The notes under the pieces were generated by a model. That model searched no databases. It was not told where the DNA came from and saw nothing but the letters and a program-made list of their open reading frames with translations. A stretch of 64,000 bases of DNA from Ignavibacteriota bacterium (lineage in GTDB: Bacteria; Bacteroidota; Ignavibacteria; UBA10030). Location of the stretch: the NCBI GenBank assembly GCA_963701295.1, contig OY969585.1, forward strand, positions 1,856,001 to 1,920,000. Direction: 5' to 3'. This document shows, piece after piece, positions 1 through 64,000 of the stretch. The translations under genes and the position numbers were made by a program. Position 1 is the first letter of the stretch. The number at the start of each line of letters is the position of its first letter.

Positions 1-468
1 GAAGCGACAAAACGAACCGCCGATACCTATAATGAAGCGGCATCTTTTTTTAAGACAAAAGGCTTGCATTTCGGCCTTCATGATCATTGGTGGGAGTTTG
101 AAAAGATGGATGGAATATATCCATTCTATTATTTATTAGAGCATTTAGATCCCAGCATGTTTTTTGAGATTGATACGTATTGGGTGAAAACCAGTGGCCA
201 AAATCCTGCAAAAGTCATTGCCGATTTTGGCAAACGAGCTCCATTCCTTCATATCAAAGATGGCCCGGCGATAAAAGGTGACAAAGCATACGAACAAGTG
301 CCGGCGGGAAGCGGAACAATGGATTTTCCATCAATCGTTAAAGCTGGAGGTAGTCACATAAAATGGATGATTGTTGAATTTGATGAGTACGCGGGAAATA
401 TTTTAGAAGGTGTGCAGGACAGTTACACATATCTGACGAAAAATAGTCTGGCAAAAGGGAAAGTATAA
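1..468 (+). CDS. Sugar phosphate isomerase/epimerase (TIM-barrel, AP-endonuclease-2/IolE-like), 5'-truncated
   Basis: Frame 1 is open from base 1 (EATKRTADTYNEAASFFKTKGLHFGLHDHWWEF); motifs FEIDTYWV, LHIKDG, G.GTMDF, IVEFD. Confidence 0.8.
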   Translation, partial: EATKRTADTYNEAASFFKTKGLHFGLHDHWWEFEKMDGIYPFYYLLEHLDPSMFFEIDTYWVKTSGQNPAKVIADFGKRAPFLHIKDGPAIKGDKAYEQVPAGSGTMDFPSIVKAGGSHIKWMIVEFDEYAGNILEGVQDSYTYLTKNSLAKGKV

Positions 469-488
469 CATTTACTGAGAAGAGTATT

Positions 489-1484
489 ATGAAGGTTCTA
501 TTTATTGGTGGTACCGGAAATATCAGCACAACAGTCAGCACACAAGCAGTCACTCGTGGAATAGAATTGTATCTGCTCAATCGCGGTAAAAGAGGTTTAA
601 CAATTCCTGGTACAAAATCGATTATTGGAGATATCAATCGACGTGAGGATATAGAATCTGTTTTGAAAGGGCATACGTGGGATGTGGTTGTTAACTGGAT
701 TGCGTTCACGGAGCAAGATATTGTAAGAGATTATGAATTGTTCCGGGGGAGGACGAAGCAATATATATTTATTAGCTCTGCATCGGTATATCAGAAACCG
801 CTGGCATTTCCTTTCGTCACAGAATCGACACCACTTGCAAATCCGTTCTGGCTATACTCGCGCAATAAAATTGCATGCGAAATGACACTCAATTGCTATT
901 ATCGGCAGGAACAATTTCCTGTCACAATTGTACGGCCGTCATTAACGTACGATACGGTGATTCCGGTTCCGATCGGAGGCTGGACTGAGTACACGATTAT
1001 CGATAGGATAAAAAAAGGTAAGAAAATCATTGTCCATGGCGACGGAACTTCTTTGTTTACTATTACTCATGCGGATGATTTTGCAAAAGGATTTCTCGGA
1101 CTTTTGGGTCACCAACAAGCAATCGGTGAATCGTTTCATATTACATCCGATGAAATTCTTACTTGGAATCAAATTCATGAAGCTCTTGCAGAAGCGATAG
1201 AGTGTGAAGCTCAGCTTGTGCATATTCCATCTGATACTCTGGCGACATTTGATGAAGATTTACACGGTAGTCTCATCGGTGATAAAGCTACAAGTGTCAT
1301 TTTTGATAATACAAAGATTAAGAGATTTGTTCCGGGCTTTACAGCGAAAATTCCTTTCAAACAGGGCATTCGAAGAACTCTCACATGGTTCGAAGCAGAT
1401 CCTGCGAGACAAGTAATTCGAAAAGAAACAAATGCTTGGATGGATAAGATCATCAATCAATATGAGAAAGCTTTCAATCCCTAA
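489..1484 (+). CDS. NAD-dependent epimerase/dehydratase (extended SDR)
   Basis: GGTGNIS Rossmann motif, FISSASVY, YSRNK (YxxxK), IVRPS. Confidence 0.85.
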   Translation: MKVLFIGGTGNISTTVSTQAVTRGIELYLLNRGKRGLTIPGTKSIIGDINRREDIESVLKGHTWDVVVNWIAFTEQDIVRDYELFRGRTKQYIFISSASVYQKPLAFPFVTESTPLANPFWLYSRNKIACEMTLNCYYRQEQFPVTIVRPSLTYDTVIPVPIGGWTEYTIIDRIKKGKKIIVHGDGTSLFTITHADDFAKGFLGLLGHQQAIGESFHITSDEILTWNQIHEALAEAIECEAQLVHIPSDTLATFDEDLHGSLIGDKATSVIFDNTKIKRFVPGFTAKIPFKQGIRRTLTWFEADPARQVIRKETNAWMDKIINQYEKAFNP

Positions 1485-1547
1485 GAAATATGAATATAAG
1501 TTCATGAGATTATTATAAAAAACTTATCTGTGAGAAAGGGTTGCTCC

Positions 1548-3671
1548 ATGTATAAATATATGATTCTCTTTATAGTATTGTCGATTGCCTTTTTTATTTT
1601 TTACTCTCAGATGAAAAGTCAATCCATCCAAAAGGAGAAAGAACAATTTCAACCGCTCTCTTACAAACTAGCCGATGCAAAAGCCGATTCTATACTAACG
1701 TTGATGACACAAGATGAAAAAATTTCCATTGTAGAAGGTGATAGGTTCTTTTTTATCAGACCGATCCCGCGATTAAATTTTCCCGAAGTATATATGACAG
1801 ATGCTACACAAGGCGTTCACATCAGGGAAGATCCCAGTAATAATGACTTGACAAAATACCAATTAGAAAAATCCACCGCTTTTCCCTGCCCTATATCGTT
1901 AGCGGCTACTTGGAATCCCAAACTCTCCTATCGGTATGCAGAAGCTGTCGGTGAAGAATGTCGAGCTGGAGGTATTGGTATTTTATTGGGGCCTGGCATG
2001 AATAGTTATCGTGTATCTCAGTGCGGTAGAAATTTTGAGTATTTTGGAGAAGACCCTTACCTCAGAGCAAGAATGATCAGCGAATACGTGGAAGGAGTGC
2101 AAAGTACAGGTACGATTGCTACATTAAAACACTTCGTGGCAAATAATACAGACTACTATAGAAGAAGAAGCAATTCTATCCTCGACGAGAGAACTCTCAA
2201 TGAGATCTATCTGCCGCCTTTTAAAGCCGGAATAGATGCGGGAGCTCAGGCAGTTATGACATCCTACAATATGTTGAACGGAGAATGGTGTGGGCAAAGT
2301 AAATACGTTATCAATAGAATCTTACGAAAACAATTAGGTTTTCAAGGATTGGTTATGACAGATTGGTGGTCTGTGTATGACGGTGAAAAACTTGTAAAAT
2401 CTGGTCAGGATTTGGAAATGCCTTATGCTGTCGCTCTGAAAGATGCACACCAACTTCTCCAAGAAGGGAAAATAAAGATTGAAGATATCAACAGGATGGC
2501 AAAAAATATTCTTCGAACTTGTTTTATTATGAAATTTGATGACCGGAAAAAATATCTCTCTGATAGTACTCTCTATGGAAACCATGAGTTGATAGCTTTG
2601 CAGACTGCCCGCGAGGGAATTGTTCTCCTCAAGAATGAAAAGAACATACTTCCTCTCCAGGAAGACAAAAAGAAAATACTTGTGACCGGTGATTACGTCG
2701 TAAAAAATGCGATGGGTGGCGGCTCTGCCTTCGTGAAGGGATATAACAATAGACTCATGCTTGATGAACTAAAGAAAGAGTTTGGCGATAGGATACTGTA
2801 TGTGAGGAACCCAAGTCCCGATCAAATACAATCTGCAGATGTTGTGTTGTGTAATATCGGGACGGAAGACAGTGAGGGATGGGATCGATCATTTGCGTTG
2901 CCTGAAGACCAAGAAAAAAAAGTTGAAGATTGCGTCAATAATAATCCCAACACCGTTGTTATCGTTACTTCCGGAAGCGGCATTCGAATGATGGATTGGA
3001 ATAATAAAGCGAGAGCAATTCTCTATGCATGGTATGGCGGGCAAACTGGGAACAAAGCGTTAGTTGAAATTTTGGCAGGAAAAACAAACCCGTCAGGGAA
3101 GTTGCCGATAACTATCGAGAAAGAATTTAAAGATTCACCGGGATATGGATATATCCCTGAAGGCGAGACATTGTATCAAGGGTGGCATGAAAAAGAAGAA
3201 AAAGCACATCCGTTGTACGATATTCGTTATACCGAAGGGATATTTGTTGGTTATCGGTGGTATGAAATAAAGAATATTGAACCGTTGTATCCTTTTGGAT
3301 TTGGACTTTCTTACACATCATTTGAGTACAGCGATCTTGCGGTAGGAACGGATATATTCCATGATCAAGGAACGGTCAAGGTAAGCGTTACTGTAAAGAA
3401 TGTCGGAAATAGAAGGGGTTTAGAAACGGTCCAATTGTATGTTCAAGATGTGGAATGTACTGTTCCGCGTCCATTGAAAGAGCTCAAGGGATTTACAAAA
3501 GTGGATTTGGAACCAGGACAAAGCAAGAATGTTGTGATAGAATTGACAACAAAGGATTTTTCATTCTGGAACCCGAAGACAAAAGATTGGTTTTTCGAAA
3601 AAGGGACATTCGTGATTCAGGTCGGCTCATCGTCAAAAGAAATAAAAGTACAGAAGCAAATAGAATTGTGA
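1548..3671 (+). CDS. GH3 beta-glucosidase-like glycoside hydrolase with N-terminal signal/anchor and C-terminal FnIII-like domain
   Basis: CGRNFEYFGEDP, LKHFVAN, VMTDW nucleophile motif, GKLPIT, YPFGFGLSYT; ATG 1548 follows AGAAAGGG. Confidence 0.92.
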   Translation: MYKYMILFIVLSIAFFIFYSQMKSQSIQKEKEQFQPLSYKLADAKADSILTLMTQDEKISIVEGDRFFFIRPIPRLNFPEVYMTDATQGVHIREDPSNNDLTKYQLEKSTAFPCPISLAATWNPKLSYRYAEAVGEECRAGGIGILLGPGMNSYRVSQCGRNFEYFGEDPYLRARMISEYVEGVQSTGTIATLKHFVANNTDYYRRRSNSILDERTLNEIYLPPFKAGIDAGAQAVMTSYNMLNGEWCGQSKYVINRILRKQLGFQGLVMTDWWSVYDGEKLVKSGQDLEMPYAVALKDAHQLLQEGKIKIEDINRMAKNILRTCFIMKFDDRKKYLSDSTLYGNHELIALQTAREGIVLLKNEKNILPLQEDKKKILVTGDYVVKNAMGGGSAFVKGYNNRLMLDELKKEFGDRILYVRNPSPDQIQSADVVLCNIGTEDSEGWDRSFALPEDQEKKVEDCVNNNPNTVVIVTSGSGIRMMDWNNKARAILYAWYGGQTGNKALVEILAGKTNPSGKLPITIEKEFKDSPGYGYIPEGETLYQGWHEKEEKAHPLYDIRYTEGIFVGYRWYEIKNIEPLYPFGFGLSYTSFEYSDLAVGTDIFHDQGTVKVSVTVKNVGNRRGLETVQLYVQDVECTVPRPLKELKGFTKVDLEPGQSKNVVIELTTKDFSFWNPKTKDWFFEKGTFVIQVGSSSKEIKVQKQIEL

Positions 3672-3879
3672 TGACGGCATTTCTTGAGTGGAGTTGATAT
3701 GCCCAAACAAACAAAAGCCAAAAGTAATGATCTGAAACTGGATTGATATCAAATAAACAGGTATTTTATCAATACAGATTTCTTTTCAACTATAAAAAAC
3801 AGTTTTTGTTGTTCAGCAAAATATGAAAGACTCAGATGAATACATTCATTCATCCATCATGTCACTTTAGGAGAATCCA

Positions 3880-5379
3880 ATGAGTGAACCAACAAGCAAA
3901 TTACATTTAAGGGAAAAGGTCGGTTACGGATTTGGAGATTTAGCTTCTTGCCTATTCTGGGCGACGATCATGTCGCAGCTGCTTTTCTTTTATACAGATG
4001 TATTTGGCTTGACAGGAAGAGCCGCCGGAATAATGTTTTTTGTCTCTAGGATCCTGGATGCTGTTTTTGACGTGGTAATTGGAATGACAGCAGACCGGAC
4101 CAAAAGCCGGTGGGGAAAATTCAGGCCTTATTTATTATGGGGAGCTGTTCCACTGGCCGTTTCAGCTGTGCTGGCTTTTACAACGCCTGAATTTGGAGAA
4201 GTAGGGAAACTCATATATGCCTATGCTACATTTATCCTTTTTATGTTCCTTTATTCTGCAATCAACATCCCTTATACAGCTTTGCTGGGTGTTATCAGCG
4301 GGGATCCTGTCGAAAGAACAAGCGCCTCATCTTTTAAATTCACTGGTGCATATTTAGGCGGTTTTATTGTCTCCGCTACAGTCTTGCCGCTTGCAGCTCA
4401 TTTTGGTCATGAAAGTGTCGCAAAAGGATGGCAGATGACAATGGGCATTTATGGAATAGCAGCAATTGTTTTCTTTTTTATAACTTTCATTTCGACACAC
4501 GAACGCATTCAACCAATCGCGAAAGAAAAAACATCCATAAAAAACGACCTGAAGGATTTATCGAAAAACGCACCTTGGATGCTGCTGTTTGCAGTGACGA
4601 TTCTTTTTATCCTGTTCGTCTGTATCCGCCTGAGCGTGACCACACACTATTTTAAATATTATATCGGAGAACAGGCCAGCCCGCTGTTGACACAGATTTA
4701 CAACTTCCTCTTGAAATATATTTTGAATCCGTTGTACGGTATTTTCGGGTCTCAAGCGACTCCTTTATTAGACGAGACACATAAGTATGGTTATGAAGTA
4801 TTAACATCCATTTTCAATACCTTGGGGCAAGGAATGTCATTGGTGGGAGTACTTCTGGTCCCATGGTTTACAAAAGTAGTCGGGCGAAAGAGTGCAGTCA
4901 TTATTCTTTTCGTCACTGCATTGATCACCACCGGCTCATTCCATTTCTTAAATCCCGACAACTTAACACTGATTTTTATTCTACAGCTCATCGGCTCAAT
5001 CACTGGAGGCCCAATTTCTGCGCTCCTATGGGTTCTATATGCCGACACGGCTGATCATTCCGAATGGAAAACTGGCAGAAGGGCAACTGGACTTGTCTTT
5101 TCAGCTTCTATCATGTCAACGAAAATCGGATGGGCTGTCGGGAGCATGGTAGCTGCTTTTATTCTGGATCAAACCGGATTCGTAGCCAATGTAGTTCAAA
5201 ACATAAACGTTCAGAATGGCTTGAAAGAGATGATGAGCGTCATACCGGTTGCAATAGGAGTGGTTGCATTAATTATTCTGGCTTTCTTCTATAAATTAGA
5301 TGAACCGACAATGAAGAAAGTCAAAGAGGAACTGGATGCACGACGGAAAGCGAATGATGCGGAACCAAGAATTGTGTAA
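3880..5379 (+). CDS. MFS glycoside-pentoside-hexuronide (GPH) cation symporter
   Basis: EKVGYGFGD, DRTKSRWGKFRPYLL, ADTADHSEWKTGRRATG; many hydrophobic helices; GGAG RBS. Confidence 0.9.
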   Translation: MSEPTSKLHLREKVGYGFGDLASCLFWATIMSQLLFFYTDVFGLTGRAAGIMFFVSRILDAVFDVVIGMTADRTKSRWGKFRPYLLWGAVPLAVSAVLAFTTPEFGEVGKLIYAYATFILFMFLYSAINIPYTALLGVISGDPVERTSASSFKFTGAYLGGFIVSATVLPLAAHFGHESVAKGWQMTMGIYGIAAIVFFFITFISTHERIQPIAKEKTSIKNDLKDLSKNAPWMLLFAVTILFILFVCIRLSVTTHYFKYYIGEQASPLLTQIYNFLLKYILNPLYGIFGSQATPLLDETHKYGYEVLTSIFNTLGQGMSLVGVLLVPWFTKVVGRKSAVIILFVTALITTGSFHFLNPDNLTLIFILQLIGSITGGPISALLWVLYADTADHSEWKTGRRATGLVFSASIMSTKIGWAVGSMVAAFILDQTGFVANVVQNINVQNGLKEMMSVIPVAIGVVALIILAFFYKLDEPTMKKVKEELDARRKANDAEPRIV

Positions 5380-5416
5380 TATGTTCATTTAAAAATAATC
5401 GACGGAGAACTTGAAT

Positions 5417-7810
5417 ATGCAGTATGGATTTTTTGATGATAAAAATAAGGAATATGTCATTAAACGGCCGGATACACCAAGATCATGGAGTAATTATCTT
5501 GGTTCGACAGAATACGGCGCTATTATTACCAATAACGCCGGAGGATATAGTTTTTATCAATCTGCAGCGCAGGGCAGATTTACGCGGCTTCGATTTAACT
5601 CTGTTCCCATGGATCAGCCGGGGCGATATCTCTATATCCATGATAAAGACAGCAAAGATTTTTGGTCTGCTTCTTGGCAGCCAGTCGGGAAATCGCTGAA
5701 GGACTACAAATCAGAATGCCGTCATGGGACTGCGTATACGAAGATCTCTTCAGAGTACTCATCGATTAAAACAGAGACATTATATTTTGTACCGTTGGGT
5801 AAAATGTACGAATGCTGGCTGGTGAAGGTAACAAATACCGGACGGAAAAAAAGGAAGTTGAAATTATTCACGTATGTCGAATATGCAAATAATTGGAGTG
5901 TCTATCAGGATCAAATCAATCTTCAGTACTCCCAATTCATCATGAAGATGAATGTGGTTAATAAGATGATCGACCATGGCACAAATGTTATGATGCCCTA
6001 TGGATCGGAACGAATGGAAGATGCCGAACAAGCGCGTCATTCTTTCTTGGCGTTGAGCGGAGCTCCTGTAAAAGGTTATGATACGGATCGAAATGTATTC
6101 CTTGGATCTTATGGAACATATGCAAACCCGATTGTTGTAGAACAAGGACGCTGCAGGAATTCAATCGCTGTGGGTGATAATGCGTGCGGCGTTTTACAAG
6201 TTGATGTTTCACTCAAGCCCGGTGAATCAAAAGAGCTGGTTGTTCTTATGGGAATTGGTAAGGCAGCAGTCGAAGGCAAGCATGCAGTAAGAGAGTTGGG
6301 GAATCCGGACAAAGTTCGTGAGGAATTTATTAAGCTCAAAACATTCTGGCATTCGCGGTTGCAGGGAATGACCGTTGAGACTCCCGATAAAGAGCTGAAC
6401 AGCATGCTGAATATGTGGAATCCGTACAACTCGCTTATCACGTATGCATGGTCAAGAGCCGCGAGTTTGATTTATACTGGTGAAAGAGACGGCTTAGGGT
6501 ATCGTGATACGGTGCAGGACATGCTCGGCGTCCTCCATACTATTCCCGAAGAGGCAAAAGAGCGCCTTGAACTCATGATTACAGGACAGGTTTCTACGGG
6601 CGGGGCAATGCCTGTCGTCAAACCATTTTCTCACAAACCCGGGAGTGAAAAAGCGCCTGAAGAAAAAGAATATCGTTCCGACGATTGCATGTGGCTTTTT
6701 AATACGATCCCTGCCTATGTCAAAGAAACCGGTGACATTGCATTCTTTCATAAAGTTTTGCCATACTCTGACCAAGGGGAAGATACGGTACTCGGTCATA
6801 TGAGGCGTGCGATTCAATTCACTCATGACCACTCGGGTACGCATGGTTTTCCATGCGGCTTATCTGCAGATTGGAATGACTGTTTGGCCCTCGGCCAAGA
6901 TGGTGAAACGACGTTTGTTGCATTTCAACTTCGATATGCATTGAAAACGTATAAAGAAGTCGCAGAGATGCTGAACAAACCCGACGAATCACTGTGGGCG
7001 GAAGGTCATCTGAAATCTTTGGATGAAAATCTTGAAAAATACGCATGGGATGGCGAGTGGTATTTGCGTGCATATCGTGCTGACGGTTTGAAATTTGGAT
7101 CCAAAGAAAATAAGGAAGCGTCCATTTTCATAGAACCGCAGCCATGGGCAGTCATCAGCGGCCATACTTCCGAAGAACAGTCGAAAAAATTGCTGGATGT
7201 TGTGAACAAACGTTTATCAACAGATTACGGACTTATGCTCTGTGATCCGCCTGTTGAAAGAACCGATCCGCATGTTATTAAAGCAAGATTGTTCAATAAA
7301 GGGATGAAGGAAAATGCTTCTATCTTTCAACATACACAAAGCTGGGTTGTTATTGCAGAGACACTTGTTGGAAGAGGAAACCGCGCCTATGAATACTATC
7401 GCAAGTTCATGCCCTCAGCGTACAATACGAAAGCAGAAATCCGCAACACAGAACCATATGTCTATTGCCAATTCACAAATAGCAAATATAATCCGCGTTA
7501 TGGTGCTTCACGTCTGCCATGGCTGACCGGAACAGCATCGTGGGCGTATTATACCGTGACGCAGTTTATTCTTGGAATTCAGCCTGAGTATTTCGGATTA
7601 AGAATTGATCCCTGTATTCCATCGGATTGGAAAGAAATTAAGATCACAAGAAGATTTAGAAAGAAGAATCTCAATATTACAATTATTAATTCAAGCCGTA
7701 TACAAAAAGGAGTCAAGAAAATAATCATGAACGGCAAGGAAATTGAAGGCAATTTAATTCCCTTAACCCTCATAATGGATAATAATGAAGTGCTTGTTCA
7801 TATGGGATGA
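5417..7810 (+). CDS. GH94 glycoside phosphorylase (cellobiose/chitobiose phosphorylase family)
   Basis: YGFFDDKNKEYVI, GLGYRDTVQD, RSDD, catalytic ADWNDCL, ENASIF, WLTGTASW. Confidence 0.92.
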   Translation: MQYGFFDDKNKEYVIKRPDTPRSWSNYLGSTEYGAIITNNAGGYSFYQSAAQGRFTRLRFNSVPMDQPGRYLYIHDKDSKDFWSASWQPVGKSLKDYKSECRHGTAYTKISSEYSSIKTETLYFVPLGKMYECWLVKVTNTGRKKRKLKLFTYVEYANNWSVYQDQINLQYSQFIMKMNVVNKMIDHGTNVMMPYGSERMEDAEQARHSFLALSGAPVKGYDTDRNVFLGSYGTYANPIVVEQGRCRNSIAVGDNACGVLQVDVSLKPGESKELVVLMGIGKAAVEGKHAVRELGNPDKVREEFIKLKTFWHSRLQGMTVETPDKELNSMLNMWNPYNSLITYAWSRAASLIYTGERDGLGYRDTVQDMLGVLHTIPEEAKERLELMITGQVSTGGAMPVVKPFSHKPGSEKAPEEKEYRSDDCMWLFNTIPAYVKETGDIAFFHKVLPYSDQGEDTVLGHMRRAIQFTHDHSGTHGFPCGLSADWNDCLALGQDGETTFVAFQLRYALKTYKEVAEMLNKPDESLWAEGHLKSLDENLEKYAWDGEWYLRAYRADGLKFGSKENKEASIFIEPQPWAVISGHTSEEQSKKLLDVVNKRLSTDYGLMLCDPPVERTDPHVIKARLFNKGMKENASIFQHTQSWVVIAETLVGRGNRAYEYYRKFMPSAYNTKAEIRNTEPYVYCQFTNSKYNPRYGASRLPWLTGTASWAYYTVTQFILGIQPEYFGLRIDPCIPSDWKEIKITRRFRKKNLNITIINSSRIQKGVKKIIMNGKEIEGNLIPLTLIMDNNEVLVHMG

Positions 7811-7883
7811 TTTTTTACGAACAGTTCGTTCCGTGTAACGACGAGAGGGATTAACCGTTGTTTTTAACATAGAGGAAAGATAT

Positions 7884-8876
7884 ATGAGCAATATGATTAT
7901 TGGAGATGCATTACCGAATATGCCATGGGAAGAAAAACCAAGGGGATGCAGCGATGTTGTATGGAGATATAGTGGAAATCCTATTATTGGATGGAATCCT
8001 ATACCCAAAGCAGCACGAATATTTAATAGTGCGGTATTGCCGTATAATGGAAAATTTGTAGGAACTTTCCGTGCTGATCAAAAAAATGGCAGAGCAACAT
8101 TGTTTTTTGGAAAGAGCGATGATGCAATTCATTGGGATATTGGGCCGGATCCGATTCATTGGGTTGACGAAAATGGAAAACCCAATCCCATCAGCTATGG
8201 GTATGATCCGAGGTTCGTTAAAATTGAAGACACGTACTATATTGTGTGGTGCGATGATATGCATGGCGCATCCATTGGTCTGGGTAAAACAAAGGACTTC
8301 AAAACATTTATTCGTATGCCCAATCCGTTTATGCCGTATAACAGAAACGGCGTTCTTTTCCCTCGAAAAATAAACGGGAAGTATATGATATTGAGCCGTC
8401 CAAGCGATAGCGGACATACGCCATTCGGAAATATTTATATTAGTGAAAGCCCTGATTTGATCCACTGGGGAAAACATAGATTTGTTATGGGAAATGGCGG
8501 GCAAGGCTGGTGGCAGGGAACGAAAGTCGGCGCTGGACCGATTCCGGTCGAGACAAAAGAAGGTTGGCTCCTTTTCTACCACGGTGTATCGTTTACATGC
8601 AACGGTTTTGTTTACAGTACCGGTGCTGTCATATTGGATATTAATGATCCTGGTAAAGTATTATACAGGACACGTGATTATTTACTCACTCCGGAAAAAC
8701 CTTATGAAACAACCGGATTCGTTCCGAATGTTGCTTTCCCTGGCGGTATTTTGAATGATGCAGCTACTGGAAGAATTGCTCTTTATTATGGCGCTGCTGA
8801 TACCTATACAGCTCTTGCCTTCTGTCAGGTTGATGAACTCATCGATTATATAAAAAAGAATTCAGAGGTATTCTAA
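7884..8876 (+). CDS. GH130 beta-mannoside phosphorylase (RaMP2/UhgbMP-like)
   Basis: MPWEEKP..VVWRYSGNPII, FNSAV, YDPR, NRNGVLFPRKI, RPSDSGHTPFG, YYGAADT. Confidence 0.9.
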   Translation: MSNMIIGDALPNMPWEEKPRGCSDVVWRYSGNPIIGWNPIPKAARIFNSAVLPYNGKFVGTFRADQKNGRATLFFGKSDDAIHWDIGPDPIHWVDENGKPNPISYGYDPRFVKIEDTYYIVWCDDMHGASIGLGKTKDFKTFIRMPNPFMPYNRNGVLFPRKINGKYMILSRPSDSGHTPFGNIYISESPDLIHWGKHRFVMGNGGQGWWQGTKVGAGPIPVETKEGWLLFYHGVSFTCNGFVYSTGAVILDINDPGKVLYRTRDYLLTPEKPYETTGFVPNVAFPGGILNDAATGRIALYYGAADTYTALAFCQVDELIDYIKKNSEVF

Positions 8877-8888
8877 TCCTATACTTCC

Positions 8889-9101
8889 GTGAAGGAATTT
8901 TTTGAATCTTGTGATCAAGAATGCAATAGATTTTCTGTGAACCGGGTTTTTCAGGGAGTGCGTTATAACATCTCGGTGAAGCGGGAAGGCAAAGACAATA
9001 AGGTACGCCGATTGGTCGACGGTCTAGCGGTCGAAGGCAATATTATTCCAAAACCGCCTTCAGGTGTTACTCAAGTTGCAGTTCAAGTATTATTGTCTTA
9101 A
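8889..9101 (+). pseudogene. Remnant resembling the C-terminal domain of a second GH94 phosphorylase
   Basis: FSVNRVFQGVRYNISV..LVDGLAVEGNIIP..VQVLLS parallels the end of the upstream GH94 (ITRRFRKKNLNITI..IMNGKEIEGNLIP..VLVHMG). Confidence 0.65.
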
Positions 9102-9135
9102 GTTTAAAAAAGCAGGTACTATGTACTGACAGATT

Positions 9136-9176
9136 TCTCGCATGTTGGCGAATAGCAACATGCGAGATATTTATTT
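9136..9176 (+). terminator. Intrinsic terminator-like hairpin
   Basis: Perfect 12-bp stem TCTCGCATGTTG / CAACATGCGAGA followed by TATTTATTT. Confidence 0.6.
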
Positions 9177-9191
9177 GGTATAAGAAAGAAT

Positions 9192-11792
9192 ATGATTGAT
9201 ATGCGGCATATCAAGAATTCTCATGCTTGTCGAATAACATTAGCAATAGTGATGACAATCTGTGGACTGCTTCCGGCTTTTGCTCTCGATCCGCAAAAAA
9301 CGATTAATCAGTATGGCCACAATGTCTGGTTTAGACAAAACGGCCTACCGGCGAATGCTATCTATGTTGGCTTAGAGGGGCGAGACGGTTATCTCTGGCT
9401 TGGTACCTCGGCGGGTCTCTTCCGCTTCGATGGAGTCAATTTTACTCCGGTGAATACAAACCCAAAGGATAGTAAAGTAATTGAAACTATTTCAACATTA
9501 TGTTTGTCTAGAGACAGCAGTCTTTGGGTCGGCACGACTTTCAGCAATCTTCGACGCATCAAGAATGAGAAAATTTTTCGTTACAGTGGAAATGATGGAC
9601 TCATTTCGAGAGAAATTCAAGCATTATTGGAAAGCCGGACAGGACACATCTGGGTTGGTACATCTTATGGCCTCTTTATATATACCGGAGGGAAATTCAA
9701 ATCTATACCAATTAATCCGGGTTACATCACCAGTCTTGCAGAAGACTCGCTTGGCAGAATTTGGGTTGGAACACATGAAGGAGTACGTATCTTCGATGAT
9801 GTTCAATTAAAGCAGGTCGATAGCATGACAATCGCAAATGGATTGCCTCACGATATGATTACCACTCTCTTTACCGATCGTAATGCAAATGTTTGGATTG
9901 GAACAGTTGATGGGCTGGTTCGTTGGAAGAATGGTGCTTTGAAGACCTACAAATGGACGGATGGTTTATTCAATAATCACATTACCGCTATTTGTGAAGA
10001 CAGAGATAACAATCTGTGGTTTGGAACGTACAAGGGAATCAATCGTTTGTCTAAGGGAAAATGGTCGAGTATGACTTTTTCAGAGGGCCTCACAAACAAC
10101 CACGTTCTTAACATCTTTGAGGATTATGAAGGCAGTATCTGGGTGTGCACATTAGAGGGACTCAACCAGTACATGGATGTTAATATCACTTCCTTTACAG
10201 TCAAAGAAGGTCTCGCGAGCGATTATGTTTCCGGCGTTGTTGAGACACCTGACAGTAGTCTTTATATTCTCAGCAATGCAGATGGATGTATGACACGCTT
10301 TAAGGATGGTCGTACTACCACATATACCATAAATGTAGGGCCGGCATATGTAGCGCGTGATGGCAGTCTGTGGGTTGGCCAGACTGGCTTGCTTTTCAAC
10401 ATCAAGAATAATCAAATCAAACGTTATAATACCCAAACAGGCTTACTTAATAAATGGATATCTGCTATCACGGAAGATGACGTAAGTCTTATTCTTTTTG
10501 TCGATGGTATAGGTCTTCGAAGATTTATTAACGGACAGTTGGTGCCTTATCTCCTCAAGGACGGGAAACCATATACTTCTTTGGAATATGTTTCATGCTT
10601 ATATTCTCAATCTACTGGTCCCTTATGGATTGGTTCTACAAACGGTCTTGTGAAGATACAGAATGGATCTACTACGACTTTTAGGCAAACAGATGGGTTG
10701 GCCGGTAATTGGGTCACTTCAATTCTCGATGATCAGCAGGGAAGTTTGTGGATCTGTTCTCCAAGTGATGGACTTACACGTTATAAAGATGGTAAACTTA
10801 CACCCTTTACTATCAATGATGGTTTGTTCACGAACGAATTTTATTGCGTGCTGTGTGATGATCAAGGTGGTCTCTGGTTGAGCAGTCCAAGGGGAATTGT
10901 GTCTCTTATGCGCAAAAATATTGATGACTATCAAGCAGGAAGAGTCAAAACGTTGCAATCACAAGTTTATGGAACTGCCGATGGCATGAAGACAGATGAA
11001 TGTTTCGGTGGATGGCAGCCTGCCGGATGGAAGGCGCATAATGGGTGTCTTTGGTTTGCTACAAAAAAAGGTGCTGTCATGATTGATCCGAAAACCTTCA
11101 AATGGAACAAACTTCCACCGATAGTGCTGATTGATCGAATTCTTGTAGATCAAGAAATATTTCCGGCGGAACAATTTATCAGTTTTCCTCCTCAAACAGG
11201 AAAACTAGAATTTCATTACACAGCATTGAGTTTCCTTGCACCTGAGAGAGTGCTCTTTAAGTATAAAGTAGAGGGGTATGACCATGACTGGGTGGACGCT
11301 GGCACGCGGCGAGTGGCATACTATACAAACCTTCCTTCTGGTGAATATCGCTTTCGTGTGATGGCTTGTAACAATGATGGCGTGTGGAACGAAATAGGAG
11401 CAAGCATTGTATTCAGGCTCCGGCCACATTTCTATGAGGCATATTGGTTCTATGGCATAGTGTTGGTTGTTCTCGGAGGAGCAATATTCGGTGCATACCG
11501 ATTGCGGGTGTGGCAGCTCTTAATAAGAGAGAAAGAACTCCAGAAGGGCATCCAAGAAGCATTGGCCAATGTTAAAACATTGAGCGGCCTGCTTCCAATT
11601 TGCGCCAACTGCAAGAAAATCCGCAATGATAAAGGATATTGGGATCAGATAGAAGGGTATATCCAAAAACACTCGGAAGCACAATTTACGCATGGCATTT
11701 GCCCGGAGTGTACAGAGAAATTGTATGGCGACATCTTTTTGAAAAAAAATAAGCATGGGAGTACTTCAGTACGTTCATCTTCGCAAGGTTAG
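9192..11792 (+). CDS. Membrane sensor: Reg_prop beta-propeller repeats + Y_Y_Y domain + TM + C-terminal CxxC..HGICxxC module; no kinase domain
   Basis: Repeated (I/L)W(V/I)GTxxGL units, AYYTNLPSGEYRFRV, TM WFYGIVLVVLGG, then LPICANCKKIRNDKGYW..FTHGICPEC. Confidence 0.85.
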   Translation: MIDMRHIKNSHACRITLAIVMTICGLLPAFALDPQKTINQYGHNVWFRQNGLPANAIYVGLEGRDGYLWLGTSAGLFRFDGVNFTPVNTNPKDSKVIETISTLCLSRDSSLWVGTTFSNLRRIKNEKIFRYSGNDGLISREIQALLESRTGHIWVGTSYGLFIYTGGKFKSIPINPGYITSLAEDSLGRIWVGTHEGVRIFDDVQLKQVDSMTIANGLPHDMITTLFTDRNANVWIGTVDGLVRWKNGALKTYKWTDGLFNNHITAICEDRDNNLWFGTYKGINRLSKGKWSSMTFSEGLTNNHVLNIFEDYEGSIWVCTLEGLNQYMDVNITSFTVKEGLASDYVSGVVETPDSSLYILSNADGCMTRFKDGRTTTYTINVGPAYVARDGSLWVGQTGLLFNIKNNQIKRYNTQTGLLNKWISAITEDDVSLILFVDGIGLRRFINGQLVPYLLKDGKPYTSLEYVSCLYSQSTGPLWIGSTNGLVKIQNGSTTTFRQTDGLAGNWVTSILDDQQGSLWICSPSDGLTRYKDGKLTPFTINDGLFTNEFYCVLCDDQGGLWLSSPRGIVSLMRKNIDDYQAGRVKTLQSQVYGTADGMKTDECFGGWQPAGWKAHNGCLWFATKKGAVMIDPKTFKWNKLPPIVLIDRILVDQEIFPAEQFISFPPQTGKLEFHYTALSFLAPERVLFKYKVEGYDHDWVDAGTRRVAYYTNLPSGEYRFRVMACNNDGVWNEIGASIVFRLRPHFYEAYWFYGIVLVVLGGAIFGAYRLRVWQLLIREKELQKGIQEALANVKTLSGLLPICANCKKIRNDKGYWDQIEGYIQKHSEAQFTHGICPECTEKLYGDIFLKKNKHGSTSVRSSSQG

Positions 11793-12043
11793 ACGAAGAA
11801 ATAAACCCTTGACTCTTATATCGGTACTAAACACTCTGGAGCATTGTTCAAAAGAAGATTCAATTTTTGTACTTAGAAGAGTAATTCTAAAAAAAAAGAA
11901 ATAACAATAGACTCATCAGTTTTTACTCTCGATTTGGGAAGAATCTCAGTTACATATTCATATTGATGGGGATTTGTTTATTTTTTTCTATTGAAAGATA
12001 ATCCAAAACAACACACTTCATAAAATCGAAAAGGAAATAATAT

Positions 12044-13720
12044 ATGGAAGCTATTGGACTTTCACATATTGATTGGGTGATTATCATCATCTATTTCGGC
12101 TTTGTCCTTGGCATTGGTTTGTATCTTCGCAGATATACGAAAAGTCAGGAAGATTTTTTTCTCGCTGGAAGGAAGAACTCTACATGGGTTGCGGGGCTTG
12201 CTTTTCTTTCAGCAAATCTTGGTGCACTCGAGTTGCTCGGCATGACAGGCAATACGTTCAAATACGGAATGTACGTCGCACATTTCTATTGGATCGGTGC
12301 AATTCCGGCAATGCTCTTTCTTGGCATCTATATGATGCCATTTTATTATAGCAGTAAAATCAATTCTATCCCGGGCTATCTTAAACTCCGTTTTGATGAA
12401 AAGACACGAGTGCTCAATGGTATTTCTTTTGCAATTATGACACTTCTTGTATCTGGAATTAATCTCTATGCTATGGCACTTGTGCTTCATACATTTCTCG
12501 GCTGGAACTGGGATTACAGCATGTGGGCTTCGGCAATTACCGTTGCAGGATATGTCACGTTGAGCGGCTTACTGTCCGCAATTTTTACTGAAATTGTGCA
12601 GTTTTTCCTCATCTGGTTTGGATTATTTCTCGTTTCGATTCTTGGAATAATAGAAATAGGAAGTGTCAGTGAAATTATAGCTCGAATTAATGCCCATTTC
12701 GCACAGGTTTCCTTCACCACCTTATGGTCATCTTCATCAGATCCGATGCAGAATGGAATGTTAGTTCACTGGGGCGGTATTGTGCTCGGTCTGGGATTCG
12801 TTTTATCTTTTGGATATTGGACAACAGACTTTCTCGTAGTTCAACGTGCATTCTCGGCAAAGGATTTACGCTCGGCGCGTATGACACCGATTCTTGCATC
12901 ATTCTTTAAAATGGCTTTACCTTTTATTGTGATCCTTGCAGGATTGATAGCAATTGCTCTTTCACTTGATCCGAAAAGTGGATTCAAATTATTACATGAT
13001 GGAGGGCAGGTGAATTATGATTCCGCATTGCCTCTCTTAATAGCCCGGTATTATCCGCCCGGTTTAGTTGGCTTAGGAGTGACAGCATTGCTCGCCGGAT
13101 TTATGGCGGGACAAGCAGGGAACATCAGTGCATTCAATACGGTATGGACATACGACATCTATAAATCTGTCTTGAACAAAAAAGCATCCGATGCGAATCT
13201 TCTCTGGATGGGACGCGCATCGACCATTGTTGGTGTCATCCTTTCCTTAGTAACGGCCTATTGGGCAAAAGGTTTTCCCAGTATCATGGATTATATGCAG
13301 GCAATTTTTTCGTGGGTCAATGCCCCGCTCTTTGCAACCATGCTGCTCGGTATGTTCATCTGGTGGATTACACCGAATGGTGCTTTCTGGGGCCTCGTCG
13401 TAGGGATGCTTTCGTCAATCCTCATGTATTTAGCTGTCAAGTTTCACTGGTTTGCACAAAGTATCATCACGATGTCGAGTGTTCAGAGCGATATGGCAGC
13501 AAACTTCTGGCGGGCATGGTGGGCGTGGTTGATTTGTGCTATCGTAACTGTTGCGGTAAGCTTGTGGACAAAAAAGAAACCGAAAGAAGAACTTGTCGGT
13601 TTGGTCAAAGGATTGACCGAGGAGAAGCACGATCAGGATATCCCGTTTATAAAGAAACCGGAATTTTATGCAATTATATCATTGATCGTCTTAATACTGC
13701 TCAACATTTGGTTCTGGTAA
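12044..13720 (+). CDS. Sodium:solute symporter (SSS family), probably a sugar (galactose?) transporter
   Basis: DFFLAGR, SANLGA, YWTTDFLVVQRA, FNTVWTYDIY; upstream of galK/galT. Confidence 0.88.
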   Translation: MEAIGLSHIDWVIIIIYFGFVLGIGLYLRRYTKSQEDFFLAGRKNSTWVAGLAFLSANLGALELLGMTGNTFKYGMYVAHFYWIGAIPAMLFLGIYMMPFYYSSKINSIPGYLKLRFDEKTRVLNGISFAIMTLLVSGINLYAMALVLHTFLGWNWDYSMWASAITVAGYVTLSGLLSAIFTEIVQFFLIWFGLFLVSILGIIEIGSVSEIIARINAHFAQVSFTTLWSSSSDPMQNGMLVHWGGIVLGLGFVLSFGYWTTDFLVVQRAFSAKDLRSARMTPILASFFKMALPFIVILAGLIAIALSLDPKSGFKLLHDGGQVNYDSALPLLIARYYPPGLVGLGVTALLAGFMAGQAGNISAFNTVWTYDIYKSVLNKKASDANLLWMGRASTIVGVILSLVTAYWAKGFPSIMDYMQAIFSWVNAPLFATMLLGMFIWWITPNGAFWGLVVGMLSSILMYLAVKFHWFAQSIITMSSVQSDMAANFWRAWWAWLICAIVTVAVSLWTKKKPKEELVGLVKGLTEEKHDQDIPFIKKPEFYAIISLIVLILLNIWFW

Positions 13721-13735
13721 TTAAGGAGAAAAAAA

Positions 13736-13951
13736 ATGTCTGAACATAAAATGAAACCTATTTGGTATTTTGTTGGATTGATATTATTGGTCATAGGGGG
13801 TCTTGTCTTTTGCAGCGGTATCTATCAATTTTTTAATCCACCTCTTGTGAAAACAGTTTTAGCTGAAATACATCCAGATATTTGGTGGGGGGGCTTTATG
13901 GTTATCTTCGGAGGAGGGATGTATTTGAAAATGAGAAAGCAAACAAGGTGA
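13736..13951 (+). CDS. Small two-TM membrane protein
   Basis: AAGGAG RBS; two hydrophobic segments (IWYFVGLILLVIGGLV; IWWGGFMVIFGG); between the symporter and galK. Confidence 0.7.
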   Translation: MSEHKMKPIWYFVGLILLVIGGLVFCSGIYQFFNPPLVKTVLAEIHPDIWWGGFMVIFGGGMYLKMRKQTR

Positions 13952-13957
13952 ATCTCT

Positions 13958-15115
13958 ATGAACCTTGTTCAATCGGTTGCAGCACTATTTTGGGAAAGAT
14001 TCAAAGTACAACCCCTCTTGTTTCGTTCACCTGGAAGAGTGAATCTTATCGGCGAGCACACGGATTACAATATGGGGTATGTTCTTCCGGCAGCTATCGA
14101 TAAAGCAATTTTTTTTGCAATTGCTCCGCGGAGTGATCGACAGTGCTCTGTGTATGCGATGGATATGAACGATGGTCATGAGTTTTCGGTAGAGAGTCTT
14201 CAATTTTCAAAAAAGGGCTGGCCGAATTATCTCATGGGAGTGGTGGATCAGTTCGTCAAAGCGAAGTATAGCATGAGAGGATTTAATTGTGTTTTTGGAG
14301 GAGACATTCCCATCGGCGCAGGGATGTCGTCTTCTGCAGCACTCGAAGCAGGATTGGCTTTTGCACTCAACACTCTATTCAATTTACAGATTGATGCTCT
14401 TTCCCTCGTGAAGCTTGCTCAAAAGGCAGAGAATGAATTTGTCGGTGTTCGATGCGGCATTATGGATCAATACGTAAACATTTTTGGTGCACAAGATAAC
14501 GTCCTTCGTATTGACTGCCGCACATTAGAATACAAATACTATCCGTTTGCTTTTAACAATATATCTCTCGTTCTCTTTGACACATGCGTCTCGCATTCGT
14601 TGGCATCATCGGAATATAATAGAAGAAGAGAAGAATGCAGCGAGGGAGTAGAAATAATAAAAAAAAGGTATCCAGGTGTGCGCTATTTGCGGGATGTATC
14701 TGTTGATATGATACAAAAATGCAAGGACAAGATGGACCCAACGATCTATCGAAGGTGTACATATGTCGTTGAGGAAAATGATCGTGTGCTCAGTGCGTGC
14801 ACCGAACTGGAACAAGGAAACTTGAAAGCTTTTGGTGTGTACATGAACAGAACACACACAGGATTGAGCCGCGACTATGAAGTGAGCTGCGCAGAACTTG
14901 ATTATCTCGTGGAATTGGTTAAGGACAATCCATACGTCTATGGCTCGCGGATGATGGGGGGCGGGTTTGGAGGATGTACGATTAATCTCATTGAGAAAAA
15001 TAACATTGAGCAAATAAGGCAGACTGTAACCGAAAAGTATAAGCATCAATTCAACAGTAATCTTAAAACATATATCACAACCATCGGTTCCGGGACGAAT
15101 GTTATTACGGTGTAG
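13958..15115 (+). CDS. galK: Galactokinase
   Basis: PGRVNLIGEHTDYN, PIGAGMSSSAA, CGIMDQ, GSRMMGGGFGGC. Confidence 0.96.
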   Translation: MNLVQSVAALFWERFKVQPLLFRSPGRVNLIGEHTDYNMGYVLPAAIDKAIFFAIAPRSDRQCSVYAMDMNDGHEFSVESLQFSKKGWPNYLMGVVDQFVKAKYSMRGFNCVFGGDIPIGAGMSSSAALEAGLAFALNTLFNLQIDALSLVKLAQKAENEFVGVRCGIMDQYVNIFGAQDNVLRIDCRTLEYKYYPFAFNNISLVLFDTCVSHSLASSEYNRRREECSEGVEIIKKRYPGVRYLRDVSVDMIQKCKDKMDPTIYRRCTYVVEENDRVLSACTELEQGNLKAFGVYMNRTHTGLSRDYEVSCAELDYLVELVKDNPYVYGSRMMGGGFGGCTINLIEKNNIEQIRQTVTEKYKHQFNSNLKTYITTIGSGTNVITV

Positions 15116-15119
15116 AAAA

Positions 15120-16169
15120 ATGAAGCAACCTGATTTGGCTCATATCCCTCACCGAAGAAAAAATATCCTTACGGGGGATTGGGTGTTGGTATCCCCTCAT
15201 CGAACGAATCGCCCTTGGCAGGGTGAAATATCAAAATTACCAAGTGAGCAGAGACGCTCGTATGAACCAGACTGTTACTTGTGTCCGGGAAATAAGCGGG
15301 CGAACGGAGATGTCAATCCTCCCTATACAGCCACCTTTGCTTTTACGAATGATTTCTCCGCCTTGCTTGAAGATGTGCCTTCTGCGAAGAAGAATGAAAA
15401 TAATCTACTCCAGATGAGGGTCGAAAAAGGAATTTGCAGGGTCGTCAATTTTACTCCCCGGCACGATTTGACTCTTGCAGAGATGCATGAAAGCGAAATA
15501 GAAAATGTTATTGCTGCCTGGCAAAATGAATTCCGTTCCTTAGCTTCTCATCCAAGAATTAACTATGTGCAGATATTTGAGAATAAGGGATCGCTCATGG
15601 GGAATAGCAATCCTCATCCTCATGGACAACTATGGGCGCAGGAAAGTATTCCGACGGAGCCGCTGAAAGAACTGAAGCAATTCAAATCGTATTATACAAA
15701 AAGAAAGCACGATCTCTTGACAGAATATCTCAAGCTGGAACTGCGGCTGAAAGAAAGAGTTGTGTACGAAAATGGATCGTTTGTTGTTCTCGTGCCATTT
15801 TGGGCGGTCTGGCCTTTTGAAACTATCATCATTTCCAAAAGAAGGATTTCTAACATCCTCGAGTTAAGAATAATAGAAAAAAAAGATTTTGCCAACGCAT
15901 TGAGTATCCTTACGATTAAATACGATAATCTTTTTAAAACCTCATTCCCCTATTCGGCTGGATTGCATCAGGCACCGACTGACGGGAAAAAACATACAGA
16001 GTGGCATGTTCACATGCATTTCTATCCGCCGCTCCTGCGGTCTGCAACGATAAAAAAATTTATGGTTGGATATGAAATGTTGGCCGAACCTCAAAGAGAC
16101 ATTACTCCCGAGTACAGCGCCAAAGTATTAAAAGAGTTGCCGGTTGTTCATTACAAAGATACCCAGTAA
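15120..16169 (+). CDS. galT: Galactose-1-phosphate uridylyltransferase
   Basis: VSPHR.NRPWQG, CYLCPGN, FENKG..MGNSNPHPHGQ, KFMVGYE; ATG at 15120. Confidence 0.96.
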   Translation: MKQPDLAHIPHRRKNILTGDWVLVSPHRTNRPWQGEISKLPSEQRRSYEPDCYLCPGNKRANGDVNPPYTATFAFTNDFSALLEDVPSAKKNENNLLQMRVEKGICRVVNFTPRHDLTLAEMHESEIENVIAAWQNEFRSLASHPRINYVQIFENKGSLMGNSNPHPHGQLWAQESIPTEPLKELKQFKSYYTKRKHDLLTEYLKLELRLKERVVYENGSFVVLVPFWAVWPFETIIISKRRISNILELRIIEKKDFANALSILTIKYDNLFKTSFPYSAGLHQAPTDGKKHTEWHVHMHFYPPLLRSATIKKFMVGYEMLAEPQRDITPEYSAKVLKELPVVHYKDTQ

Positions 16170-16332
16170 GAGTCCGAGAGAACGGTTCCAAACTCAGAAG
16201 CGAGTTTTGTACTCCTTTCGAGGATTTAGGTAACAGCGAATAATCCTCATCCCGAGTTTGTTGTGTTGCTAGAACTTTTTTACCCGCTATTATTTTGGCG
16301 GGCAGGTAATTCCTGCGCCACTGACAAATATT

Positions 16333-16449
16333 CCGCGAATATCCCCTCAAAGGAAGGTTTAAGAGCAAGGCATCAAAAAGCCGACAAAGTTCAATTCACT
16401 CATTATCACCAATAATCTGGAAAAACCTGTGTCGCGAAGCCGAGGAAGA
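16333..16449 (+). repeat. Degenerate direct repeat, copy 1 (partner at 31743-31860)
   Basis: 15-bp CTCAAAGGAAGGTTT (16346-16360) identical to 31756-31770, with colinear blocks CCGACAAA, ATAATC and AGGAAGA. Confidence 0.6.
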
Positions 16450-16481
16450 GGTTGAAGAACAAAAGCAAATGAACACACTTC

Positions 16482-16510
16482 TTGCCTTTTATTGAAAGCG
16501 TCGCTACCTT
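16482..16510 (+). promoter_or_regulatory. Candidate sigma70-type promoter for the first hybrid kinase
   Basis: TTGCCT-N17-TACCTT. Confidence 0.35.
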
Positions 16511-16796
16511 CTCATTAATAAAAAGTTGTCAATCTCTTTCACCGCAAAAGGGATTGGGCATGAGAGTATGCAGACAAGTGTAATACGCCTTCATCAGACA
16601 TCAAATCCCGTTTTATGCCAAATCATTCCTGAAAATTTTCTACGGCGCCCTCCAAAGAGCCGGCGCCTGTGTATAATAGTAACGCATGCTGTGTTATTCG
16701 TACCGCGCGGAGGCTCACATGGTTCATAGCATACGCTTGGTGTGTCTATTCAGCCGAAGGTAACGGTGCAGGTTACGATAGAGAAGGAGCATTAAA

Positions 16797-19700
16797 ATGG
16801 CGCAACGTAAGAAAACATCAATAAAGCCAAAAGCCTCTTCACCAAAAAAATTGCATCCGCAGTACATTCTTCTCGTTGAAGATGAACCGGCTCATGCCGC
16901 AGCCATTCGCCATGCTATTCGATCCGCCAACCCGAATGTCGTGGTGAAGGTTGCGGGTTCATTGCAAGAGTATCGCAGCGCGACAGCGACCTCATTGCCC
17001 GATATAGTTTTGATCGATATAAATCTCCCGGATGGAAAAGCTTTCGATGTACTGACACCGCCCCCGGAAGCCGGATCATTCCCGATTGTTGTGATGACCA
17101 GTTATAGCGATGAAAAAAAAGCTGTCAAGGCGATAAAAGAAGGGGCGCTCGATTATGTCGTGAAGTCTCCCGATGCTTTTAAAGAAATACCCCGCACCTT
17201 AGAGCGTGCTCTGCGTGAGTGGAAGCTGATTCAGGAGAGCAAAAGGGCAGAAGAATTACTACGGGAATCAGAGAAAAAGTACAAGGCAGTTATCGAAGGT
17301 GCTGCAGAGGGTATTTTGATAGCTGATCTGGAAACCAAAAAATTCAAATATGCAAATCCTTTGATTTGTTCGATGCTCGGTTACAGCCCTAACGAGCTTG
17401 TCGGATTATCCGTAAATGACATTCACCCGCCAGAGCATCTGCCGGAAGTAATTGCTGGATTCGAATCCATTGCTCGCGGTGAAATTACGCTTTCGTACCG
17501 CATCCCCTGTTTGCGTAAGGATGGGACTATTCTCTTTGCAGAAATAAACACAACAAGAATCATATTTGAAGGTACACTGTGCAATGTAGGCTTTTTTACA
17601 GACATCACCGAACGTATGCGGGTGGAAGAAGAGCTCAAAGAGAGCGAAAGGCGATTCCACACGCTGATTGAAAATAGTGACGATGTTTTCTCGTTAGTTG
17701 ATCCAAAAGGACAAATTTTGTACAGAAGCCCCTCAGCTAGTCGGATTCTAGGCATTCCTGATGAGGAAATAGTTAACACCAATATGTTGGAGCGGATTTG
17801 GCCTAGCGACCTTAAAGACGTGAAGCATACCTTTGATCAAATGCTTCAAGCTCCAAGAAAGCCCATTGCCTTTCAAACTCGCGTGAAGAATAAGGATGGT
17901 TTGCCACTTTGGATAGAGGGTGTTGGTACCAATTTAATCACTGATCCTGTCGTCCACGCTGTTGTAATCAATTATCGTAACATCACCGAGCGCAAGCGGA
18001 TGGAAGAAGAAATCAAATTTGAGAAGGAAGAATTACAAATACTCAACAATATCATTCTTAAAATTATTGAAGTGACAGATCTTAAAAGTCGTCTTGAGTA
18101 CATAATGGACGAATCATTAAAAGTTGTTGATCTGGAAGGAGGAACAATATGCCTGCTTAATCGGGACGATACTTTCAATCTTGCAGTTCATCGCGAAACC
18201 TCTGAAGAGACTATAAATGACTTATCGTTACATAATATTAAAATAGGCGAATGTCTCTGCGGCAATTGTGCAAAGGAATGCAAGCCACTGATACTTAACA
18301 CTCGTGAAGAAGTTCTTAATTTTGCAACACGCGAGGTTTTACGCGGCGAAGATATCCGCTTCCATGCTGCATTTCCATTTGTCATTCAGGGAGAATGCGT
18401 CGGCGTACTTTGCGTCTTCACCAGAACTGATAAAAAACCAACCAGTCATTCGTTGAATCTGTTAAAAACTATCGTTGCACAAACCGCAGTATCAATTGAA
18501 AATGCAGATTTGTTTGATGACGTACGTGAGAGTGAGGTACGTTATCGTGCCCTGGTTGAGTCCTCCCCCGACGCAATCACGCAATCTGACCTAAGCGGTA
18601 AGATTCTCATGTGTAACTTGCAAACCGCATTACTGCTTGGGTACGAACGTCTGGAAGACCTGATCGGCACAAGTGTATTCGATCTGTTTCCGCTGGAGGA
18701 ACTGGAACGTGCCAGAGTAAACTTGCAGAAAACCTTAAAAGAAGGTGTCATCAGAAATACTGAATATCGTTTGCTCAAAAAGGATGGTTCTCAATTTCAA
18801 GTGGAACTTAGCGCGACGGTAATCCCAGATGCGGAGGGCAAACCCGCTTCGTTTATGGCTATGACACGTGACATCACCGAGCGTAGGCGAGCGGAGGAGG
18901 CATTGCGGGATAGCGAGAAGCGGCTCTCTGAACTCAATATATTACAGGGAATCTTACTGCAACCGAATCCCATCGAACAAAAGCTCAAGCTCATTACTGA
19001 GAATATAGTGCGTGTCATAGGTGCTGACTTTGCCAGAATCTGGATGATAAAACCCGGTGACCGCTGCGAAGCTGGCTGTATTCACGCTCAAGTAGTGGAT
19101 GGGCCGCACGCCTGTCGGTTCCGGGATCGGTGCTTGCATCTGATGAGCAGTTCTGGCCGCTATACCCACATCGATGGCCGGGATCACGGTCGGGTGCCGT
19201 TCGGTTGTTACAAGATTGGAAAGATCGCTGCCGGAGAGGGAACCAGATTCCTTACAAACGAAGTAACGACTGACCCGCGTGTCCACAATCATACATGGGC
19301 CAAAGAAATGGGTTTAGTCTCCTTCGCTGACTATCGTCTGGTCGATATTGATGGCACCCCGATCGGCGTGTTGGCGCTCTTCAGTAAGCAAGCGATCTCG
19401 GTGAAGGAAGACTTGTTCTTGCAGGGGATTGCGAATGTGACCTCTCATGTATTGCAAGCAGCGCGGACGGAAGAAGCGCTGCGTAACAGTGAGGAAAAAT
19501 TCAGAAAAGCATTCATGACAAGTCCGGATGCTGTCACCATCAATCGATTGAAAGACGGCGTGTATGTTTCTATTAATCAGGGTTTCACTCGCATTATGGA
19601 ATATACCGAAGAAGATATTCTTAAAAAAACTTCCATCGAAACAAATATTTGGGTTGATCCCAGTGACAGGAATAAACTGGTGGAAGGTTTGAAGAAGGAT

Positions 19701-20993
19701 GGGATAGTAGAAAACTTTGTGGCTCGGTTTCGTTCAAAAACCGGTGAGATAAAATATGGGATGATATCTGCTTCCATTATTGAACTCGATGGAATCCAGC
19801 ATATACTGGGTATTGTCAGAGATATCACAGAACGCAATCTGATAGAAGAACAACTGCGCCAGATGCAAAAATTAGAAGGGTTAGGAACACTTGCCGGTGG
19901 TATTGCGCATGATTTCAATAATATTCTTGGAATCATACTGGCATACAACACGAGCATTGAAAGGTCCAAAGGTGACGCCAAGAAATTAGACCTTGCTACT
20001 GAAATTATCGCGAAAACGGTACAGCGCGGCAAAACACTCGTTCAGCAGGTATTGACGTTTGCGAGAAAATCGGCGACAGAATTTGGACCAGTGGATGTGA
20101 ATGATATTGTGAAAGATATTTCGGGCATGATTTTTGAAATGTTTCCTAAGAATATTACTCAAGCACTAAACTTCAATAAAAGTATTTCTTTTATTAATGC
20201 AGATCGCTCGCAGTTAAATCAAGCACTATTGAACCTTTGTGTCAATGCGCGAGATGCGATGCCAAGCGGCGGCGTTCTTACTATCAGTACGCACATTATC
20301 TCTGTTGCAAACCTGCGTAATCAGCATCCGGACGCTGCTGCGAGCAGTTATGTCTGTATTGAAGTGAGTGATACGGGGGAAGGGATGACCGAAGAGATAC
20401 GAAAGAGAATCTTTGAGCCGTTCTTCACCACGAAGGGAATAGGAAAAGGAACCGGATTAGGATTATCTGTGGTGTTCGGAGTTGTTCAAACCCATAAAGG
20501 ATTTATTGATGTAGAAAGCGAACTTGGTAAGGGGACGACCTTCCGCTTGTATCTGCCCGTGTCGCAAGCAATAGAGTCAGTCATTGAAAAAGAGGAAGAA
20601 ACGTTGGAAGAGATTCCGGGCGGAACAGAAACGTTGTTGGTGGTGGAGGATGAAGAGACACTGTTGCTGTTTCTCCAGACTGCGCTTGTGGATAAAGGAT
20701 ACAAGGTTCTTTCTGCTAAGGATGGACTAACGGCATTGAGAATCTATCAAGAGAGAAAGAACGATATCTCACTTGTGTTGACCGATCTCGGATTGCCTAG
20801 TATGACCGGCCTTGAGGTCTGTCAGAGGATCAAGAAAATCGATCCGAAGGAACACATGATCCTAGCGACAGGGTTTCTAGATCCGGACATGAAATCGGAA
20901 TTTCTGAAAGCGGGGATACAGCATTTTCTCTATAAACCGTATGATTTCAAGAAAGTTCTGAAAGTTGTACGGGAAGTGTTAGATGCGAAATGA
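16797..20993 (+). CDS. Hybrid sensor histidine kinase (REC-PAS-PAS-GAF-PAS-GAF-PAS-HisKA-HATPase-REC)
   Basis: [15 protein letters not shown], repeated [17 protein letters not shown]-box, [32 protein letters not shown]. Confidence 0.93.
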
Positions 20994-21001
20994 ACATTGT
21001 A

Positions 21002-21087
21002 ACTTTCGGAAGGTCTCAGAGTTTGAGCTGCTAAAGAGGAACACGTGATGCGTCTGACATTTTCAGGCTTCCAGCTCTTCCGAAAGT
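21002..21087. repeat. REP-like palindromic element, copy 1
   Basis: ACTTTCGGAAG ... CTTCCGAAAGT inverted repeat; left part GTAACTTTCGGAAGGTCTCAGAG nearly identical to the 27677 copy. Confidence 0.7.
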
Positions 21088-21258
21088 GTCCGTGATCGTT
21101 AAGGATCATTGAGATGGGATGAAAGCAATGTGTAACTTGTATTTGAGTGTTAGGAATCCCGGTTTACCTGCTTGCTGCTAAGTGCGTCAGGTATAATAAC
21201 GGATACGAGAAAGTCTATTCAATATATATATTTTTGACAGTGAAGGGGAATTGTAACC

Positions 21259-24200
21259 ATGGAAAAAAAAGCATTTACAATCCTGAATGTGGATGATAGC
21301 AAGGAATATTTGAGTACTCATTCCCACATTCTAAAAAAAGAAGGGTATGATGTTTTAGAAGCAGTAAACGGGAATGACTGTATGGTGATGGTCGAGGAGT
21401 GTAAGCCGGATATGATCCTGCTCAATGTCGTTCTCCCCGACACGAATGGTGTTGAAATATGCCGACAGATTAAAAACGATCCGGCTACCAAACATATTCT
21501 TGTTCTATTAATATCTGCCTTAGAGATTGAAAACAGTGCTCAAGTCCTTGGGCTCGATTCCGGTGCCGATGGATATCTATTGAAGCCAATATCGAAACAA
21601 GCGCTGCTCGCACATGTACGTGTGATGGAAAGAATAAAACGAAATGAAGATGAGCTACGTGAAGTGGCAACGATGCTTGAAAAACGAGTGAAGGAACGAA
21701 CGGAAAAACTAAGGAACATCAACAAGAAATTACAGAATGAGATTTCTGAACGCAGACAGATAGAACAAGCGTTAAGAGAAAGCGAAGAAAAGTACCGTCT
21801 CATTGCGGAGAAAACCACCGATGTGATTTGGCTGATGAATTTGAAAGGGGAAAGCATTTATGTATCGCCGTCGGTAGAAAAATTTACGGGCTATACCGTT
21901 CAGGAATATCTGAAACAATCATTCGACGATCGTCTCACGCACGAATCCGCCCAAATCGCAAAAGAAAGATTATCTAGGGAACTTGCTTATGTAGGAAAGA
22001 AATATGATGAACTCAAAGATTACATTCTGAAGATAGAATTGGAATACAAGTGCAAGGATGGAACGACCAAATGGGGTGAACTTCTCATCACTCCCTATTT
22101 TGATAATCAGGAAAAACTTAGTGGCATTCATGGTGTAACACGCAATATCACCGAGCGCAAGCGAATCGAAGAAGCCCTGAAAGAAAATGAGCGCCAGCTT
22201 TCCAGCATATACGATACTGTCGGGGATGTAATTTTTCATTTGACAGTTGAGGCTGACGGGATGTATCGTTTTAATTCAGTCAACCATGCTTTCTGCCAAG
22301 TTACAGGATTGAAAGAGGAAATGGTAGTCGGGAAATTGGTTAACGAAGTTATCCCAGAGCCTTCTCTTACCATGGTGCTTGAAAAATACAGGCAGGCAAT
22401 TAAAGAGAATTCTATTGTCCGATGGGAAGAGATTTCTGAGTACCCAAATGGACGATTAGTCGGTGATGTAAGTATTGCCCCTGTTATTGATGATAAAGGA
22501 CGCTGCACGTATCTTGTCGGTTCTGTCCATGACATCACCGAGCGCAAATATGCAGAAAATGCTCTACGCGAATCGGAAATCAAATATCGTGATATGGTGG
22601 AGCAAATCAACGACGTGATTTTTTCGACAGATACGAATGGGGTCTTTACCTATATCAGTCCGACGGTAGAAATATTAGGCGGATATAAACCCGAAGAGAT
22701 GATAGGTCATTTCATGGGTGAATTTCTTGATCCATTGTTTATACCTAAGATCAAAGAACAATTTCGTAAAGTTATGACCGGAAATCTAGAGCCGACTGAA
22801 TATCGTGTGAAAACAAAATTAGGTGAATATCGATGGGTACGGAGCTCGAGTAGACCGATTCTAAAAGAGAACAAAACAGTTGGAATGCGTGGCGTACTTA
22901 CAGAAGTTTCCGAGCGCAAACAGGCGGAAGTGCTGCTCAAGCAAAGCGAAGCACAGTACCGTTTACTGGCCGACCATATGAAAGACACGATATGGCTGAT
23001 GGACATGAATCTAAAAACGACATACATTAGCCCATCTGTTGAAAAATTGCGGGGATATTCACTAGAAGAACTCCAGCACTTGCCTCTGAATCAGCAGTTC
23101 ACACCCGCCTCATTCCAATTGGCAATGGATGCCTTTTCGGAGGAGATACCTAAAGTGATGGCTGACCCGGCCTATTATATTTCGCGTAATTTAGAACTTG
23201 AATTCTACCGTAAAGACGGTACAACATATTGGTCGGAAAACAGGTTTAGCCTCATCCGCGATGAGAACGGAATCCCTATATCCATCATGGGTGAAGGCAG
23301 AAACATTACCGAGCGCAAGCGGGTGGAGGAAGCGCTCCGGGAAAGTGAATTGCGTTTTCGTTCACTGTACGAGAATACCACAATCGGTCTTTATAGAACG
23401 ACCCCTGATGGAAAAGTGTTATTGGCAAATCCGGCATTACTCCGAATGCTCGGCTACACATCTTTTCAAGACCTTGCTGAACGAAACCTTGAACAAAACA
23501 ATTTTGAACCGTCGTATCAACGCAAGGAATTTCTTGAAAAGATCGAGAGAGATGGCGAGGTGAACGGCTTTGAATCAAAATGGATTCTTCAGGATGGCAC
23601 ATCCATCTTTGTGCTGGAAAGTGCTCGAGCGATCCGCGATGCTCAAGGCAAAACTTTGTATTACGATGGAACCGTGGAAGACATCACAAAGCGGAAACTG
23701 TTAGAAGAACAAATGAAACAAATGCAAAAGTTGGAAGGATTAGGCACGCTTGCCGGAGGGATCGCGCATGATTTCAATAATATTCTTGGGATTATACTGG
23801 CATATATCACAAGCATTGAAAAGTCCAAAGGTGATGCCAAGAAATTAGGCCTTGCTACTGAGACGATCACGAAAGCAGTACAGCGCGGCAAAACACTTGT
23901 TCAGCAGATATTGACCTTTGCGAGAAAAACGGAAACTGCATTCGGGGCAGTAGATGTAAATGATGTTGTCATGGAAATTATGGCCATGATTTATGAAACA
24001 TTTCCCAAAGTTCTTACCTATGAAAAACATATTGATAAAGAGATACGATTCATTAGCGCAGATCGTTCGCAGTTGTATCAAGCGCTGTTGAATCTTTGCG
24101 TGAACGCACGCGATGCAATGCCGAAAGGCGGCGTCCTCACCATCAATACACGCATGGTATCTGTCGCAGACTTGCGCCATCAGCATCCAGACGCCGATGC

Positions 24201-24852
24201 AAGCAGGTATGTCTGTATGGAAGTGAGTGATACCGGCGAAGGAATGACTCAGGAGATCAGAAGCAGAATCTTCGACCCATTTTTTACAACGAAAGAACAA
24301 GGAAAAGGAACCGGATTGGGATTAGCCGTGGTATTCGGAGTTGTTCAAACTCATAAGGGGTATATCGACGTGGAAAGCGAGCTTGGCAAGGGCACGACCT
24401 TCCGCTTGTACCTGCCTGCGTCGCAAATCGTAGGGTCGATTAGTGAAAAAGATGAAGAAACGCTGGAAGAAATTTCGGGCGGAACAGAGACGCTGCTGGT
24501 AGTAGAGGATGAAGAAATGCTTATGATGTCTCTTCAGATGGCACTTGGTGAAAAGGGATACAAAGTTATATCCGCAGGAGATGGACAGACAGCATTGAAA
24601 ATCTATGAAGAGAAAAAAAATAATATCGCTCTTGTGCTTACAGATCTTGGATTGCCTACTATGACCGGAATGGAGGTCTGTCAGCGGATTAAAAAAATCA
24701 ATCTGAATGCGCACATCATCGTAGCGACAGGGTATCTTGATCCGGACATGAAATCTGAGTTGCTGAAAGCGGGAATACAGCATTTTCTCTACAAACCGTA
24801 TGATCTCAAAAAAGTTCTAAAAGTGGTAAGGGAAGTGTTGGATCAAAAGTGA
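21259..24852 (+). CDS. Hybrid sensor histidine kinase (atypical REC-5xPAS-HisKA-HATPase-REC)
   Basis: N-terminal receiver fold, five PAS units ending in (N/D)IT(E/K)RK or [21 protein letters not shown]-terminal receiver. Confidence 0.93.
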   Translation: MEKKAFTILNVDDSKEYLSTHSHILKKEGYDVLEAVNGNDCMVMVEECKPDMILLNVVLPDTNGVEICRQIKNDPATKHILVLLISALEIENSAQVLGLDSGADGYLLKPISKQALLAHVRVMERIKRNEDELREVATMLEKRVKERTEKLRNINKKLQNEISERRQIEQALRESEEKYRLIAEKTTDVIWLMNLKGESIYVSPSVEKFTGYTVQEYLKQSFDDRLTHESAQIAKERLSRELAYVGKKYDELKDYILKIELEYKCKDGTTKWGELLITPYFDNQEKLSGIHGVTRNITERKRIEEALKENERQLSSIYDTVGDVIFHLTVEADGMYRFNSVNHAFCQVTGLKEEMVVGKLVNEVIPEPSLTMVLEKYRQAIKENSIVRWEEISEYPNGRLVGDVSIAPVIDDKGRCTYLVGSVHDITERKYAENALRESEIKYRDMVEQINDVIFSTDTNGVFTYISPTVEILGGYKPEEMIGHFMGEFLDPLFIPKIKEQFRKVMTGNLEPTEYRVKTKLGEYRWVRSSSRPILKENKTVGMRGVLTEVSERKQAEVLLKQSEAQYRLLADHMKDTIWLMDMNLKTTYISPSVEKLRGYSLEELQHLPLNQQFTPASFQLAMDAFSEEIPKVMADPAYYISRNLELEFYRKDGTTYWSENRFSLIRDENGIPISIMGEGRNITERKRVEEALRESELRFRSLYENTTIGLYRTTPDGKVLLANPALLRMLGYTSFQDLAERNLEQNNFEPSYQRKEFLEKIERDGEVNGFESKWILQDGTSIFVLESARAIRDAQGKTLYYDGTVEDITKRKLLEEQMKQMQKLEGLGTLAGGIAHDFNNILGIILAYITSIEKSKGDAKKLGLATETITKAVQRGKTLVQQILTFARKTETAFGAVDVNDVVMEIMAMIYETFPKVLTYEKHIDKEIRFISADRSQLYQALLNLCVNARDAMPKGGVLTINTRMVSVADLRHQHPDADASRYVCMEVSDTGEGMTQEIRSRIFDPFFTTKEQGKGTGLGLAVVFGVVQTHKGYIDVESELGKGTTFRLYLPASQIVGSISEKDEETLEEISGGTETLLVVEDEEMLMMSLQMALGEKGYKVISAGDGQTALKIYEEKKNNIALVLTDLGLPTMTGMEVCQRIKKINLNAHIIVATGYLDPDMKSELLKAGIQHFLYKPYDLKKVLKVVREVLDQK

Positions 24853-25021
24853 ATTGTGGAACCTTCTCTCATTTTAAACTTGTTATAAATTCGAACGTAC
24901 CGCTGTATGGCATGCTATCAATCAATACAACATATGTGGTTGAGCTGGAAGCCTGAAAATATTCCATGCGTAGCGTGTTGTATTCAACCGAAGGTGACTG
25001 AGTTCGAAGAGGAGTCTCTGT

Positions 25022-27655
25022 ATGGAAAATTCTAAACATATCGAACGTCGGACAGGATATTTTTTTCTGCTCATCTTTGTTCTCCTTGCAGCAGGTATTT
25101 TCACAGGTGCCTACTTTGCTTACCATAACTATGAGAAAAACTACCGCGCTGAGATAGAAAACCAGCTTTCTGCTGTAGCAGGTTTGAAAGTCAACCAATT
25201 AGTTCAGTGGCGAAAAGAACGGCTGGAAGATGGACAAGTCTTTTACAAGAACGATGTATTTTCCGCAATGGTGAAACGGTACATCCAAAACAAGAATGAC
25301 CGCGATGCGAAGACAGGAATTCTAACGTGGGTAGGGCAAGTGCAGAGAGCTTATAACTACGATCTCATGATGCTGCTAGACGCACACTTGAATACGATAG
25401 TAGTGTTCCCGGAGAATAAGGAACGGGCGCGTTTAGTCATCGACCAAAGAAATACTGAAATGCTGACGTCAGGAAATATTGCTTTTCAGGATTTTTACCG
25501 GAACGATCAAGATCAACACATCTATCTAAAAATTCTTGTCCCGATTCTGGAAAATCGTTTCCCAAAACGATTGATTGCTGTGCTCGCGTTACGGATCAGT
25601 CCTGAGGAGTACCTTTATCCACTCATAAAAAAATGGCCCACACCGACTCGGACATCCGAAACGTTAATCATCCGCAGGGATGGAAACGATGCGTTGTTCT
25701 TGAATGATCTTAAATTCCACAAGGATGCTGCATTGAATCTGCGGATTCCGTTGGAAAGTAAAGATGTTCCAGCTGTGAGAGCAGCGCTAGGTCAGACAGG
25801 AATCGTCGAAGGTATAGACTATCGCGGAGTGCCGGTAATTGCCGATGTGCGCGCAGTTCCTGATTCACCTTGGTTCCTGGTCGCGCGTATGGATATGGAG
25901 GAGGTGTACGCACCTCTGAAAGAAAGATTGTGGTTGATGATCATTCTTGTTGGTGCTTTACTTGGTGGCGCGGGCGCCAGCGTGGGATTTGTATGGCGCC
26001 AGCAGCGCAGCCGTTTCTACCAGGAGCAATATGAATCAGTGGAAGCGCTTCGGAATTCAGAAACTCGTTATCGTCGGCTCTTCGAGGCAGCGAGAGACGG
26101 CATTCTCATCCTCGATGCCGAAACAGGGATGATCACAGATGTAAATCCGTTTTTGATTGAAATGCTGGGTTACACGCATGAACAGTTTCTTGGAAAGAAG
26201 CTGTGGGAATTGGGATTCCTCAAAGATATTATAACTAATGAGGAGAAATTTTTGGATTTGCGGCAGAAAGAGTACGTACGGTATGACGACTTACCATTAG
26301 AAACCTCAGACAGACGAAGAATCGACGTGGAGTTTGTCAGCAATGTTTATCTTGTCGACCATCACAAAGTCATCCAATGCAATATACGAGATATCACCGA
26401 ACGCAAGCGGGCAGAAGACGCGCTGGTGCAAGAGAAAGCTTTCTCGGACAAATTGCTTAATGCGCCGCAAGACACTGTCTTTTTATTTGAACCTGCCACG
26501 GGCAAACCTATCAGATGGAACAAACGCTTTGCGGAGGTGAGCGGTTATAATGATGAAGAGATAATTGGTATGAAAGCTCCTGACGATTTCTACAGCGAAG
26601 AAGACCTTAAGAAAGCTAAGGAGAGTATGGTCAAAATAATTGCTGAAGGGCATGGCGTTGTTGAGATGTCTCTTATTACGAAACAGGGAGCGCATATTCC
26701 GTTCGAGTATGTTGCAACCGTCGTCGAGACAGTAGATGGAAAAAAAATATTTCTATCTATCGGCAGAGATATCACTGAACGCAAGCTAGCGGGAGCATAT
26801 GGAGAATTGGGCAGAGAAATCCTACAGATACTCAACGAGCCGGGAGATATACAGGATTCTCTACAGCGCGTCCTCGCCGCATTGAAGACAAGGACTGGGT
26901 TCGATGCCGTGGGCATTCGCCTGCAGGACGGGGAGGACTTTCCGTATTTCACCCAGGAAGGTTTTTCCAAGGATTTTTTGTTGACTGAAAATACGTTGAT
27001 CGAGCGTGGTCCTGATGGTGGAGTGTGCCGGGATAAAAACGGCAACGTCAATCTTGAATGTACCTGCGGGTTGGTTATTTCCGGCAAGACCGACCCGGCC
27101 AATCCACTTTTTACACCGGGGGGAAGCTGCTGGATCAACGACTCATTCCCACTTCTGGATATCCCGCCTGGTGAAGATCCCCGGTATCATCCACGCAACC
27201 GTTGTATTCATAAAGGCTATGCCTCTGTTGCGCTAGTACCCATTCGGAACAAGGAAAGGATTGTAGGTTTGATTCAGTTCAACGACCGGCGCAAAGGACG
27301 TTTCACTCTCAACACAATTGCACTCCTGGAAGGAATCGCATCGCATATCGGAGTAGCTCTGATGCGTAAGCAAGCGGAAAAAGAACTGCAGGAATCCATG
27401 AAGGAACGAGAGAATTTAATTCGAGAACTTCAGTATGCTTTGGAGAACATTAAAACTCTGCAAGGACTTATTCCCATTTGTTCAAATTGTAAGAAAATTA
27501 GAGACGATAAAGGATACTGGAATCAAGTAGAAGGCTATATCAGTAAACATACTGATGCAAAATTTACGCATGGGATATGTCCAGATTGTTCAAAGGAACT
27601 CTATGGGGATCTCTATGAGAAAGCGGTTGAAAAGCAAAACAAGAAAAACATGTGA
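25022..27655 (+). CDS. Membrane sensor: TM-Cache-like-TM-PAS-PAS-GAF + C-terminal CxxC..HGICxxC module; no kinase domain
   Basis: Two TM segments, GIDYRGVPV..PWFLVA Cache-like end, DITERK twice, Cys-rich GAF, LIPICSNCKKIRDDKGYW..FTHGICPDC. Confidence 0.85.
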   Translation: MENSKHIERRTGYFFLLIFVLLAAGIFTGAYFAYHNYEKNYRAEIENQLSAVAGLKVNQLVQWRKERLEDGQVFYKNDVFSAMVKRYIQNKNDRDAKTGILTWVGQVQRAYNYDLMMLLDAHLNTIVVFPENKERARLVIDQRNTEMLTSGNIAFQDFYRNDQDQHIYLKILVPILENRFPKRLIAVLALRISPEEYLYPLIKKWPTPTRTSETLIIRRDGNDALFLNDLKFHKDAALNLRIPLESKDVPAVRAALGQTGIVEGIDYRGVPVIADVRAVPDSPWFLVARMDMEEVYAPLKERLWLMIILVGALLGGAGASVGFVWRQQRSRFYQEQYESVEALRNSETRYRRLFEAARDGILILDAETGMITDVNPFLIEMLGYTHEQFLGKKLWELGFLKDIITNEEKFLDLRQKEYVRYDDLPLETSDRRRIDVEFVSNVYLVDHHKVIQCNIRDITERKRAEDALVQEKAFSDKLLNAPQDTVFLFEPATGKPIRWNKRFAEVSGYNDEEIIGMKAPDDFYSEEDLKKAKESMVKIIAEGHGVVEMSLITKQGAHIPFEYVATVVETVDGKKIFLSIGRDITERKLAGAYGELGREILQILNEPGDIQDSLQRVLAALKTRTGFDAVGIRLQDGEDFPYFTQEGFSKDFLLTENTLIERGPDGGVCRDKNGNVNLECTCGLVISGKTDPANPLFTPGGSCWINDSFPLLDIPPGEDPRYHPRNRCIHKGYASVALVPIRNKERIVGLIQFNDRRKGRFTLNTIALLEGIASHIGVALMRKQAEKELQESMKERENLIRELQYALENIKTLQGLIPICSNCKKIRDDKGYWNQVEGYISKHTDAKFTHGICPDCSKELYGDLYEKAVEKQNKKNM

Positions 27656-27676
27656 CCTTCGGTAGGATATCGAGTA

Positions 27677-27722
27677 ACCTTCGGAAGGTCTCAGAGGTTA
27701 AGCAGAGATACCTTCCGAAGGT
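27677..27722. repeat. REP-like palindromic element, copy 2
   Basis: Perfect 13-bp inverted repeat ACCTTCGGAAGGT / ACCTTCCGAAGGT; extra half-site ACCTTCGGTAGG at 27655. Confidence 0.75.
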
Positions 27723-27740
27723 GCCTTAAGGAGTACTAAA

Positions 27741-30700
27741 ATGGCACAACATAAGAAAGAAACAATAAAGCCGAAAACTTCCTCACCTGAAAAATCACAT
27801 TCGCCATATATTCTTCTCGTTGAAGATGAACCGACCCATGTTGCAATTATGCGCCATACTATTCAATCCGCTAACCCGAATGCTATGGTGAAGGTTGCGG
27901 GTTCCTTGCAGGAGTATCGCAGCGCCATTTCGAAATCTTTGCCGGAAATAGCTTTGATCGATATGTATCTTCCGGATGGAAAAGCTCTCGAGGTGCTGAC
28001 ATCTCCGCTGGAAGCCGGGTCGTTCCCGATTGTAGTGATGACAAGTTCCGGCGATGAGAAAATTGCTGTCAAGGCGATGAAAGCAGGGGCGCTCGATTAT
28101 GTAGTGAAATCTCCCGATGCTTTTAAAGAAATACACCGCACCTTAGAGCGTACTCTGCGCGAGTGGAAACTGATCCATGAGCGTAAAAGGGCTGAAGAAT
28201 TACTACAGGAAACAGAGAAAAAGTACAAGACAATTATTGAAGGTGCTGCAGAGGGTATTTTGATAGCTGATCTGGAAACCAGAAAATTCAAATACGCAAA
28301 TCCTGTAATTTGTTCAATGCTCGGTTACAGCGCTGACGAGCTTCTCGGATTATCCGTAAATGACATTCACCCGCCAGAGCATCTGCCGGAAGTAATCACT
28401 GTATTCGAATCACAGGCTCGTGGTGAAATTATGCTTTCGCCCCCAATCCAATGTTTGCGTAAAGATGGGTCTGTATTTTTTGTAGAAATAAATACAGCGA
28501 ATGTAATTATTGATGGAAAACCATGTAACGTAGGATTTTTTACAGATATCACTGAGCGTAAGCGGGCGGAACAACAGATTGCCGATGCACTATATTACAT
28601 CGAAACTGTATTCGAAGCTTCACCAGTTGGCATCATCACGTACAAAGAGAGCGGTGAAGTGATCTCTGCGAACCGTGCAGCCGCGATAATTGTAGGCACA
28701 ACAATTGAACAACTGCATAAGCAAAACTTCAAGGAACTCAAGTCATGGGAGCGATCCGGTCTCCGGGAAGCTGCGAATGCCGCGCTCGCCTCAAGCGATG
28801 AAAGGCGCATCGAAGTTCATGACGTTAGCACATTCGGCAAGGAAGCTGTGTTTGCCGCGCGTTTTGTGCCATTCATGCACCAGGGTCGAAAAGAACTATT
28901 GGCTCTATTCTCAGACATCACCGAGCGCAAACGGGCAGAAGAGGCACTGTGGGAAAGTGAAAATCGTTTTCGATTGATTACAGAACAGTCCCTAATGGCT
29001 GTTGGGATCATACAGGATGGTGTATACAAATATTTCAATAAAGCTTATGAGGAGATAAGCGGATACTCTGCAGATGAGATAAAGAAATGGAAACCTTTTG
29101 AGTTCACTAAGACCGTTCATCCCGATGACCTGAACTTTGTTACAGACGAAATCAAAAAGAAGCAGATCGGCCATCCTGATGTTGTACCTTGCTACTCTTT
29201 CAGGGGGATACATAAGAGTGGCGATATCAGATGGATAGATTTGTATTCTAAGACAGTGATATATGAAAACAGGTCGGCCGATCTGGTTACATTCACTGAC
29301 ATCACCGAGCGCAAGCGGGCGGAGGAAGTATTAGAATCTCAACATGCATTGCTTACTGCTATGATTAATAGCGCAAGCGATATTTTTATTTTCTCCTTGG
29401 ATAAAAATTACAGCTATACCACATTTAATGAAAAGCATCGTAAAGAAATGAAACGAGTTTGGAATGCTGACATTAAAATTGGAATGAATCTGCTTGATTG
29501 CATGCAGATGCCGGAACTACGAGAACTGGTAAAACAAAGCATAGATCGTGCGTTAAAGGGAGAAGCTTTTTCGGAAATACAACACCAACCTAATCTGAAT
29601 ATTTATTACGAGTTCAGTTGGAATCCGATCCATCAAAAAGAAGAAATTGTCGGAGTTACAGTTTTCATAAGAGATATCACCGAGCGCAAACTCGCCGAAG
29701 AGGTGATCAAGCAGACAGAAGAGAATTTCCGCCGTTCTTTGGAGGACTCTCCTTTGGGAGTTCGCATCGTTACCGCTCAAGGTGATACAGTTTATGCCAA
29801 CCGGGCGATTCTGGATATCTATGGTTACGACAATCTTGAGGAACTGAAAAGAACCCCCGTAAAGGATCGCTATACTCCAGAGAGTTATGCCGAGTTCGAA
29901 ATAAGAGAGGAGAAAAGAAAACAGGGCGAGTTTGGTCCGTCTGAATATGAAATAAGCATCGTGAGGAAAAATGGCGAAGTTCGCTATGTTCAGGTTTTCC
30001 GCAAAGAAGTCTTTTGGAATGGCGCAAAACAGTTTCAGGTCATTTACCAGGACATCACCGAGCGCAAGCGGGTGGAGGAAGCACTCAGCCAAAGCCTGGA
30101 ACGCTACCGATTGTTACACGATTATGCACCGGTTGGAATTCTATTAGTGAATCGATCAGGACAAATCCTTGAGACGAATCCCGCGGCGCTTCAAATTCTT
30201 GGATCACCCTCTGCTGAGGCGACAAAGGGAATAAACCTTTTGACATTTCCACGTCTCATCGAGGCCGGGATTTCAACTGCCTTCCAGCATTGTATTGAAA
30301 CAGGTCGGACTGTCTTTGGCGAGTATCCATATACAACCAATTGGGGAAAATCAATTCGTATACGTTTGCAATTTGTCCCTATTTTTGATGATCATGGTCA
30401 GGTGGTTCTGGTGCATAATATCTTTGAGGATATTACCGAGCGTAAGATATTAGAAGAACAACTGCGCCAAATGCAGAAGTTAGAAGGATTAGGTACGCTC
30501 GCTGGAGGGATCGCGCATGACTTTAATAATATTCTTGGAATTATTTTGGCATATAATTCAAGTGTCGAAAGGTCTAAAGGTGATGCCAAGAAATTAGGCC
30601 TTGCTACTGAGACAATCACGAAAGCAGTACAGCGCGGCAAAACACTTGTTCAACAAATATTAACGTTTGCGAGAAAAACGGATACAGCATTTGGTCCGGT

Positions 30701-31601
30701 GAATGTCAATGATGTTATCATGGAAATTATGAGCATGATTTATGAAACGTTTCCTAAGACTTTGACCTGTTCGCAGAATTTCGATAAATCGATCCCTTAC
30801 ATCAGTGCCGATCGTTCCCAGTTAAATCAAATGTTGCTGAATCTTTGCATGAATGCACGAGATGCGATGCCAAGCGGCGGCGTTCTTACTATCAGTACGC
30901 ATATTGTCTCTGTTGCAAACCTGCGTAATCAGCATCCGGATGCTGCTGCGAGCAGTTATGTCTGTATTGAAGTGAGTGATACGGGGGAAGGGATGACCGA
31001 AGAGATACGAAAGAGAATCTTTGAGCCGTTTTTCACCACGAAGGGAATAGGAAAAGGAACCGGATTGGGATTGTCTGTGGTGTTCGGAGTTGTTCAAACT
31101 CATAGGGGATTTATTGATGTAGAAAGTGAACTTGGCGAAGGAACTACATTCCGAATATATTTGCCCATATCAGAAGTGACAAAACCGATTATTGAAAAAG
31201 CCGAAGAAACATGGGAAGAAATAGCGGGTGGAACAGAAACATTGCTGGTTGTAGAGGATGAAGAGATGCTGATGATGTCTCTTCAGATGGTGCTCGTTGA
31301 TAAGGGATACAAAGTTCTTTCAACTCAAGATGGATTTAAGGCACTGGTAATCTATCAAGAGAGAAAAAAGGATATCGCTCTTGTGCTGACCGATCTCGGA
31401 TTGCCTACTATGACCGGATTGGAAGTGTGTCAACATATCAAAGCAATCAATCCGAATGAACGTGTTATCCTGGCGACAGGTTTTCTTGATCCGGATATGA
31501 AATCAGAATTTCTGAAAGCGGGGATACAGCATTTTCTCTATAAACCGTATGATCTCAGGAATGTTCTAAAAGTTGTGCGGGAAGTGTTGGATGAGAAATA
31601 A
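27741..31601 (+). CDS. Hybrid sensor histidine kinase (REC-6xPAS-HisKA-HATPase-REC), paralog of 16797
   Basis: N-terminal REC+PAS closely match the 16797 gene; six DITERK; AHDFNNIL; GTGLGL; C-terminal receiver. Confidence 0.93.
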
Positions 31602-31623
31602 TCATTATCCAACACAGGAATAG

Positions 31624-31860
31624 ATGAAAAAGATCTTAGCCGAATTAGACTATCTCGTGTATGTTTCCTGGCGAGGTCCTACACTTCTCTCCAATCATCA
31701 CCGCTTTCATGAGCGTCCTGAAAATGATGTTTTGAAGATGACCCGTGAATGTTCGCTCAAAGGAAGGTTTGAGAGTAAACCATTCGAAGCATCCGACAAA
31801 ATTCAGTGCTCAAAACAAGCATAATCCTGAAAGAATACTATGTACTTAAAACCAGGAAGA
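31624..31860 (+). pseudogene. Possible decayed HUH (RAYT/IS200-like) transposase fragment; contains repeat copy 2
   Basis: LLSNHHRFH (like LMPNHxH), GRFESK (like GRFKS), and HNP in a shifted frame; next to a REP-like remnant. Confidence 0.3.
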
Positions 31861-31904
31861 CTTCGGATGGTTAGAGAGTTTTAATCGAGATGCCTTCCAA
31901 GACT
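31860..31904. repeat. Degenerate REP-like palindrome, copy 3
   Basis: ACTTCGGATGGT...GAGATGCCTTCC resembles ACCTTCGGAAGGT...GAGATACCTTCC of copy 2. Confidence 0.45.
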
Positions 31905-31969
31905 ACTCCGATAACAAACCTATCCTCTTTCTTGTAAAGTTTCGATAAAAAAAAGTATATTATACTATT

Positions 31970-32974
31970 ATGAGGCAATTTACAGTTACATCATTATTCT
32001 GTGCACTGATGCTTATCTCTGGTTGCAAGGATGCTCCTCGTGACAATCCGCTGGATCCAAGTTCGCCTCAATACACAAACACGGCATCAGTGAAAGGCCA
32101 AGTTCTTTTACTTGGTCAAAACAGCGGTATCGTTTCAGCAAGCATCACTTCATTGCAAGACAGTGTGAGTGTTTTAAGTGATGCAGGTGGAAATTATTCT
32201 TTCAGCAGCCTGACTGTTGGTACACAAACGCTGGTATGCACCAAAGAGAACTTTGTTCCCGACACACAACAGATTATTCTTCAGAGCCGTACAACGAAGG
32301 AAGTTCTATTTGAATTAAACGGTGCGCCTTATGTTCTGGCTCAAAATATACTCACCAGGAAAATTGATCAGTACTATCCGAGTGCGCAATATTTTGTCGA
32401 TGTTACTGCTTCCGTCACTGATCCGAATGGTATAGCGGATGTGGACTCCGTTTGGTTCGCTGTTGATACCCTTCTCTTCCCGATGGATTATTCAGTATCG
32501 ACCAAACAATTTCAAATCACCATTTATAAGTACGATTTACCAACAAACACCATCCAATGGCTTGTCAACAGACCATTGAGAATTCGTTCGAAAGATCGCA
32601 GCGATGCCGTCAATCTCAGTACTCCGTTTTTCGTATCAAGAATCATCGAAAATACAGCGACACCCATCTATCCAACAATCAACACAACCACAATGCAAAT
32701 GGATACCACTGGTTCTACACCGCTGTTCCAATGGTTACCGCCGGATGTGACATTCAATTATACGTACACCCTCACGCTCTCAAGTGTTGTGTCAGGTATA
32801 CAAAACGTGGTATGGACATATACAAAACTGCTTTCATCTTCTTTGCAACTCCAGTTTCCAGCTGATAACAGCGGATCGACTTTATCAGCCGGTGAGTATG
32901 AGTGGACTATTTCTGTCGTCGATGATTTTGGAAATTACTCACGTTCAAAAGCAGCACCGTTTATGGTACAATAA
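31970..32974 (+). CDS. Lipoprotein with CarboxypepD_reg-like and Ig/FnIII-like beta domains
   Basis: Lipobox LISG-C then KDAPRDNPLDP; SDAGGNYSF..LTVGTQTLVC; beta-rich C-terminus (GEYEWTISV). Confidence 0.75.
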   Translation: MRQFTVTSLFCALMLISGCKDAPRDNPLDPSSPQYTNTASVKGQVLLLGQNSGIVSASITSLQDSVSVLSDAGGNYSFSSLTVGTQTLVCTKENFVPDTQQIILQSRTTKEVLFELNGAPYVLAQNILTRKIDQYYPSAQYFVDVTASVTDPNGIADVDSVWFAVDTLLFPMDYSVSTKQFQITIYKYDLPTNTIQWLVNRPLRIRSKDRSDAVNLSTPFFVSRIIENTATPIYPTINTTTMQMDTTGSTPLFQWLPPDVTFNYTYTLTLSSVVSGIQNVVWTYTKLLSSSLQLQFPADNSGSTLSAGEYEWTISVVDDFGNYSRSKAAPFMVQ

Positions 32975-32976
32975 GT

Positions 32977-34455
32977 ATGGAACAGATACATCACGATAAC
33001 TTCAATGCCCTCTATGAGATTGCACGATCTATCAACTCCATTCTGGAACCGGATGAACTGCTCGAGCGTGTGCTTGAAATCGCCATGACACATCTTTCTG
33101 CTGAGCGTGGGTTTGTTATTCTTACTGATCCCAATAAGGAGAACGGGTATGATGTTGTAACGATGAAAAATTTTTCTTCGCAACGAACAAGCAATGAATA
33201 TGCCGCTTCCTCTTCAGTAGTGACCAATGTTCTCAATACCGGTGAAGCAGTACTGACCTTTGATGCACCAAACGACGAGCGATTTGAATCATCTGTGAGT
33301 ATCATTGCCCAGAAAATATTGTCCATTATTTGTGTCCCGCTTCGAATAGGAGAGAGGACATTTGGTGCTGTGTATTTGGACAGCAGTGCCATGCTGAAAG
33401 AATTTAACGACGAGTCATTGAAATTTCTAACCATCTTTGGTAATCTTGCTGGTATTGCCATCGAGAATGCAAAACGTTATACCGAGCTTCGAAATCAGAA
33501 TGAACGGTTGAAAAACGAAGCTGATGTTACACATTTATTCGCAAACCTCATTGGTAAAAGTGATACATGGAAAAGTGCGTTGGAAATCGTTCAACGCGTG
33601 TTGGATATTGATGTGGCCATCCTTATTACGGGAGAAAGTGGAACAGGGAAGGAACTTGTTGCACGCGCTATCCACGAGAATGGTCTGCGCAAAGGACTTG
33701 CCTTTGTGGCTGTGAATTGCTCTGCTATTCCCGAATCGTTAATTGAAAGTGAATTGTTTGGTTATGTTCGCGGTGCATTTACTGGTGCGAATGCGGTCAA
33801 GAAAGGATTGGTCGAAGTCGCTGATGGAGGCACTCTCTTCCTGGATGAAATCGCTGATCTGCCATTTGCTCTTCAATCGAAACTTCTCCGATTGCTTCAG
33901 GAGAAAGAATACCGCCGTATTGGAGACACGGTAAATCGATCTGCAGATATTCGCATCATTGCTGCAACCAACAAGGATTTGAAAAACGAAGTGAAGAATG
34001 GGGCATTGCGCGAAGATCTCTATTTCCGTTTAAATGTCGTTGATATTCATCTCCCACCGCTGCGCGAACGGAGAGATGATATTCCTCTCCTGGCAAAACA
34101 TTTTCTCCAACGCTCAGCGCAAATGTATAAACGATCCATCGACAGTATCCATCCAGATGCTATGCATATGCTGCTTGTAAATCCATGGAAGGGGAATGTA
34201 CGGGAATTTCAAAATGTCATTGAGCGTGCGGTAGTTCTCTGTCAGGGGACACAATTGACACCTGCTGATCTTGTGCTCGATTTTACTGAGCGAAATTCCA
34301 TTCTTCCCAATTCAATGACGCTTGAAGAGATTGAACGTCAGATCATTGAAACGACATTGGATGAGATGGATGGAAATAGAAGAAGGACAGCGGAGAAGTT
34401 AGGTGTTTCCTTACGATGGCTTCAGTACCGTTTGAAAGAATGGAATAAAGTGTAA
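32977..34455 (+). CDS. GAF-domain sigma54-dependent transcriptional activator (bEBP, Fis-type HTH)
   Basis: N-terminal GAF; GESGTGKE, ESELFG, GAFTGA, LFLDEI, DLYFRLNV, WKGNVRE; GNRRRTAEKLGVS. Confidence 0.95.
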   Translation: MEQIHHDNFNALYEIARSINSILEPDELLERVLEIAMTHLSAERGFVILTDPNKENGYDVVTMKNFSSQRTSNEYAASSSVVTNVLNTGEAVLTFDAPNDERFESSVSIIAQKILSIICVPLRIGERTFGAVYLDSSAMLKEFNDESLKFLTIFGNLAGIAIENAKRYTELRNQNERLKNEADVTHLFANLIGKSDTWKSALEIVQRVLDIDVAILITGESGTGKELVARAIHENGLRKGLAFVAVNCSAIPESLIESELFGYVRGAFTGANAVKKGLVEVADGGTLFLDEIADLPFALQSKLLRLLQEKEYRRIGDTVNRSADIRIIAATNKDLKNEVKNGALREDLYFRLNVVDIHLPPLRERRDDIPLLAKHFLQRSAQMYKRSIDSIHPDAMHMLLVNPWKGNVREFQNVIERAVVLCQGTQLTPADLVLDFTERNSILPNSMTLEEIERQIIETTLDEMDGNRRRTAEKLGVSLRWLQYRLKEWNKV

Positions 34456-35987
34456 TGCCGTTTACGATTGAAGAGAAAATCAGCGAGAGCAGTTTTACCA
34501 GTGTCTATCGTGCATTTGATGGAGTGCTGCAACGACGTATCTTGTTGAAGGTGCTCCACAAGCACCATGCCACTGATAATGATCTGTATCAGCGGTTTGT
34601 GCGGGAAGCTCAGACTTGCGCTGCACTTCGCTCCGAGCATATTGTCCAGGTCTACGAATTAATTGAATATGAAGGATCGCCGGCAATTGTGTTGGAATTT
34701 GTCGATGGTACTTCACTCAAGAATCTCATCGCTACAGGGACCACTCGTTCGTTGAAATATGCAAGAAAAGTTGCATTGCAAACCCTCCGCGGACTTGTCG
34801 TTGCACACGACAGGGGAATCATTCATCGTGATATCAAACCCGGAAATATTCTTGTGGTGACAGACGGAACATTGAAGGTTACAGATTTTGGATTGGCATA
34901 TCTTGCGTCTGTTCCAACTATAACGGCGCAAGGGATGGTGCTTGGAACACCTGCATATATGTCTCCGGAGCAAATTCGCCACGAAGAGATCGACCAAAGA
35001 ACAGATCTCTTTTCTCTGGGCGCAACTTTGGTTGAAGTGCTGACTGGCAACCGCCTCTTCGAAGGGGCATCATATGCGGAGTGCGCCAAGAAGATTCTTT
35101 CTTTTCAAGTGGATATACTTGATTATCTTGTGGAGAAATCATCTGCTGAGTTCGTGAAATATCTAAAACTTCTCTTGGCGCCGAAGAAACAAAACAGGTA
35201 CGCGACATCAAGGGAGGCACTCTATGCACTGGAACAAGACGAATCGAGCATATTCATTTCTATTCCATTCAAAGCACCAATGATAAAACGTCGAACAGTA
35301 TTTCTGGTCGGAGCAACACTTCTCCTTGGAGCTTTAGCGATTGTTTTGATTACAATCGATCATTTTTCGTATTTCCGAAATTCTGGTCCAACTCAGCCGA
35401 TAGTATTGTCGGATTCAACTGCAGCAAGAATAACGACAGATGAAGAGATGCAGAGAAAACTCAGTATTTCTTCTCCGGTTCAATCTGAGCCTATGCAGCA
35501 ACCAGAAGAACTCAAGCAACGGGAAATTTCAACGACAGCGACCACACCGCTATCCATGGATTCAGGCACCGTTCTTCTAACCAGTACACCGTGGGCAAAG
35601 GTATATGTTGATAGTGTTTTTATCGGGGAAACTCCCATCAGTAAACCTCTGACTCTTTCTGCCGGAAAACATTCTGTGACGTTCACGCACCCATCCTTTG
35701 ATCCGATTCTTCGGACCATTACGGTGCCGCCGAATAGGGAACTTTATGTTACGGCAAATTTTATTGAGAATGCTGGATTCCTTAGTTGTATTGCTACTCC
35801 ATGGGCAGAGGTGTACGTCGATGAACAATATAAAGACACAACGCCTTTGGAGAAACCAATCGTGCTGTCACCCGGGAAACACCATGTGCGTTTTAAAAAT
35901 GCATCGTTCGTTGATGTTCTCCGCGAGGTGATAATCAAATCCAAGGATACAACTTCACTGAGCATCTTTTTTAAGAAACAACGATGA
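34455..35987 (+). CDS. Hanks-type Ser/Thr protein kinase with TM helix and two C-terminal PEGA-like repeats
   Basis: HRDIKPGN, TDFGLA, GTPAYMSPEQ, DLFSLG; TM VFLVGATLLLGALAIVLI; TPWAxVYVD..TP..LSxGKH twice; start overlaps the upstream stop (TAATG). Confidence 0.92.
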   Translation: MPFTIEEKISESSFTSVYRAFDGVLQRRILLKVLHKHHATDNDLYQRFVREAQTCAALRSEHIVQVYELIEYEGSPAIVLEFVDGTSLKNLIATGTTRSLKYARKVALQTLRGLVVAHDRGIIHRDIKPGNILVVTDGTLKVTDFGLAYLASVPTITAQGMVLGTPAYMSPEQIRHEEIDQRTDLFSLGATLVEVLTGNRLFEGASYAECAKKILSFQVDILDYLVEKSSAEFVKYLKLLLAPKKQNRYATSREALYALEQDESSIFISIPFKAPMIKRRTVFLVGATLLLGALAIVLITIDHFSYFRNSGPTQPIVLSDSTAARITTDEEMQRKLSISSPVQSEPMQQPEELKQREISTTATTPLSMDSGTVLLTSTPWAKVYVDSVFIGETPISKPLTLSAGKHSVTFTHPSFDPILRTITVPPNRELYVTANFIENAGFLSCIATPWAEVYVDEQYKDTTPLEKPIVLSPGKHHVRFKNASFVDVLREVIIKSKDTTSLSIFFKKQR

Positions 35988-36766
35988 TACAGAAAGTATT
36001 CTTTGCCTTCATTCTCATAGCAGTATTCGCGCACGGTGCATGTGCTCAGGAGGATACTACACATTCAACCTTGCAGGCAATTGAAGTTCTCTACAATACC
36101 GGCTCATACCTATCTGCAGAATTGGAAGCCCGGCGCCTTCTTGAATTTTCAGCGTTGAACGATTCTGTACGTGTGGCTGTTCATAAGTATATTGCATTTT
36201 CTTTAATCGCCCAAGGAAAATCGGAACAGGCAAAAGAACATTTCATGTCAGTGCTTAAGCTTGCACCCGACTATGATCTTGATCCTGTTTATACCTCTCC
36301 CAAGATTCTTGTCATCTTTAAGGAAACACAGCAACTCTTCCTTTCATCAAAGGAACCTCAAAAAGGAGCCGTCAGAAGTCCGGTGTCGATCGAGCGCTCT
36401 GCCATTACGTATCGGACAATTCTTTTTCCCGGGTGGGAACAATTACACGAAGAGAGAACGACAACAGGAACCCTATTTCTTGGAGCCGGCATCACAACAT
36501 TAGGAGCTGGAATTGCTTTTGAGTTTTTGCGGAGTTCTGCGCGGCAAAACTATTTATCTGAAACGCATTCATCAGAATTTAATGAGAAGTATGAGATTTA
36601 TGACCGATATTATAAAGCAGAAATTATTTCGTTTGTTGCATTTGCGGTCGTGTATGCAGCATCAGAAATAGAGGTGTTCCAAGCCCAACGGTATCCGCCC
36701 ATCTCATTTGAATCAAATCTATCCAAGTCACGAGGAACAACTCTTACAATTGCCATTCGTTTCTGA
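35984..36766 (+). CDS. Exported TPR-like protein with hydrophobic C-terminal segments
   Basis: Signal peptide; AFSLIAQGKSEQAKEHFMSVLKLAPDYDLDP..SPK helical repeat; ILFPGWEQL followed by hydrophobic stretches; ATGA overlap with kinase. Confidence 0.7.
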   Translation: MIQKVFFAFILIAVFAHGACAQEDTTHSTLQAIEVLYNTGSYLSAELEARRLLEFSALNDSVRVAVHKYIAFSLIAQGKSEQAKEHFMSVLKLAPDYDLDPVYTSPKILVIFKETQQLFLSSKEPQKGAVRSPVSIERSAITYRTILFPGWEQLHEERTTTGTLFLGAGITTLGAGIAFEFLRSSARQNYLSETHSSEFNEKYEIYDRYYKAEIISFVAFAVVYAASEIEVFQAQRYPPISFESNLSKSRGTTLTIAIRF

Positions 36767-36852
36767 GGCGCAGGATATGCAGTATGGTGCACATCTTGCA
36801 CAAGTGAAGAAAAGGGATCCCTCATATCGAATAGATTTCCTAATCTTTTGTG

Positions 36853-36868
36853 TGGCATATGGATTGCA
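36853..36868 (+). promoter_or_regulatory. Sigma54 (-24/-12) promoter
   Basis: TGGCATATGGATTGCA = GG-N10-GC, matching TGGCAC-N5-TTGCW, about 60 bp upstream of the ATG at 36928. Confidence 0.8.
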
Positions 36869-36927
36869 TCATTTTTTGTGAAATAATCCATATTTGTCAA
36901 AAAATGCCTATAAATTAGGAGAGAGAA

Positions 36928-38946
36928 ATGAAAAATAAATACTGGTTTTTTGCAGCAGCCGTATTAACGATAGCACTTATTTTTACTCAGTCCCTTTTTT
37001 CACAAACCGCGTTACCACCACATTCTCGAAATCAAATTAGGTTTATCTCTCAACCGCCTCAATATGGTCAACGCGGCGTTCCTTATTCCTATACGGCTCA
37101 AGCCGTCACTGCAGACACCACTGCGGTTATCAACTATTGTGCTGGTATTCTCAATCCCATTGGGCTGACAATTGATTCGATATCGGGTGTTGTCAATTGG
37201 ATCCCTGCAGCGAAAGGATGGTATCCAATTACCCTGATAGCGAGGTCGAATAAAGGAGGCAATGCCGTCCAATCTTTTATGGTGACAGTAGTCGGCGGCA
37301 ATGGTATTGTGCAAGGACAAGTGACGGATACATCAGGTAATAGCATTTCTAATATTATTATCGAAGTGCTGCAAGTTTTAAGCACAGATCCTATTCCTCT
37401 CAATACTATTTCTATCAGTAATGAATGTTATTCATACTCCGCAAAAACAGATAAAAATGGAATGTATCGGATTTCTCATATTGATCCCGGTACGTATAAA
37501 GTACGTGCAGTATCACCTACGCCCCAGTATCTAAGCCAGTGGTATGATGGACAGTCTGACGCTAAGGATGCGAATACGATCACTATTTCCGATTCTTCTT
37601 CTAATACTCCCACCGTGGTCAATTTTTCTCTTCGCGGTATTGTCAGATTGCCAAAGATTGCTGTATCAGGTATTGTTACCGATACGAATCTTCTTCCAAT
37701 AAAAGTTGCGAATATCTTTTTTGTACGATCCGGATTTGCGTTGAATACTAAGGACACTGTTGACGACTTCCGAGAATATTTCAACATGAATGCTATGAAG
37801 GACGATTGCAGACTCGAAGGAAAATCGCAGAATGTATACAGCGCCAAAACCGACTCGTCCGGTACGTATTCGCTTCAGATTCCACAGGGATCATATATTG
37901 CCTTTGCCAAAGCTCGGGGATATGCAACGGAATTCTATTTGGGACAATCCGATCTGCTGTCGGCAAATCAGATAGTACTGACACATGACAGCGCAGGTAT
38001 CAACTTCGCGCTTGCGCAGCTTCCAAAGGTTGTTCTTGGTACAATCACAGGGAGCGTGCTCGATTCAGCACAAGGTATCGGTGTTCCTTCCCGAATTATT
38101 GCATCTCGAGATCGATGGACTGTGAAAGATAAATTTAACTGCTTCCGCTCTTACGTCGTTGATACAGATTCCCTTGGTACATTTTCAGTCGATTCATTAT
38201 TACCGGGATCGTACTTTGTGTTTGCAGTACCGCTAGGTAATTATTCTCCTGCTTTCTATTCAACAGATACTACAAGTATACGATGGAAGAGAGCAACCAG
38301 AGTGGATATTAGTGGGAACACTGTTAATGATATCGATATTTATGTGCACGAGATTCCTGATTCCATGAATGGGTACTCCAGTATTTCTGGCGCTGTTCGT
38401 TTTTCATCGGGTTCCATCTCAATGGCAGGAGCCCTTGTCTATGCAGCAAATCGGAATTCCGTAGTCTCAGGATATGCAATCACGGATGAGAAGGGGAATT
38501 ACAATATAGAAGGCCTGGTTCCCGGTGCATATACCGTGTCGGTCGATAAGGTAGGATATGAGACAGCATCACAATCTGCTACCGTTTCCTACAGTGCCGC
38601 AGGAAATCTAAACGCCACTGTCGACCTGTCAATCGATGAAGTAGCCACAGGTGTGGCCCAAACTTCTTCAACACAGCAGCCGACGCAATTCATGCTTGAA
38701 CAAAATTTTCCGAATCCATTCAATCCATCAACAACGATTAACTACACATTGAATCAATCTGGCATTGTTACGTTGAAGGTGTATAATCTTCTTGGCCAAG
38801 AAGTGCGCACATTGGTCAATGGATTCCAAAATGCAGGAAGTTATCATACGATGTTTAATGCGCAAGGACTTTCCAGCGGTATCTATTTCTATCGCTTAAA
38901 AAATCAAAACAGCATTCAGACTCGGAAAATGATTCTCTTACAATAA
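36928..38946 (+). CDS. Secreted protein: Ig/cadherin-like domain + several CarboxypepD_reg-like domains + T9SS type A C-terminal domain
   Basis: Signal peptide; GLTIDSISGVVNW; repeated TDxxGxY..PGxY; LEQNFPNPFNPSTTI..LSSGIYFYRL..KMILL. Confidence 0.85.
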   Translation: MKNKYWFFAAAVLTIALIFTQSLFSQTALPPHSRNQIRFISQPPQYGQRGVPYSYTAQAVTADTTAVINYCAGILNPIGLTIDSISGVVNWIPAAKGWYPITLIARSNKGGNAVQSFMVTVVGGNGIVQGQVTDTSGNSISNIIIEVLQVLSTDPIPLNTISISNECYSYSAKTDKNGMYRISHIDPGTYKVRAVSPTPQYLSQWYDGQSDAKDANTITISDSSSNTPTVVNFSLRGIVRLPKIAVSGIVTDTNLLPIKVANIFFVRSGFALNTKDTVDDFREYFNMNAMKDDCRLEGKSQNVYSAKTDSSGTYSLQIPQGSYIAFAKARGYATEFYLGQSDLLSANQIVLTHDSAGINFALAQLPKVVLGTITGSVLDSAQGIGVPSRIIASRDRWTVKDKFNCFRSYVVDTDSLGTFSVDSLLPGSYFVFAVPLGNYSPAFYSTDTTSIRWKRATRVDISGNTVNDIDIYVHEIPDSMNGYSSISGAVRFSSGSISMAGALVYAANRNSVVSGYAITDEKGNYNIEGLVPGAYTVSVDKVGYETASQSATVSYSAAGNLNATVDLSIDEVATGVAQTSSTQQPTQFMLEQNFPNPFNPSTTINYTLNQSGIVTLKVYNLLGQEVRTLVNGFQNAGSYHTMFNAQGLSSGIYFYRLKNQNSIQTRKMILLQ

Positions 38947-38980
38947 ATCACACACTTTTTTAGTCGTTTGGCATTTGAAG

Positions 38981-39015
38981 AGGGCTGTCTCGATCTGAGA
39001 CAGCCCTATTTTTTT
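38981..39015 (+). terminator. Intrinsic terminator
   Basis: AGGGCTGTCTC-GATCT-GAGACAGCCCT then ATTTTTTT. Confidence 0.85.
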
Positions 39016-39018
39016 CTA

Positions 39019-39038
39019 TAGCGGGGGAGGGATTGAAC
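39019..39038 (-). repeat. att-like copy of the tRNA-Met 3' end (distal island boundary)
   Basis: TAGCGGGGGAGGGATT, 16 bp identical to 53906-53921, then GAAC after a 1-nt gap. Confidence 0.8.
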
Positions 39039-39437
39039 TCAGTCTTAAATTCGAGACTCTTTTCAGTGATTTTCAATAAAAAACAAGAAATCATTAAGTT
39101 TGACATTACCATGCGATCTTACTATTAGCACATTATGGATATTGGGCTACTGGATGATCTTGGACTAAAAACATATATCTCTAGGCTAATATTACTTTCT
39201 ATATTAATAGAGTACATGAATAATCAAGAGGAGTATAAGATTATTTAAAACAGAAATTAAAAAAAAGAAGCCTATGATATTCATTAATATCTAACCGCAT
39301 ATCTATTGAAAAAAGGATCGATCCTATTTCTAAATGTACTTCTTATTCTCATTTTTCGGATTACCCATTGACTATCTTGATTTTAATGGCACAAAATAGT
39401 ATTTATGAATCGTTCTTAAAATAATTCAGGGTACATA

Positions 39438-39482
39438 TTGATAGAGAATAAATTTTCTGATACAATACAACATTGTGTTGTA
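39438..39482 (+). promoter_or_regulatory. Sigma70-type promoter with overlapping palindromic operator
   Basis: TTGATA-N17-TACAAT with TG extension; TACAACA-TTG-TGTTGTA inverted repeat at 39466-39482. Confidence 0.55.
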
Positions 39483-39516
39483 ATCAAACAATAATTCTCG
39501 GCCTTTCATCAATCCC

Positions 39517-40332
39517 ATGGAACTACACCAAAAATATTCCATCATCGAGGTTGCTCACCTTGTGAAGAAGTTTAAAGATTTCGCTGCGGTTGATAATATA
39601 TCGTTTTCTGTTGAAGCTGGAGAGATATTCGCGTTCTTGGGTCCCAATGGCGCAGGGAAATCCACGACCATCAAAATGCTTATTACGCTTCTTACACCTA
39701 CAAGCGGTACGGCTATAATTGATAGACACGATATTGCACATCATGCTTCCGAGGTACGTAAAACGATTGGTTATGTACCGCAGATGATTTCCGTGGATGG
39801 TACGCTCACAGCATACGAGAATCTTATGCTGATGGCGCGGCTCTACGATATTCCAAGAGCAGAGCGCAAAGAGCGCATCAAAGAGGTACTATTGTTTTTA
39901 AAGCTCGAGGAACAGACGGATTCACTTGTTAGAACGTTTTCCGGCGGTATGGTCCGCAAGATGGAAGTCGGGCAAGCCATGCTTCATCGTCCCAAAGTAT
40001 TGCTGCTCGACGAACCAACAACAGGACTTGATCCTGTTGCACGGCAAAATGTTTGGGAGCATCTTCTTGAGTTAAGGGACACCTTCGGTACGACTATCTT
40101 CTTCTCCACACATAATATGGAAGAAGCGGATGGAGTGAGCGATCGCATCGCTGTGATGAACAGGGGAACAATTGCTGCGATGGGGAATGCAGAAGAACTG
40201 AAGGCAAAAACCGGAAAGCTGAATGCCACGCTCGAAGAAGCTTTTATTTTCATTACCGGCAATAAGCTTCAGGAGACAGGCAACTTCCGAGAAATCCGCA
40301 GAGCAAGAAAAGTTGAACGAAGATTAGGATAG
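39517..40332 (+). CDS. ABC-2/DrrA-type exporter ATP-binding protein
   Basis: GPNGAGKST, FSGGM, LLLDEPTTGLDP, STH. Confidence 0.92.
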   Translation: MELHQKYSIIEVAHLVKKFKDFAAVDNISFSVEAGEIFAFLGPNGAGKSTTIKMLITLLTPTSGTAIIDRHDIAHHASEVRKTIGYVPQMISVDGTLTAYENLMLMARLYDIPRAERKERIKEVLLFLKLEEQTDSLVRTFSGGMVRKMEVGQAMLHRPKVLLLDEPTTGLDPVARQNVWEHLLELRDTFGTTIFFSTHNMEEADGVSDRIAVMNRGTIAAMGNAEELKAKTGKLNATLEEAFIFITGNKLQETGNFREIRRARKVERRLG

Positions 40333-40349
40333 ATGATCATCAAATAAAT

Positions 40350-41126
40350 ATGTTTTACTATTTATTACAGACAATTAAAAAATCTTACGTGCTCGCTGAG
40401 ACAGAAACGCGCAAACTTCTCCATGATCCGACGGAACTCATCTCGCGTGCGATACAACCGATTCTCTGGCTGGGCATTTTTGGCGAAGCGATGAGTAAGG
40501 TACGAGCGATTCAGACACAAGGGTTGACATATCTTCAGTTCATTGCACCGGGAATTCTTACACAATCCGTCGTATTCGTTGCCATCTTCTACGGTCTTTA
40601 TATTATCATGGACCGAGATACAGGTATATTACAAAAACTCCTGGTTACACCAACGCCGCGCCTCGCATTGGTTTGGGGTAAAATGATTTCTGCGGGCATA
40701 AGAGGCTTAAGCCAGGCGCTCATTGTTTTCCTTTTTGCTATTATCCTCGGCATTCAATTGAATATCACTTTCTGGTCTATCTTCGGAGTAATCATTATTG
40801 TCATGCTTGGTGCGGGTTTTTTCACTGGCCTTTCCATGATTATCGCCTCGATTGTGAAAACCAGAGAAAGGTTCATGGGAATCGGCCAAGTAATTACGCT
40901 GCCATTATTCTTTGCCTCGAATGCTATTTATCCAATTTCAATTATGCCTGCATGGCTTCAAGCAGTAGCGAACGTAAATCCATTAAGTTATATGGTAGAT
41001 GGATTGCGCGCGCTCATGCTCTCAGGAAATATTTCGGGAGTAGGTTTCGATATCGGCATACTTGCTACTGCCACACTGCTTATTTCAATACTCAGTGCAT
41101 GGTTTTATCCAAAGGTGGTGATATAA
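40350..41126 (+). CDS. ABC-2/DrrB-type permease
   Basis: YLQFIAPGI, DRDTG, PLFFASNAIYP, NPLSYMVDGLR. Confidence 0.9.
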   Translation: MFYYLLQTIKKSYVLAETETRKLLHDPTELISRAIQPILWLGIFGEAMSKVRAIQTQGLTYLQFIAPGILTQSVVFVAIFYGLYIIMDRDTGILQKLLVTPTPRLALVWGKMISAGIRGLSQALIVFLFAIILGIQLNITFWSIFGVIIIVMLGAGFFTGLSMIIASIVKTRERFMGIGQVITLPLFFASNAIYPISIMPAWLQAVANVNPLSYMVDGLRALMLSGNISGVGFDIGILATATLLISILSAWFYPKVVI

Positions 41127-41129
41127 ACT

Positions 41130-41702
41130 ATGGAAAATTTGACCATTGATAAATCAAAGACAGCATTGGTTGCCATCGATCTCCAAAAAGGTGTTGCCGG
41201 ACGACAAACTGTTCCATATGCACCCGATATTGTAATAAAAAATGCTGCAATGCTTGCGGAGGCATTTAGAAAAAATAGCATGCCTGTATTTTTGGTACGA
41301 GTGACTCCTTCGCTGGACGGGAAAGACGCGTTACGTCCTATTGCTGATGCGCGAAGGCCGATACAAACTCCTCCATCAGATTGGGCAGAAATTGTTCCAG
41401 AGATGGGGCCGAAGCAAAGTGATTTCGTGATCACCAAACATCAGTGGGGAGCTTTCTACGGTACAGAGCTTGATTTGGAATTTAGAAGACGCGGCATAAC
41501 AACAATGGTTCTGTGCGGAATAGCGACCAATTTTGGTGTTGAGAGCACAGCTCGATTTGCTTATGAGTATGGATACCAGCAAATATTTGCAGAAGATGCC
41601 ATGGCCGCTATGTCGGTCGAAGAACATACATTTCCGATCACAAAAATATTTCCGCGCATTGGACTTGTAAGGAAAACCTTAGAAATATTGGCTAGCTTGT
41701 AA
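41130..41702 (+). CDS. Isochorismatase-family hydrolase
   Basis: TALVAIDLQ, KHQWGAFYGTELD, GIATNFGVESTAR. Confidence 0.88.
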   Translation: MENLTIDKSKTALVAIDLQKGVAGRQTVPYAPDIVIKNAAMLAEAFRKNSMPVFLVRVTPSLDGKDALRPIADARRPIQTPPSDWAEIVPEMGPKQSDFVITKHQWGAFYGTELDLEFRRRGITTMVLCGIATNFGVESTARFAYEYGYQQIFAEDAMAAMSVEEHTFPITKIFPRIGLVRKTLEILASL

Positions 41703-41868
41703 TTTAGAAAAATCCTCGCAGGTACGCAAAGTAAAGAGGTACCTTAAAATTGTCCATACTAAGACCCTCGCCGCAGAGAAGAAGTTGTTGTAGAGGTTGA
41801 TCGGTTGAAGCATGAGATGGATAAACAGGTGACGAAGTATTAATATATTTAAAGAGGAGATGAAATAT

Positions 41869-42879
41869 ATGAACACACGATTTCTCGGAAATACCGGAGT
41901 AAGAGTCTCCGAACTTTGTTTCGGCGCTATGACTTTCGGCGGCAAGGGTTACTGGAAGAATATTGGACAGGTAGAACAGAAAGAAGCCGACGAACTGGTG
42001 AACACAGCAATAGAGGGTGGAATAAACTTCTTTGATACCGCGAACGTGTATTCTGAAGGACGGTCTGAAGAAATCCTCGGCAAAGCGCTCGGCAATAGGC
42101 GGAGAGACATTGTCCTCGCAACGAAGGTCAGAGGGAGAACTGGCACCGGCCCTAATGATGTTGGCCTTTCACGAAAGCACATTATCGATTCCTGCAATGC
42201 GAGTCTCAAGAGACTCGGCACAGATTACATAGATCTGTACCAGGTTCACAGTTTCGATCCATGGACTCCGCTTGATGAGACCCTCCGAACTCTTGATGAT
42301 TTAGTAAGGGAGGGGAAAGTAAGATACATCGGGGCGTCCAATTTTACGGGCTGGCAATTGATGAAAGCGCTAGCCATCTCCGAAAAACAAAACCTTGGGA
42401 AATTTGTAACGCTTCAGGCATTATATTCCCTGATCGCCCGCGACCTTGAGAACGAGCTTGTTCCGCTCTCGCTTGATCAAAAACTCGGGATTCTTCCCTG
42501 GAGTCCGTTGGGCGGTGGCTTTTTAACAGGAAAGTACCGACGCGGCATGCCGCGGCCGGAAGGTGCTAGAAGATCTGACCCGACCAATCAATTCCTCCAA
42601 TTCGATGAAGAAAAGGGATTCGACATTGTAGATGAGCTGGAGAAAATAACTCGTAACCATGGCACAACGATTACGCAGGCAGCGCTGAACTATCTGCTCA
42701 GGAAACCCGGTGTTACTTCAGTCATAATCGGCGCAAAAAATAAAGAGCAACTCACCGACAATCTCAAAACTGTTGATTGGGAGATGACCGCTGAAGAAGT
42801 CGTTCGACTCGATGAGTTGAGCAAGCCGCCTAAGGTGTATCCATACTGGATGCTCGAAAGGATGTCGATGGACAGATGA
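41869..42879 (+). CDS. Aldo/keto reductase
   Basis: GINFFDTANVY, ATK, LGTDYIDLYQVH, YIGASN, WSPLGGG; second ATG is better spaced from GAGGAG. Confidence 0.92.
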   Translation: MNTRFLGNTGVRVSELCFGAMTFGGKGYWKNIGQVEQKEADELVNTAIEGGINFFDTANVYSEGRSEEILGKALGNRRRDIVLATKVRGRTGTGPNDVGLSRKHIIDSCNASLKRLGTDYIDLYQVHSFDPWTPLDETLRTLDDLVREGKVRYIGASNFTGWQLMKALAISEKQNLGKFVTLQALYSLIARDLENELVPLSLDQKLGILPWSPLGGGFLTGKYRRGMPRPEGARRSDPTNQFLQFDEEKGFDIVDELEKITRNHGTTITQAALNYLLRKPGVTSVIIGAKNKEQLTDNLKTVDWEMTAEEVVRLDELSKPPKVYPYWMLERMSMDR

Positions 42880-42886
42880 GGTGTCA

Positions 42887-43657
42887 ATGAAACTCAAAGA
42901 TAAAATTGCAATTGTTACAGGTGGCGGGCGCGGAATCGGAAAAGCAATCGCCGAGGCCTTTGCCCGCGAAGGAGCGAACGTTGTCGTCACCGCAGCGCGG
43001 CAGAGAAACGAAATCGAACAGGTCGCGTCGAAAATTGGCGGCACCGCCGTCTTATCGAATGTTTCGAATAAAGACGATGTACGGAAACTTGTCGATTCTG
43101 TCGTCTCGGAATTCGGCAGAATCGACATACTGGTCAACAATGCCGCGCGAGGAATGAAATTTGTCAATGAGAGTTTTATGACGGAATCGAAGCCTTTCTG
43201 GGAAGCGGATCCTGACATGTGGCGGATGGTCATAGACACAAACATAAGCGGTGTTTTCCTGATAACTCGAGCAGTGATCCCTCACATGCTTGAGCAAAGA
43301 TTTGGAAGGATCATCAATATTTCGATTAATCATGAAACGATGAAGCGCAAAGGGTTCACTCCTTATGGTTCGTCTAAGGCAACGCTCGAATCGATGAGCG
43401 CTATCTGGGCACTGGAATTGGAAGGCACGGGAATAACTCTCAACGTCTTACTCCCCGGTGGGGCGACAAACACTGGAATGATTCCGGACACATTTCCAGA
43501 ACCTAAAAGAAAAGAGCTAATTGATCCCGCCATAATGGGACCGCCTGCAGTTTATCTGGCTTCAGATAATGCAAGTGGGATCAACGGACAACGGATAATT
43601 GCGATTGAATGGAAAGAACACAAAGTGACCAGCAATAAAAAAGCTTTTGAATTTTAA
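42887..43657 (+). CDS. Short-chain dehydrogenase/reductase
   Basis: TGGGRGIG, LVNNA, YGSSK (YxxxK). Confidence 0.9.
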   Translation: MKLKDKIAIVTGGGRGIGKAIAEAFAREGANVVVTAARQRNEIEQVASKIGGTAVLSNVSNKDDVRKLVDSVVSEFGRIDILVNNAARGMKFVNESFMTESKPFWEADPDMWRMVIDTNISGVFLITRAVIPHMLEQRFGRIINISINHETMKRKGFTPYGSSKATLESMSAIWALELEGTGITLNVLLPGGATNTGMIPDTFPEPKRKELIDPAIMGPPAVYLASDNASGINGQRIIAIEWKEHKVTSNKKAFEF

Positions 43658-43690
43658 GAATTACGAGTAAATATTTTAACGGAAGAAATA

Positions 43691-44677
<987 letters not shown>

Positions 44678-44876
44678 AACAAAATTAAAATGGGCTGCCC
44701 CAAAATTATATATCGATATTGAGTTAGTATATTTTCATTTTGATTGTGCTGTAATGATGTATACACGTCGAGACATCATATGGCATTTGTAGATTAAGCC
44801 GTAACAGTGAAATCGTGGGTTCGTAACTGGGTCATGAAAAAAAAGAGACCGAATCTTTTCAGAATCGGCCGAAAAA

Positions 44877-44885
44877 GTAGCGGGG
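44877..44885 (-). repeat. Short att-like remnant of the tRNA-Met 3' end
   Basis: GTAGCGGGG (as at 53905-53913) preceded by an A-run and imperfect hairpin, the same layout as beside the intact tRNA. Confidence 0.4.
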
Positions 44886-45552
44886 TCCGCCACGTACTGC
44901 CGGGAAAGACTCATATTTCTGCATCTCCTGCTGAAATCAGCACTTCAAAATGGGAAACATCCCCCTTTTCGTATCATAAGCATGCTTCTCGGTTAATTCG
45001 GTTAATAGAACCCTCTGCATCTGAGTTACAATCGCCTGAAACCAGAACACTCTTTTCTTGTATCTCTTTAATTACTGAAATCCTTTTAGAATAGGCATTC
45101 AATCGCTCGAATCGGAGCGGGATCAATACCTCAAGGACTTTGGTTCAAATAGATTCAGCTTTGTTCGTGAAATTGCAGAACGGGTTGTCGAACAAAATTC
45201 CAATATGACCAGAGTTAGCGAACGAAGTGAAGCTAACTATGTTGTCAAATTGAGGATCCCGCTAATGAGCATATCCCAAGAAAGCGGGACAATCAACTAA
45301 TTCAAAAACTCGAATCGCTGATAGGAGAGGGCGTGCCATTCTGACTTTATCTTACAAATACATTTCGCGTTTCCCCACCCTCATTATTTCAGATTTTTCC
45401 CTGTCGATAATGCAGCACTTGTGCCCATAAAAGGATTAATCCCTTTTTCATCCCTTAGACCTATTTCCGATTAAACAAATAGTCAGTATTCTTTTTAAAC
45501 TAAAAATATAAAGTGTTAACTCCTGAAGGTAGCTGGCAATATTCTTTTCGTT

Positions 45553-45686
45553 GCTTGACTAAAAATAAGTTGACGGATGAATCGGGGTAAAGAGAAGTAT
45601 TTATTGGATGAGATGTGTGGAATGTGAGATAGATGAAAAGGCGAAGAAGAATTGATATGCCGCAACTTATGCGCCATCCGTTAGGC
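45553..45686 (+). mobile_element. Solitary, left-degenerate integron attC-like site
   Basis: Ends in GTTAGGC (GTTRRRY); ATAAGTTG(A)CGG at 45565 pairs with CCGCAACTTAT at 45660 with one extrahelical base; no clean RYYYAAC. Confidence 0.5.
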
Positions 45687-45733
45687 GGCTAATATTGTGT
45701 AAAATATTTCATAATCATTTAGGGAAACATGAA

Positions 45734-47419
45734 ATGAAAACACACTTATTATTTCTATCATTTTACTTAGTTTTTTTTGCAAGTATTAGATTATTTGCTT
45801 TTAGCGGAAGCGGTTCTGGTACTTCCGGCGATCCGTATTTGGTTACATCAGCTTCACAAATTGATGAAGTGCGAAACAATCTAACTACTTATTACAAACA
45901 AACTATTGATATCGATATAAGCGGTTATTCTAACTGGTCGAAGATCGGAACAACTACAACCGCCGGTACTAATTTTATAGGTACTTATGACGGCAATGGG
46001 TATAAAATTACAGGACTTATTATTACTTCCACTACTGATAGCTACAACGGTTTATTCGGTGTTATAGGTTCTGGAGGAACAGTAAAAAATCTTGGTGTGA
46101 CAGGAGCAAGTGTATCCAGTAGTACTGCAGGACTTGGAATACTTGCAGGTTATAATTATGGAGGTACCGTTGAAAATTGTTATTCAACCGGTACTGTTAC
46201 AAGCAGCGGCAATAATGCCGGCGGGCTTCTTGGAACGACATCAGGTGCGGTGATGGAATGCTATTCTTCTGCAAACGTTACCGCAAATGGAACGTCTTCA
46301 ACAAATATTGGGGGCTTGATAGGAAACAGTAATTCGGGAGCTTCAATAAGCCAGTGCTATTGTACAGGGAATGTAATGAATAATGGTACAAGTGTTATTT
46401 CTATAACAGGGGGATTTATAGGAATTGCAAGTTGTTCTATAGATAATTGTTATTCATCTGGCAATGTTCAGAACAGCACTGGAAGGGCAGGAGGGTTTAT
46501 GGGTGGCACTGGCGCTAATACTCCTGCAATTACAAATTGTTATTCAGTAGGACATGTGACCGCCGCAACCCAAGGTGGTTTTGTTGGTTATTATAATACG
46601 GGTACTTTTACCAGTTGTTATTTCGATTCCGATAAAGCGGGAATGACAAATACTTATGGGGGATATGTGACTTCCGCCCCCACTGGCATAACAGCCAAAA
46701 CTACAGCAGAAATGAAAACGCAATCTACATTTACAGATGCCGGCGGGAATTTTACAACTACATGGGAAATTGTTTCAGGGTTTTATCCGCGATTAAAAAG
46801 TATTCCGGACCCTGCACTTCCTGTTGAGCTTACTTTTTTTATTGCATCCGTCAGCGGCAATACTGTTGCTCTACGTTGGAACACAGCAACCGAAGTGAAC
46901 AACTACGGCTTCGAGATCGAACGCCGAGCAATCGTCAATCAGAACCTCTCCATCTCCTCCCCTAATAGGGGAGGGCTAGGGTGGGGTTGTATTGGTTTTG
47001 TGGCTGGTAACGGGACGAGCAATGCACCAAAAGAATATTCATTTATGGATATTACAGGCGCTGCGGGAAGTTATGTTTATCGGCTAAAACAAATTGATCA
47101 GGACGGTTCTTTCAAATACTCTCAATCAGTTGAAGTTACTACACAAGCGCCGAAACAATTTTCGCTTGCTCAAAATTATCCGAATCCATTCAATCCCACT
47201 ACGACAATAGAGTTTACACTAGCAGAAAACAGCAATGTAACTCTCAAAATATTTGATATTCTTGGTCGGGAAGTGACAACGCTGGTTGATGGGGGACGAA
47301 AAGTGGGAGTATCTTATAAAGAAAACTTTGATGCTTCAAAATTGGCATCGGGATTATATTTCTATCGTTTACAAACAGAAAAGAATTCGTTGGTAAAAAA
47401 ACTGATGCTGCTAAAATAG
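45734..47419 (+). CDS. Secreted GLUG-repeat beta-helix protein with T9SS type A C-terminal domain
   Basis: Signal peptide; GTSGDPY, FIGTYDGNG, repeated GG(L/F)xG..CYS.G.V; LPVEL, LAQNYPNPFNPTTTI..LASGLYFYRL. Confidence 0.85.
   Translation: MKTHLLFLSFYLVFFASIRLFAFSGSGSGTSGDPYLVTSASQIDEVRNNLTTYYKQTIDIDISGYSNWSKIGTTTTAGTNFIGTYDGNGYKITGLIITSTTDSYNGLFGVIGSGGTVKNLGVTGASVSSSTAGLGILAGYNYGGTVENCYSTGTVTSSGNNAGGLLGTTSGAVMECYSSANVTANGTSSTNIGGLIGNSNSGASISQCYCTGNVMNNGTSVISITGGFIGIASCSIDNCYSSGNVQNSTGRAGGFMGGTGANTPAITNCYSVGHVTAATQGGFVGYYNTGTFTSCYFDSDKAGMTNTYGGYVTSAPTGITAKTTAEMKTQSTFTDAGGNFTTTWEIVSGFYPRLKSIPDPALPVELTFFIASVSGNTVALRWNTATEVNNYGFEIERRAIVNQNLSISSPNRGGLGWGCIGFVAGNGTSNAPKEYSFMDITGAAGSYVYRLKQIDQDGSFKYSQSVEVTTQAPKQFSLAQNYPNPFNPTTTIEFTLAENSNVTLKIFDILGREVTTLVDGGRKVGVSYKENFDASKLASGLYFYRLQTEKNSLVKKLMLLK
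46954..46988. repeat. GC-rich palindromic element inside the coding sequence
   Basis: CCTCCCCT-AAT-AGGGGAGG hairpin plus GCTAGGGTGGGG tail in an otherwise AT-rich gene. Confidence 0.6.
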
Positions 47420-47507
47420 ATGATGGATAACGGTACATGAAAAAAAAGGCTGAGAAAATATCCCAGCTATTTTCATTCTTCATTCTAAAATCTACCATCT
47501 GAAATCC

Positions 47508-47520
47508 TTTGTAGCGGGGG
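47508..47520 (-). repeat. att-like copy of the tRNA-Met 3' end (internal boundary)
   Basis: TTTGTAGCGGGGG identical to 53902-53914; adjacent 47534-47579 resembles 39035-39080. Confidence 0.7.
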
Positions 47521-47602
47521 GGCGAACTGTTGCGAACTCATACGCGAATTTGAAGCTCCTTTCAGCGATTTTATGTAAATTTCAACGAAAGTAATCTTTA
47601 AT

Positions 47603-47657
47603 TTGACTTTTTTTGAAACTTTTATTATAATTAGACCGTAATACGAATATAGTCGAA
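47603..47657 (+). promoter_or_regulatory. Sigma70 promoter and candidate TetR operator
   Basis: TTGACT-N17-TATAAT followed by the pseudo-palindrome TTAGACC-N13-AGTCGAA. Confidence 0.7.
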
Positions 47658-47666
47658 AGGACTAAA

Positions 47667-48239
47667 ATGAACAAAGATGATATTATCAGAGCCGAAATTT
47701 TAAAAGCTGCCGAATATGTTTTTCAGAAATGGGGATTGAATAAGACCACAATGGAGGATATTGCTCGCGAAGCAGGTAAAGGAAAAAGTACTCTTTATTA
47801 TTATTATCTGAGTAAAGAAGAAATATTTGATGCCGTAGTTATTGGTGAGTTTGCGCAGATACTTAAAAAAGCGAAAGAACTAGCGGAAGAAACAAAAACA
47901 GCAAAAGAAAGATTGATCAAATATATCGTCGAGTCGATTAATGAAATGAAAAACAGGGTCAGCACCTATACTATTGTACATGAAGAAATTAGGCGCAATC
48001 AAAATTTCATTAAAAAATTGCGCGATAAGTTTCAGGCACAAGAAGAAAGATACATCGAGGAGATATTGAAGGTTGGTTTGAAAAACAAAGAATTTACATT
48101 TATCGATAAAAGTGAAGTAACAACAGCTGCAAAAACAATCACAGGAATGATGCATGCGCTAGAGCTTTATTTGTTATTGGAAAATGATGATACCGCTCAA
48201 ATTGACATCGCTGCCCGTTTTATCGCAAATGGACTTTAA
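47667..48239 (+). CDS. TetR/AcrR-family transcriptional regulator
   Basis: TTMEDIAREAGKGKSTLYYYY.SKEE HTH. Confidence 0.92.
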   Translation: MNKDDIIRAEILKAAEYVFQKWGLNKTTMEDIAREAGKGKSTLYYYYLSKEEIFDAVVIGEFAQILKKAKELAEETKTAKERLIKYIVESINEMKNRVSTYTIVHEEIRRNQNFIKKLRDKFQAQEERYIEEILKVGLKNKEFTFIDKSEVTTAAKTITGMMHALELYLLLENDDTAQIDIAARFIANGL

Positions 48240-48257
48240 GTTTTTTTTTGTCAATAA

Positions 48258-48284
48258 TTCGACCATAATACCGTATTGGTCTAA
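48258..48284. promoter_or_regulatory. Second candidate TetR operator
   Basis: TTCGACC-N13-GGTCTAA, an inverted version of the 47631-47657 site. Confidence 0.55.
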
Positions 48285-48303
48285 TAATCCAAAGGATACA
48301 ATT

Positions 48304-49341
48304 ATGAAAAATAAAAAGAATCAACTTGTCATTTTCTTTATTGGAATCGCACTTTCTGTGTGTGGCTGTTCCGGTAATTCTGGCGATCAAAATAATACTT
48401 CTGTTAAGGTTCAGGTTGAAAAAGTAAAACCCGCCGATGTAAGTCAGGAGCTTTCATACAGCGGCACCATCGAAGAATCCGAAACCATTCCGCTTAGTTT
48501 TTCTTCGGTAGGAACTGTGTCGAAAGTATTTGTTTCCGAAGGTGCAATTGTAAGGAAGGGACAAATCCTTGCGGAATTAGACAATGCAACGTATCAAAAT
48601 ACCTATGCTATGATGCATGCGTCCGAGGAGCAGGCAGAAGATGCTTTTAAACGCTTAACGCCGATGCATAATAATGGTAATCTGCCGGATGTAAAATATG
48701 TAGAAGTGGAAACCGGCTTGCAAAAAGCAAAAGCGGGAGCATCCATTGCAAGGAAAAATTTGGATGACTGCAAGTTATATGCAACCACCGATGGACATAT
48801 CGGTAAACGATCCATCGAGCCCGGCATGACCGCTATGCCGAACCTCACTTCGATTACGATTGTGAAAATAAACAAAGTGTTTGCCCGTGTATCGGTTTCG
48901 GAGAATGAAATTGCACAAATTCACAAAGGGCAAAAAGCAAATATAACAATTGGCGCATTGGGATCTGTGATCTATAATGGCGTGGTGGAAGAAATCGGTG
49001 TTGTTGCGGACCCAATAGCACATTCGTATAAAATAAAAATTGGAATAGAGAACAAAGATTTATCCATCAAGCCGGGGATGATCTGTTCTACAATCATTGA
49101 AAGCCCAAACGCATTCCACGGTGTCGTTGTTCCGAGCAGAGCGGTTATGATCGATGAGTCGGGAAAGAATTTTGTATATGTCGTTTCATCACAAAACAAA
49201 GCAATGCGCAAATATATTCTCACCGGTCAGTTGCTGAACAGCGGTATTGAAGTACTGGATGGATTACAAATGAACGATACGATCGTTGTGGAAGGCCAAC
49301 ATAAACTCATTGAAAACGCCTTTGTGCAAATTGTGAATTAA
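48304..49341 (+). CDS. RND efflux membrane fusion protein
   Basis: ATG 48304 after AAGGA; possible lipobox VCGC; V.EG..V.KGQILA.LD; IKPGM; I..GL..ND.IVVEG. Confidence 0.9.
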   Translation: MKNKKNQLVIFFIGIALSVCGCSGNSGDQNNTSVKVQVEKVKPADVSQELSYSGTIEESETIPLSFSSVGTVSKVFVSEGAIVRKGQILAELDNATYQNTYAMMHASEEQAEDAFKRLTPMHNNGNLPDVKYVEVETGLQKAKAGASIARKNLDDCKLYATTDGHIGKRSIEPGMTAMPNLTSITIVKINKVFARVSVSENEIAQIHKGQKANITIGALGSVIYNGVVEEIGVVADPIAHSYKIKIGIENKDLSIKPGMICSTIIESPNAFHGVVVPSRAVMIDESGKNFVYVVSSQNKAMRKYILTGQLLNSGIEVLDGLQMNDTIVVEGQHKLIENAFVQIVN

Positions 49342-52300
49342 TGGCAAACGGAAAGTACATGAAAATGGAAAAGAAACTTACATTGCTCGAAAGGCTTCTG
49401 CGGTACAAACAGGTGCTGTATATTTTTTCTGTGATCGCCGTTCTTATAGGAGTTGTGGCCCTCTTCCAGATGCCGCGCGATGAATATCCAACATTTACTG
49501 TACCAACAGGTCTCATCGTTGGTGTGTTCCCTGGTGCCTCTTCTCATCAGGTAGAAGAACAATTGACAGCTAAAGTAGAGAATTATCTGTTCCAGTATAA
49601 GTCGGTTGATCGCTCCAAGACGTATTCCGTTTCAAAAGAGAACGTCATGCTCATTTACGTTCAGGTCTCAGATGCTGAAAAGGATAAAGATGGATTTTGG
49701 GCGAAATTGCGCCATGGCTTGAATGATTTGAAAGTAGAACTGCCTGCCGGAGTAACTTCTTTGACAGCGGATAATGATTTCGGTAGTACGTCTGCAATGC
49801 TGCTTGCCGTTCAGTCTGAGACAAAGACATATAAAGAACTTGAAAATTATATTAAATCTTTTGAAGACGATGTTCGTAAAGTACCGTCGGTCTCTAAAGT
49901 AAAACATTACGGCCTACAGAAAGAACAAATCAGTATTTACATGGATGATGCCAAGCTCGCTAATTATGGCATAAAACCTATTCAGGTCCTTATTGCTCTT
50001 AAGCCGCAAAGCACCGTAAATTATGTGGGGGAGATAGATGATGGTAAATATGTGCGTCCGATCCATATTACCTCAAACCTTAAAACCGAACAGGATGTAG
50101 CCAGCCAAATTATTTATTCCGATCCGCAAGGCAATGTTGTACGCGTCAAGGATATTGCAAAAGTAGTGCGTGAATATGAGGATATGGATTCCTATATCCG
50201 TGTCAACGGAAAAAAATGCCTGCTTGTTTCGCTTGAAATGAAATCAGGGGAGAATATTGTCCAATTTGGTGATGCAGTACAAAAAGCCATTGATAAGTTC
50301 TCTGTCATACTTCCACCTGATATAAAGATCATCACTATTTCCAATATCCCCAATGTCGTGTCGAAAGCTATTGCAAATTTTCTCAAAGAATTTGCCATTG
50401 CAATGTTAGCTGTAATATTGGTTACTGTCCTTCTGCTTCCATTAAGAGTTGCCCGTATTGCGGCAATGTCAATTCCAACTTCTATACTGACAGCTATCGG
50501 GATCATGTGGATAAATGGAATAGAGCTGCAAACCGTTTCACTAGCAGGTTTAATTATTGTCCTTGGTATCACTGTGGATGATGCTATCGTTATAGTCGAT
50601 AATTATATAGAGAAGTTGGATCAGGGTATGACCCCGTTCGATGCTGGAACAAAAAGTGTAACCCAGCTCTTTAGTTCCGTGCTTTCCGCTACGCTTATTA
50701 TCATAGCGTGTTTTTTGCCGATGCCGATATTTATGACCGGTCAGGGTGGAGATTTTATCCAATCACTTCCGACGACCATTATGTATGCATTGCTCATATC
50801 ATTGCTGCTTTCAGTCTCTATTATACCCTTGTTAAGTTACACATTCATTAAAACAGGTATAAAAGGTAATTCATTTAAAAAAGGGAAAGTGACATTTCTC
50901 GATAGACTTCAGAAATTTTATAACGGACTTCTTGAGAAAGCGTTTAAAAGGAAAAAACTGGTGGTCCTTGCAGGTGGTCTTTCGTTCATCACAGGACTTG
51001 CATTGATTGCGGTTACTCCGCAGCAGTCATTCCCAAAACTTGAAAGGAACCAGTTTGCAGTGGAAGTATTTCTGCCCATCGGAAGTTCTCTGCAAAAAAC
51101 AGATTCTGTTATCACAGATCTTGAGGGAATACTTCAAAAAGACTCGCGCGTTCAAGTCGTGACGTCATTTATTGGAACAAGCTCACCACGTTTTAATGCT
51201 CTCTATGCACCCAATTTTCCTGCAAAGAATTATGGTCAATTGGTTGTGGTCACGGAATCGAACAAGGCTACAGTTGAAATTCTCGACGAGTACAGCAAGA
51301 AATTGGAAGGCAAATATCCCCTTGCCAATATAAAATGGAAGCAATTGGCTTTCGAAATATTCAAGGCTCCAATTGAGATCCGTATTTCGGGAGACAGCAT
51401 CCAAACCAACAAACAGACAGCAAATCGTGTCTCTGATATTTTGCGGCAATTCAAGGATCTCGAATTCATACGCACTGATTATGAACAACCTTTGCAATCT
51501 GCCGATCTGGTCGTAAGGAGAGATGAAGCAGCGCGGATTGGTTATTCGAATTCGCTTCTGGCTTATTCGCTTATGGTGGGAACCAAAGGATTCCCGATCT
51601 CAACCGTATGGGAAGGAGATTATCCCGTTATTGTGAAGTTAAAAATCAATAAAAAGATCAAATCCAGTCCCAGTGATATCATGAATCAATATGTGACCTC
51701 TCCATTTATGTTCTCCTCTGTTCCGGTTCGTCAGTTGGCAACAATAAAGCCAGGTTGGACAGAAGGAGAAATTGTGCGGCGTAACGGAGTACGAACCATA
51801 ACTGTTTTTGCAGAAATAAAAAGAGGATTACTTCCTGCAACGATATTTAGTAAAATCAAACCTCTTGTCGATAAAATGGACTTGCCTCCCGGCGTTTCGA
51901 TCGAATACGGCGGCGATTATCAAATGAGCATTGAGAATATTACGCCGATGTACTATTCACTTATAGTAAGTATCACCCTGATATTTCTTATCCTTATGTT
52001 TCAATTCAAGAATATTAAAACAACGCTTTTGATCATGGTGACGCTCCCGCTAAGTGTCTTCGGCGTCGCGTTTGGTGTGTTTGTAACAGGATATCCATTC
52101 GGGACAACGGCGTTTATTGGATTGATCGGCTTAATGGGAATCGTTGTACGAAATGGAGTAATATTTGTTTCGTATGCAGAAGAACTTCGTTACGAGCATG
52201 GACATTCATTAGAAGAAGCGGCGATCTCGGCAGGTAAGAGAAGAATGCGTCCGATATTTCTTACTTCGGCCGCTGCCGCAGTAGGCGTTATTCCGATGAT

Positions 52301-52454
52301 TGTGAGCGGTTCTTCGCTGTGGGGACCGCTTGGTACTGTAATATGTTTCGGGCTGCTTTTTGCACTTGTGCTCTCATTGCTGGTGCTGCCCGTGCTGTAC
52401 TATTTGTTCCACAGAAAAGATTTTGAAAAAGTTGAAGAAAGTGAGACACTATGA
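49341..52454 (+). CDS. RND efflux permease (AcrB-like)
   Basis: PRDEYP, GITVDDAIVIVDN, GIVVRNG, RMRPIFLTS; 1037 aa. Confidence 0.93.
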   Translation: MANGKYMKMEKKLTLLERLLRYKQVLYIFSVIAVLIGVVALFQMPRDEYPTFTVPTGLIVGVFPGASSHQVEEQLTAKVENYLFQYKSVDRSKTYSVSKENVMLIYVQVSDAEKDKDGFWAKLRHGLNDLKVELPAGVTSLTADNDFGSTSAMLLAVQSETKTYKELENYIKSFEDDVRKVPSVSKVKHYGLQKEQISIYMDDAKLANYGIKPIQVLIALKPQSTVNYVGEIDDGKYVRPIHITSNLKTEQDVASQIIYSDPQGNVVRVKDIAKVVREYEDMDSYIRVNGKKCLLVSLEMKSGENIVQFGDAVQKAIDKFSVILPPDIKIITISNIPNVVSKAIANFLKEFAIAMLAVILVTVLLLPLRVARIAAMSIPTSILTAIGIMWINGIELQTVSLAGLIIVLGITVDDAIVIVDNYIEKLDQGMTPFDAGTKSVTQLFSSVLSATLIIIACFLPMPIFMTGQGGDFIQSLPTTIMYALLISLLLSVSIIPLLSYTFIKTGIKGNSFKKGKVTFLDRLQKFYNGLLEKAFKRKKLVVLAGGLSFITGLALIAVTPQQSFPKLERNQFAVEVFLPIGSSLQKTDSVITDLEGILQKDSRVQVVTSFIGTSSPRFNALYAPNFPAKNYGQLVVVTESNKATVEILDEYSKKLEGKYPLANIKWKQLAFEIFKAPIEIRISGDSIQTNKQTANRVSDILRQFKDLEFIRTDYEQPLQSADLVVRRDEAARIGYSNSLLAYSLMVGTKGFPISTVWEGDYPVIVKLKINKKIKSSPSDIMNQYVTSPFMFSSVPVRQLATIKPGWTEGEIVRRNGVRTITVFAEIKRGLLPATIFSKIKPLVDKMDLPPGVSIEYGGDYQMSIENITPMYYSLIVSITLIFLILMFQFKNIKTTLLIMVTLPLSVFGVAFGVFVTGYPFGTTAFIGLIGLMGIVVRNGVIFVSYAEELRYEHGHSLEEAAISAGKRRMRPIFLTSAAAAVGVIPMIVSGSSLWGPLGTVICFGLLFALVLSLLVLPVLYYLFHRKDFEKVEESETL

Positions 52455-53794
52455 AAAAGTATATTATAATTTGCTTGATCTGGATATGTGCGTTTCCTGT
52501 TTTTGCTCAGCGAGCGTTGACATTGGACGAAAGCAAACAGCTTGCACTGCAGAACAACGCTAAGATAAAAAATGGCGCGCTGGAAATAGAGTCAACGCAG
52601 CAAACAAAAAAGGCAGCGTTCACAAATTTCTTTCCATCAATCAGTGCCAGCGGAGCAATGTTTGAAGCGCAGAAGAACTTAATGGAAATATCTACGCAAG
52701 GCGGTAATCTTCCTATCTATGATGGAAAAGACCTTGCTGCTCTTTCTACGGCAACACAGTTTGCGTATATGCCGGCTTCAACTATGGGATTGCTGAAATC
52801 GGGAACGTTCGGTATGGTTACGGCCGTGCAGCCGATCTTTGCCGGTGGCAGAATCTGGAATGGCAATAAACTTGCGTCACTGGGCGAAGATATCAGCGAG
52901 TACAAGAACCGGCTTTCCCGAAACGAAGTGATTCTGAAGACAGAAGAACAGTATTGGTTGGTGGTATCATTGAATGAAAAATTCAAAACCATACAACGAT
53001 ATGAAGAACTGTTAAACGATTTATTAGCGCAAGTAGAAGATGCTTATAAATCCGGTGTGGCAATGAAAAACGATCTGCTCAAGGTAAAAGTGAAGCGTAG
53101 TGAAGTTCTTCTCAATAAATCAAAATTGGAAAATGGCCGAAAACTCGCAACAATGGCGTTTTGCCAGTATATCGGCATCCCGTTCGATTCGGCATTGGTG
53201 TTAAAGGACTCGTTAGTGGTAAATCAACTTCCTCAAACATATTTCATCGATCATTCTGCGGCACTTAACAATAGATCGGAATATCATTTGTTGCAAGCAT
53301 CTGTACGAGCAGAGGAATTACAGACCAATATAAAACTTGGAGAGTATTTACCACAAGCCGGTATCGGCGTGAGCGGCCTGTATATGAAGTTGGATGAAGG
53401 AAAAGATCGAACTATTGGAATGGTTTTTGGTACTGTTTCTATTCCGATTTCTGATTGGTGGAGTGCATCGCACACTCTGCAGGAGCAGAGCATTAAAGAA
53501 CAGATTGCGCAGAACATGATGAAGGACAACTCGGAATTACTGCTGCTGCAAATGCAAAAAGCTTGGCAAGATTTATCCGATGCATACAAACAATTATTAT
53601 TGAGTGAAGAAGCAAAAGCGCAGGCAGAAGAAAATCTAAAAGTGAACCAAGATAGTTTTAATAATGGTATGAGCAATCTTTCTGATTTACTGGAAGCGCA
53701 GGCGCTGCTGCAGCAGATGAATGATCAGTTGATAGATGCCAGGGCAGGATATCGAAGTAAGCAGATTATGTACTTGCAGGTAACAGGAAGATAG
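52451..53794 (+). CDS. TolC-family outer membrane efflux protein
   Basis: Signal peptide, ALQNN, FFPSIS, QPIFAGG, SIPISDW, DLLEAQ. Confidence 0.9.
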   Translation: MKKYIIICLIWICAFPVFAQRALTLDESKQLALQNNAKIKNGALEIESTQQTKKAAFTNFFPSISASGAMFEAQKNLMEISTQGGNLPIYDGKDLAALSTATQFAYMPASTMGLLKSGTFGMVTAVQPIFAGGRIWNGNKLASLGEDISEYKNRLSRNEVILKTEEQYWLVVSLNEKFKTIQRYEELLNDLLAQVEDAYKSGVAMKNDLLKVKVKRSEVLLNKSKLENGRKLATMAFCQYIGIPFDSALVLKDSLVVNQLPQTYFIDHSAALNNRSEYHLLQASVRAEELQTNIKLGEYLPQAGIGVSGLYMKLDEGKDRTIGMVFGTVSIPISDWWSASHTLQEQSIKEQIAQNMMKDNSELLLLQMQKAWQDLSDAYKQLLLSEEAKAQAEENLKVNQDSFNNGMSNLSDLLEAQALLQQMNDQLIDARAGYRSKQIMYLQVTGR

Positions 53795-53869
53795 CCGTCT
53801 ATTTTCATATTCTATATTTTATTTTTTGCACAAGTTTAAGTCGTAGGTTTGTATCGGGGTGAAGAAAAT

Positions 53870-53904
53870 AAAAAGGCGAATTCAAAACGGATTCGCCTTT
53901 TTTT
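53870..53904. terminator. Bidirectional intrinsic terminator between the tolC-like gene and tRNA-Met
   Basis: AAAAAGGCGAAT...ATTCGCCTTTTTTT. Confidence 0.8.
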
Positions 53905-53905
53905 G

Positions 53906-53979
53906 TAGCGGGGGAGGGATTCGAACCCACGACCTGCGGATTATGATTCCGACGCTCTAACCAGCTGAGCTACCCCGCC
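53906..53979 (-). tRNA. tRNA-Met (CAT), elongator-type
   Basis: Reverse complement GGCGGGG-TA-GCTC..GAGC-G-TCGGA-ATCATAA-TCCGC-AGGTC-GTGGG-TTCGAAT-CCCTC-CCCCGCT-A; CCA not encoded. Confidence 0.9.
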
Positions 53980-54238
53980 ATTTGAAATTGACGATTTTGA
54001 AATTTCAGATTGAAGATTTATAAGAACCGATCCAACGACTTTCATCCATTGTCATATTGATAGATGAAAAAGAAGGTGGAAAAACCCGCCTCAAAGATAC
54101 TTTAACAATATAAAAAAAAATGCAGGCATCTGCAATGAGAATTTCTTCAATGTACTTATTGGATAGAATCGATTTATAAAATAAATCGAAGAGATGAATC
54201 ACGCTTTCTCATGTTCTATGATGACTTTCTCAGCTTCT

Positions 54239-55315
54239 TCACTTAAACATCCAGAGCAAATAGCCGTAGCCATCCTTTTCCAGCTCTTCCTTCGGGATGA
54301 AGCGAAGAGAAGCGGAGTTGATACAGTACCGTAAATGTGTTGGTATTGGTCCATCATTGAAGACATGACCCAAATGTGAATCGCCGTTCTTACTTCGCAC
54401 TTCAATTCGTTCCATCGGCAATGAGGCGTCTTTTTTCTTAATGAGGAATCTTGGGTCAATTGGCTTCGTAAAACTCGGCCAGCCTGTTCCCGAGTCAAAT
54501 TTGTCGTTGGAACTGAACAACGGTTCTCCAGAGACGATATCAACATAAATTCCTTCTTTATGATTATTCCAATAGGCATTGTGAAAAGGAGGTTCTGTGC
54601 CGCACTGTTCTGTTACTTGATATTGCAGATCGGTTAAATTCTTTTTCAATTCTTCTTTTTTAGGTTTCTTATATTTTTCTAATCCAATCTCTCCCCAGAC
54701 CGCTTTAATGTATCGGTCTCTCCCTGAGGCGCTTCTATAACTATAATATCGAGTTGGATTTTTTTTACAATATTGTTGATGATAACTTTCCGCAGGATAA
54801 AATTTCGAAGCTTTAATAATTTTTGATGCAATAGGTTTATCGAAAATGCCTGATTGTTCAAGTTCCTTTTTTGATGAATCTGCAATGGTTCTCTGCTTGT
54901 CATTATGATAGAATATTGCGGATTGGTATTGGGAGCCTCGGTCCACAAACGAACCGCCTTCATCTGTTGGATCGATTTGCCGCCAAAAAATATCAACAAG
55001 TTCTGAATAACTGATAATATCAGGATCGAAGGAAATCTGAACAGCTTCATAATGCCCGCTTGTGCCGGAACATACTTCTTCGTATGTCGGATTCAGTGTT
55101 TTCCCGCCAGTATATCCGGAAGTAACACTCTTGACGCCATCCAGTTCGCTGAATGCTGCATCTGTACACCAAAAGCAACCTCCAGCGAACGTTGCAGTAT
55201 CGAGTCCTTTATCGTTTTGAGGTACTATTTGTGTTTCCATAACTTTTAAGTCAGTTTTAGCGCAACATGAAAGAAAAGGGAGAATCATTGTAAACAGCAA
55301 CGTTAGTTTTTTCAT
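54239..55315 (-). CDS. msrAB: Bifunctional peptide-methionine sulfoxide reductase MsrA/MsrB, probably exported
   Basis: [34 protein letters not shown]; N-terminal signal/lipobox-like FLSC. Confidence 0.95.
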
Positions 55316-55500
55316 TTATTCCATTCCGGACTAGGTTCACAAAATAAATTTCTCATTTCCAAGATTTAAACAATCGAATCCAAAGATAAGTTTCGTTGCT
55401 TTCTTTGTCATAAATTGGTTTACGTTCTTGCGCAACCCTTAGGAAGGATGTTCGTATATTTTAAAGGGGAAAATGGATCGTCAACCTCTTACATACCGAC

Positions 55501-56658
55501 TTGATCAAAATGGACCAGCGGCGAGTGACGTACTATCCTGCTATTGGGAAATTTACAGATCAAGTTCTGGTAAAATCTGAAGAGTCGATTGCTCCCATTG
55601 CTCAATCATATCGACGTTACATTATTGATTATGAATTGGAAATCCCTCGTTCGGAAGAAGAATATATATTCGAACTTTTAAATTTCGGCATCCTCTGGCG
55701 TGCGTATGGTCACAAAGCTCTTTCAGTCAAGATTGCTCCATTCCGTCTGCTTTCTGCTCTCGGTGATTGGCGCAGGAAGCATCAACATCTCAAGTGTGCC
55801 ATTGATCTCCTGCGCGGTATATTGATGTCATGTTTTCTCGTTCCTGATATGGTAAACCGAATGGAACATGCACCACAGAATCTACATGAGATTGGACGGT
55901 TTGTTGAGTGGCTGGAAGCGACAGGAGATTTCCGGGAAGATGCATTTCGTCTTATCAGGTGGATAGGATTTTGGGGAACACAAACACGCATCCAATTTTT
56001 AAAAATAATGGAAACAACGCTTGCATTGAGTGATTGGTTTGAAAAAGAGAGTCTTCGCAGTATGGGCAGCTTCACTCCAAATGTGGATGTGTTCATTGTG
56101 AAGAATAAAAATTTTTATAAATGGCGCGAAGATCGATTCTCTTGTCTTCGTTCACGCGTCGAATATCATCTAAATATGATTGGTGCTGAAATTATGAACC
56201 GTGCATTTCGGAGGGAATTTCTTGTTGCCGAGCGAAAGACCGTACTCGTTCCGGGATGTATGCGCATCCGCTCTGCGGAAAAATGCGAAGGAACAAAAAT
56301 ATATGATGGTGTGAGATGTTCCGGCTGCGAATCGAAATGTCATGTCAATCAACTCCGTTTACTCGGATTGAAACAAAACTTCGATGTGTGTGTTATGCCG
56401 CATTCGACCGATTTATCGCACTGGACTGCAAAACCCGGATCTCCTTCCATTGCTGTTGTTGGTGTTGCATGTCTCTCTGTCTTAATGCAGGGAGGATGGG
56501 AACTGAAGCGGTACAATGTACCTGCTCAATGTGTACTGCTCAATCAGTCCGGGTGCAAAAAACATTGGGATCGGGTAGGTTTCCCTACGGAATTAGATAT
56601 ACGGGAATTGAAGCGGGTCATAAACGTTCGATCTTCTGCATCAGTCGTTTTATCCTAA
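55501..56658 (+). CDS. DUF116-like Cys-rich protein with long N-terminal extension
   Basis: VPGCMR..C..CSGC..C, VGVAC, AQCVLL..GC pattern. Confidence 0.7.
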   Translation: MIKMDQRRVTYYPAIGKFTDQVLVKSEESIAPIAQSYRRYIIDYELEIPRSEEEYIFELLNFGILWRAYGHKALSVKIAPFRLLSALGDWRRKHQHLKCAIDLLRGILMSCFLVPDMVNRMEHAPQNLHEIGRFVEWLEATGDFREDAFRLIRWIGFWGTQTRIQFLKIMETTLALSDWFEKESLRSMGSFTPNVDVFIVKNKNFYKWREDRFSCLRSRVEYHLNMIGAEIMNRAFRREFLVAERKTVLVPGCMRIRSAEKCEGTKIYDGVRCSGCESKCHVNQLRLLGLKQNFDVCVMPHSTDLSHWTAKPGSPSIAVVGVACLSVLMQGGWELKRYNVPAQCVLLNQSGCKKHWDRVGFPTELDIRELKRVINVRSSASVVLS

Positions 56659-56761
56659 CAGTATTTCCAACCACATGCATTTATCGCAGAGGCTTAAGAC
56701 ATTGAACCTCTGGGTTTTTGGAATGTTCTTTTGATTAATAGAAAAGAGAAAGAAAAATACT

Positions 56762-57385
56762 TCAGAATCCGACGAGGCCTTTCCAAAAGGCAAATGCACC
56801 GAAAAGTATTAAGAGGGTACCGGCAATTTTATTTACAAGAGCGAGTCCGTTAGCGGTTATTTTTTCTCTGAAGAAATGAACAAGAGCAGTGAGCAATGTA
56901 AACCAACTTAATGAACCGAGGAAAACGCCAGTAACGAGAAATGTTCCAGACCAGTTGTCACCTATAATTTTATTAAGTCCGACACCTGCAAAAACAGCAG
57001 CGAAGGCGAACAAGGTCATAGGATTAGTCAATGTAAGGAGAAATGTAGAGATAAACGCACGCACATGCTTATTTGTCCCATTTATTGGCGTATCTGTTGA
57101 GGCGTGCGAGTGAAACGTGCGATACCCAAGTATCATGAGAAGAACTCCTCCTGCAAGGCGAAGCCAATGTTGCTGATTGGAGATAAAATCGGAGATGAGT
57201 GTTACACCGAACGCAGCCACGATACCGTAGAGCATATCTGCACATGCCGCACTTAATCCCACAATGAGGCCTCGTTTACTCCCGTTAGCAATTGTTCGTC
57301 GGATGCAAAGAACTCCAACTGGCCCGACAGGTGCCGCCAGAGAGAAGCCTATTACAAGGCCTTCAAGAAGAAATATAAAGTTCAT
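56762..57385 (-). CDS. LysE-family translocator
   Basis: AAPVGPVGVLCIRRT, ADMLYG, LTLTNP; likely start MNFIF at 57385. Confidence 0.88.
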   Translation of the reverse strand: MNFIFLLEGLVIGFSLAAPVGPVGVLCIRRTIANGSKRGLIVGLSAACADMLYGIVAAFGVTLISDFISNQQHWLRLAGGVLLMILGYRTFHSHASTDTPINGTNKHVRAFISTFLLTLTNPMTLFAFAAVFAGVGLNKIIGDNWSGTFLVTGVFLGSLSWFTLLTALVHFFREKITANGLALVNKIAGTLLILFGAFAFWKGLVGF

Positions 57386-57562
57386 GCGTTGTGCTTCATG
57401 AAAATTGCCTGAGATAGTGCTGTTCGCATAATATAATAAGATAAGTTTTCGAAAATCCATAGAGAAAAATTGAGAATGCTATGATGGTAATGAAGTATCC
57501 GGTACTGATCAGAATTGTATTTCAATCATTTTTTTGCTATTATTTTATGTGTGACACAATGG

Positions 57563-57637
<75 letters not shown>

Positions 57638-57711
57638 CGTTTATAAAGCGAAAGTGCAAGGAGGAAAAGCAACATAACGCTTTATCCTTCATATGTGAGA
57701 TATTTACTTTC

Positions 57712-57737
57712 AGTCGGACGTTAGTCCGATTTTTTTT
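57712..57737 (+). terminator. Terminator-like hairpin between tRNA-Val and thrS
   Basis: AGTCGGAC-GTTA-GTCCGATT followed by a T-run. Confidence 0.6.
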
Positions 57738-57743
57738 ACTTTC

Positions 57744-59684
57744 ATGAGCAAAATAAAGATCACATTCCCAGATGGGAATCAGAAAGAATTTGATCGGGAT
57801 ATCACAGGTAAGCAAATTGCCGAAGGTATCAGCAAAGGTCTGGCGAAAGAAGCACTTGCCGTTGAAGTGAACGGAGAAGTGTGGGATCTCAGCAGACCGA
57901 TAAGCCAAGATGCATCTTTCAAGATTCTCAAATGGTCTGACGATGGTGGTAAAGTTGCCTATTGGCATAGCTCTGCTCATTTAATGGCGGAAGCTGTCGA
58001 GACTTTGTACCCGGGCGCAAAATTCGGTATTGGTCCTTCTATAGAAACTGGTTTTTATTATGACCTTGATTTAGGTGATCATAATCTTACCAAAGATGAT
58101 CTCCAGAAGATTGAAGAGAAGATGAACGAGCTTGCCAATCGTGATGTTCCGTATGTTCGTGAAGAAAAAAGATGGGAAGATGCAGTTGAGTATTTTAAAT
58201 CGAAAGGCGATCAGTACAAACTTGAATTGCTAGATGAGTTTAAGGGGCAAGCCATCAGCTTCTATCATCAAGGCACTTTCACCGATCTCTGCCGTGGACC
58301 GCATTTGCCTTCAACAGGGAAAATCAAAGCGATTAAGCTTCTCAGTGTCGCCGGCGCGTACTGGCGTGGGAATGAAAAAAACAAAATGATGCAGCGCATT
58401 TACGGCGTCACATTCCCAACTAAGAAAGAACTTGACGAGTATCTCTTCCGATTGGAAGAAGCGAAACGCCGCGACCATCGCAAGCTGGGTGCTGAGTTAG
58501 AGCTTTTTCTTTTAACGCCGAAAGTTGGCAGTGGTTTGCCGCTATGGCTTCCGAAAGGGACCATCATTCGCGAATCGCTTATCGAGTTTTTGCGGGATGA
58601 ACAGCGAAAACGCGGATATCAAAGCGTCGTGACTCCGCACATCGCGAATTTGGAATTGTACAAGACATCGGGTCATTATCCATATTATAAAGACTCGCAA
58701 TTTCCACCGATACTACTGGAAAATGGTGAAGCGTTTTTGTTAAAGCCGATGAACTGTCCGCATCACCATCAAATTTATTCGATGAAGCCGCGTTCGTATC
58801 GCGACTTGCCGGTTCGATTAGCAGAATTTGGGACTGTCTATCGCTATGAACAATCCGGTGAAATGAATGGACTGACACGCGTTCGCGGTTTTACTCAGGA
58901 TGATGCGCATATTTATTGTGCACATGATCAGTTAAAGGCGGAAATAAAGGCTACTATCGAGCTGACACAATTGGTATTTAAAACCTTTGGAATGGATGTA
59001 AAGATCCGCTTGTCATACCGTGATGACAAGAATACTGAAAAGTATGGCGGTGAAGCAGCATTCTGGGAGCAAGCTCAACGAGAAATTCGACAAGTGGCGG
59101 ATGAGATAAAACTTGATTACTTTATAGCACTAGGCGAAGCATCCTTCTATGGGCCGAAGATCGACTTTATGGTGAAGGATGCATTAAATCGTACTTGGCA
59201 GCTTGGCACGGTTCAGGTAGATTATGTCATGCCGGAACGGTTCCAGTTGGAGTACATCGGTCAGGATGGACAAAAGCACCGCCCGGTGATTATTCACCGC
59301 GCGCCGTTTGGATCCTTAGAACGATTCGTCGGCATTCTCATCGAGCATTTTGCAGGTGAGTTTCCAATGTGGCTTGCACCGACACAGGTTGCGGTTTTGC
59401 CTATCAGTGATGTCTTTTTAGAGTATGCACGGGAAGTGTATGAGATGTTGAAAGATTCCGGCGTGCGAGTTGAATTAGACGACCGTAATGAAAAGGTGGG
59501 ATACAAAATTCGAGATTGGGAAACGAAGAAAGTACCATTTATGCTTGTGGTTGGCGAGAAGGAAAAAGTCGGCGGTTTGGTTTCCGTACGTCTGCACAAG
59601 AAAGGTGATCAAGGGACAATGAAGCGGGAAGAATTTCAGACTCGTATTCTTGATATCATCAAAACAAGAGCACTCACAGTTTAG
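57744..59684 (+). CDS. thrS: Threonine--tRNA ligase
   Basis: HSSAHLMA, DLCRGPH, RDHRKLG, KPMNCP, RVRGFTQDDAH, IHRAPFGS. Confidence 0.98.
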   Translation: MSKIKITFPDGNQKEFDRDITGKQIAEGISKGLAKEALAVEVNGEVWDLSRPISQDASFKILKWSDDGGKVAYWHSSAHLMAEAVETLYPGAKFGIGPSIETGFYYDLDLGDHNLTKDDLQKIEEKMNELANRDVPYVREEKRWEDAVEYFKSKGDQYKLELLDEFKGQAISFYHQGTFTDLCRGPHLPSTGKIKAIKLLSVAGAYWRGNEKNKMMQRIYGVTFPTKKELDEYLFRLEEAKRRDHRKLGAELELFLLTPKVGSGLPLWLPKGTIIRESLIEFLRDEQRKRGYQSVVTPHIANLELYKTSGHYPYYKDSQFPPILLENGEAFLLKPMNCPHHHQIYSMKPRSYRDLPVRLAEFGTVYRYEQSGEMNGLTRVRGFTQDDAHIYCAHDQLKAEIKATIELTQLVFKTFGMDVKIRLSYRDDKNTEKYGGEAAFWEQAQREIRQVADEIKLDYFIALGEASFYGPKIDFMVKDALNRTWQLGTVQVDYVMPERFQLEYIGQDGQKHRPVIIHRAPFGSLERFVGILIEHFAGEFPMWLAPTQVAVLPISDVFLEYAREVYEMLKDSGVRVELDDRNEKVGYKIRDWETKKVPFMLVVGEKEKVGGLVSVRLHKKGDQGTMKREEFQTRILDIIKTRALTV

Positions 59685-59695
59685 GAGAAGAACCT

Positions 59696-60253
59696 ATTAA
59701 ACAAGATCGAGCACGCGTTAATTCTGAAATCAAAGCACCTCAGGTGCGTTTAATAACGGATGATGGAGAACAACTAGGTATTATGTCGATCAGTGATGCA
59801 CTCCGAGAGGCGCAAGGAAGGACGTCGGACTTGATTGAGATTGTGCCGAATGCAACTCCACCGGTTTGCAAGATCATGGATTTTGGAAAATACCGGTACG
59901 AGCAAGCGAAGCGAGAAAAGATTCAGAAAAAACATCAGCATGTAACACTTGTAAAGGAAGTTCGATTTCACCCAAATACGGATACTCATGACTTCGATTT
60001 TAAGACTCGGCATGCTCGTGAGTTTATTCTTGAAGGAAACAAAGTGAAAGCAACCGTGGTCTTTAAAGGGCGCGAGATTACCTATCAGGATCAAGGAAAA
60101 GAGTTGCTTGAGCGTTTCACCGAAGTAATGTCAGATATTGCCAAGATGGAACAAGAACCAAAGATGGAAGGACGGCAGATGGTGTCGTACTTTGTGCCGG
60201 AAAAAGGAAAGAAGAAAAGTTTAGAAGTAACCAAACAAACAACAGAGGAATAA
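59696..60253 (+). CDS. infC: Translation initiation factor IF-3 (ATT start)
   Basis: GGAG RBS then in-frame ATT-AAA-CAA giving IKQDRARVNSEIKAPQVRLI; PPVCKIMDFGK, FKGRE. Confidence 0.95.
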   Translation: MKQDRARVNSEIKAPQVRLITDDGEQLGIMSISDALREAQGRTSDLIEIVPNATPPVCKIMDFGKYRYEQAKREKIQKKHQHVTLVKEVRFHPNTDTHDFDFKTRHAREFILEGNKVKATVVFKGREITYQDQGKELLERFTEVMSDIAKMEQEPKMEGRQMVSYFVPEKGKKKSLEVTKQTTEE

Positions 60254-60259
60254 GAGCCT

Positions 60260-60454
60260 ATGCCGAAAATGAAAAGCAGGCGCAGCGCTGCCAAGACGTT
60301 TAAGGTCACTGCAACCGGAAAAATTAAGCGTCGGAAAGCGTTTCGCAGTCACATCCTGACCAGCAAGTCTACAAAGCGCAAGCGCCATTTACGCAAATCC
60401 GGTTTTGTTGCTGAAACCGAAGCGTATAAAGTGCGCAGATTTTTATTAGCATAA
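60260..60454 (+). CDS. rpmI: 50S ribosomal protein L35
   Basis: MPKMKS, F.VTATGKI, HILTSKS. Confidence 0.96.
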
Positions 60455-60476
60455 GTTTGAAAGAAAGGTAAAAGCA

Positions 60477-60824
60477 ATGCCACGTTCACAAAATAAAGTC
60501 GCGTCGCATCGTCGGCGCAAGAAACTCTTAGCTTCAGCGAAAGGATATTGGGGCGGCCGAAGTAAAGTTCTCACCGTTGCCAAGCATCACGTTGATAAAG
60601 CCGGGACACATGCCTATCGACATCGCCGTACGAAGAAACGGGAATTTCGCGCTCTCTGGATCGCCCGCATTAATGCTGCCGCACGTATTCATGGCACGAC
60701 ATATTCGAGATTGATTTCATCCATGGAAAAGAAACAAGTAGGGATCAACCGAAAGGTGTTGGCAGATCTTGCTGCGAATCATCAAGCAGCATTTGCCGAA
60801 GTTGTAAAATTTGCGATGGCGTAA
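60477..60824 (+). CDS. rplT: 50S ribosomal protein L20
   Basis: [29 protein letters not shown]. Confidence 0.97.
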
Positions 60825-60988
60825 TTATAGTCTTCTTATCTCTTTTATCCCGCACGGATTGCTCAGAGCATTTTGTGAGGGATTAAAAATTTGGTAGGAA
60901 GATTTTTTATTTGTTATCTCATTGTCCACATTGAGCAAGTGGGACGATGCTACGGTGTCCTGCTCGTTTTTTGATAGAGATCACTTGT

Positions 60989-61999
60989 ATGCTCGAAAAA
61001 GTTGCACATACGAAACAAGCCTTTATGGAGGAACTTCAGAAAGCAACAACCCTTCAAGATCTTGAACAGACTCGTATTAAGTATCTTGCACGAAGCGGAG
61101 AGATTGCGGCATTGTTCGAGGGGATGAAATCTGCAACTCCTGCTGAGAAACCTGCGTTGGGAAAGACTCTCAATGAACTTCGACAGTATGCCCAAGCACA
61201 GTTCGACGAGAAGAAATTACTTCTCGAACAATCCGCCAAACCGAAAGAAATCCCGTTCGATCTCACACTGCCTGGGCGTTCAAAGCCCATGGGTACAAAA
61301 CATCCCGTTACACAAGTAATGGAAGAGATCAAGCGTATCTTTATGAGCATGGGATTCTCGGTAGAGATCGGACCGGAAATCGAAAGCGATTACTATAATT
61401 TTGAAGCGCTCAATTTTGCTCCTGACCATCCGGCGCGTGATATGCAGGATACGATTTTTATTGCAGATAAAATTTTACTGCGTACTCACACATCACCGGT
61501 CCAGATTCGTGTGATGGAAAAACAGAAACCGCCCGTGCGTGCTATTATGCCCGGCTGGGCATACCGCAACGAAGCTGTCAGTGCTCGGAGCCTCGTAGCC
61601 TTCCATCAGATTGAAGGATTATACGTGGACGAAGGTGTGACATTCAGCGAGTTGAAGGGAACGCTTGTTGCATTCGCGAAGCAATTTTATGGAAGTTCGA
61701 TTAAATATCGATTCCGTCCAAGCTTTTTTCCATTCACCGAGCCGAGCGCTGAAATGGATATTACCTGTTACCTATGCAATGGAAAAGGATGCCGTATTTG
61801 CAAATACTCCGGCTGGCTGGAAGTTCTCGGCTCGGGGATGGTGCATCCTCACGTTTTTCAGGCAGTCGGATATGACGCAGAGAAGTACACCGGTTATGCG
61901 TTTGGTATGGGGATTGAACGTACTGCGTTGCTGCGCTATGGCATTGATGACATTCGCATTCTCTATGAAAATGATGTGCGGTTCTTGAAACAGTTCTAA
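60989..61999 (+). CDS. pheS: Phenylalanine--tRNA ligase alpha subunit
   Basis: HPARDMQDT, LRTHTSPVQ, FPFTEPSAE, AFGMGIER; likely start MLEK at 60989. Confidence 0.97.
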   Translation: MLEKVAHTKQAFMEELQKATTLQDLEQTRIKYLARSGEIAALFEGMKSATPAEKPALGKTLNELRQYAQAQFDEKKLLLEQSAKPKEIPFDLTLPGRSKPMGTKHPVTQVMEEIKRIFMSMGFSVEIGPEIESDYYNFEALNFAPDHPARDMQDTIFIADKILLRTHTSPVQIRVMEKQKPPVRAIMPGWAYRNEAVSARSLVAFHQIEGLYVDEGVTFSELKGTLVAFAKQFYGSSIKYRFRPSFFPFTEPSAEMDITCYLCNGKGCRICKYSGWLEVLGSGMVHPHVFQAVGYDAEKYTGYAFGMGIERTALLRYGIDDIRILYENDVRFLKQF

Positions 62000-62028
62000 T
62001 GGATCGATTTTGAAAACAGGTTTATGGC

Positions 62029-64000
62029 ATGAAAGTCTCCCAAAATTGGTTGAAGCAATATATTAGTTTCAAGTTCACGCCTGAGCAATTCACCGAAAAG
62101 CTCTCCATGCTCGGCCTCGAAGTTGAAAGCTATGAAGACCTTTCCAAAAAGTACGACAAATTTGTGGTCGGTGAAGTGCTGGAACGGGCAAAACATCCTA
62201 ATGCGGATCGTCTTTCGGTGTGCAAAGTAAATGTCGGCGGCATAATGCAGGAAGTTGTTTGCGGTGCCCCAAATGTTGCAGCAAGGCAAAAAGTTGCAGT
62301 CGCACTTGTCGGTGCTGTCATTCCCCACAATCAGTATGATGACGAGGGAAAAGCATTTATTCTCGAGCGTGCAAAGATCCGCGGTGTTGAATCCAATGGC
62401 ATGATTTGTTCAGAAAAGGAACTTGATCTTGGAAAAGATGCAGACGGCATTCTTGTCCTCGATGCGGCAGCAAAGGCCGGGACGCCGCTTGCCAAGTATC
62501 TGGGACAAACCGATATTATCTATGAAATTGGAATTACACCAAATCGATCAGATTGTCTAAGTCACATTGGTGTGGCGCGTGAAATCGGTGTACTGGTCAA
62601 TAAAAAAATTAAGCATCCCAAAGTTATACTCAAAGAAAGTAAAACACCGGCATCAAAATTTGCAAAGATAGAAATCCTTGATAAAAATAAATGCCCGCGA
62701 TACTCAGCACGTGTTCTTCAGAATATCAAAATTGGTCCGTCACCGAAATGGCTGCAGAACATCCTGAGTTCGGTTGGTGTTCGTCCAATCAATAATGTAG
62801 TTGATGTAACGAATTATGTTTTGATGGAAACAGGCCATCCATTGCATGCATTCGATTACGATACACTTTCCGGGCACAAGATTGTTGTTAAAACAGCGCA
62901 AGAAGGTGAGAAGTTTGTAACACTCGATGGAAAAGAACGTACACTCACTTCTGATACGCTCATGATTTGCGATGCCGAACGGCCGATCGCAGTAGCCGGT
63001 GTGATGGGTGGTGCAAATACAGAAATCAGTGACATAACGACAAATATTCTCATCGAGAGTGCATATTTTAATCCCCAAAATATTCGGCGAACTTCAAAAT
63101 ACCTTGCCCTTTCCACTGAAGCATCATACAGATTCGAGCGCGGCGCTGATGTTTATATCACCGTCACAGCCGTCAATCGCGCCGCACAAATGATTCAGGA
63201 ACTTGCAGGTGGCGAATTGCTGAACGGCGTGCTTGATGCATATCCTAAAAAACGAAGACAGATCATCGTGAAAGCGCGTGTTTCAAGAATCAATTCTATT
63301 ATTGGAACTTCGTTTTCTAAAGGGCAGATCATTTCTCTTCTGAAGAAAATCGATCTTGCTGTAAAATCATCTTCCAGAGATGAGCTTCTTGTAATGGTTC
63401 CCAGTTTTCGTAATGATATACTTGAAGAGATTGATGTCATAGAAGAAGTAGCGCGTGTGTATGGTTACAATAATATTGAAACAAAAACTCATGCTGCTAT
63501 CGATTTTTCCTCGAATGTGCGAACGGATGCACTTCAGGATGAAGTTCGGGAGTTCCTTATCGGTTCTGGATTCAATGAAATTCTAGCAATCGGTTTGCAA
63601 GATGAAGCAACAATGTCGCTCGCCGGAAAACCCTTAGTCAAGGCGCTCAATCCTGTCAGCGCAGAAATGGCAGCTTTGCGGACAAGTCTGATAACAAGTG
63701 CGCTTGGCATCGTGAAACACAATCGAAATCACGGTATAAAAGATCTGCGTTTGTTCGAACTGGGCAATATTCATTTACTTATCGATGGAAAAGCACCAAA
63801 TTCGCTTGAAGCATATCAAGAAGAAGAACGGCTTTTGATAGTGATCAGCGGTAATCAAGTGCCTGTAAGCTATGGAAATGTATCCCGCGTTGTTGATGTG
63901 TTAGATATGAAAGGGGAAGTTTCGATATTGCTTTCAAAGTTCTGTCTTGACAACTACCGTTTTATTTATTATGATACGCACGAGGTATTAAGTGAACCGT
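62029..64000 (+). CDS. pheT: Phenylalanine--tRNA ligase beta subunit, 3'-truncated
   Basis: MKVSQNWLK, HPNADRL, VCGAPNV, ITPNRSDCLS, PINNVVDVTNY, RFERG; runs off the window (absent from the ORF track). Confidence 0.96.
   Translation, partial: MKVSQNWLKQYISFKFTPEQFTEKLSMLGLEVESYEDLSKKYDKFVVGEVLERAKHPNADRLSVCKVNVGGIMQEVVCGAPNVAARQKVAVALVGAVIPHNQYDDEGKAFILERAKIRGVESNGMICSEKELDLGKDADGILVLDAAAKAGTPLAKYLGQTDIIYEIGITPNRSDCLSHIGVAREIGVLVNKKIKHPKVILKESKTPASKFAKIEILDKNKCPRYSARVLQNIKIGPSPKWLQNILSSVGVRPINNVVDVTNYVLMETGHPLHAFDYDTLSGHKIVVKTAQEGEKFVTLDGKERTLTSDTLMICDAERPIAVAGVMGGANTEISDITTNILIESAYFNPQNIRRTSKYLALSTEASYRFERGADVYITVTAVNRAAQMIQELAGGELLNGVLDAYPKKRRQIIVKARVSRINSIIGTSFSKGQIISLLKKIDLAVKSSSRDELLVMVPSFRNDILEEIDVIEEVARVYGYNNIETKTHAAIDFSSNVRTDALQDEVREFLIGSGFNEILAIGLQDEATMSLAGKPLVKALNPVSAEMAALRTSLITSALGIVKHNRNHGIKDLRLFELGNIHLLIDGKAPNSLEAYQEEERLLIVISGNQVPVSYGNVSRVVDVLDMKGEVSILLSKFCLDNYRFIYYDTHEVLSEP

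Follow-up and report, generated by a model that had tools for sequence, protein, structure and literature searches.

The window described here, the whole 64,000-nucleotide stretch of Ignavibacteriota DNA that was analysed, contains a cassette of four genes followed by a predicted control region, a gene for a secreted protein and a terminator:

31970-32974, + strand: lipoprotein gene (ORF, 334 aa)
32977-34455, + strand: GAF-AAA+-HTH sigma-54 activator gene (ORF, 492 aa)
34455-35987, + strand: Hanks Ser/Thr kinase gene (ORF, 510 aa)
35984-36766, + strand: TPR/DUF5683-like gene (ORF, 260 aa)
36769-36800, + strand: twin palindrome, predicted upstream activating sequence (UAS) of the activator (CGCA-N5-TGCA / TGCA-N5-TGCA)
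36853-36868, + strand: predicted -24/-12 sigma-54-type promoter, 52 bp 3' of the UAS
36928-38946, + strand: target, T9SS Ig-repeat protein gene (ORF, 672 aa)
38981-39007, + strand: intrinsic terminator hairpin followed by a T run (z = -4.0)

The initial annotation described four tightly coupled genes with a terminator behind the target, and both descriptions hold: the lipoprotein and activator genes are separated by a 2-bp gap (TAA-gt-ATG), the activator and kinase genes overlap at TAATG, the kinase and TPR genes overlap at ATGA, and the hairpin lies behind the target. No phosphatase gene is present within the cassette, and Rfam gave no match within 31000-40000 of the window. Because sigma-70-like sites occur at chance level (17 vs 19), the promoter of the four-gene operon was not located.

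Conservation was assessed over 68 loci surrounding relatives of the TPR gene, with counts taken over evaluable loci. The cassette is conserved as a unit and in order, with the kinase in 67/67, the activator in 58/58, and the lipoprotein in 52/53; the T9SS Ig-repeat target follows in 61/63. Among more distant loci the order is identical in 21 of 22, the 22nd being cut by a contig end. This order is maintained at 25-45% protein identity, and the cassette extends to Ignavibacteria-type genomes, Rhodothermus, and Calditrichia. The initial annotation asked whether the downstream target varies around a constant cassette: in near relatives it hardly does, in distant ones it differs, and the predicted regulon also includes unlinked genes.

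The target has a signal peptide, He_PIG and CarboxypepD_reg/SdrD-like Ig repeats, and a Por_Secre_tail, with a C-terminal sorting domain of T9SS type A (TIGR04183, 47.6 bits, cut-off 23), in agreement with its first description as an Ig/CarboxypepD_reg protein with a T9SS tail. The genome contains 106 TIGR04183 matches as well as sprA (TIGR04189, 775 bits), the C-terminal part of which lies in a separate 313-aa frame. A search of solved structures by sequence gave no match for the target. Assignment as a dioxygenase was rejected, as the NCBIfam matches are far below cut-off and are taken to reflect a shared beta-sandwich fold.

Predicted enhancer, promoter and regulon

The sequence TGGCATATGGATTGCA at 36853-36868 is the sole exact match to the -24/-12 motif within the window. 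With one mismatch allowed there are 6 matches in the window compared with 5.0 expected, and the genome holds 10 exact matches, so the motif alone is not above chance. The case for a sigma-54-type promoter at this position, as originally annotated, comes instead from conservation. In 48/65 spacers, a twin palindrome (YGCR-N5-TGCR, twice) lies 49-54 or 62-64 bp before the -24/-12 element, and 50 shuffles of the spacers returned the combined pattern 0 times. The 62-64 bp spacing class consists of six Kelch-bearing loci, probably of one lineage; it thus counts as one event and is weak evidence for helical phasing. The palindrome at 36769-36800 had been overlooked in the initial annotation. A gene for sigma-54 is present in the genome (a 477-aa ORF with an RpoN box, G000:3216165).

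Genome-wide, the pattern of UAS plus promoter occurs in 12 of 17 genomes with the cassette (5/17 have no exact match) and in 1 of 24 without it, compared with 0/41 for a reversed-pattern control, counts to be read knowing that the motif was built from the very loci in which it was then counted, that the genomes are akin, and that the datasets partly overlap. These results bear on the simplest rival explanation, that the neighbourhood or the promoter match arose by chance and the genes share no function. The chance-level frequency of the -24/-12 motif by itself fits such a view; however, the gene order persists at low protein identity and the fixed-spacing enhancer is absent from both the shuffles and the reversed control, so that coincidence is largely refuted and, in our estimation, extremely improbable.

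The window's own genome has only 2 such sites. The unlinked one, with its palindrome at G000:191685-191716, precedes two lipoprotein genes, G000:190563-191531 and a tandem paralogue behind it, for which Pfam gave nothing significant; a search of solved structures found no match for the lipoprotein. This unlinked target carries the element in 6/11 cassette genomes and in 0/17 others. One genome (G002, 99% complete), the sole member of a seven-genome clade without the cassette, also has no element. G007 retains target and element and has no cassette; G012 retains cassette and element and has no target. Every gene headed by the element encodes an exported non-catalytic protein, a lipoprotein, a serpin, or an AHSA1-like protein. 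From these sequence patterns, we predict with considerable confidence that the activator binds this palindrome and drives the T9SS gene next to it as well as the lipoprotein gene elsewhere in the genome.

The kinase and the GAF activator

The kinase comprises a Pkinase domain (residues 4-250), a hydrophobic helix (283-301), and two PEGA stretches, with a family-wide linker of 50-86 aa between the TM helix and the PEGA domains. Its closest solved kinase domains are mycobacterial PknB and StkP (E 7e-74); it carries PEGA and no PASTA domains, and NF033483 scores 227 bits against a cut-off of 450. Residues K32, E51, D126, K128, N131, D144, and T165 are invariant in 54/54 rows, and the Lys, alphaC Glu, HRD-K-N, and DFG features expected of an active Hanks kinase are kept in all 54. 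The glycine-rich loop GxGxxG, however, is kept by 0/54 family kinases, whereas 51/100 kinases fused to activator homologues keep it, which raises the question of catalytic activity. The activation-loop residue T157 is present in 51/54; the three exceptions are Rhodothermus-like rows, in which the loop is short and acidic. Records of identical proteins come from R. marinus DSM 4252 (kinase ACY47409.1, TPR protein ACY47407.1) and R. bifroesti (WP_210373335.1, WP_210373333.1), and the kinases in question have no T157. A kinase of little catalytic activity might thus serve as a membrane anchor or anti-activator, holding the activator until an envelope signal arrives, with PspA/NifL-like logic. The loss of the glycine-rich loop and the altered Rhodothermus-like activation loops agree with this proposal, but the invariance of catalytic and metal-binding residues and the near-constant T157 make it quite improbable.

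The activator consists of a GAF domain (24-164), a Sigma54_activat domain (PF00158, 230 bits) with Walker A/B motifs and GAFTGA at 266-271, and HTH_8; as first described, it has GAF as its only input domain, with no receiver and no FHA match in Pfam. This N-terminal GAF, AAA+ with GAFTGA, and C-terminal HTH is the layout of group 3 enhancer-binding proteins. Its best NCBIfam match is NifA, below cut-off. Within the family, G[AS]FTGA is found in 53/54 rows and D290/E291 in 54/54, and the HTH helix residues S478-x-R480-W481, like Ser78, Ser108, and Ser116 of the GAF domain, are invariant across 54 rows.

Both GAF activators in this genome abut a Hanks kinase gene (2/3 kinases), and none of the other 12 activator-like ORFs does. 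Among the best 120 long homologues of the activator, from a search limited to proteins of 910-2595 aa, a length range that favours fusions, 114 have a GAF domain and a kinase is fused in 100; conservation of Ser78 and Ser108 is 100% both in these and in the cassette family. From the gene coupling and from fusions that share these two serines, we infer a link between kinase and activator. The kinase probably acts through the GAF domain, either by phosphorylating it or by providing a phosphorylated residue that a serine-lined GAF pocket would bind in place of FHA.

Alternatively, the activator could be an ordinary group 3 GAF protein controlled by a small-molecule ligand, with the co-transcribed kinase phosphorylating another protein. 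Pkn4 of Myxococcus xanthus, for example, is reported to phosphorylate phosphofructokinase and not an activator. The closest solved GAF domains are those of PDE5 and NifA, and the GAF activators NorR, NifA, and FhlA are listed as ligand-regulated in Table 1 of PMC7175178. We regard ligand control as unlikely here: the adjacency of kinase and activator is unbroken, the cassette has no other conserved cytoplasmic gene, this GAF subtype is repeatedly fused to kinases, and SSS replaces the PDE-type G-x-x-G pocket motif. If the kinase does act on the GAF domain, a more speculative extension, which we hold only loosely, is that the serine-lined subtype with invariant Ser78/Ser108 could serve Hanks kinases as their dedicated receiver. 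Kinase and GAF activator together would then be the Ser/Thr equivalent of a two-component system acting on sigma-54, found in one form as the trans-envelope cassette, whose kinase has no glycine-rich loop, and in another as the widespread fusions of kinase, STAND, TPR, and GAF activator.

Envelope components and the proposed switch

The lipoprotein has a lipobox Cys19, an N-terminal RDNPLDP motif, and a CarboxypepD_reg domain (Pfam). Its AF2 model (pLDDT 92.5) shows three tandem beta-sandwich domains, whose fold matches are tandem Ig, pilin, or adhesin chains (TM about 0.3); no catalytic site is apparent. In a check for a surface-export signal, 45/52 rows parsed had 1-2 acidic residues after the Cys. 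A profile similarity between PEGA and the lipoprotein was rejected (probability 16%).

The TPR/DUF5683-like protein has an exported TPR-like domain, two long hydrophobic helices, and a C-terminal beta-hairpin ending in Phe. The TPR match in Pfam is weak (E 0.002, below cut-off), as is a sub-cut-off TssQ-family match on the same domain, and a fold search of the model gave nothing at E<=0.001, only generic TPRs. For DUF5683 (PF18935), the window protein has no Pfam match and 4/34 relatives match weakly (best E 0.001); one Rhodothermus homologue bears the name. Complex prediction of PEGA (366-510) with the TPR domain (22-126) gave no answer either way (score 0.01, mark 0.32).

The TPR protein had been proposed to signal into the kinase, a view that its relatives weaken. 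A -24/-12 element lies 0-21 bp 3' of the kinase stop codon, heading the Kelch and TPR genes, in 16/25 Kelch-bearing loci compared with 0/50 Kelch-less loci, so the TPR protein may be output or feedback and not a sensor. Among the Rhodothermus loci, L213 has this internal element, and it was not found in L203 or L204. The TPR protein, and perhaps the lipoprotein, could then be a product that anchors exported Kelch and Ig proteins in the outer membrane or helps to assemble them, with the kinase sensing something else. The C-terminal F/W in 59/68 TPR proteins, resembling an outer-membrane targeting signal, points the same way. However, the TPR protein stays with the kinase in loci that have lost both Kelch and the large target, and in the window its gene overlaps the kinase stop codon; we consider a pure product role rather unlikely. 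More speculatively, the PEGA domains, held on a tether of 50-86 residues, might monitor two partners at the outer membrane, the lipoprotein and the TPR/DUF5683-like protein, and relay their state; the latter is probably also an induced feedback component.

Taken as a whole, the cassette is on balance best read as an envelope-sensing switch. The eukaryote-type membrane kinase would activate the neighbouring GAF activator; the latter, by our prediction, then binds the twin palindrome and induces a limited group of exported surface proteins. The sequence itself contains the coupled genes, the palindrome with a -24/-12 element at a fixed distance, the T9SS target, and the terminator, and the genome contains rpoN and sprA. 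Since the element heads only the exported non-catalytic and other proteins listed above, our best guess is that the signal is a damaged or incomplete surface layer. If correct, this would connect the envelope with the regulation of T9SS cargo genes, and the TPR/DUF5683-like proteins, a large family (1707 clusters at 50% identity) so far uncharacterised, would gain a first context. Because kinase and GAF activator are conserved as a pair, have a defined predicted site and two predicted promoters, and occur in a cultured organism, Ser/Thr control of sigma-54 activators can be tested directly.

Comparison with known systems

A literature search with few subscription journals within reach returned no description of the cassette system, and the available passages of PMC12316311 mention neither Rhodothermus, Ignavibacteria, nor T9SS. 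The cassette and its sigma-54 target likely form an undescribed switch. In the sections available, the bEBP review PMC7175178 treats GAF activators as ligand sensors only and gives no kinase-controlled class; its NifA, NorR, and FhlA resemble the cassette activator in GAF-AAA+-HTH architecture, GAFTGA, paired upstream sites, and a sigma-54-type promoter. The cassette activator differs from these in its coupling to a Hanks kinase, its helix SLRWLQY, its YGCR-N5-TGCR sites, and its surface-protein targets.

For M. xanthus, Jelsbak in 2005 reportedly proposed Ser/Thr-kinase input to sigma-54 activators through FHA-domain enhancer-binding proteins. There, as here, a Ser/Thr kinase gene adjoins the activator gene, but the cassette activator has no FHA domain and its target is T9SS cargo. 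Judged by language-model features, the TPR protein is close to a Myxococcota cluster (0.96). PknB and StkP share with the cassette kinase the order of kinase, TM helix, and extracytoplasmic repeats, but the cassette kinase has PEGA in place of PASTA and no glycine-rich loop.

The best working analogy is the trans-envelope sensor TagQ/TagR-PpkA-Fha1 of Pseudomonas aeruginosa, which likewise combines a lipoprotein, a periplasmic protein, and a membrane Ser/Thr kinase; according to PMC13713981, its output through Fha1 is T6SS assembly, and not the transcription proposed for the cassette. No cassette protein matched TagQ/TagR homologues or an FHA substrate in Pfam or NCBIfam. Another comparison is with the kinase-associated ECF sigma factors, for which the available part of PMC7826278 describes direct control of a transcription factor by a co-encoded Ser/Thr kinase, with neither FHA nor receiver domain; the proposed target in the cassette is a sigma-54 activator instead of a sigma-70-family factor.

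The conserved cassette

Re-examination of the sequence bore out the five open reading frames and three tight junctions of the initial annotation, which had also placed the −24/−12 element and terminator correctly. Domains are from Pfam and NCBIfam, searches of which revealed no FHA or receiver domain in the activator.

31970..32974, +, lipoprotein with CarboxypepD_reg
32977..34455, +, activator with GAF, Sigma54_activat, and HTH_8
34455..35987, +, Ser/Thr kinase with kinase domain and two PEGA stretches
35984..36766, +, TPR gene with a weak TPR match
36769..36800, twin palindrome, putative enhancer
36853..36868, −24/−12 promoter element
36928..38946, +, target with Ig repeats and T9SS sorting domain
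38981..39007, terminator

The cassette of the first four genes is a real, conserved regulatory unit with a small surface-protein regulon, as judged from partly overlapping datasets in which kin genomes give non-independent counts. Scanning with the TPR alignment yielded 98 pattern matches and, from these, 68 loci, whose neighbors were judged by tblastn. Upstream of the TPR gene lie the kinase in 67/67 evaluable loci (one was too short), the activator in 58/58 (10 too short), and the lipoprotein in 52/53 (15 too short); the cassette search proposed in the initial annotation thus finds the four genes co-conserved. That annotation also raised variation of the adjacent target. Near relatives retain the target, its homologue lying no more than 3.5 kb downstream in 61/63 evaluable loci (5 too short), whereas the gene 3′ of the TPR gene varies among distant loci.

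Of 301 phylum genomes, 42 gave a match to a more distant profile, 31 of these spanning the whole profile, and two of the largest families gave none (0/63 and 0/22). The order lipoprotein–activator–kinase–(Kelch T9SS protein)–TPR holds in 21 of 22 distant loci (20 of the 31 whole-profile matches plus two earlier loci), the remaining one ending at a contig edge; 18 have the Kelch gene. Six Ignavibacteria-type loci (L196, L198, L200–L202, L207) carry, after the TPR gene, ORFs of ~121 aa (STAS-like by eye) and ~408 aa (U32 peptidase-like by eye), with a −24/−12 element ahead in 4/6. Database labels of homologues are Bacteroidota or Ignavibacteriae metagenome assemblies, and identical-protein records add Rhodothermus marinus DSM 4252, R. 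bifroesti, and Calditrichia. Carriage across 41 close genomes is patchy, the cassette being present in 17, including 11/15 others of the same genus.

The window's genome (G000), a single 3.64-Mb contig (C1), contains an RpoN-box ORF, sprA, and 106 T9SS-tail matches. The sprA matches (G000:C1:3470871-3477363) fall in two separate frames of 2037 and 313 aa, which may reflect a natural split, a frameshift, or an assembly error. Two large PAS-rich signaling genes upstream of the cassette (window 25022-31601) are not kept beside it in relatives.

The putative enhancer, promoter, and regulon

By itself, the promoter motif is not above chance: the window holds 6 matches with one mismatch allowed (5.0 expected), and the genome has 10 exact matches. 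Alignment of spacers on the promoter yielded two palindromes, YGCR-N5-TGCR, 5–8 bp apart. The pair is present in 50/65 spacers (three too-short spacers and that of locus L090 were left out) and is followed 35–65 bp downstream by a −24/−12 element in 48/65 (49–54 bp in 42, 62–64 bp in 6), a combination absent from 50 shuffles. Because the motif was defined on the counted spacers, independent tests weigh more. Genome-wide, the pattern occurs in 12/17 cassette genomes versus 1/24 without the cassette, and the reversed pattern in 0/41. The sole match without a detectable cassette (G007) keeps target and promoter; in another genome (G012), cassette and element are retained and no target was found. 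Activator helix residues Ser478, Arg480, and Trp481 are invariant in 54 rows, consistent with a shared predicted binding site, although most of the distant loci do not show the twin site. Enhancer and promoter are well supported as putative regulatory elements.

Unlinked sites in two genomes, G004 and G001 (L142:1501-1880, L162:1501-1880), carry a second promoter copy with a broken 5′ target-gene fragment. One lineage (L056–L059, L064, L066–L068, L071–L075, L079; e.g. L059:2372-2478) has a ~150-nt 5′ leader ahead of the target with a conserved hairpin (compensatory changes in 9/13 pairs, 14 sequences), which gave no meaningful Rfam match for five loci searched and is absent from the window's own ~60-nt target leader.

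Even at two mismatches, the window's genome has only two sites for the element, the cassette spacer and G000:191633, the latter preceding two lipoprotein genes.

G000:C1:188876-191531 (L105:4877-7532), paralogous lipoproteins of 322 and 309 aa, no Pfam family

This unlinked family occurs in 28/41 genomes, with the element ahead of it in 6/11 cassette genomes versus 0/17 others. On a tree, the six element-bearing genomes sit in a clade of seven (96/98), the seventh having neither cassette nor element, a distribution that reflects one gain in one clade and probably one coupled loss. Also behind the element in relatives are an AHSA1-like protein (L150:1788-2234, L159:997-1446; G008, G013), a serpin lipoprotein whose gene is inserted ahead of the target (L050:10709-11953; similar ORF in L052), and a second exported protein (L161:1-1284, G030).

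Kinase, activator, and envelope proteins

The nearest solved relatives of the kinase are PknB and StkP. Lys32, Glu51, Asp126, Lys128, Asn131, Asp144, and Thr165 are present in 54/54 rows and Thr157 in 51/54, and the glycine-rich loop is absent from all 54 (ISESSFT in the window, KKDEHA and ASGPTA in distant rows). We read this protein as a kinase that is probably active and has an unusual nucleotide lid; the rival reading is that it serves as a scaffold. A linker of 50–86 residues separates membrane helix and PEGA domains.

Among the 120 best homologues of 910–2595 aa, a length window that favors fusions, 114 have a GAF domain and 100 a fused kinase, most commonly as kinase-STAND-TPR-GAF-AAA-HTH. 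In the family and in the fusions alike, Ser78 and Ser108 reach 100% conservation; they align with the WNKGIVG and EVD segments of PDE5, which we take to line its cyclic-nucleotide pocket; two other GAFs of the window's genome keep the glycine-rich PDE-like motif. Both GAF activators of this genome adjoin Hanks kinases; of 12 other activator-like ORFs, 10 have a receiver-like start (by eye) and two no sensor domain. Kinase pairing extends beyond the GAF subtype with the SSS motif, which the second GAF activator lacks. Guilt by association makes it modestly likely, and our best reading, that the kinase controls the activator, and fits either phosphorylation or phospho-dependent binding.

The region G000:C1:2520535-2526925 (L036:8536-14926) encodes a second kinase of 811 aa, unrelated to the first, with a kinase-TM-TPR layout and a normal glycine loop. 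Its gene overlaps that of the second GAF-only sigma-54 activator; 3′ of the pair come a candidate CGGCAC-N5-TTTGA element and then genes for a T9SS beta-helix protein and a lipoprotein. G028 (L139) has a similar activator and kinase-TPR pair.

The lipoprotein is modeled as three tandem beta-sandwiches (pLDDT 92.5) with loose resemblance only to pilin and adhesin stalks. The TPR protein, whose family matches DUF5683 weakly, is modeled as a helical-repeat domain, loose linker, two long helices, and terminal beta-hairpin (pTM 0.41), and ends in Phe or Trp in 59/68. A −24/−12 element lies 0–21 bp past the kinase stop, before the Kelch and TPR genes, in 16/25 Kelch-bearing versus 0/50 Kelch-less loci, so the TPR gene is likely an ancestral regulon member, joined to the kinase upon loss of Kelch and its promoter. 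This history would suit feedback or assembly as well as sensing. The initial annotation had the lipoprotein and TPR protein signaling one way through the kinase to the activator; sensing still fits, and the one-way order is corrected by that element.

Comparison with known systems

Our literature search, in which DUF5683 surfaced only in two listings, found no description of the cassette, which belongs to neither the Tag nor the FHA-EBP system. Its closest working likeness is TagQ/TagR-PpkA, composed of lipoprotein, periplasmic protein, and kinase (PMC13713981). Its output stage resembles a NifA-type activator (PMC7175178), and its control logic would be that of ECF factors linked to kinases (PMC7826278). 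As a whole, the cassette would work most like a TagQ/TagR-PpkA-like input wired to a NifA-type activator.

Follow-up and report, generated by a model that had tools for sequence, protein, structure and literature searches.

Tandem recombinase-less islands at a tRNA-Met gene of an Ignavibacteriota bacterium, probably inserted in series by large serine recombinases with an attachment site in their own last codons

Organisation of the tRNA-Met locus

The window analysed here is a 64,000-nucleotide stretch of contig OY969585.1 (positions 1,856,001 to 1,920,000) from an Ignavibacteriota bacterium (genome G000). It carries a minus-strand tRNA-Met(CAT) gene at 53905..53979, which we take to be of the elongator rather than the initiator type and which is the apparent integration target of an array. 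On the tRNA side this array is flanked by msrAB (54239..55315, minus strand), also found beside tRNA-Met in relatives G001, G009 and G010, and on the other by a distal chromosomal flank (36928..39010, plus strand) made up of a T9SS-domain protein gene and a terminator hairpin (38978-39010). Between them lie three plus-strand units. Unit 1 (39019..44877), likely the oldest, encodes an ABC ATPase (39517-40332), an ABC-2 permease (40350-41126), an isochorismatase-family hydrolase (41130-41702), an AKR (41860-42879), an SDR (42881-43657) and a second AKR (43691-44677). Unit 2 (44878..47511) holds a gene for a GLUG-motif protein with a T9SS C-terminal domain (45695-47419), upstream of which sits the 3' half only of an integron attC-like repeat (45659-45689). 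Unit 3 (47512..53905), likely the youngest and without a recombinase, is an RND block comprising TetR (47667-48239), RND adaptor (MFP; 48184-49341), RND permease (49341-52454) and TolC-type channel (52451-53794) genes. No clear GC shift was seen across the array, and the tRNA was the sole match in the Rfam scan.

Repeats of the tRNA 3' end

Exact, same-orientation copies of the tRNA-Met 3' end occur at 39019-39034 (16 bp), 44877-44885 (9 bp) and 47508-47520 (13 bp), and all three separate gene blocks, as a sequence-only reading of this DNA had proposed. The 8-mer that they share, TAGCGGGG, is expected in 0.036 copies per 15 kb of one strand under an order-4 Markov model of the genome, and by Poisson arithmetic three local copies have P ~1e-5. 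In comparison with relatives, homology breakpoints fall at the core and the arms are conserved on both sides. The core common to all repeats is 8-9 bp only: the copy at 39019 is an exact match over 16 bp, but that length is partly coincidence, having been extended by a 6-nt in-frame deletion in the adjoining arm that is absent from G001, G004, G009 and G010. The 9-bp copy at 44877, previously ranked weakest, is not doubtful, since conserved arms flank it on both sides. Chance matching, or a terminator-associated origin without a role in recombination, is refuted as a source of the repeats: the core is short, the 8-mer occurs 26 times genome-wide against 17.5 expected and several copies are preceded by hairpins, yet the local expectation, the conserved arms and the breakpoints at the core contradict it. 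The local count also exceeds the background frequency that the earlier reading had named as refuting its claim.

Junctions, arms and coding tails

The tRNA-proximal, attL-like junction (53840..53914) consists of a left end related to a type that we call arm A (profile match E 0.002), with a degenerate inner T-arm motif at 53840-53851, followed by the core TAGCGGGGG; its hairpin (53875-53897, z -3.6) and U-run are predicted to terminate the tRNA transcript. The T-arm of the tRNA itself is likely the B half-site, its motif CGAACCCAC standing 7 nt from the GG at 53913-53914. At 47512..47578 (plus strand) the core is joined to an R-type P arm with the motif CGAACTCAT 12 nt from GG and an in-frame tail, SGGANCCELIREFEAPFSDFM-stop, at 47513-47578; the left end before it (47440-47511) matches no arm type. 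The next junction has a core one G short and an R3-type P arm (44878..45094, plus strand), which encodes a 71-residue tail ending SLITEILLE-stop that is open and conserved in relatives. It is preceded by arm A itself (44813..44877), composed of an inner copy of the tRNA T-arm motif (TCGTGGGTTCG, 44813-44823), an A-run and a minus-strand hairpin with a GAAA loop and U-run (44847-44870). The distal, attR-like junction (39019..39079, plus strand) is a core with an R-type P arm, carrying the 6-nt deletion and the tail SGGGIELSLKFETLFSDFQ-stop, and has the same anchor in G001, G004, G009 and G010. Each window junction keeps a short in-frame tail of the type into which large serine recombinases (LSRs) read in tandem arrays, and two of them have arms that show attP-type spacing in relatives.

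These tails likely broke off a serine recombinase gene, one that relatives still carry at this site. Read in the recombinase frame, 14 of 15 R arms are free of stops; the other two frames give 5/15 and 2/15, and 13 of the 15 have a stop after codon 21. Their codon variants are 12 synonymous and 44 non-synonymous, with about equal variation at the three codon positions, and selection on the short R-arm tail is therefore weak or relaxed. The tail motif is present in 24 of 70 arms, where shuffled sequences gave 1.5 +/- 1.2, a count to be read in the light of the motif having been derived from the same arms, which are kin. Among 272 core-like sites, the motif stands 7 nt from GG at 38 tRNA sites, the distance being 12 nt at 11 R-arm sites and at 6 recombinase-end sites. 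This corresponds to the 5-bp shift described for serine integrases (PMC3783163), whose ZD motif is nearer the crossover in attB than in attP, here in tRNA and R/D arms, respectively; the 12-nt spacing is absent from the arm A hairpin and the R3 arm. From where the arms depart from the tRNA sequence, we infer that crossover would occur at the GG.

Recombinases in the source genome

The sequence-only reading had described an array with no recombinase gene, and this was borne out: tyrosine recombinases (PF00589) gave no match in the window, with 14 elsewhere in the genome, and neither PF07508 nor PF00239 matched anywhere in complete genome G000. It had proposed a search of the genome for a recombinase beside the same core, and PF07508, PF00239, profile A1 and tblastn recovered no helper LSR, only tail and tRNA read-through matches; the array is therefore likely frozen now. 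Construction by tyrosine-integrase elements, as at other tRNAs of G000, is largely refuted and we regard it as very improbable. Tyrosine recombinases of G000 do lie near other tRNAs, an XerC/D-like gene is found inside the G005 element and one arm A of G010 is 234 bp from a tyrosine integrase gene, but that integrase follows its own tRNA-Glu 3' remnant, an integrase profile run over the fetched arrays found just the G005 gene and one 83-residue fragment, and the apparent 2-bp crossover, like the 5-bp shift and the in-frame tails, suits serine enzymes.

Serine recombinases of relatives and a proposed mechanism

The LSR family and the split-off coding tails had been left out of the earlier reading. 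In relatives, a full-length LSR (PF00239, PF07508 and PF13408) abuts tRNA-Met in G005, G007 and G011 and, in two frames, in G012. Catalytic, recombinase and zinc-ribbon domains are all found in the family, and its best fold matches are serine integrase-att complexes (E 8e-22). No close phage relative of the enzyme emerged, none exceeding 27% among the best 15 of 513 records. Of the viral contigs L207-L209, which carry the LSR, L207 is a linear piece with terminase-like genes and gives no evidence of a circle. The LSR frame runs through the att core into the antisense tRNA and, in tandem elements, reads into the P-arm tail. The tyrosine enzyme Int of myxophage Mx8, on which our literature search returned no publication, likewise targets a tRNA with an att site that lies within its own gene. 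Of 57 distinct recombinase ends, 42 abut an antisense tRNA or overlap it (tRNA scan only; 22 Met, 9 Leu, 8 Glu, 2 Pro and 1 Asn), 12 others having no tRNA and 3 lying at a contig end. One element (G002:C4:517059-535201) is bounded on one side by an R arm and on the other by the 3' remnant of a recombinase gene, with 90% identity to the enzyme of G011. L139 and L168 form a natural pair, the same enzyme with a tRNA tail or a P-arm tail, respectively. AF2 modelled a P-arm tail as a strand (residues 584-590, pLDDT ~79) and gave pLDDT <50 over the last 13 residues of the same enzyme ending in tRNA, the two runs resting on different alignments (39 and 27 rows).

We are fairly confident in reading the stretch as tandem recombinase-less islands at tRNA-Met, serially inserted by LSRs with an att site in their own last codons, the units being probably recombinase-less (CIME-like) members of a split-LSR array. 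In a circular element recombining at the GG in TAGCGGG|GG, the left end would restore the last 7 tRNA bases and bring a terminator, while the last 20-70 codons of the LSR would be cut off and parked at the far end. Each newcomer would shift older units away from the tRNA, giving the order, from old to young, of ABC/oxidoreductase, GLUG and RND. The window units, whether they lost the recombinase body or never possessed one, would be mobile only given a helper element, either adjacent (in cis) or elsewhere in the cell (in trans).

Variation of the locus and movement of cargo

Between the same two flanks, G010 carries a different array of 43.5 kb; the locus is highly variable, which contradicts an invariant, syntenic region, and the serial integration proposed earlier is supported. 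An empty site, with the distal flank directly beside tRNA-Met, was found in none of 30 relatives; in G003, G008 and G013 the flank gene is present but no core accompanies it. The RND unit is 94.7% identical over 6.4 kb to that of G012, whose core genes are 71-86% identical, and this block looks horizontally moved by that comparison. Its homology begins at 47508 in G001, G004, G009 and G012, and it has att-exact ends in several genomes and five upstream contexts, although RND genes also occur without intact arms (twice in G011, and in G014). A transfer signal exists for the RND unit only; neither the ABC/oxidoreductase block nor the GLUG block turned up in other genomes as a unit bounded by att, and the oxidoreductase trio stands at another, arm-less locus in G001, G004 and G009. 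No excised circle, of the kind that the earlier reading had proposed to look for, was seen: no run contained as much as half of the sequence words searched, and 4 of 21 runs yielded a single contig, of depth 2.8, linking 53919 with 47550 across other letters. A tandem neighbour would fit this contig as well as a circle, and it was not counted.

Truncated recombinase 3' remnants of differing lengths in G002, G006 and G008 show integrase loss, one of the two routes suggested at the outset. Together with the broken recombinase genes of G008 and G012, the damaged window cores (one G short at 44878, the deletion at 39019), the lack of a helper in G000 and the two units unseen as units elsewhere, they lend some weight to plain decay, in which every unit would be the dead relic of an autonomous element with its own recombinase loss and fixed cargo would be reshuffled only by homologous recombination between arms. 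We consider this possible though less likely than not; the exact ends of the RND unit in five contexts, with a signal of transfer and no recombinase, and the single fixed, unragged boundary of arm A speak against it.

A recurring recombinase-free left end

The pattern of arm A, a left end of ~65 bp, is present in 56 of 277 genomes and 28 of 110 genera of the order (reversed control, 0) and at 32 metagenome loci, with 0 matches in viral contigs. Its likeness ends ~70 bp from the core, and no recombinase fragment lies upstream in any of 55 junctions (up to 1.8 kb; 52 with at least 1 kb). A single one of the 85 recombinase loci contains an arm A, and there it lies far from the end of the gene; no autonomous form was seen among these loci, the 32 from metagenomes or 30 from the order, matches to L166 being T9SS tail domains of a fused frame. 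A match between the inner arm-A motif and the adjacent tRNA type was considered and is not claimed, 14 junctions giving mixed cases with several mismatched. Arrays hold several copies, core-to-core mini-units of 100-330 bp exist and arm A pairs with several unrelated P arms.

Arm A ends never beside a recombinase may count as evidence for the earlier suggestion of mobilisation in trans. They are also what would be expected if arm A were the maintained left end of dedicated non-autonomous cassettes, forming with any P arm an operon-capturing satellite moved by a helper in trans. The breadth of its occurrence, the fixed limit of its likeness, the mini-units and the 95% identity between the RND units of G000 and G012, which have the same two ends and no recombinase in either, favour this reading; but conservation of the hairpin is partly built in by the search pattern, the P arms are unrelated, the arm A hairpin lacks the 12-nt P-type motif, the G012 unit adjoins an R arm of recombinase-bearing type, such that carriage in cis explains its transfer equally, and no circle or trans event was seen. 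We hold it to be a possible alternative, though less likely than not. Fuller still, and somewhat less probable, is the speculation that arm A marks order-wide, non-autonomous, integron-like cassettes with two ~60-bp ends, a terminator for the tRNA and an extra B-type half-site acting as a landing pad. Such cassettes would take up whole operons and be carried by tRNA-targeting LSRs, whose switch between integration and excision would be the exchange of a folded C-terminal strand across the att site of the enzyme's own gene.

Insertion by split LSRs remains our preferred explanation, against which stand the lack of any recombinase ending in arm A, leaving the enzyme for the window left ends without a candidate, the unmatched end at 47440-47511, the R-arm codon variants, the self-derived tail motif, the unequal AF2 alignments, the arm-less RND and oxidoreductase copies and the missing circle. 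Under it, the turnover of operons at tRNA-Met in this uncultured, Ignavibacteria-like lineage would have a likely engine, and it would explain how these bacteria exchange whole operons without carrying the enzyme. An LSR family whose targets are universal tRNA ends and whose core is 9 bp could also provide integration tools. Our literature search, which covered few subscription journals, returned no publication describing this LSR family in Ignavibacteria or a conserved end free of any recombinase.

Comparison with known systems

The closest likeness, drawn from the published description, is to the ssrA islands of Dehalococcoides, which stand in tandem behind a stable-RNA 3' end and are split by short direct repeats (McMurdie et al. 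2011, PMC3146451). As described there, DsiB is a ~540-residue CcrB-like LSR beside the RNA gene, the dsiB 3' end overlaps the att site and dsiB may be complete only on a circle or in tandem; in our family the LSR 3' end overlaps att in relatives, not in the window, and the best NCBIfam match is CcrB (E 4e-27 and 5e-40, far below cut-off). The target is tmRNA there and tRNA-Met here (Leu, Glu, Pro and Asn too for the family), and the core is 20 bp there and 9 bp here. Two further differences are the tails, which in the present elements are conserved and have a predicted fold, and the repeated occurrence across the order of a left end without a recombinase. The ssrA module of dsiB, dsiA, recF-like, parB, mom and a large protein gene has no dsiA, parB or mom match in the one element scanned, that of G005, whose genes match AAA/STAND, RadA-like, YdjM, PolX thumb, Lin1244_N and XerD-like families. 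The L139/L168 pair bears on a question left by DsiB in 2011, namely whether the att-crossing tail controls the recombinase.

Recombinase-less tandem units, taken as unusual in the sequence-only reading, are not so, given 15 ssrA islands reported without an integration module (PMC3146451) and the CIMEs, described as having lost integration and transfer genes, kept attL and attR and become stacked by later integration (Guedon et al. 2017, PMC5704250). The window units likewise have att sites at a target gene end and no integration or transfer genes of their own; as to origin, R arms tie them to a recombinase-bearing element type, while for arm A the 55 junctions gave no autonomous form. Unlike the known serine-recombinase IMEs of that account, which disrupt dispensable genes, the elements here restore the tRNA end and cut their own gene. 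Tycheposons of Prochlorococcus, as presented in bioRxiv 10.1101/2020.12.28.424599, also arrive at a tRNA with ecologically useful cargo and push older elements inward, leaving partial tRNAs, but 910 of 937 use tyrosine recombinases, and they have their own integrase and often replication genes, which the window units lack. An integron array is not indicated either, the unit borders being tRNA cores and the one attC-like half lying inside unit 2. SCCmec and the Enterococcus cassette chromosome (PMC6222049) are LSR-made with several attR sites, as here, but use an rlmH target and a CcrAB pair, with no split gene in the SCCmec described. In archaeal suicidal integrases (SSV1, pTN3 and pT26-2), att lies inside the integrase gene at a tRNA and excision is aided by the intact gene of another element, and the review that describes them calls self-disrupting recombinases exclusive to archaea (PMC8371274); those are tyrosine enzymes whose split removes the catalytic half, whereas just 20-70 C-terminal residues are concerned here. 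Tandem recombinase-less islands are an already known layout and ours is a variant of known island stacking; what is new is the recombinase-free arm A across the order and an RND block 95% identical to that of a relative with core genes at 71-86%.

Array structure and variability among relatives

The array at tRNA-Met(CAT) (53905-53979, minus strand; ARAGORN and Rfam) is a real feature of the window. Copies of the tRNA 3' end occur at 39019 (16 bases matching), 44877 (9) and 47508 (13), and have in common a core, TAGCGGGG(G), for which 0.036 occurrences are expected per 15 kb of one strand. The sequence-only reading had proposed an integrase-less tandem cargo array split by these repeats; the repeats are real, and the gene blocks between them match its listing: an ABC/oxidoreductase block (unit 1, 39019-44877), a GLUG/T9SS gene (unit 2, 44878-47511) and an RND block (unit 3, 47512-53905). 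A recombinase gene is indeed absent, with zero tyrosine recombinase matches within the window and no serine recombinase found across the source genome (G000), a single contig that is 99% complete.

Variability of the locus, on which that reading also depended, was borne out. Among 30 relatives, G010 has the two flanks on a single contig, separated by 43.5 kb of different genes, and its array is linked to that of the window by no more than three short matches: two arms and one domain end. The distal junction at 39019 and its arm are common to G001, G004, G009 and G010, where different genes then follow; in G003, G008 and G013 the flank gene is present but this junction is absent. At tRNA-Met, G010 also holds a 33-kb block for carbohydrate use, bounded by att sites (C16:28533-61372; loci L011-L013), whose best matches (up to 96% aa) adjoin tRNA-Asp in G000 (C1:2273369-2312901).

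Alignment of the RND block begins exactly at 47508 in G001, G004, G009 and G012 and at 47552 in G005, with upstream neighbourhoods that differ among these genomes. Because the block is 94.7% identical between G012 and the window over 6.4 kb, whereas thrS, infC, rplT, pheS, msrAB and lysE of G012 are 71-86% identical to G000, and because tetR taken by itself is 83% identical, the comparison points to horizontal transfer with some mosaicism. Counting against clean units, RND genes occur without intact arms in G011 (two copies) and G014, ABC and hydrolase genes are found separately in G005, and in G001, G004 and G009 the three oxidoreductases lie elsewhere, at a locus that is unrelated and has no arms.

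No DNA match to the full length of the GLUG gene came from the fetched loci. Directly upstream of this gene, at 45659-45689, lies an integron attC-like repeat of which the 3' half is present; dozens of similar repeats, clustered, occur elsewhere in G000, as does an integron-integrase-like gene (C1:3566706-3567665), and the GLUG gene may once have been an integron cassette, now within unit 2. Short repeats in this unit (45121-45342, 45428-45493) have counterparts at C1:2503782-2503896 of G000 and at several places within 1.63-1.68 Mb. Behind the other, likely initiator, tRNA-Met stands a second array (C1:1793326-1811585), whose core and arm types are the same and which holds core-to-core mini-units of 157 bp and ~300 bp. 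Met-type cores and arms distant from any tRNA-Met, two of the cores with long tRNA 3' remnants, lie at C1:2400894-2464183 and C1:2764470-2819490, which we read as orphaned or relocated arrays.

A serine recombinase beside the core in relatives

A large serine recombinase (LSR) of 584-591 residues, the probable maker of the array, is oriented toward tRNA-Met in G005, G007 and G011, and in two frames in G012; in all four its frame crosses the core and continues into the antisense tRNA. Its fold matches serine integrase-att complexes. A three-sequence profile detected the family in 61 of the 277 genomes of the order, in 53 GTDB loci and in 3 viral contigs, but not in G000; records of related recombinases have Ignavibacteria or Bacteroidota in their titles. 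Once duplicates and hits short of the C-terminal part were dropped, 85 loci yielded 57 distinct ends, 42 overlapping or abutting an antisense tRNA, 12 without one and 3 at a contig end. Several of the 12 continue into the arm of a neighbouring element (tail e.g. SGGRKIELLTELHHVITVPLPH, locus L168). Shortened recombinase 3' remnants in G002, G006 and G008 show recombinase loss in progress, and on one contig (G002:C4:517059-535201) the R arm, an arm type found right of the core, is tied to a G011-type enzyme.

Loci L139 and L168 (G088:C3) are tandem copies of one recombinase, one ending in tRNA-Met and the other in a P-arm tail, and thus a natural pair for testing. The L168 tail is a strand in the AF2 model (pLDDT about 79); with the tRNA ending, the same enzyme was modelled at low confidence in the tail, and the alignments of the two runs differed. 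At L166 the recombinase frame continues into a T9SS C-terminal domain. The element at G005:C19:2120-13855 (L041) encodes the recombinase and AAA/STAND, RadA-like, YdjM, PolX-thumb, Lin1244_N and XerD-like genes, with no Pfam or NCBIfam hit to a relaxase or capsid; related gene sets occur in G008, G011 and G012.

Arms, coding tails and att geometry

Arm A, an end of ~65 bp, lies left of the core at 44878 and, in variant form, at 53906. Its parts are a repeat of the tRNA T-arm motif, an A-run and a hairpin predicted to read as a tRNA-strand terminator. The hairpin pattern is present in 56 of the 277 genomes (reversed control, 0) and in 32 metagenome loci. Across 55 distinct junctions no recombinase fragment lies upstream, and the likeness stops about 70 bp away from the core; none of the 57 recombinase gene ends matches arm A. 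The hairpin is missing from five junctions (G001, G002, G004, G009, G012), where the R arm directly follows the inner motif, an arrangement that would fit either use of this motif as a half-site or a simple 55-bp loss between direct repeats. A variant with the inner core segment inverted occurs at L077, L083, L084, L088, L089, L096 and L104.

Coding tails of the kind that recombinases run into in tandem are retained at the junctions in the window. The R arm adjoins the 39019 and 47512 cores on their right side and, in the recombinase frame, reads SGGx...E(A/T)(P/L)FSDF-stop; right of 44878 is a tail of 71 codons that ends in LITEILLE and stays open in those relatives that were checked. R arms are stop-free over 21 codons in the recombinase frame in 14 of 15 cases, against 5 and 2 in the other frames; yet, with variants at 12 synonymous vs 44 non-synonymous, constraint on the tail is modest. 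Of the 70 non-tRNA arms, 24 contain the tail motif; shuffles gave 1.5 and the third frame 3, counts to be read knowing that the motif derives from these very arms, which are kin to one another. The motif CGAAC(C/T)C stands 7 nt from GG in tRNAs, and in R arms and G011-type gene ends the distance is 12 nt; because this difference equals the 5-bp shift between attB and attP reported for serine integrases (PMC3783163), we infer crossover at GG.

Proposed mechanism and known systems

The array presents cores, arms, tails and variable cargo; relatives have a recombinase next to the same core, and G000 has no helper. In the mechanism we propose, an element would integrate at GG, restoring the tRNA end and adding a terminator, while the tail of the enzyme would be cut off; older units would be pushed outward, and units would move only with a helper, in cis or in trans. 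That they belong to a maintained class of non-autonomous cassettes, switched by tail swapping, seems to us rather unlikely, though worth naming.

In the Dehalococcoides ssrA islands (PMC3146451), the 3' end of dsiB extends over the att site, and the module is missing from 15 islands; the window array works alike, differing in target and module. The units also fall within the sequence definition of CIMEs (PMC5704250). Tycheposon islands, SCC/ECC cassettes and archaeal suicidal integrases have some features in common with the array.
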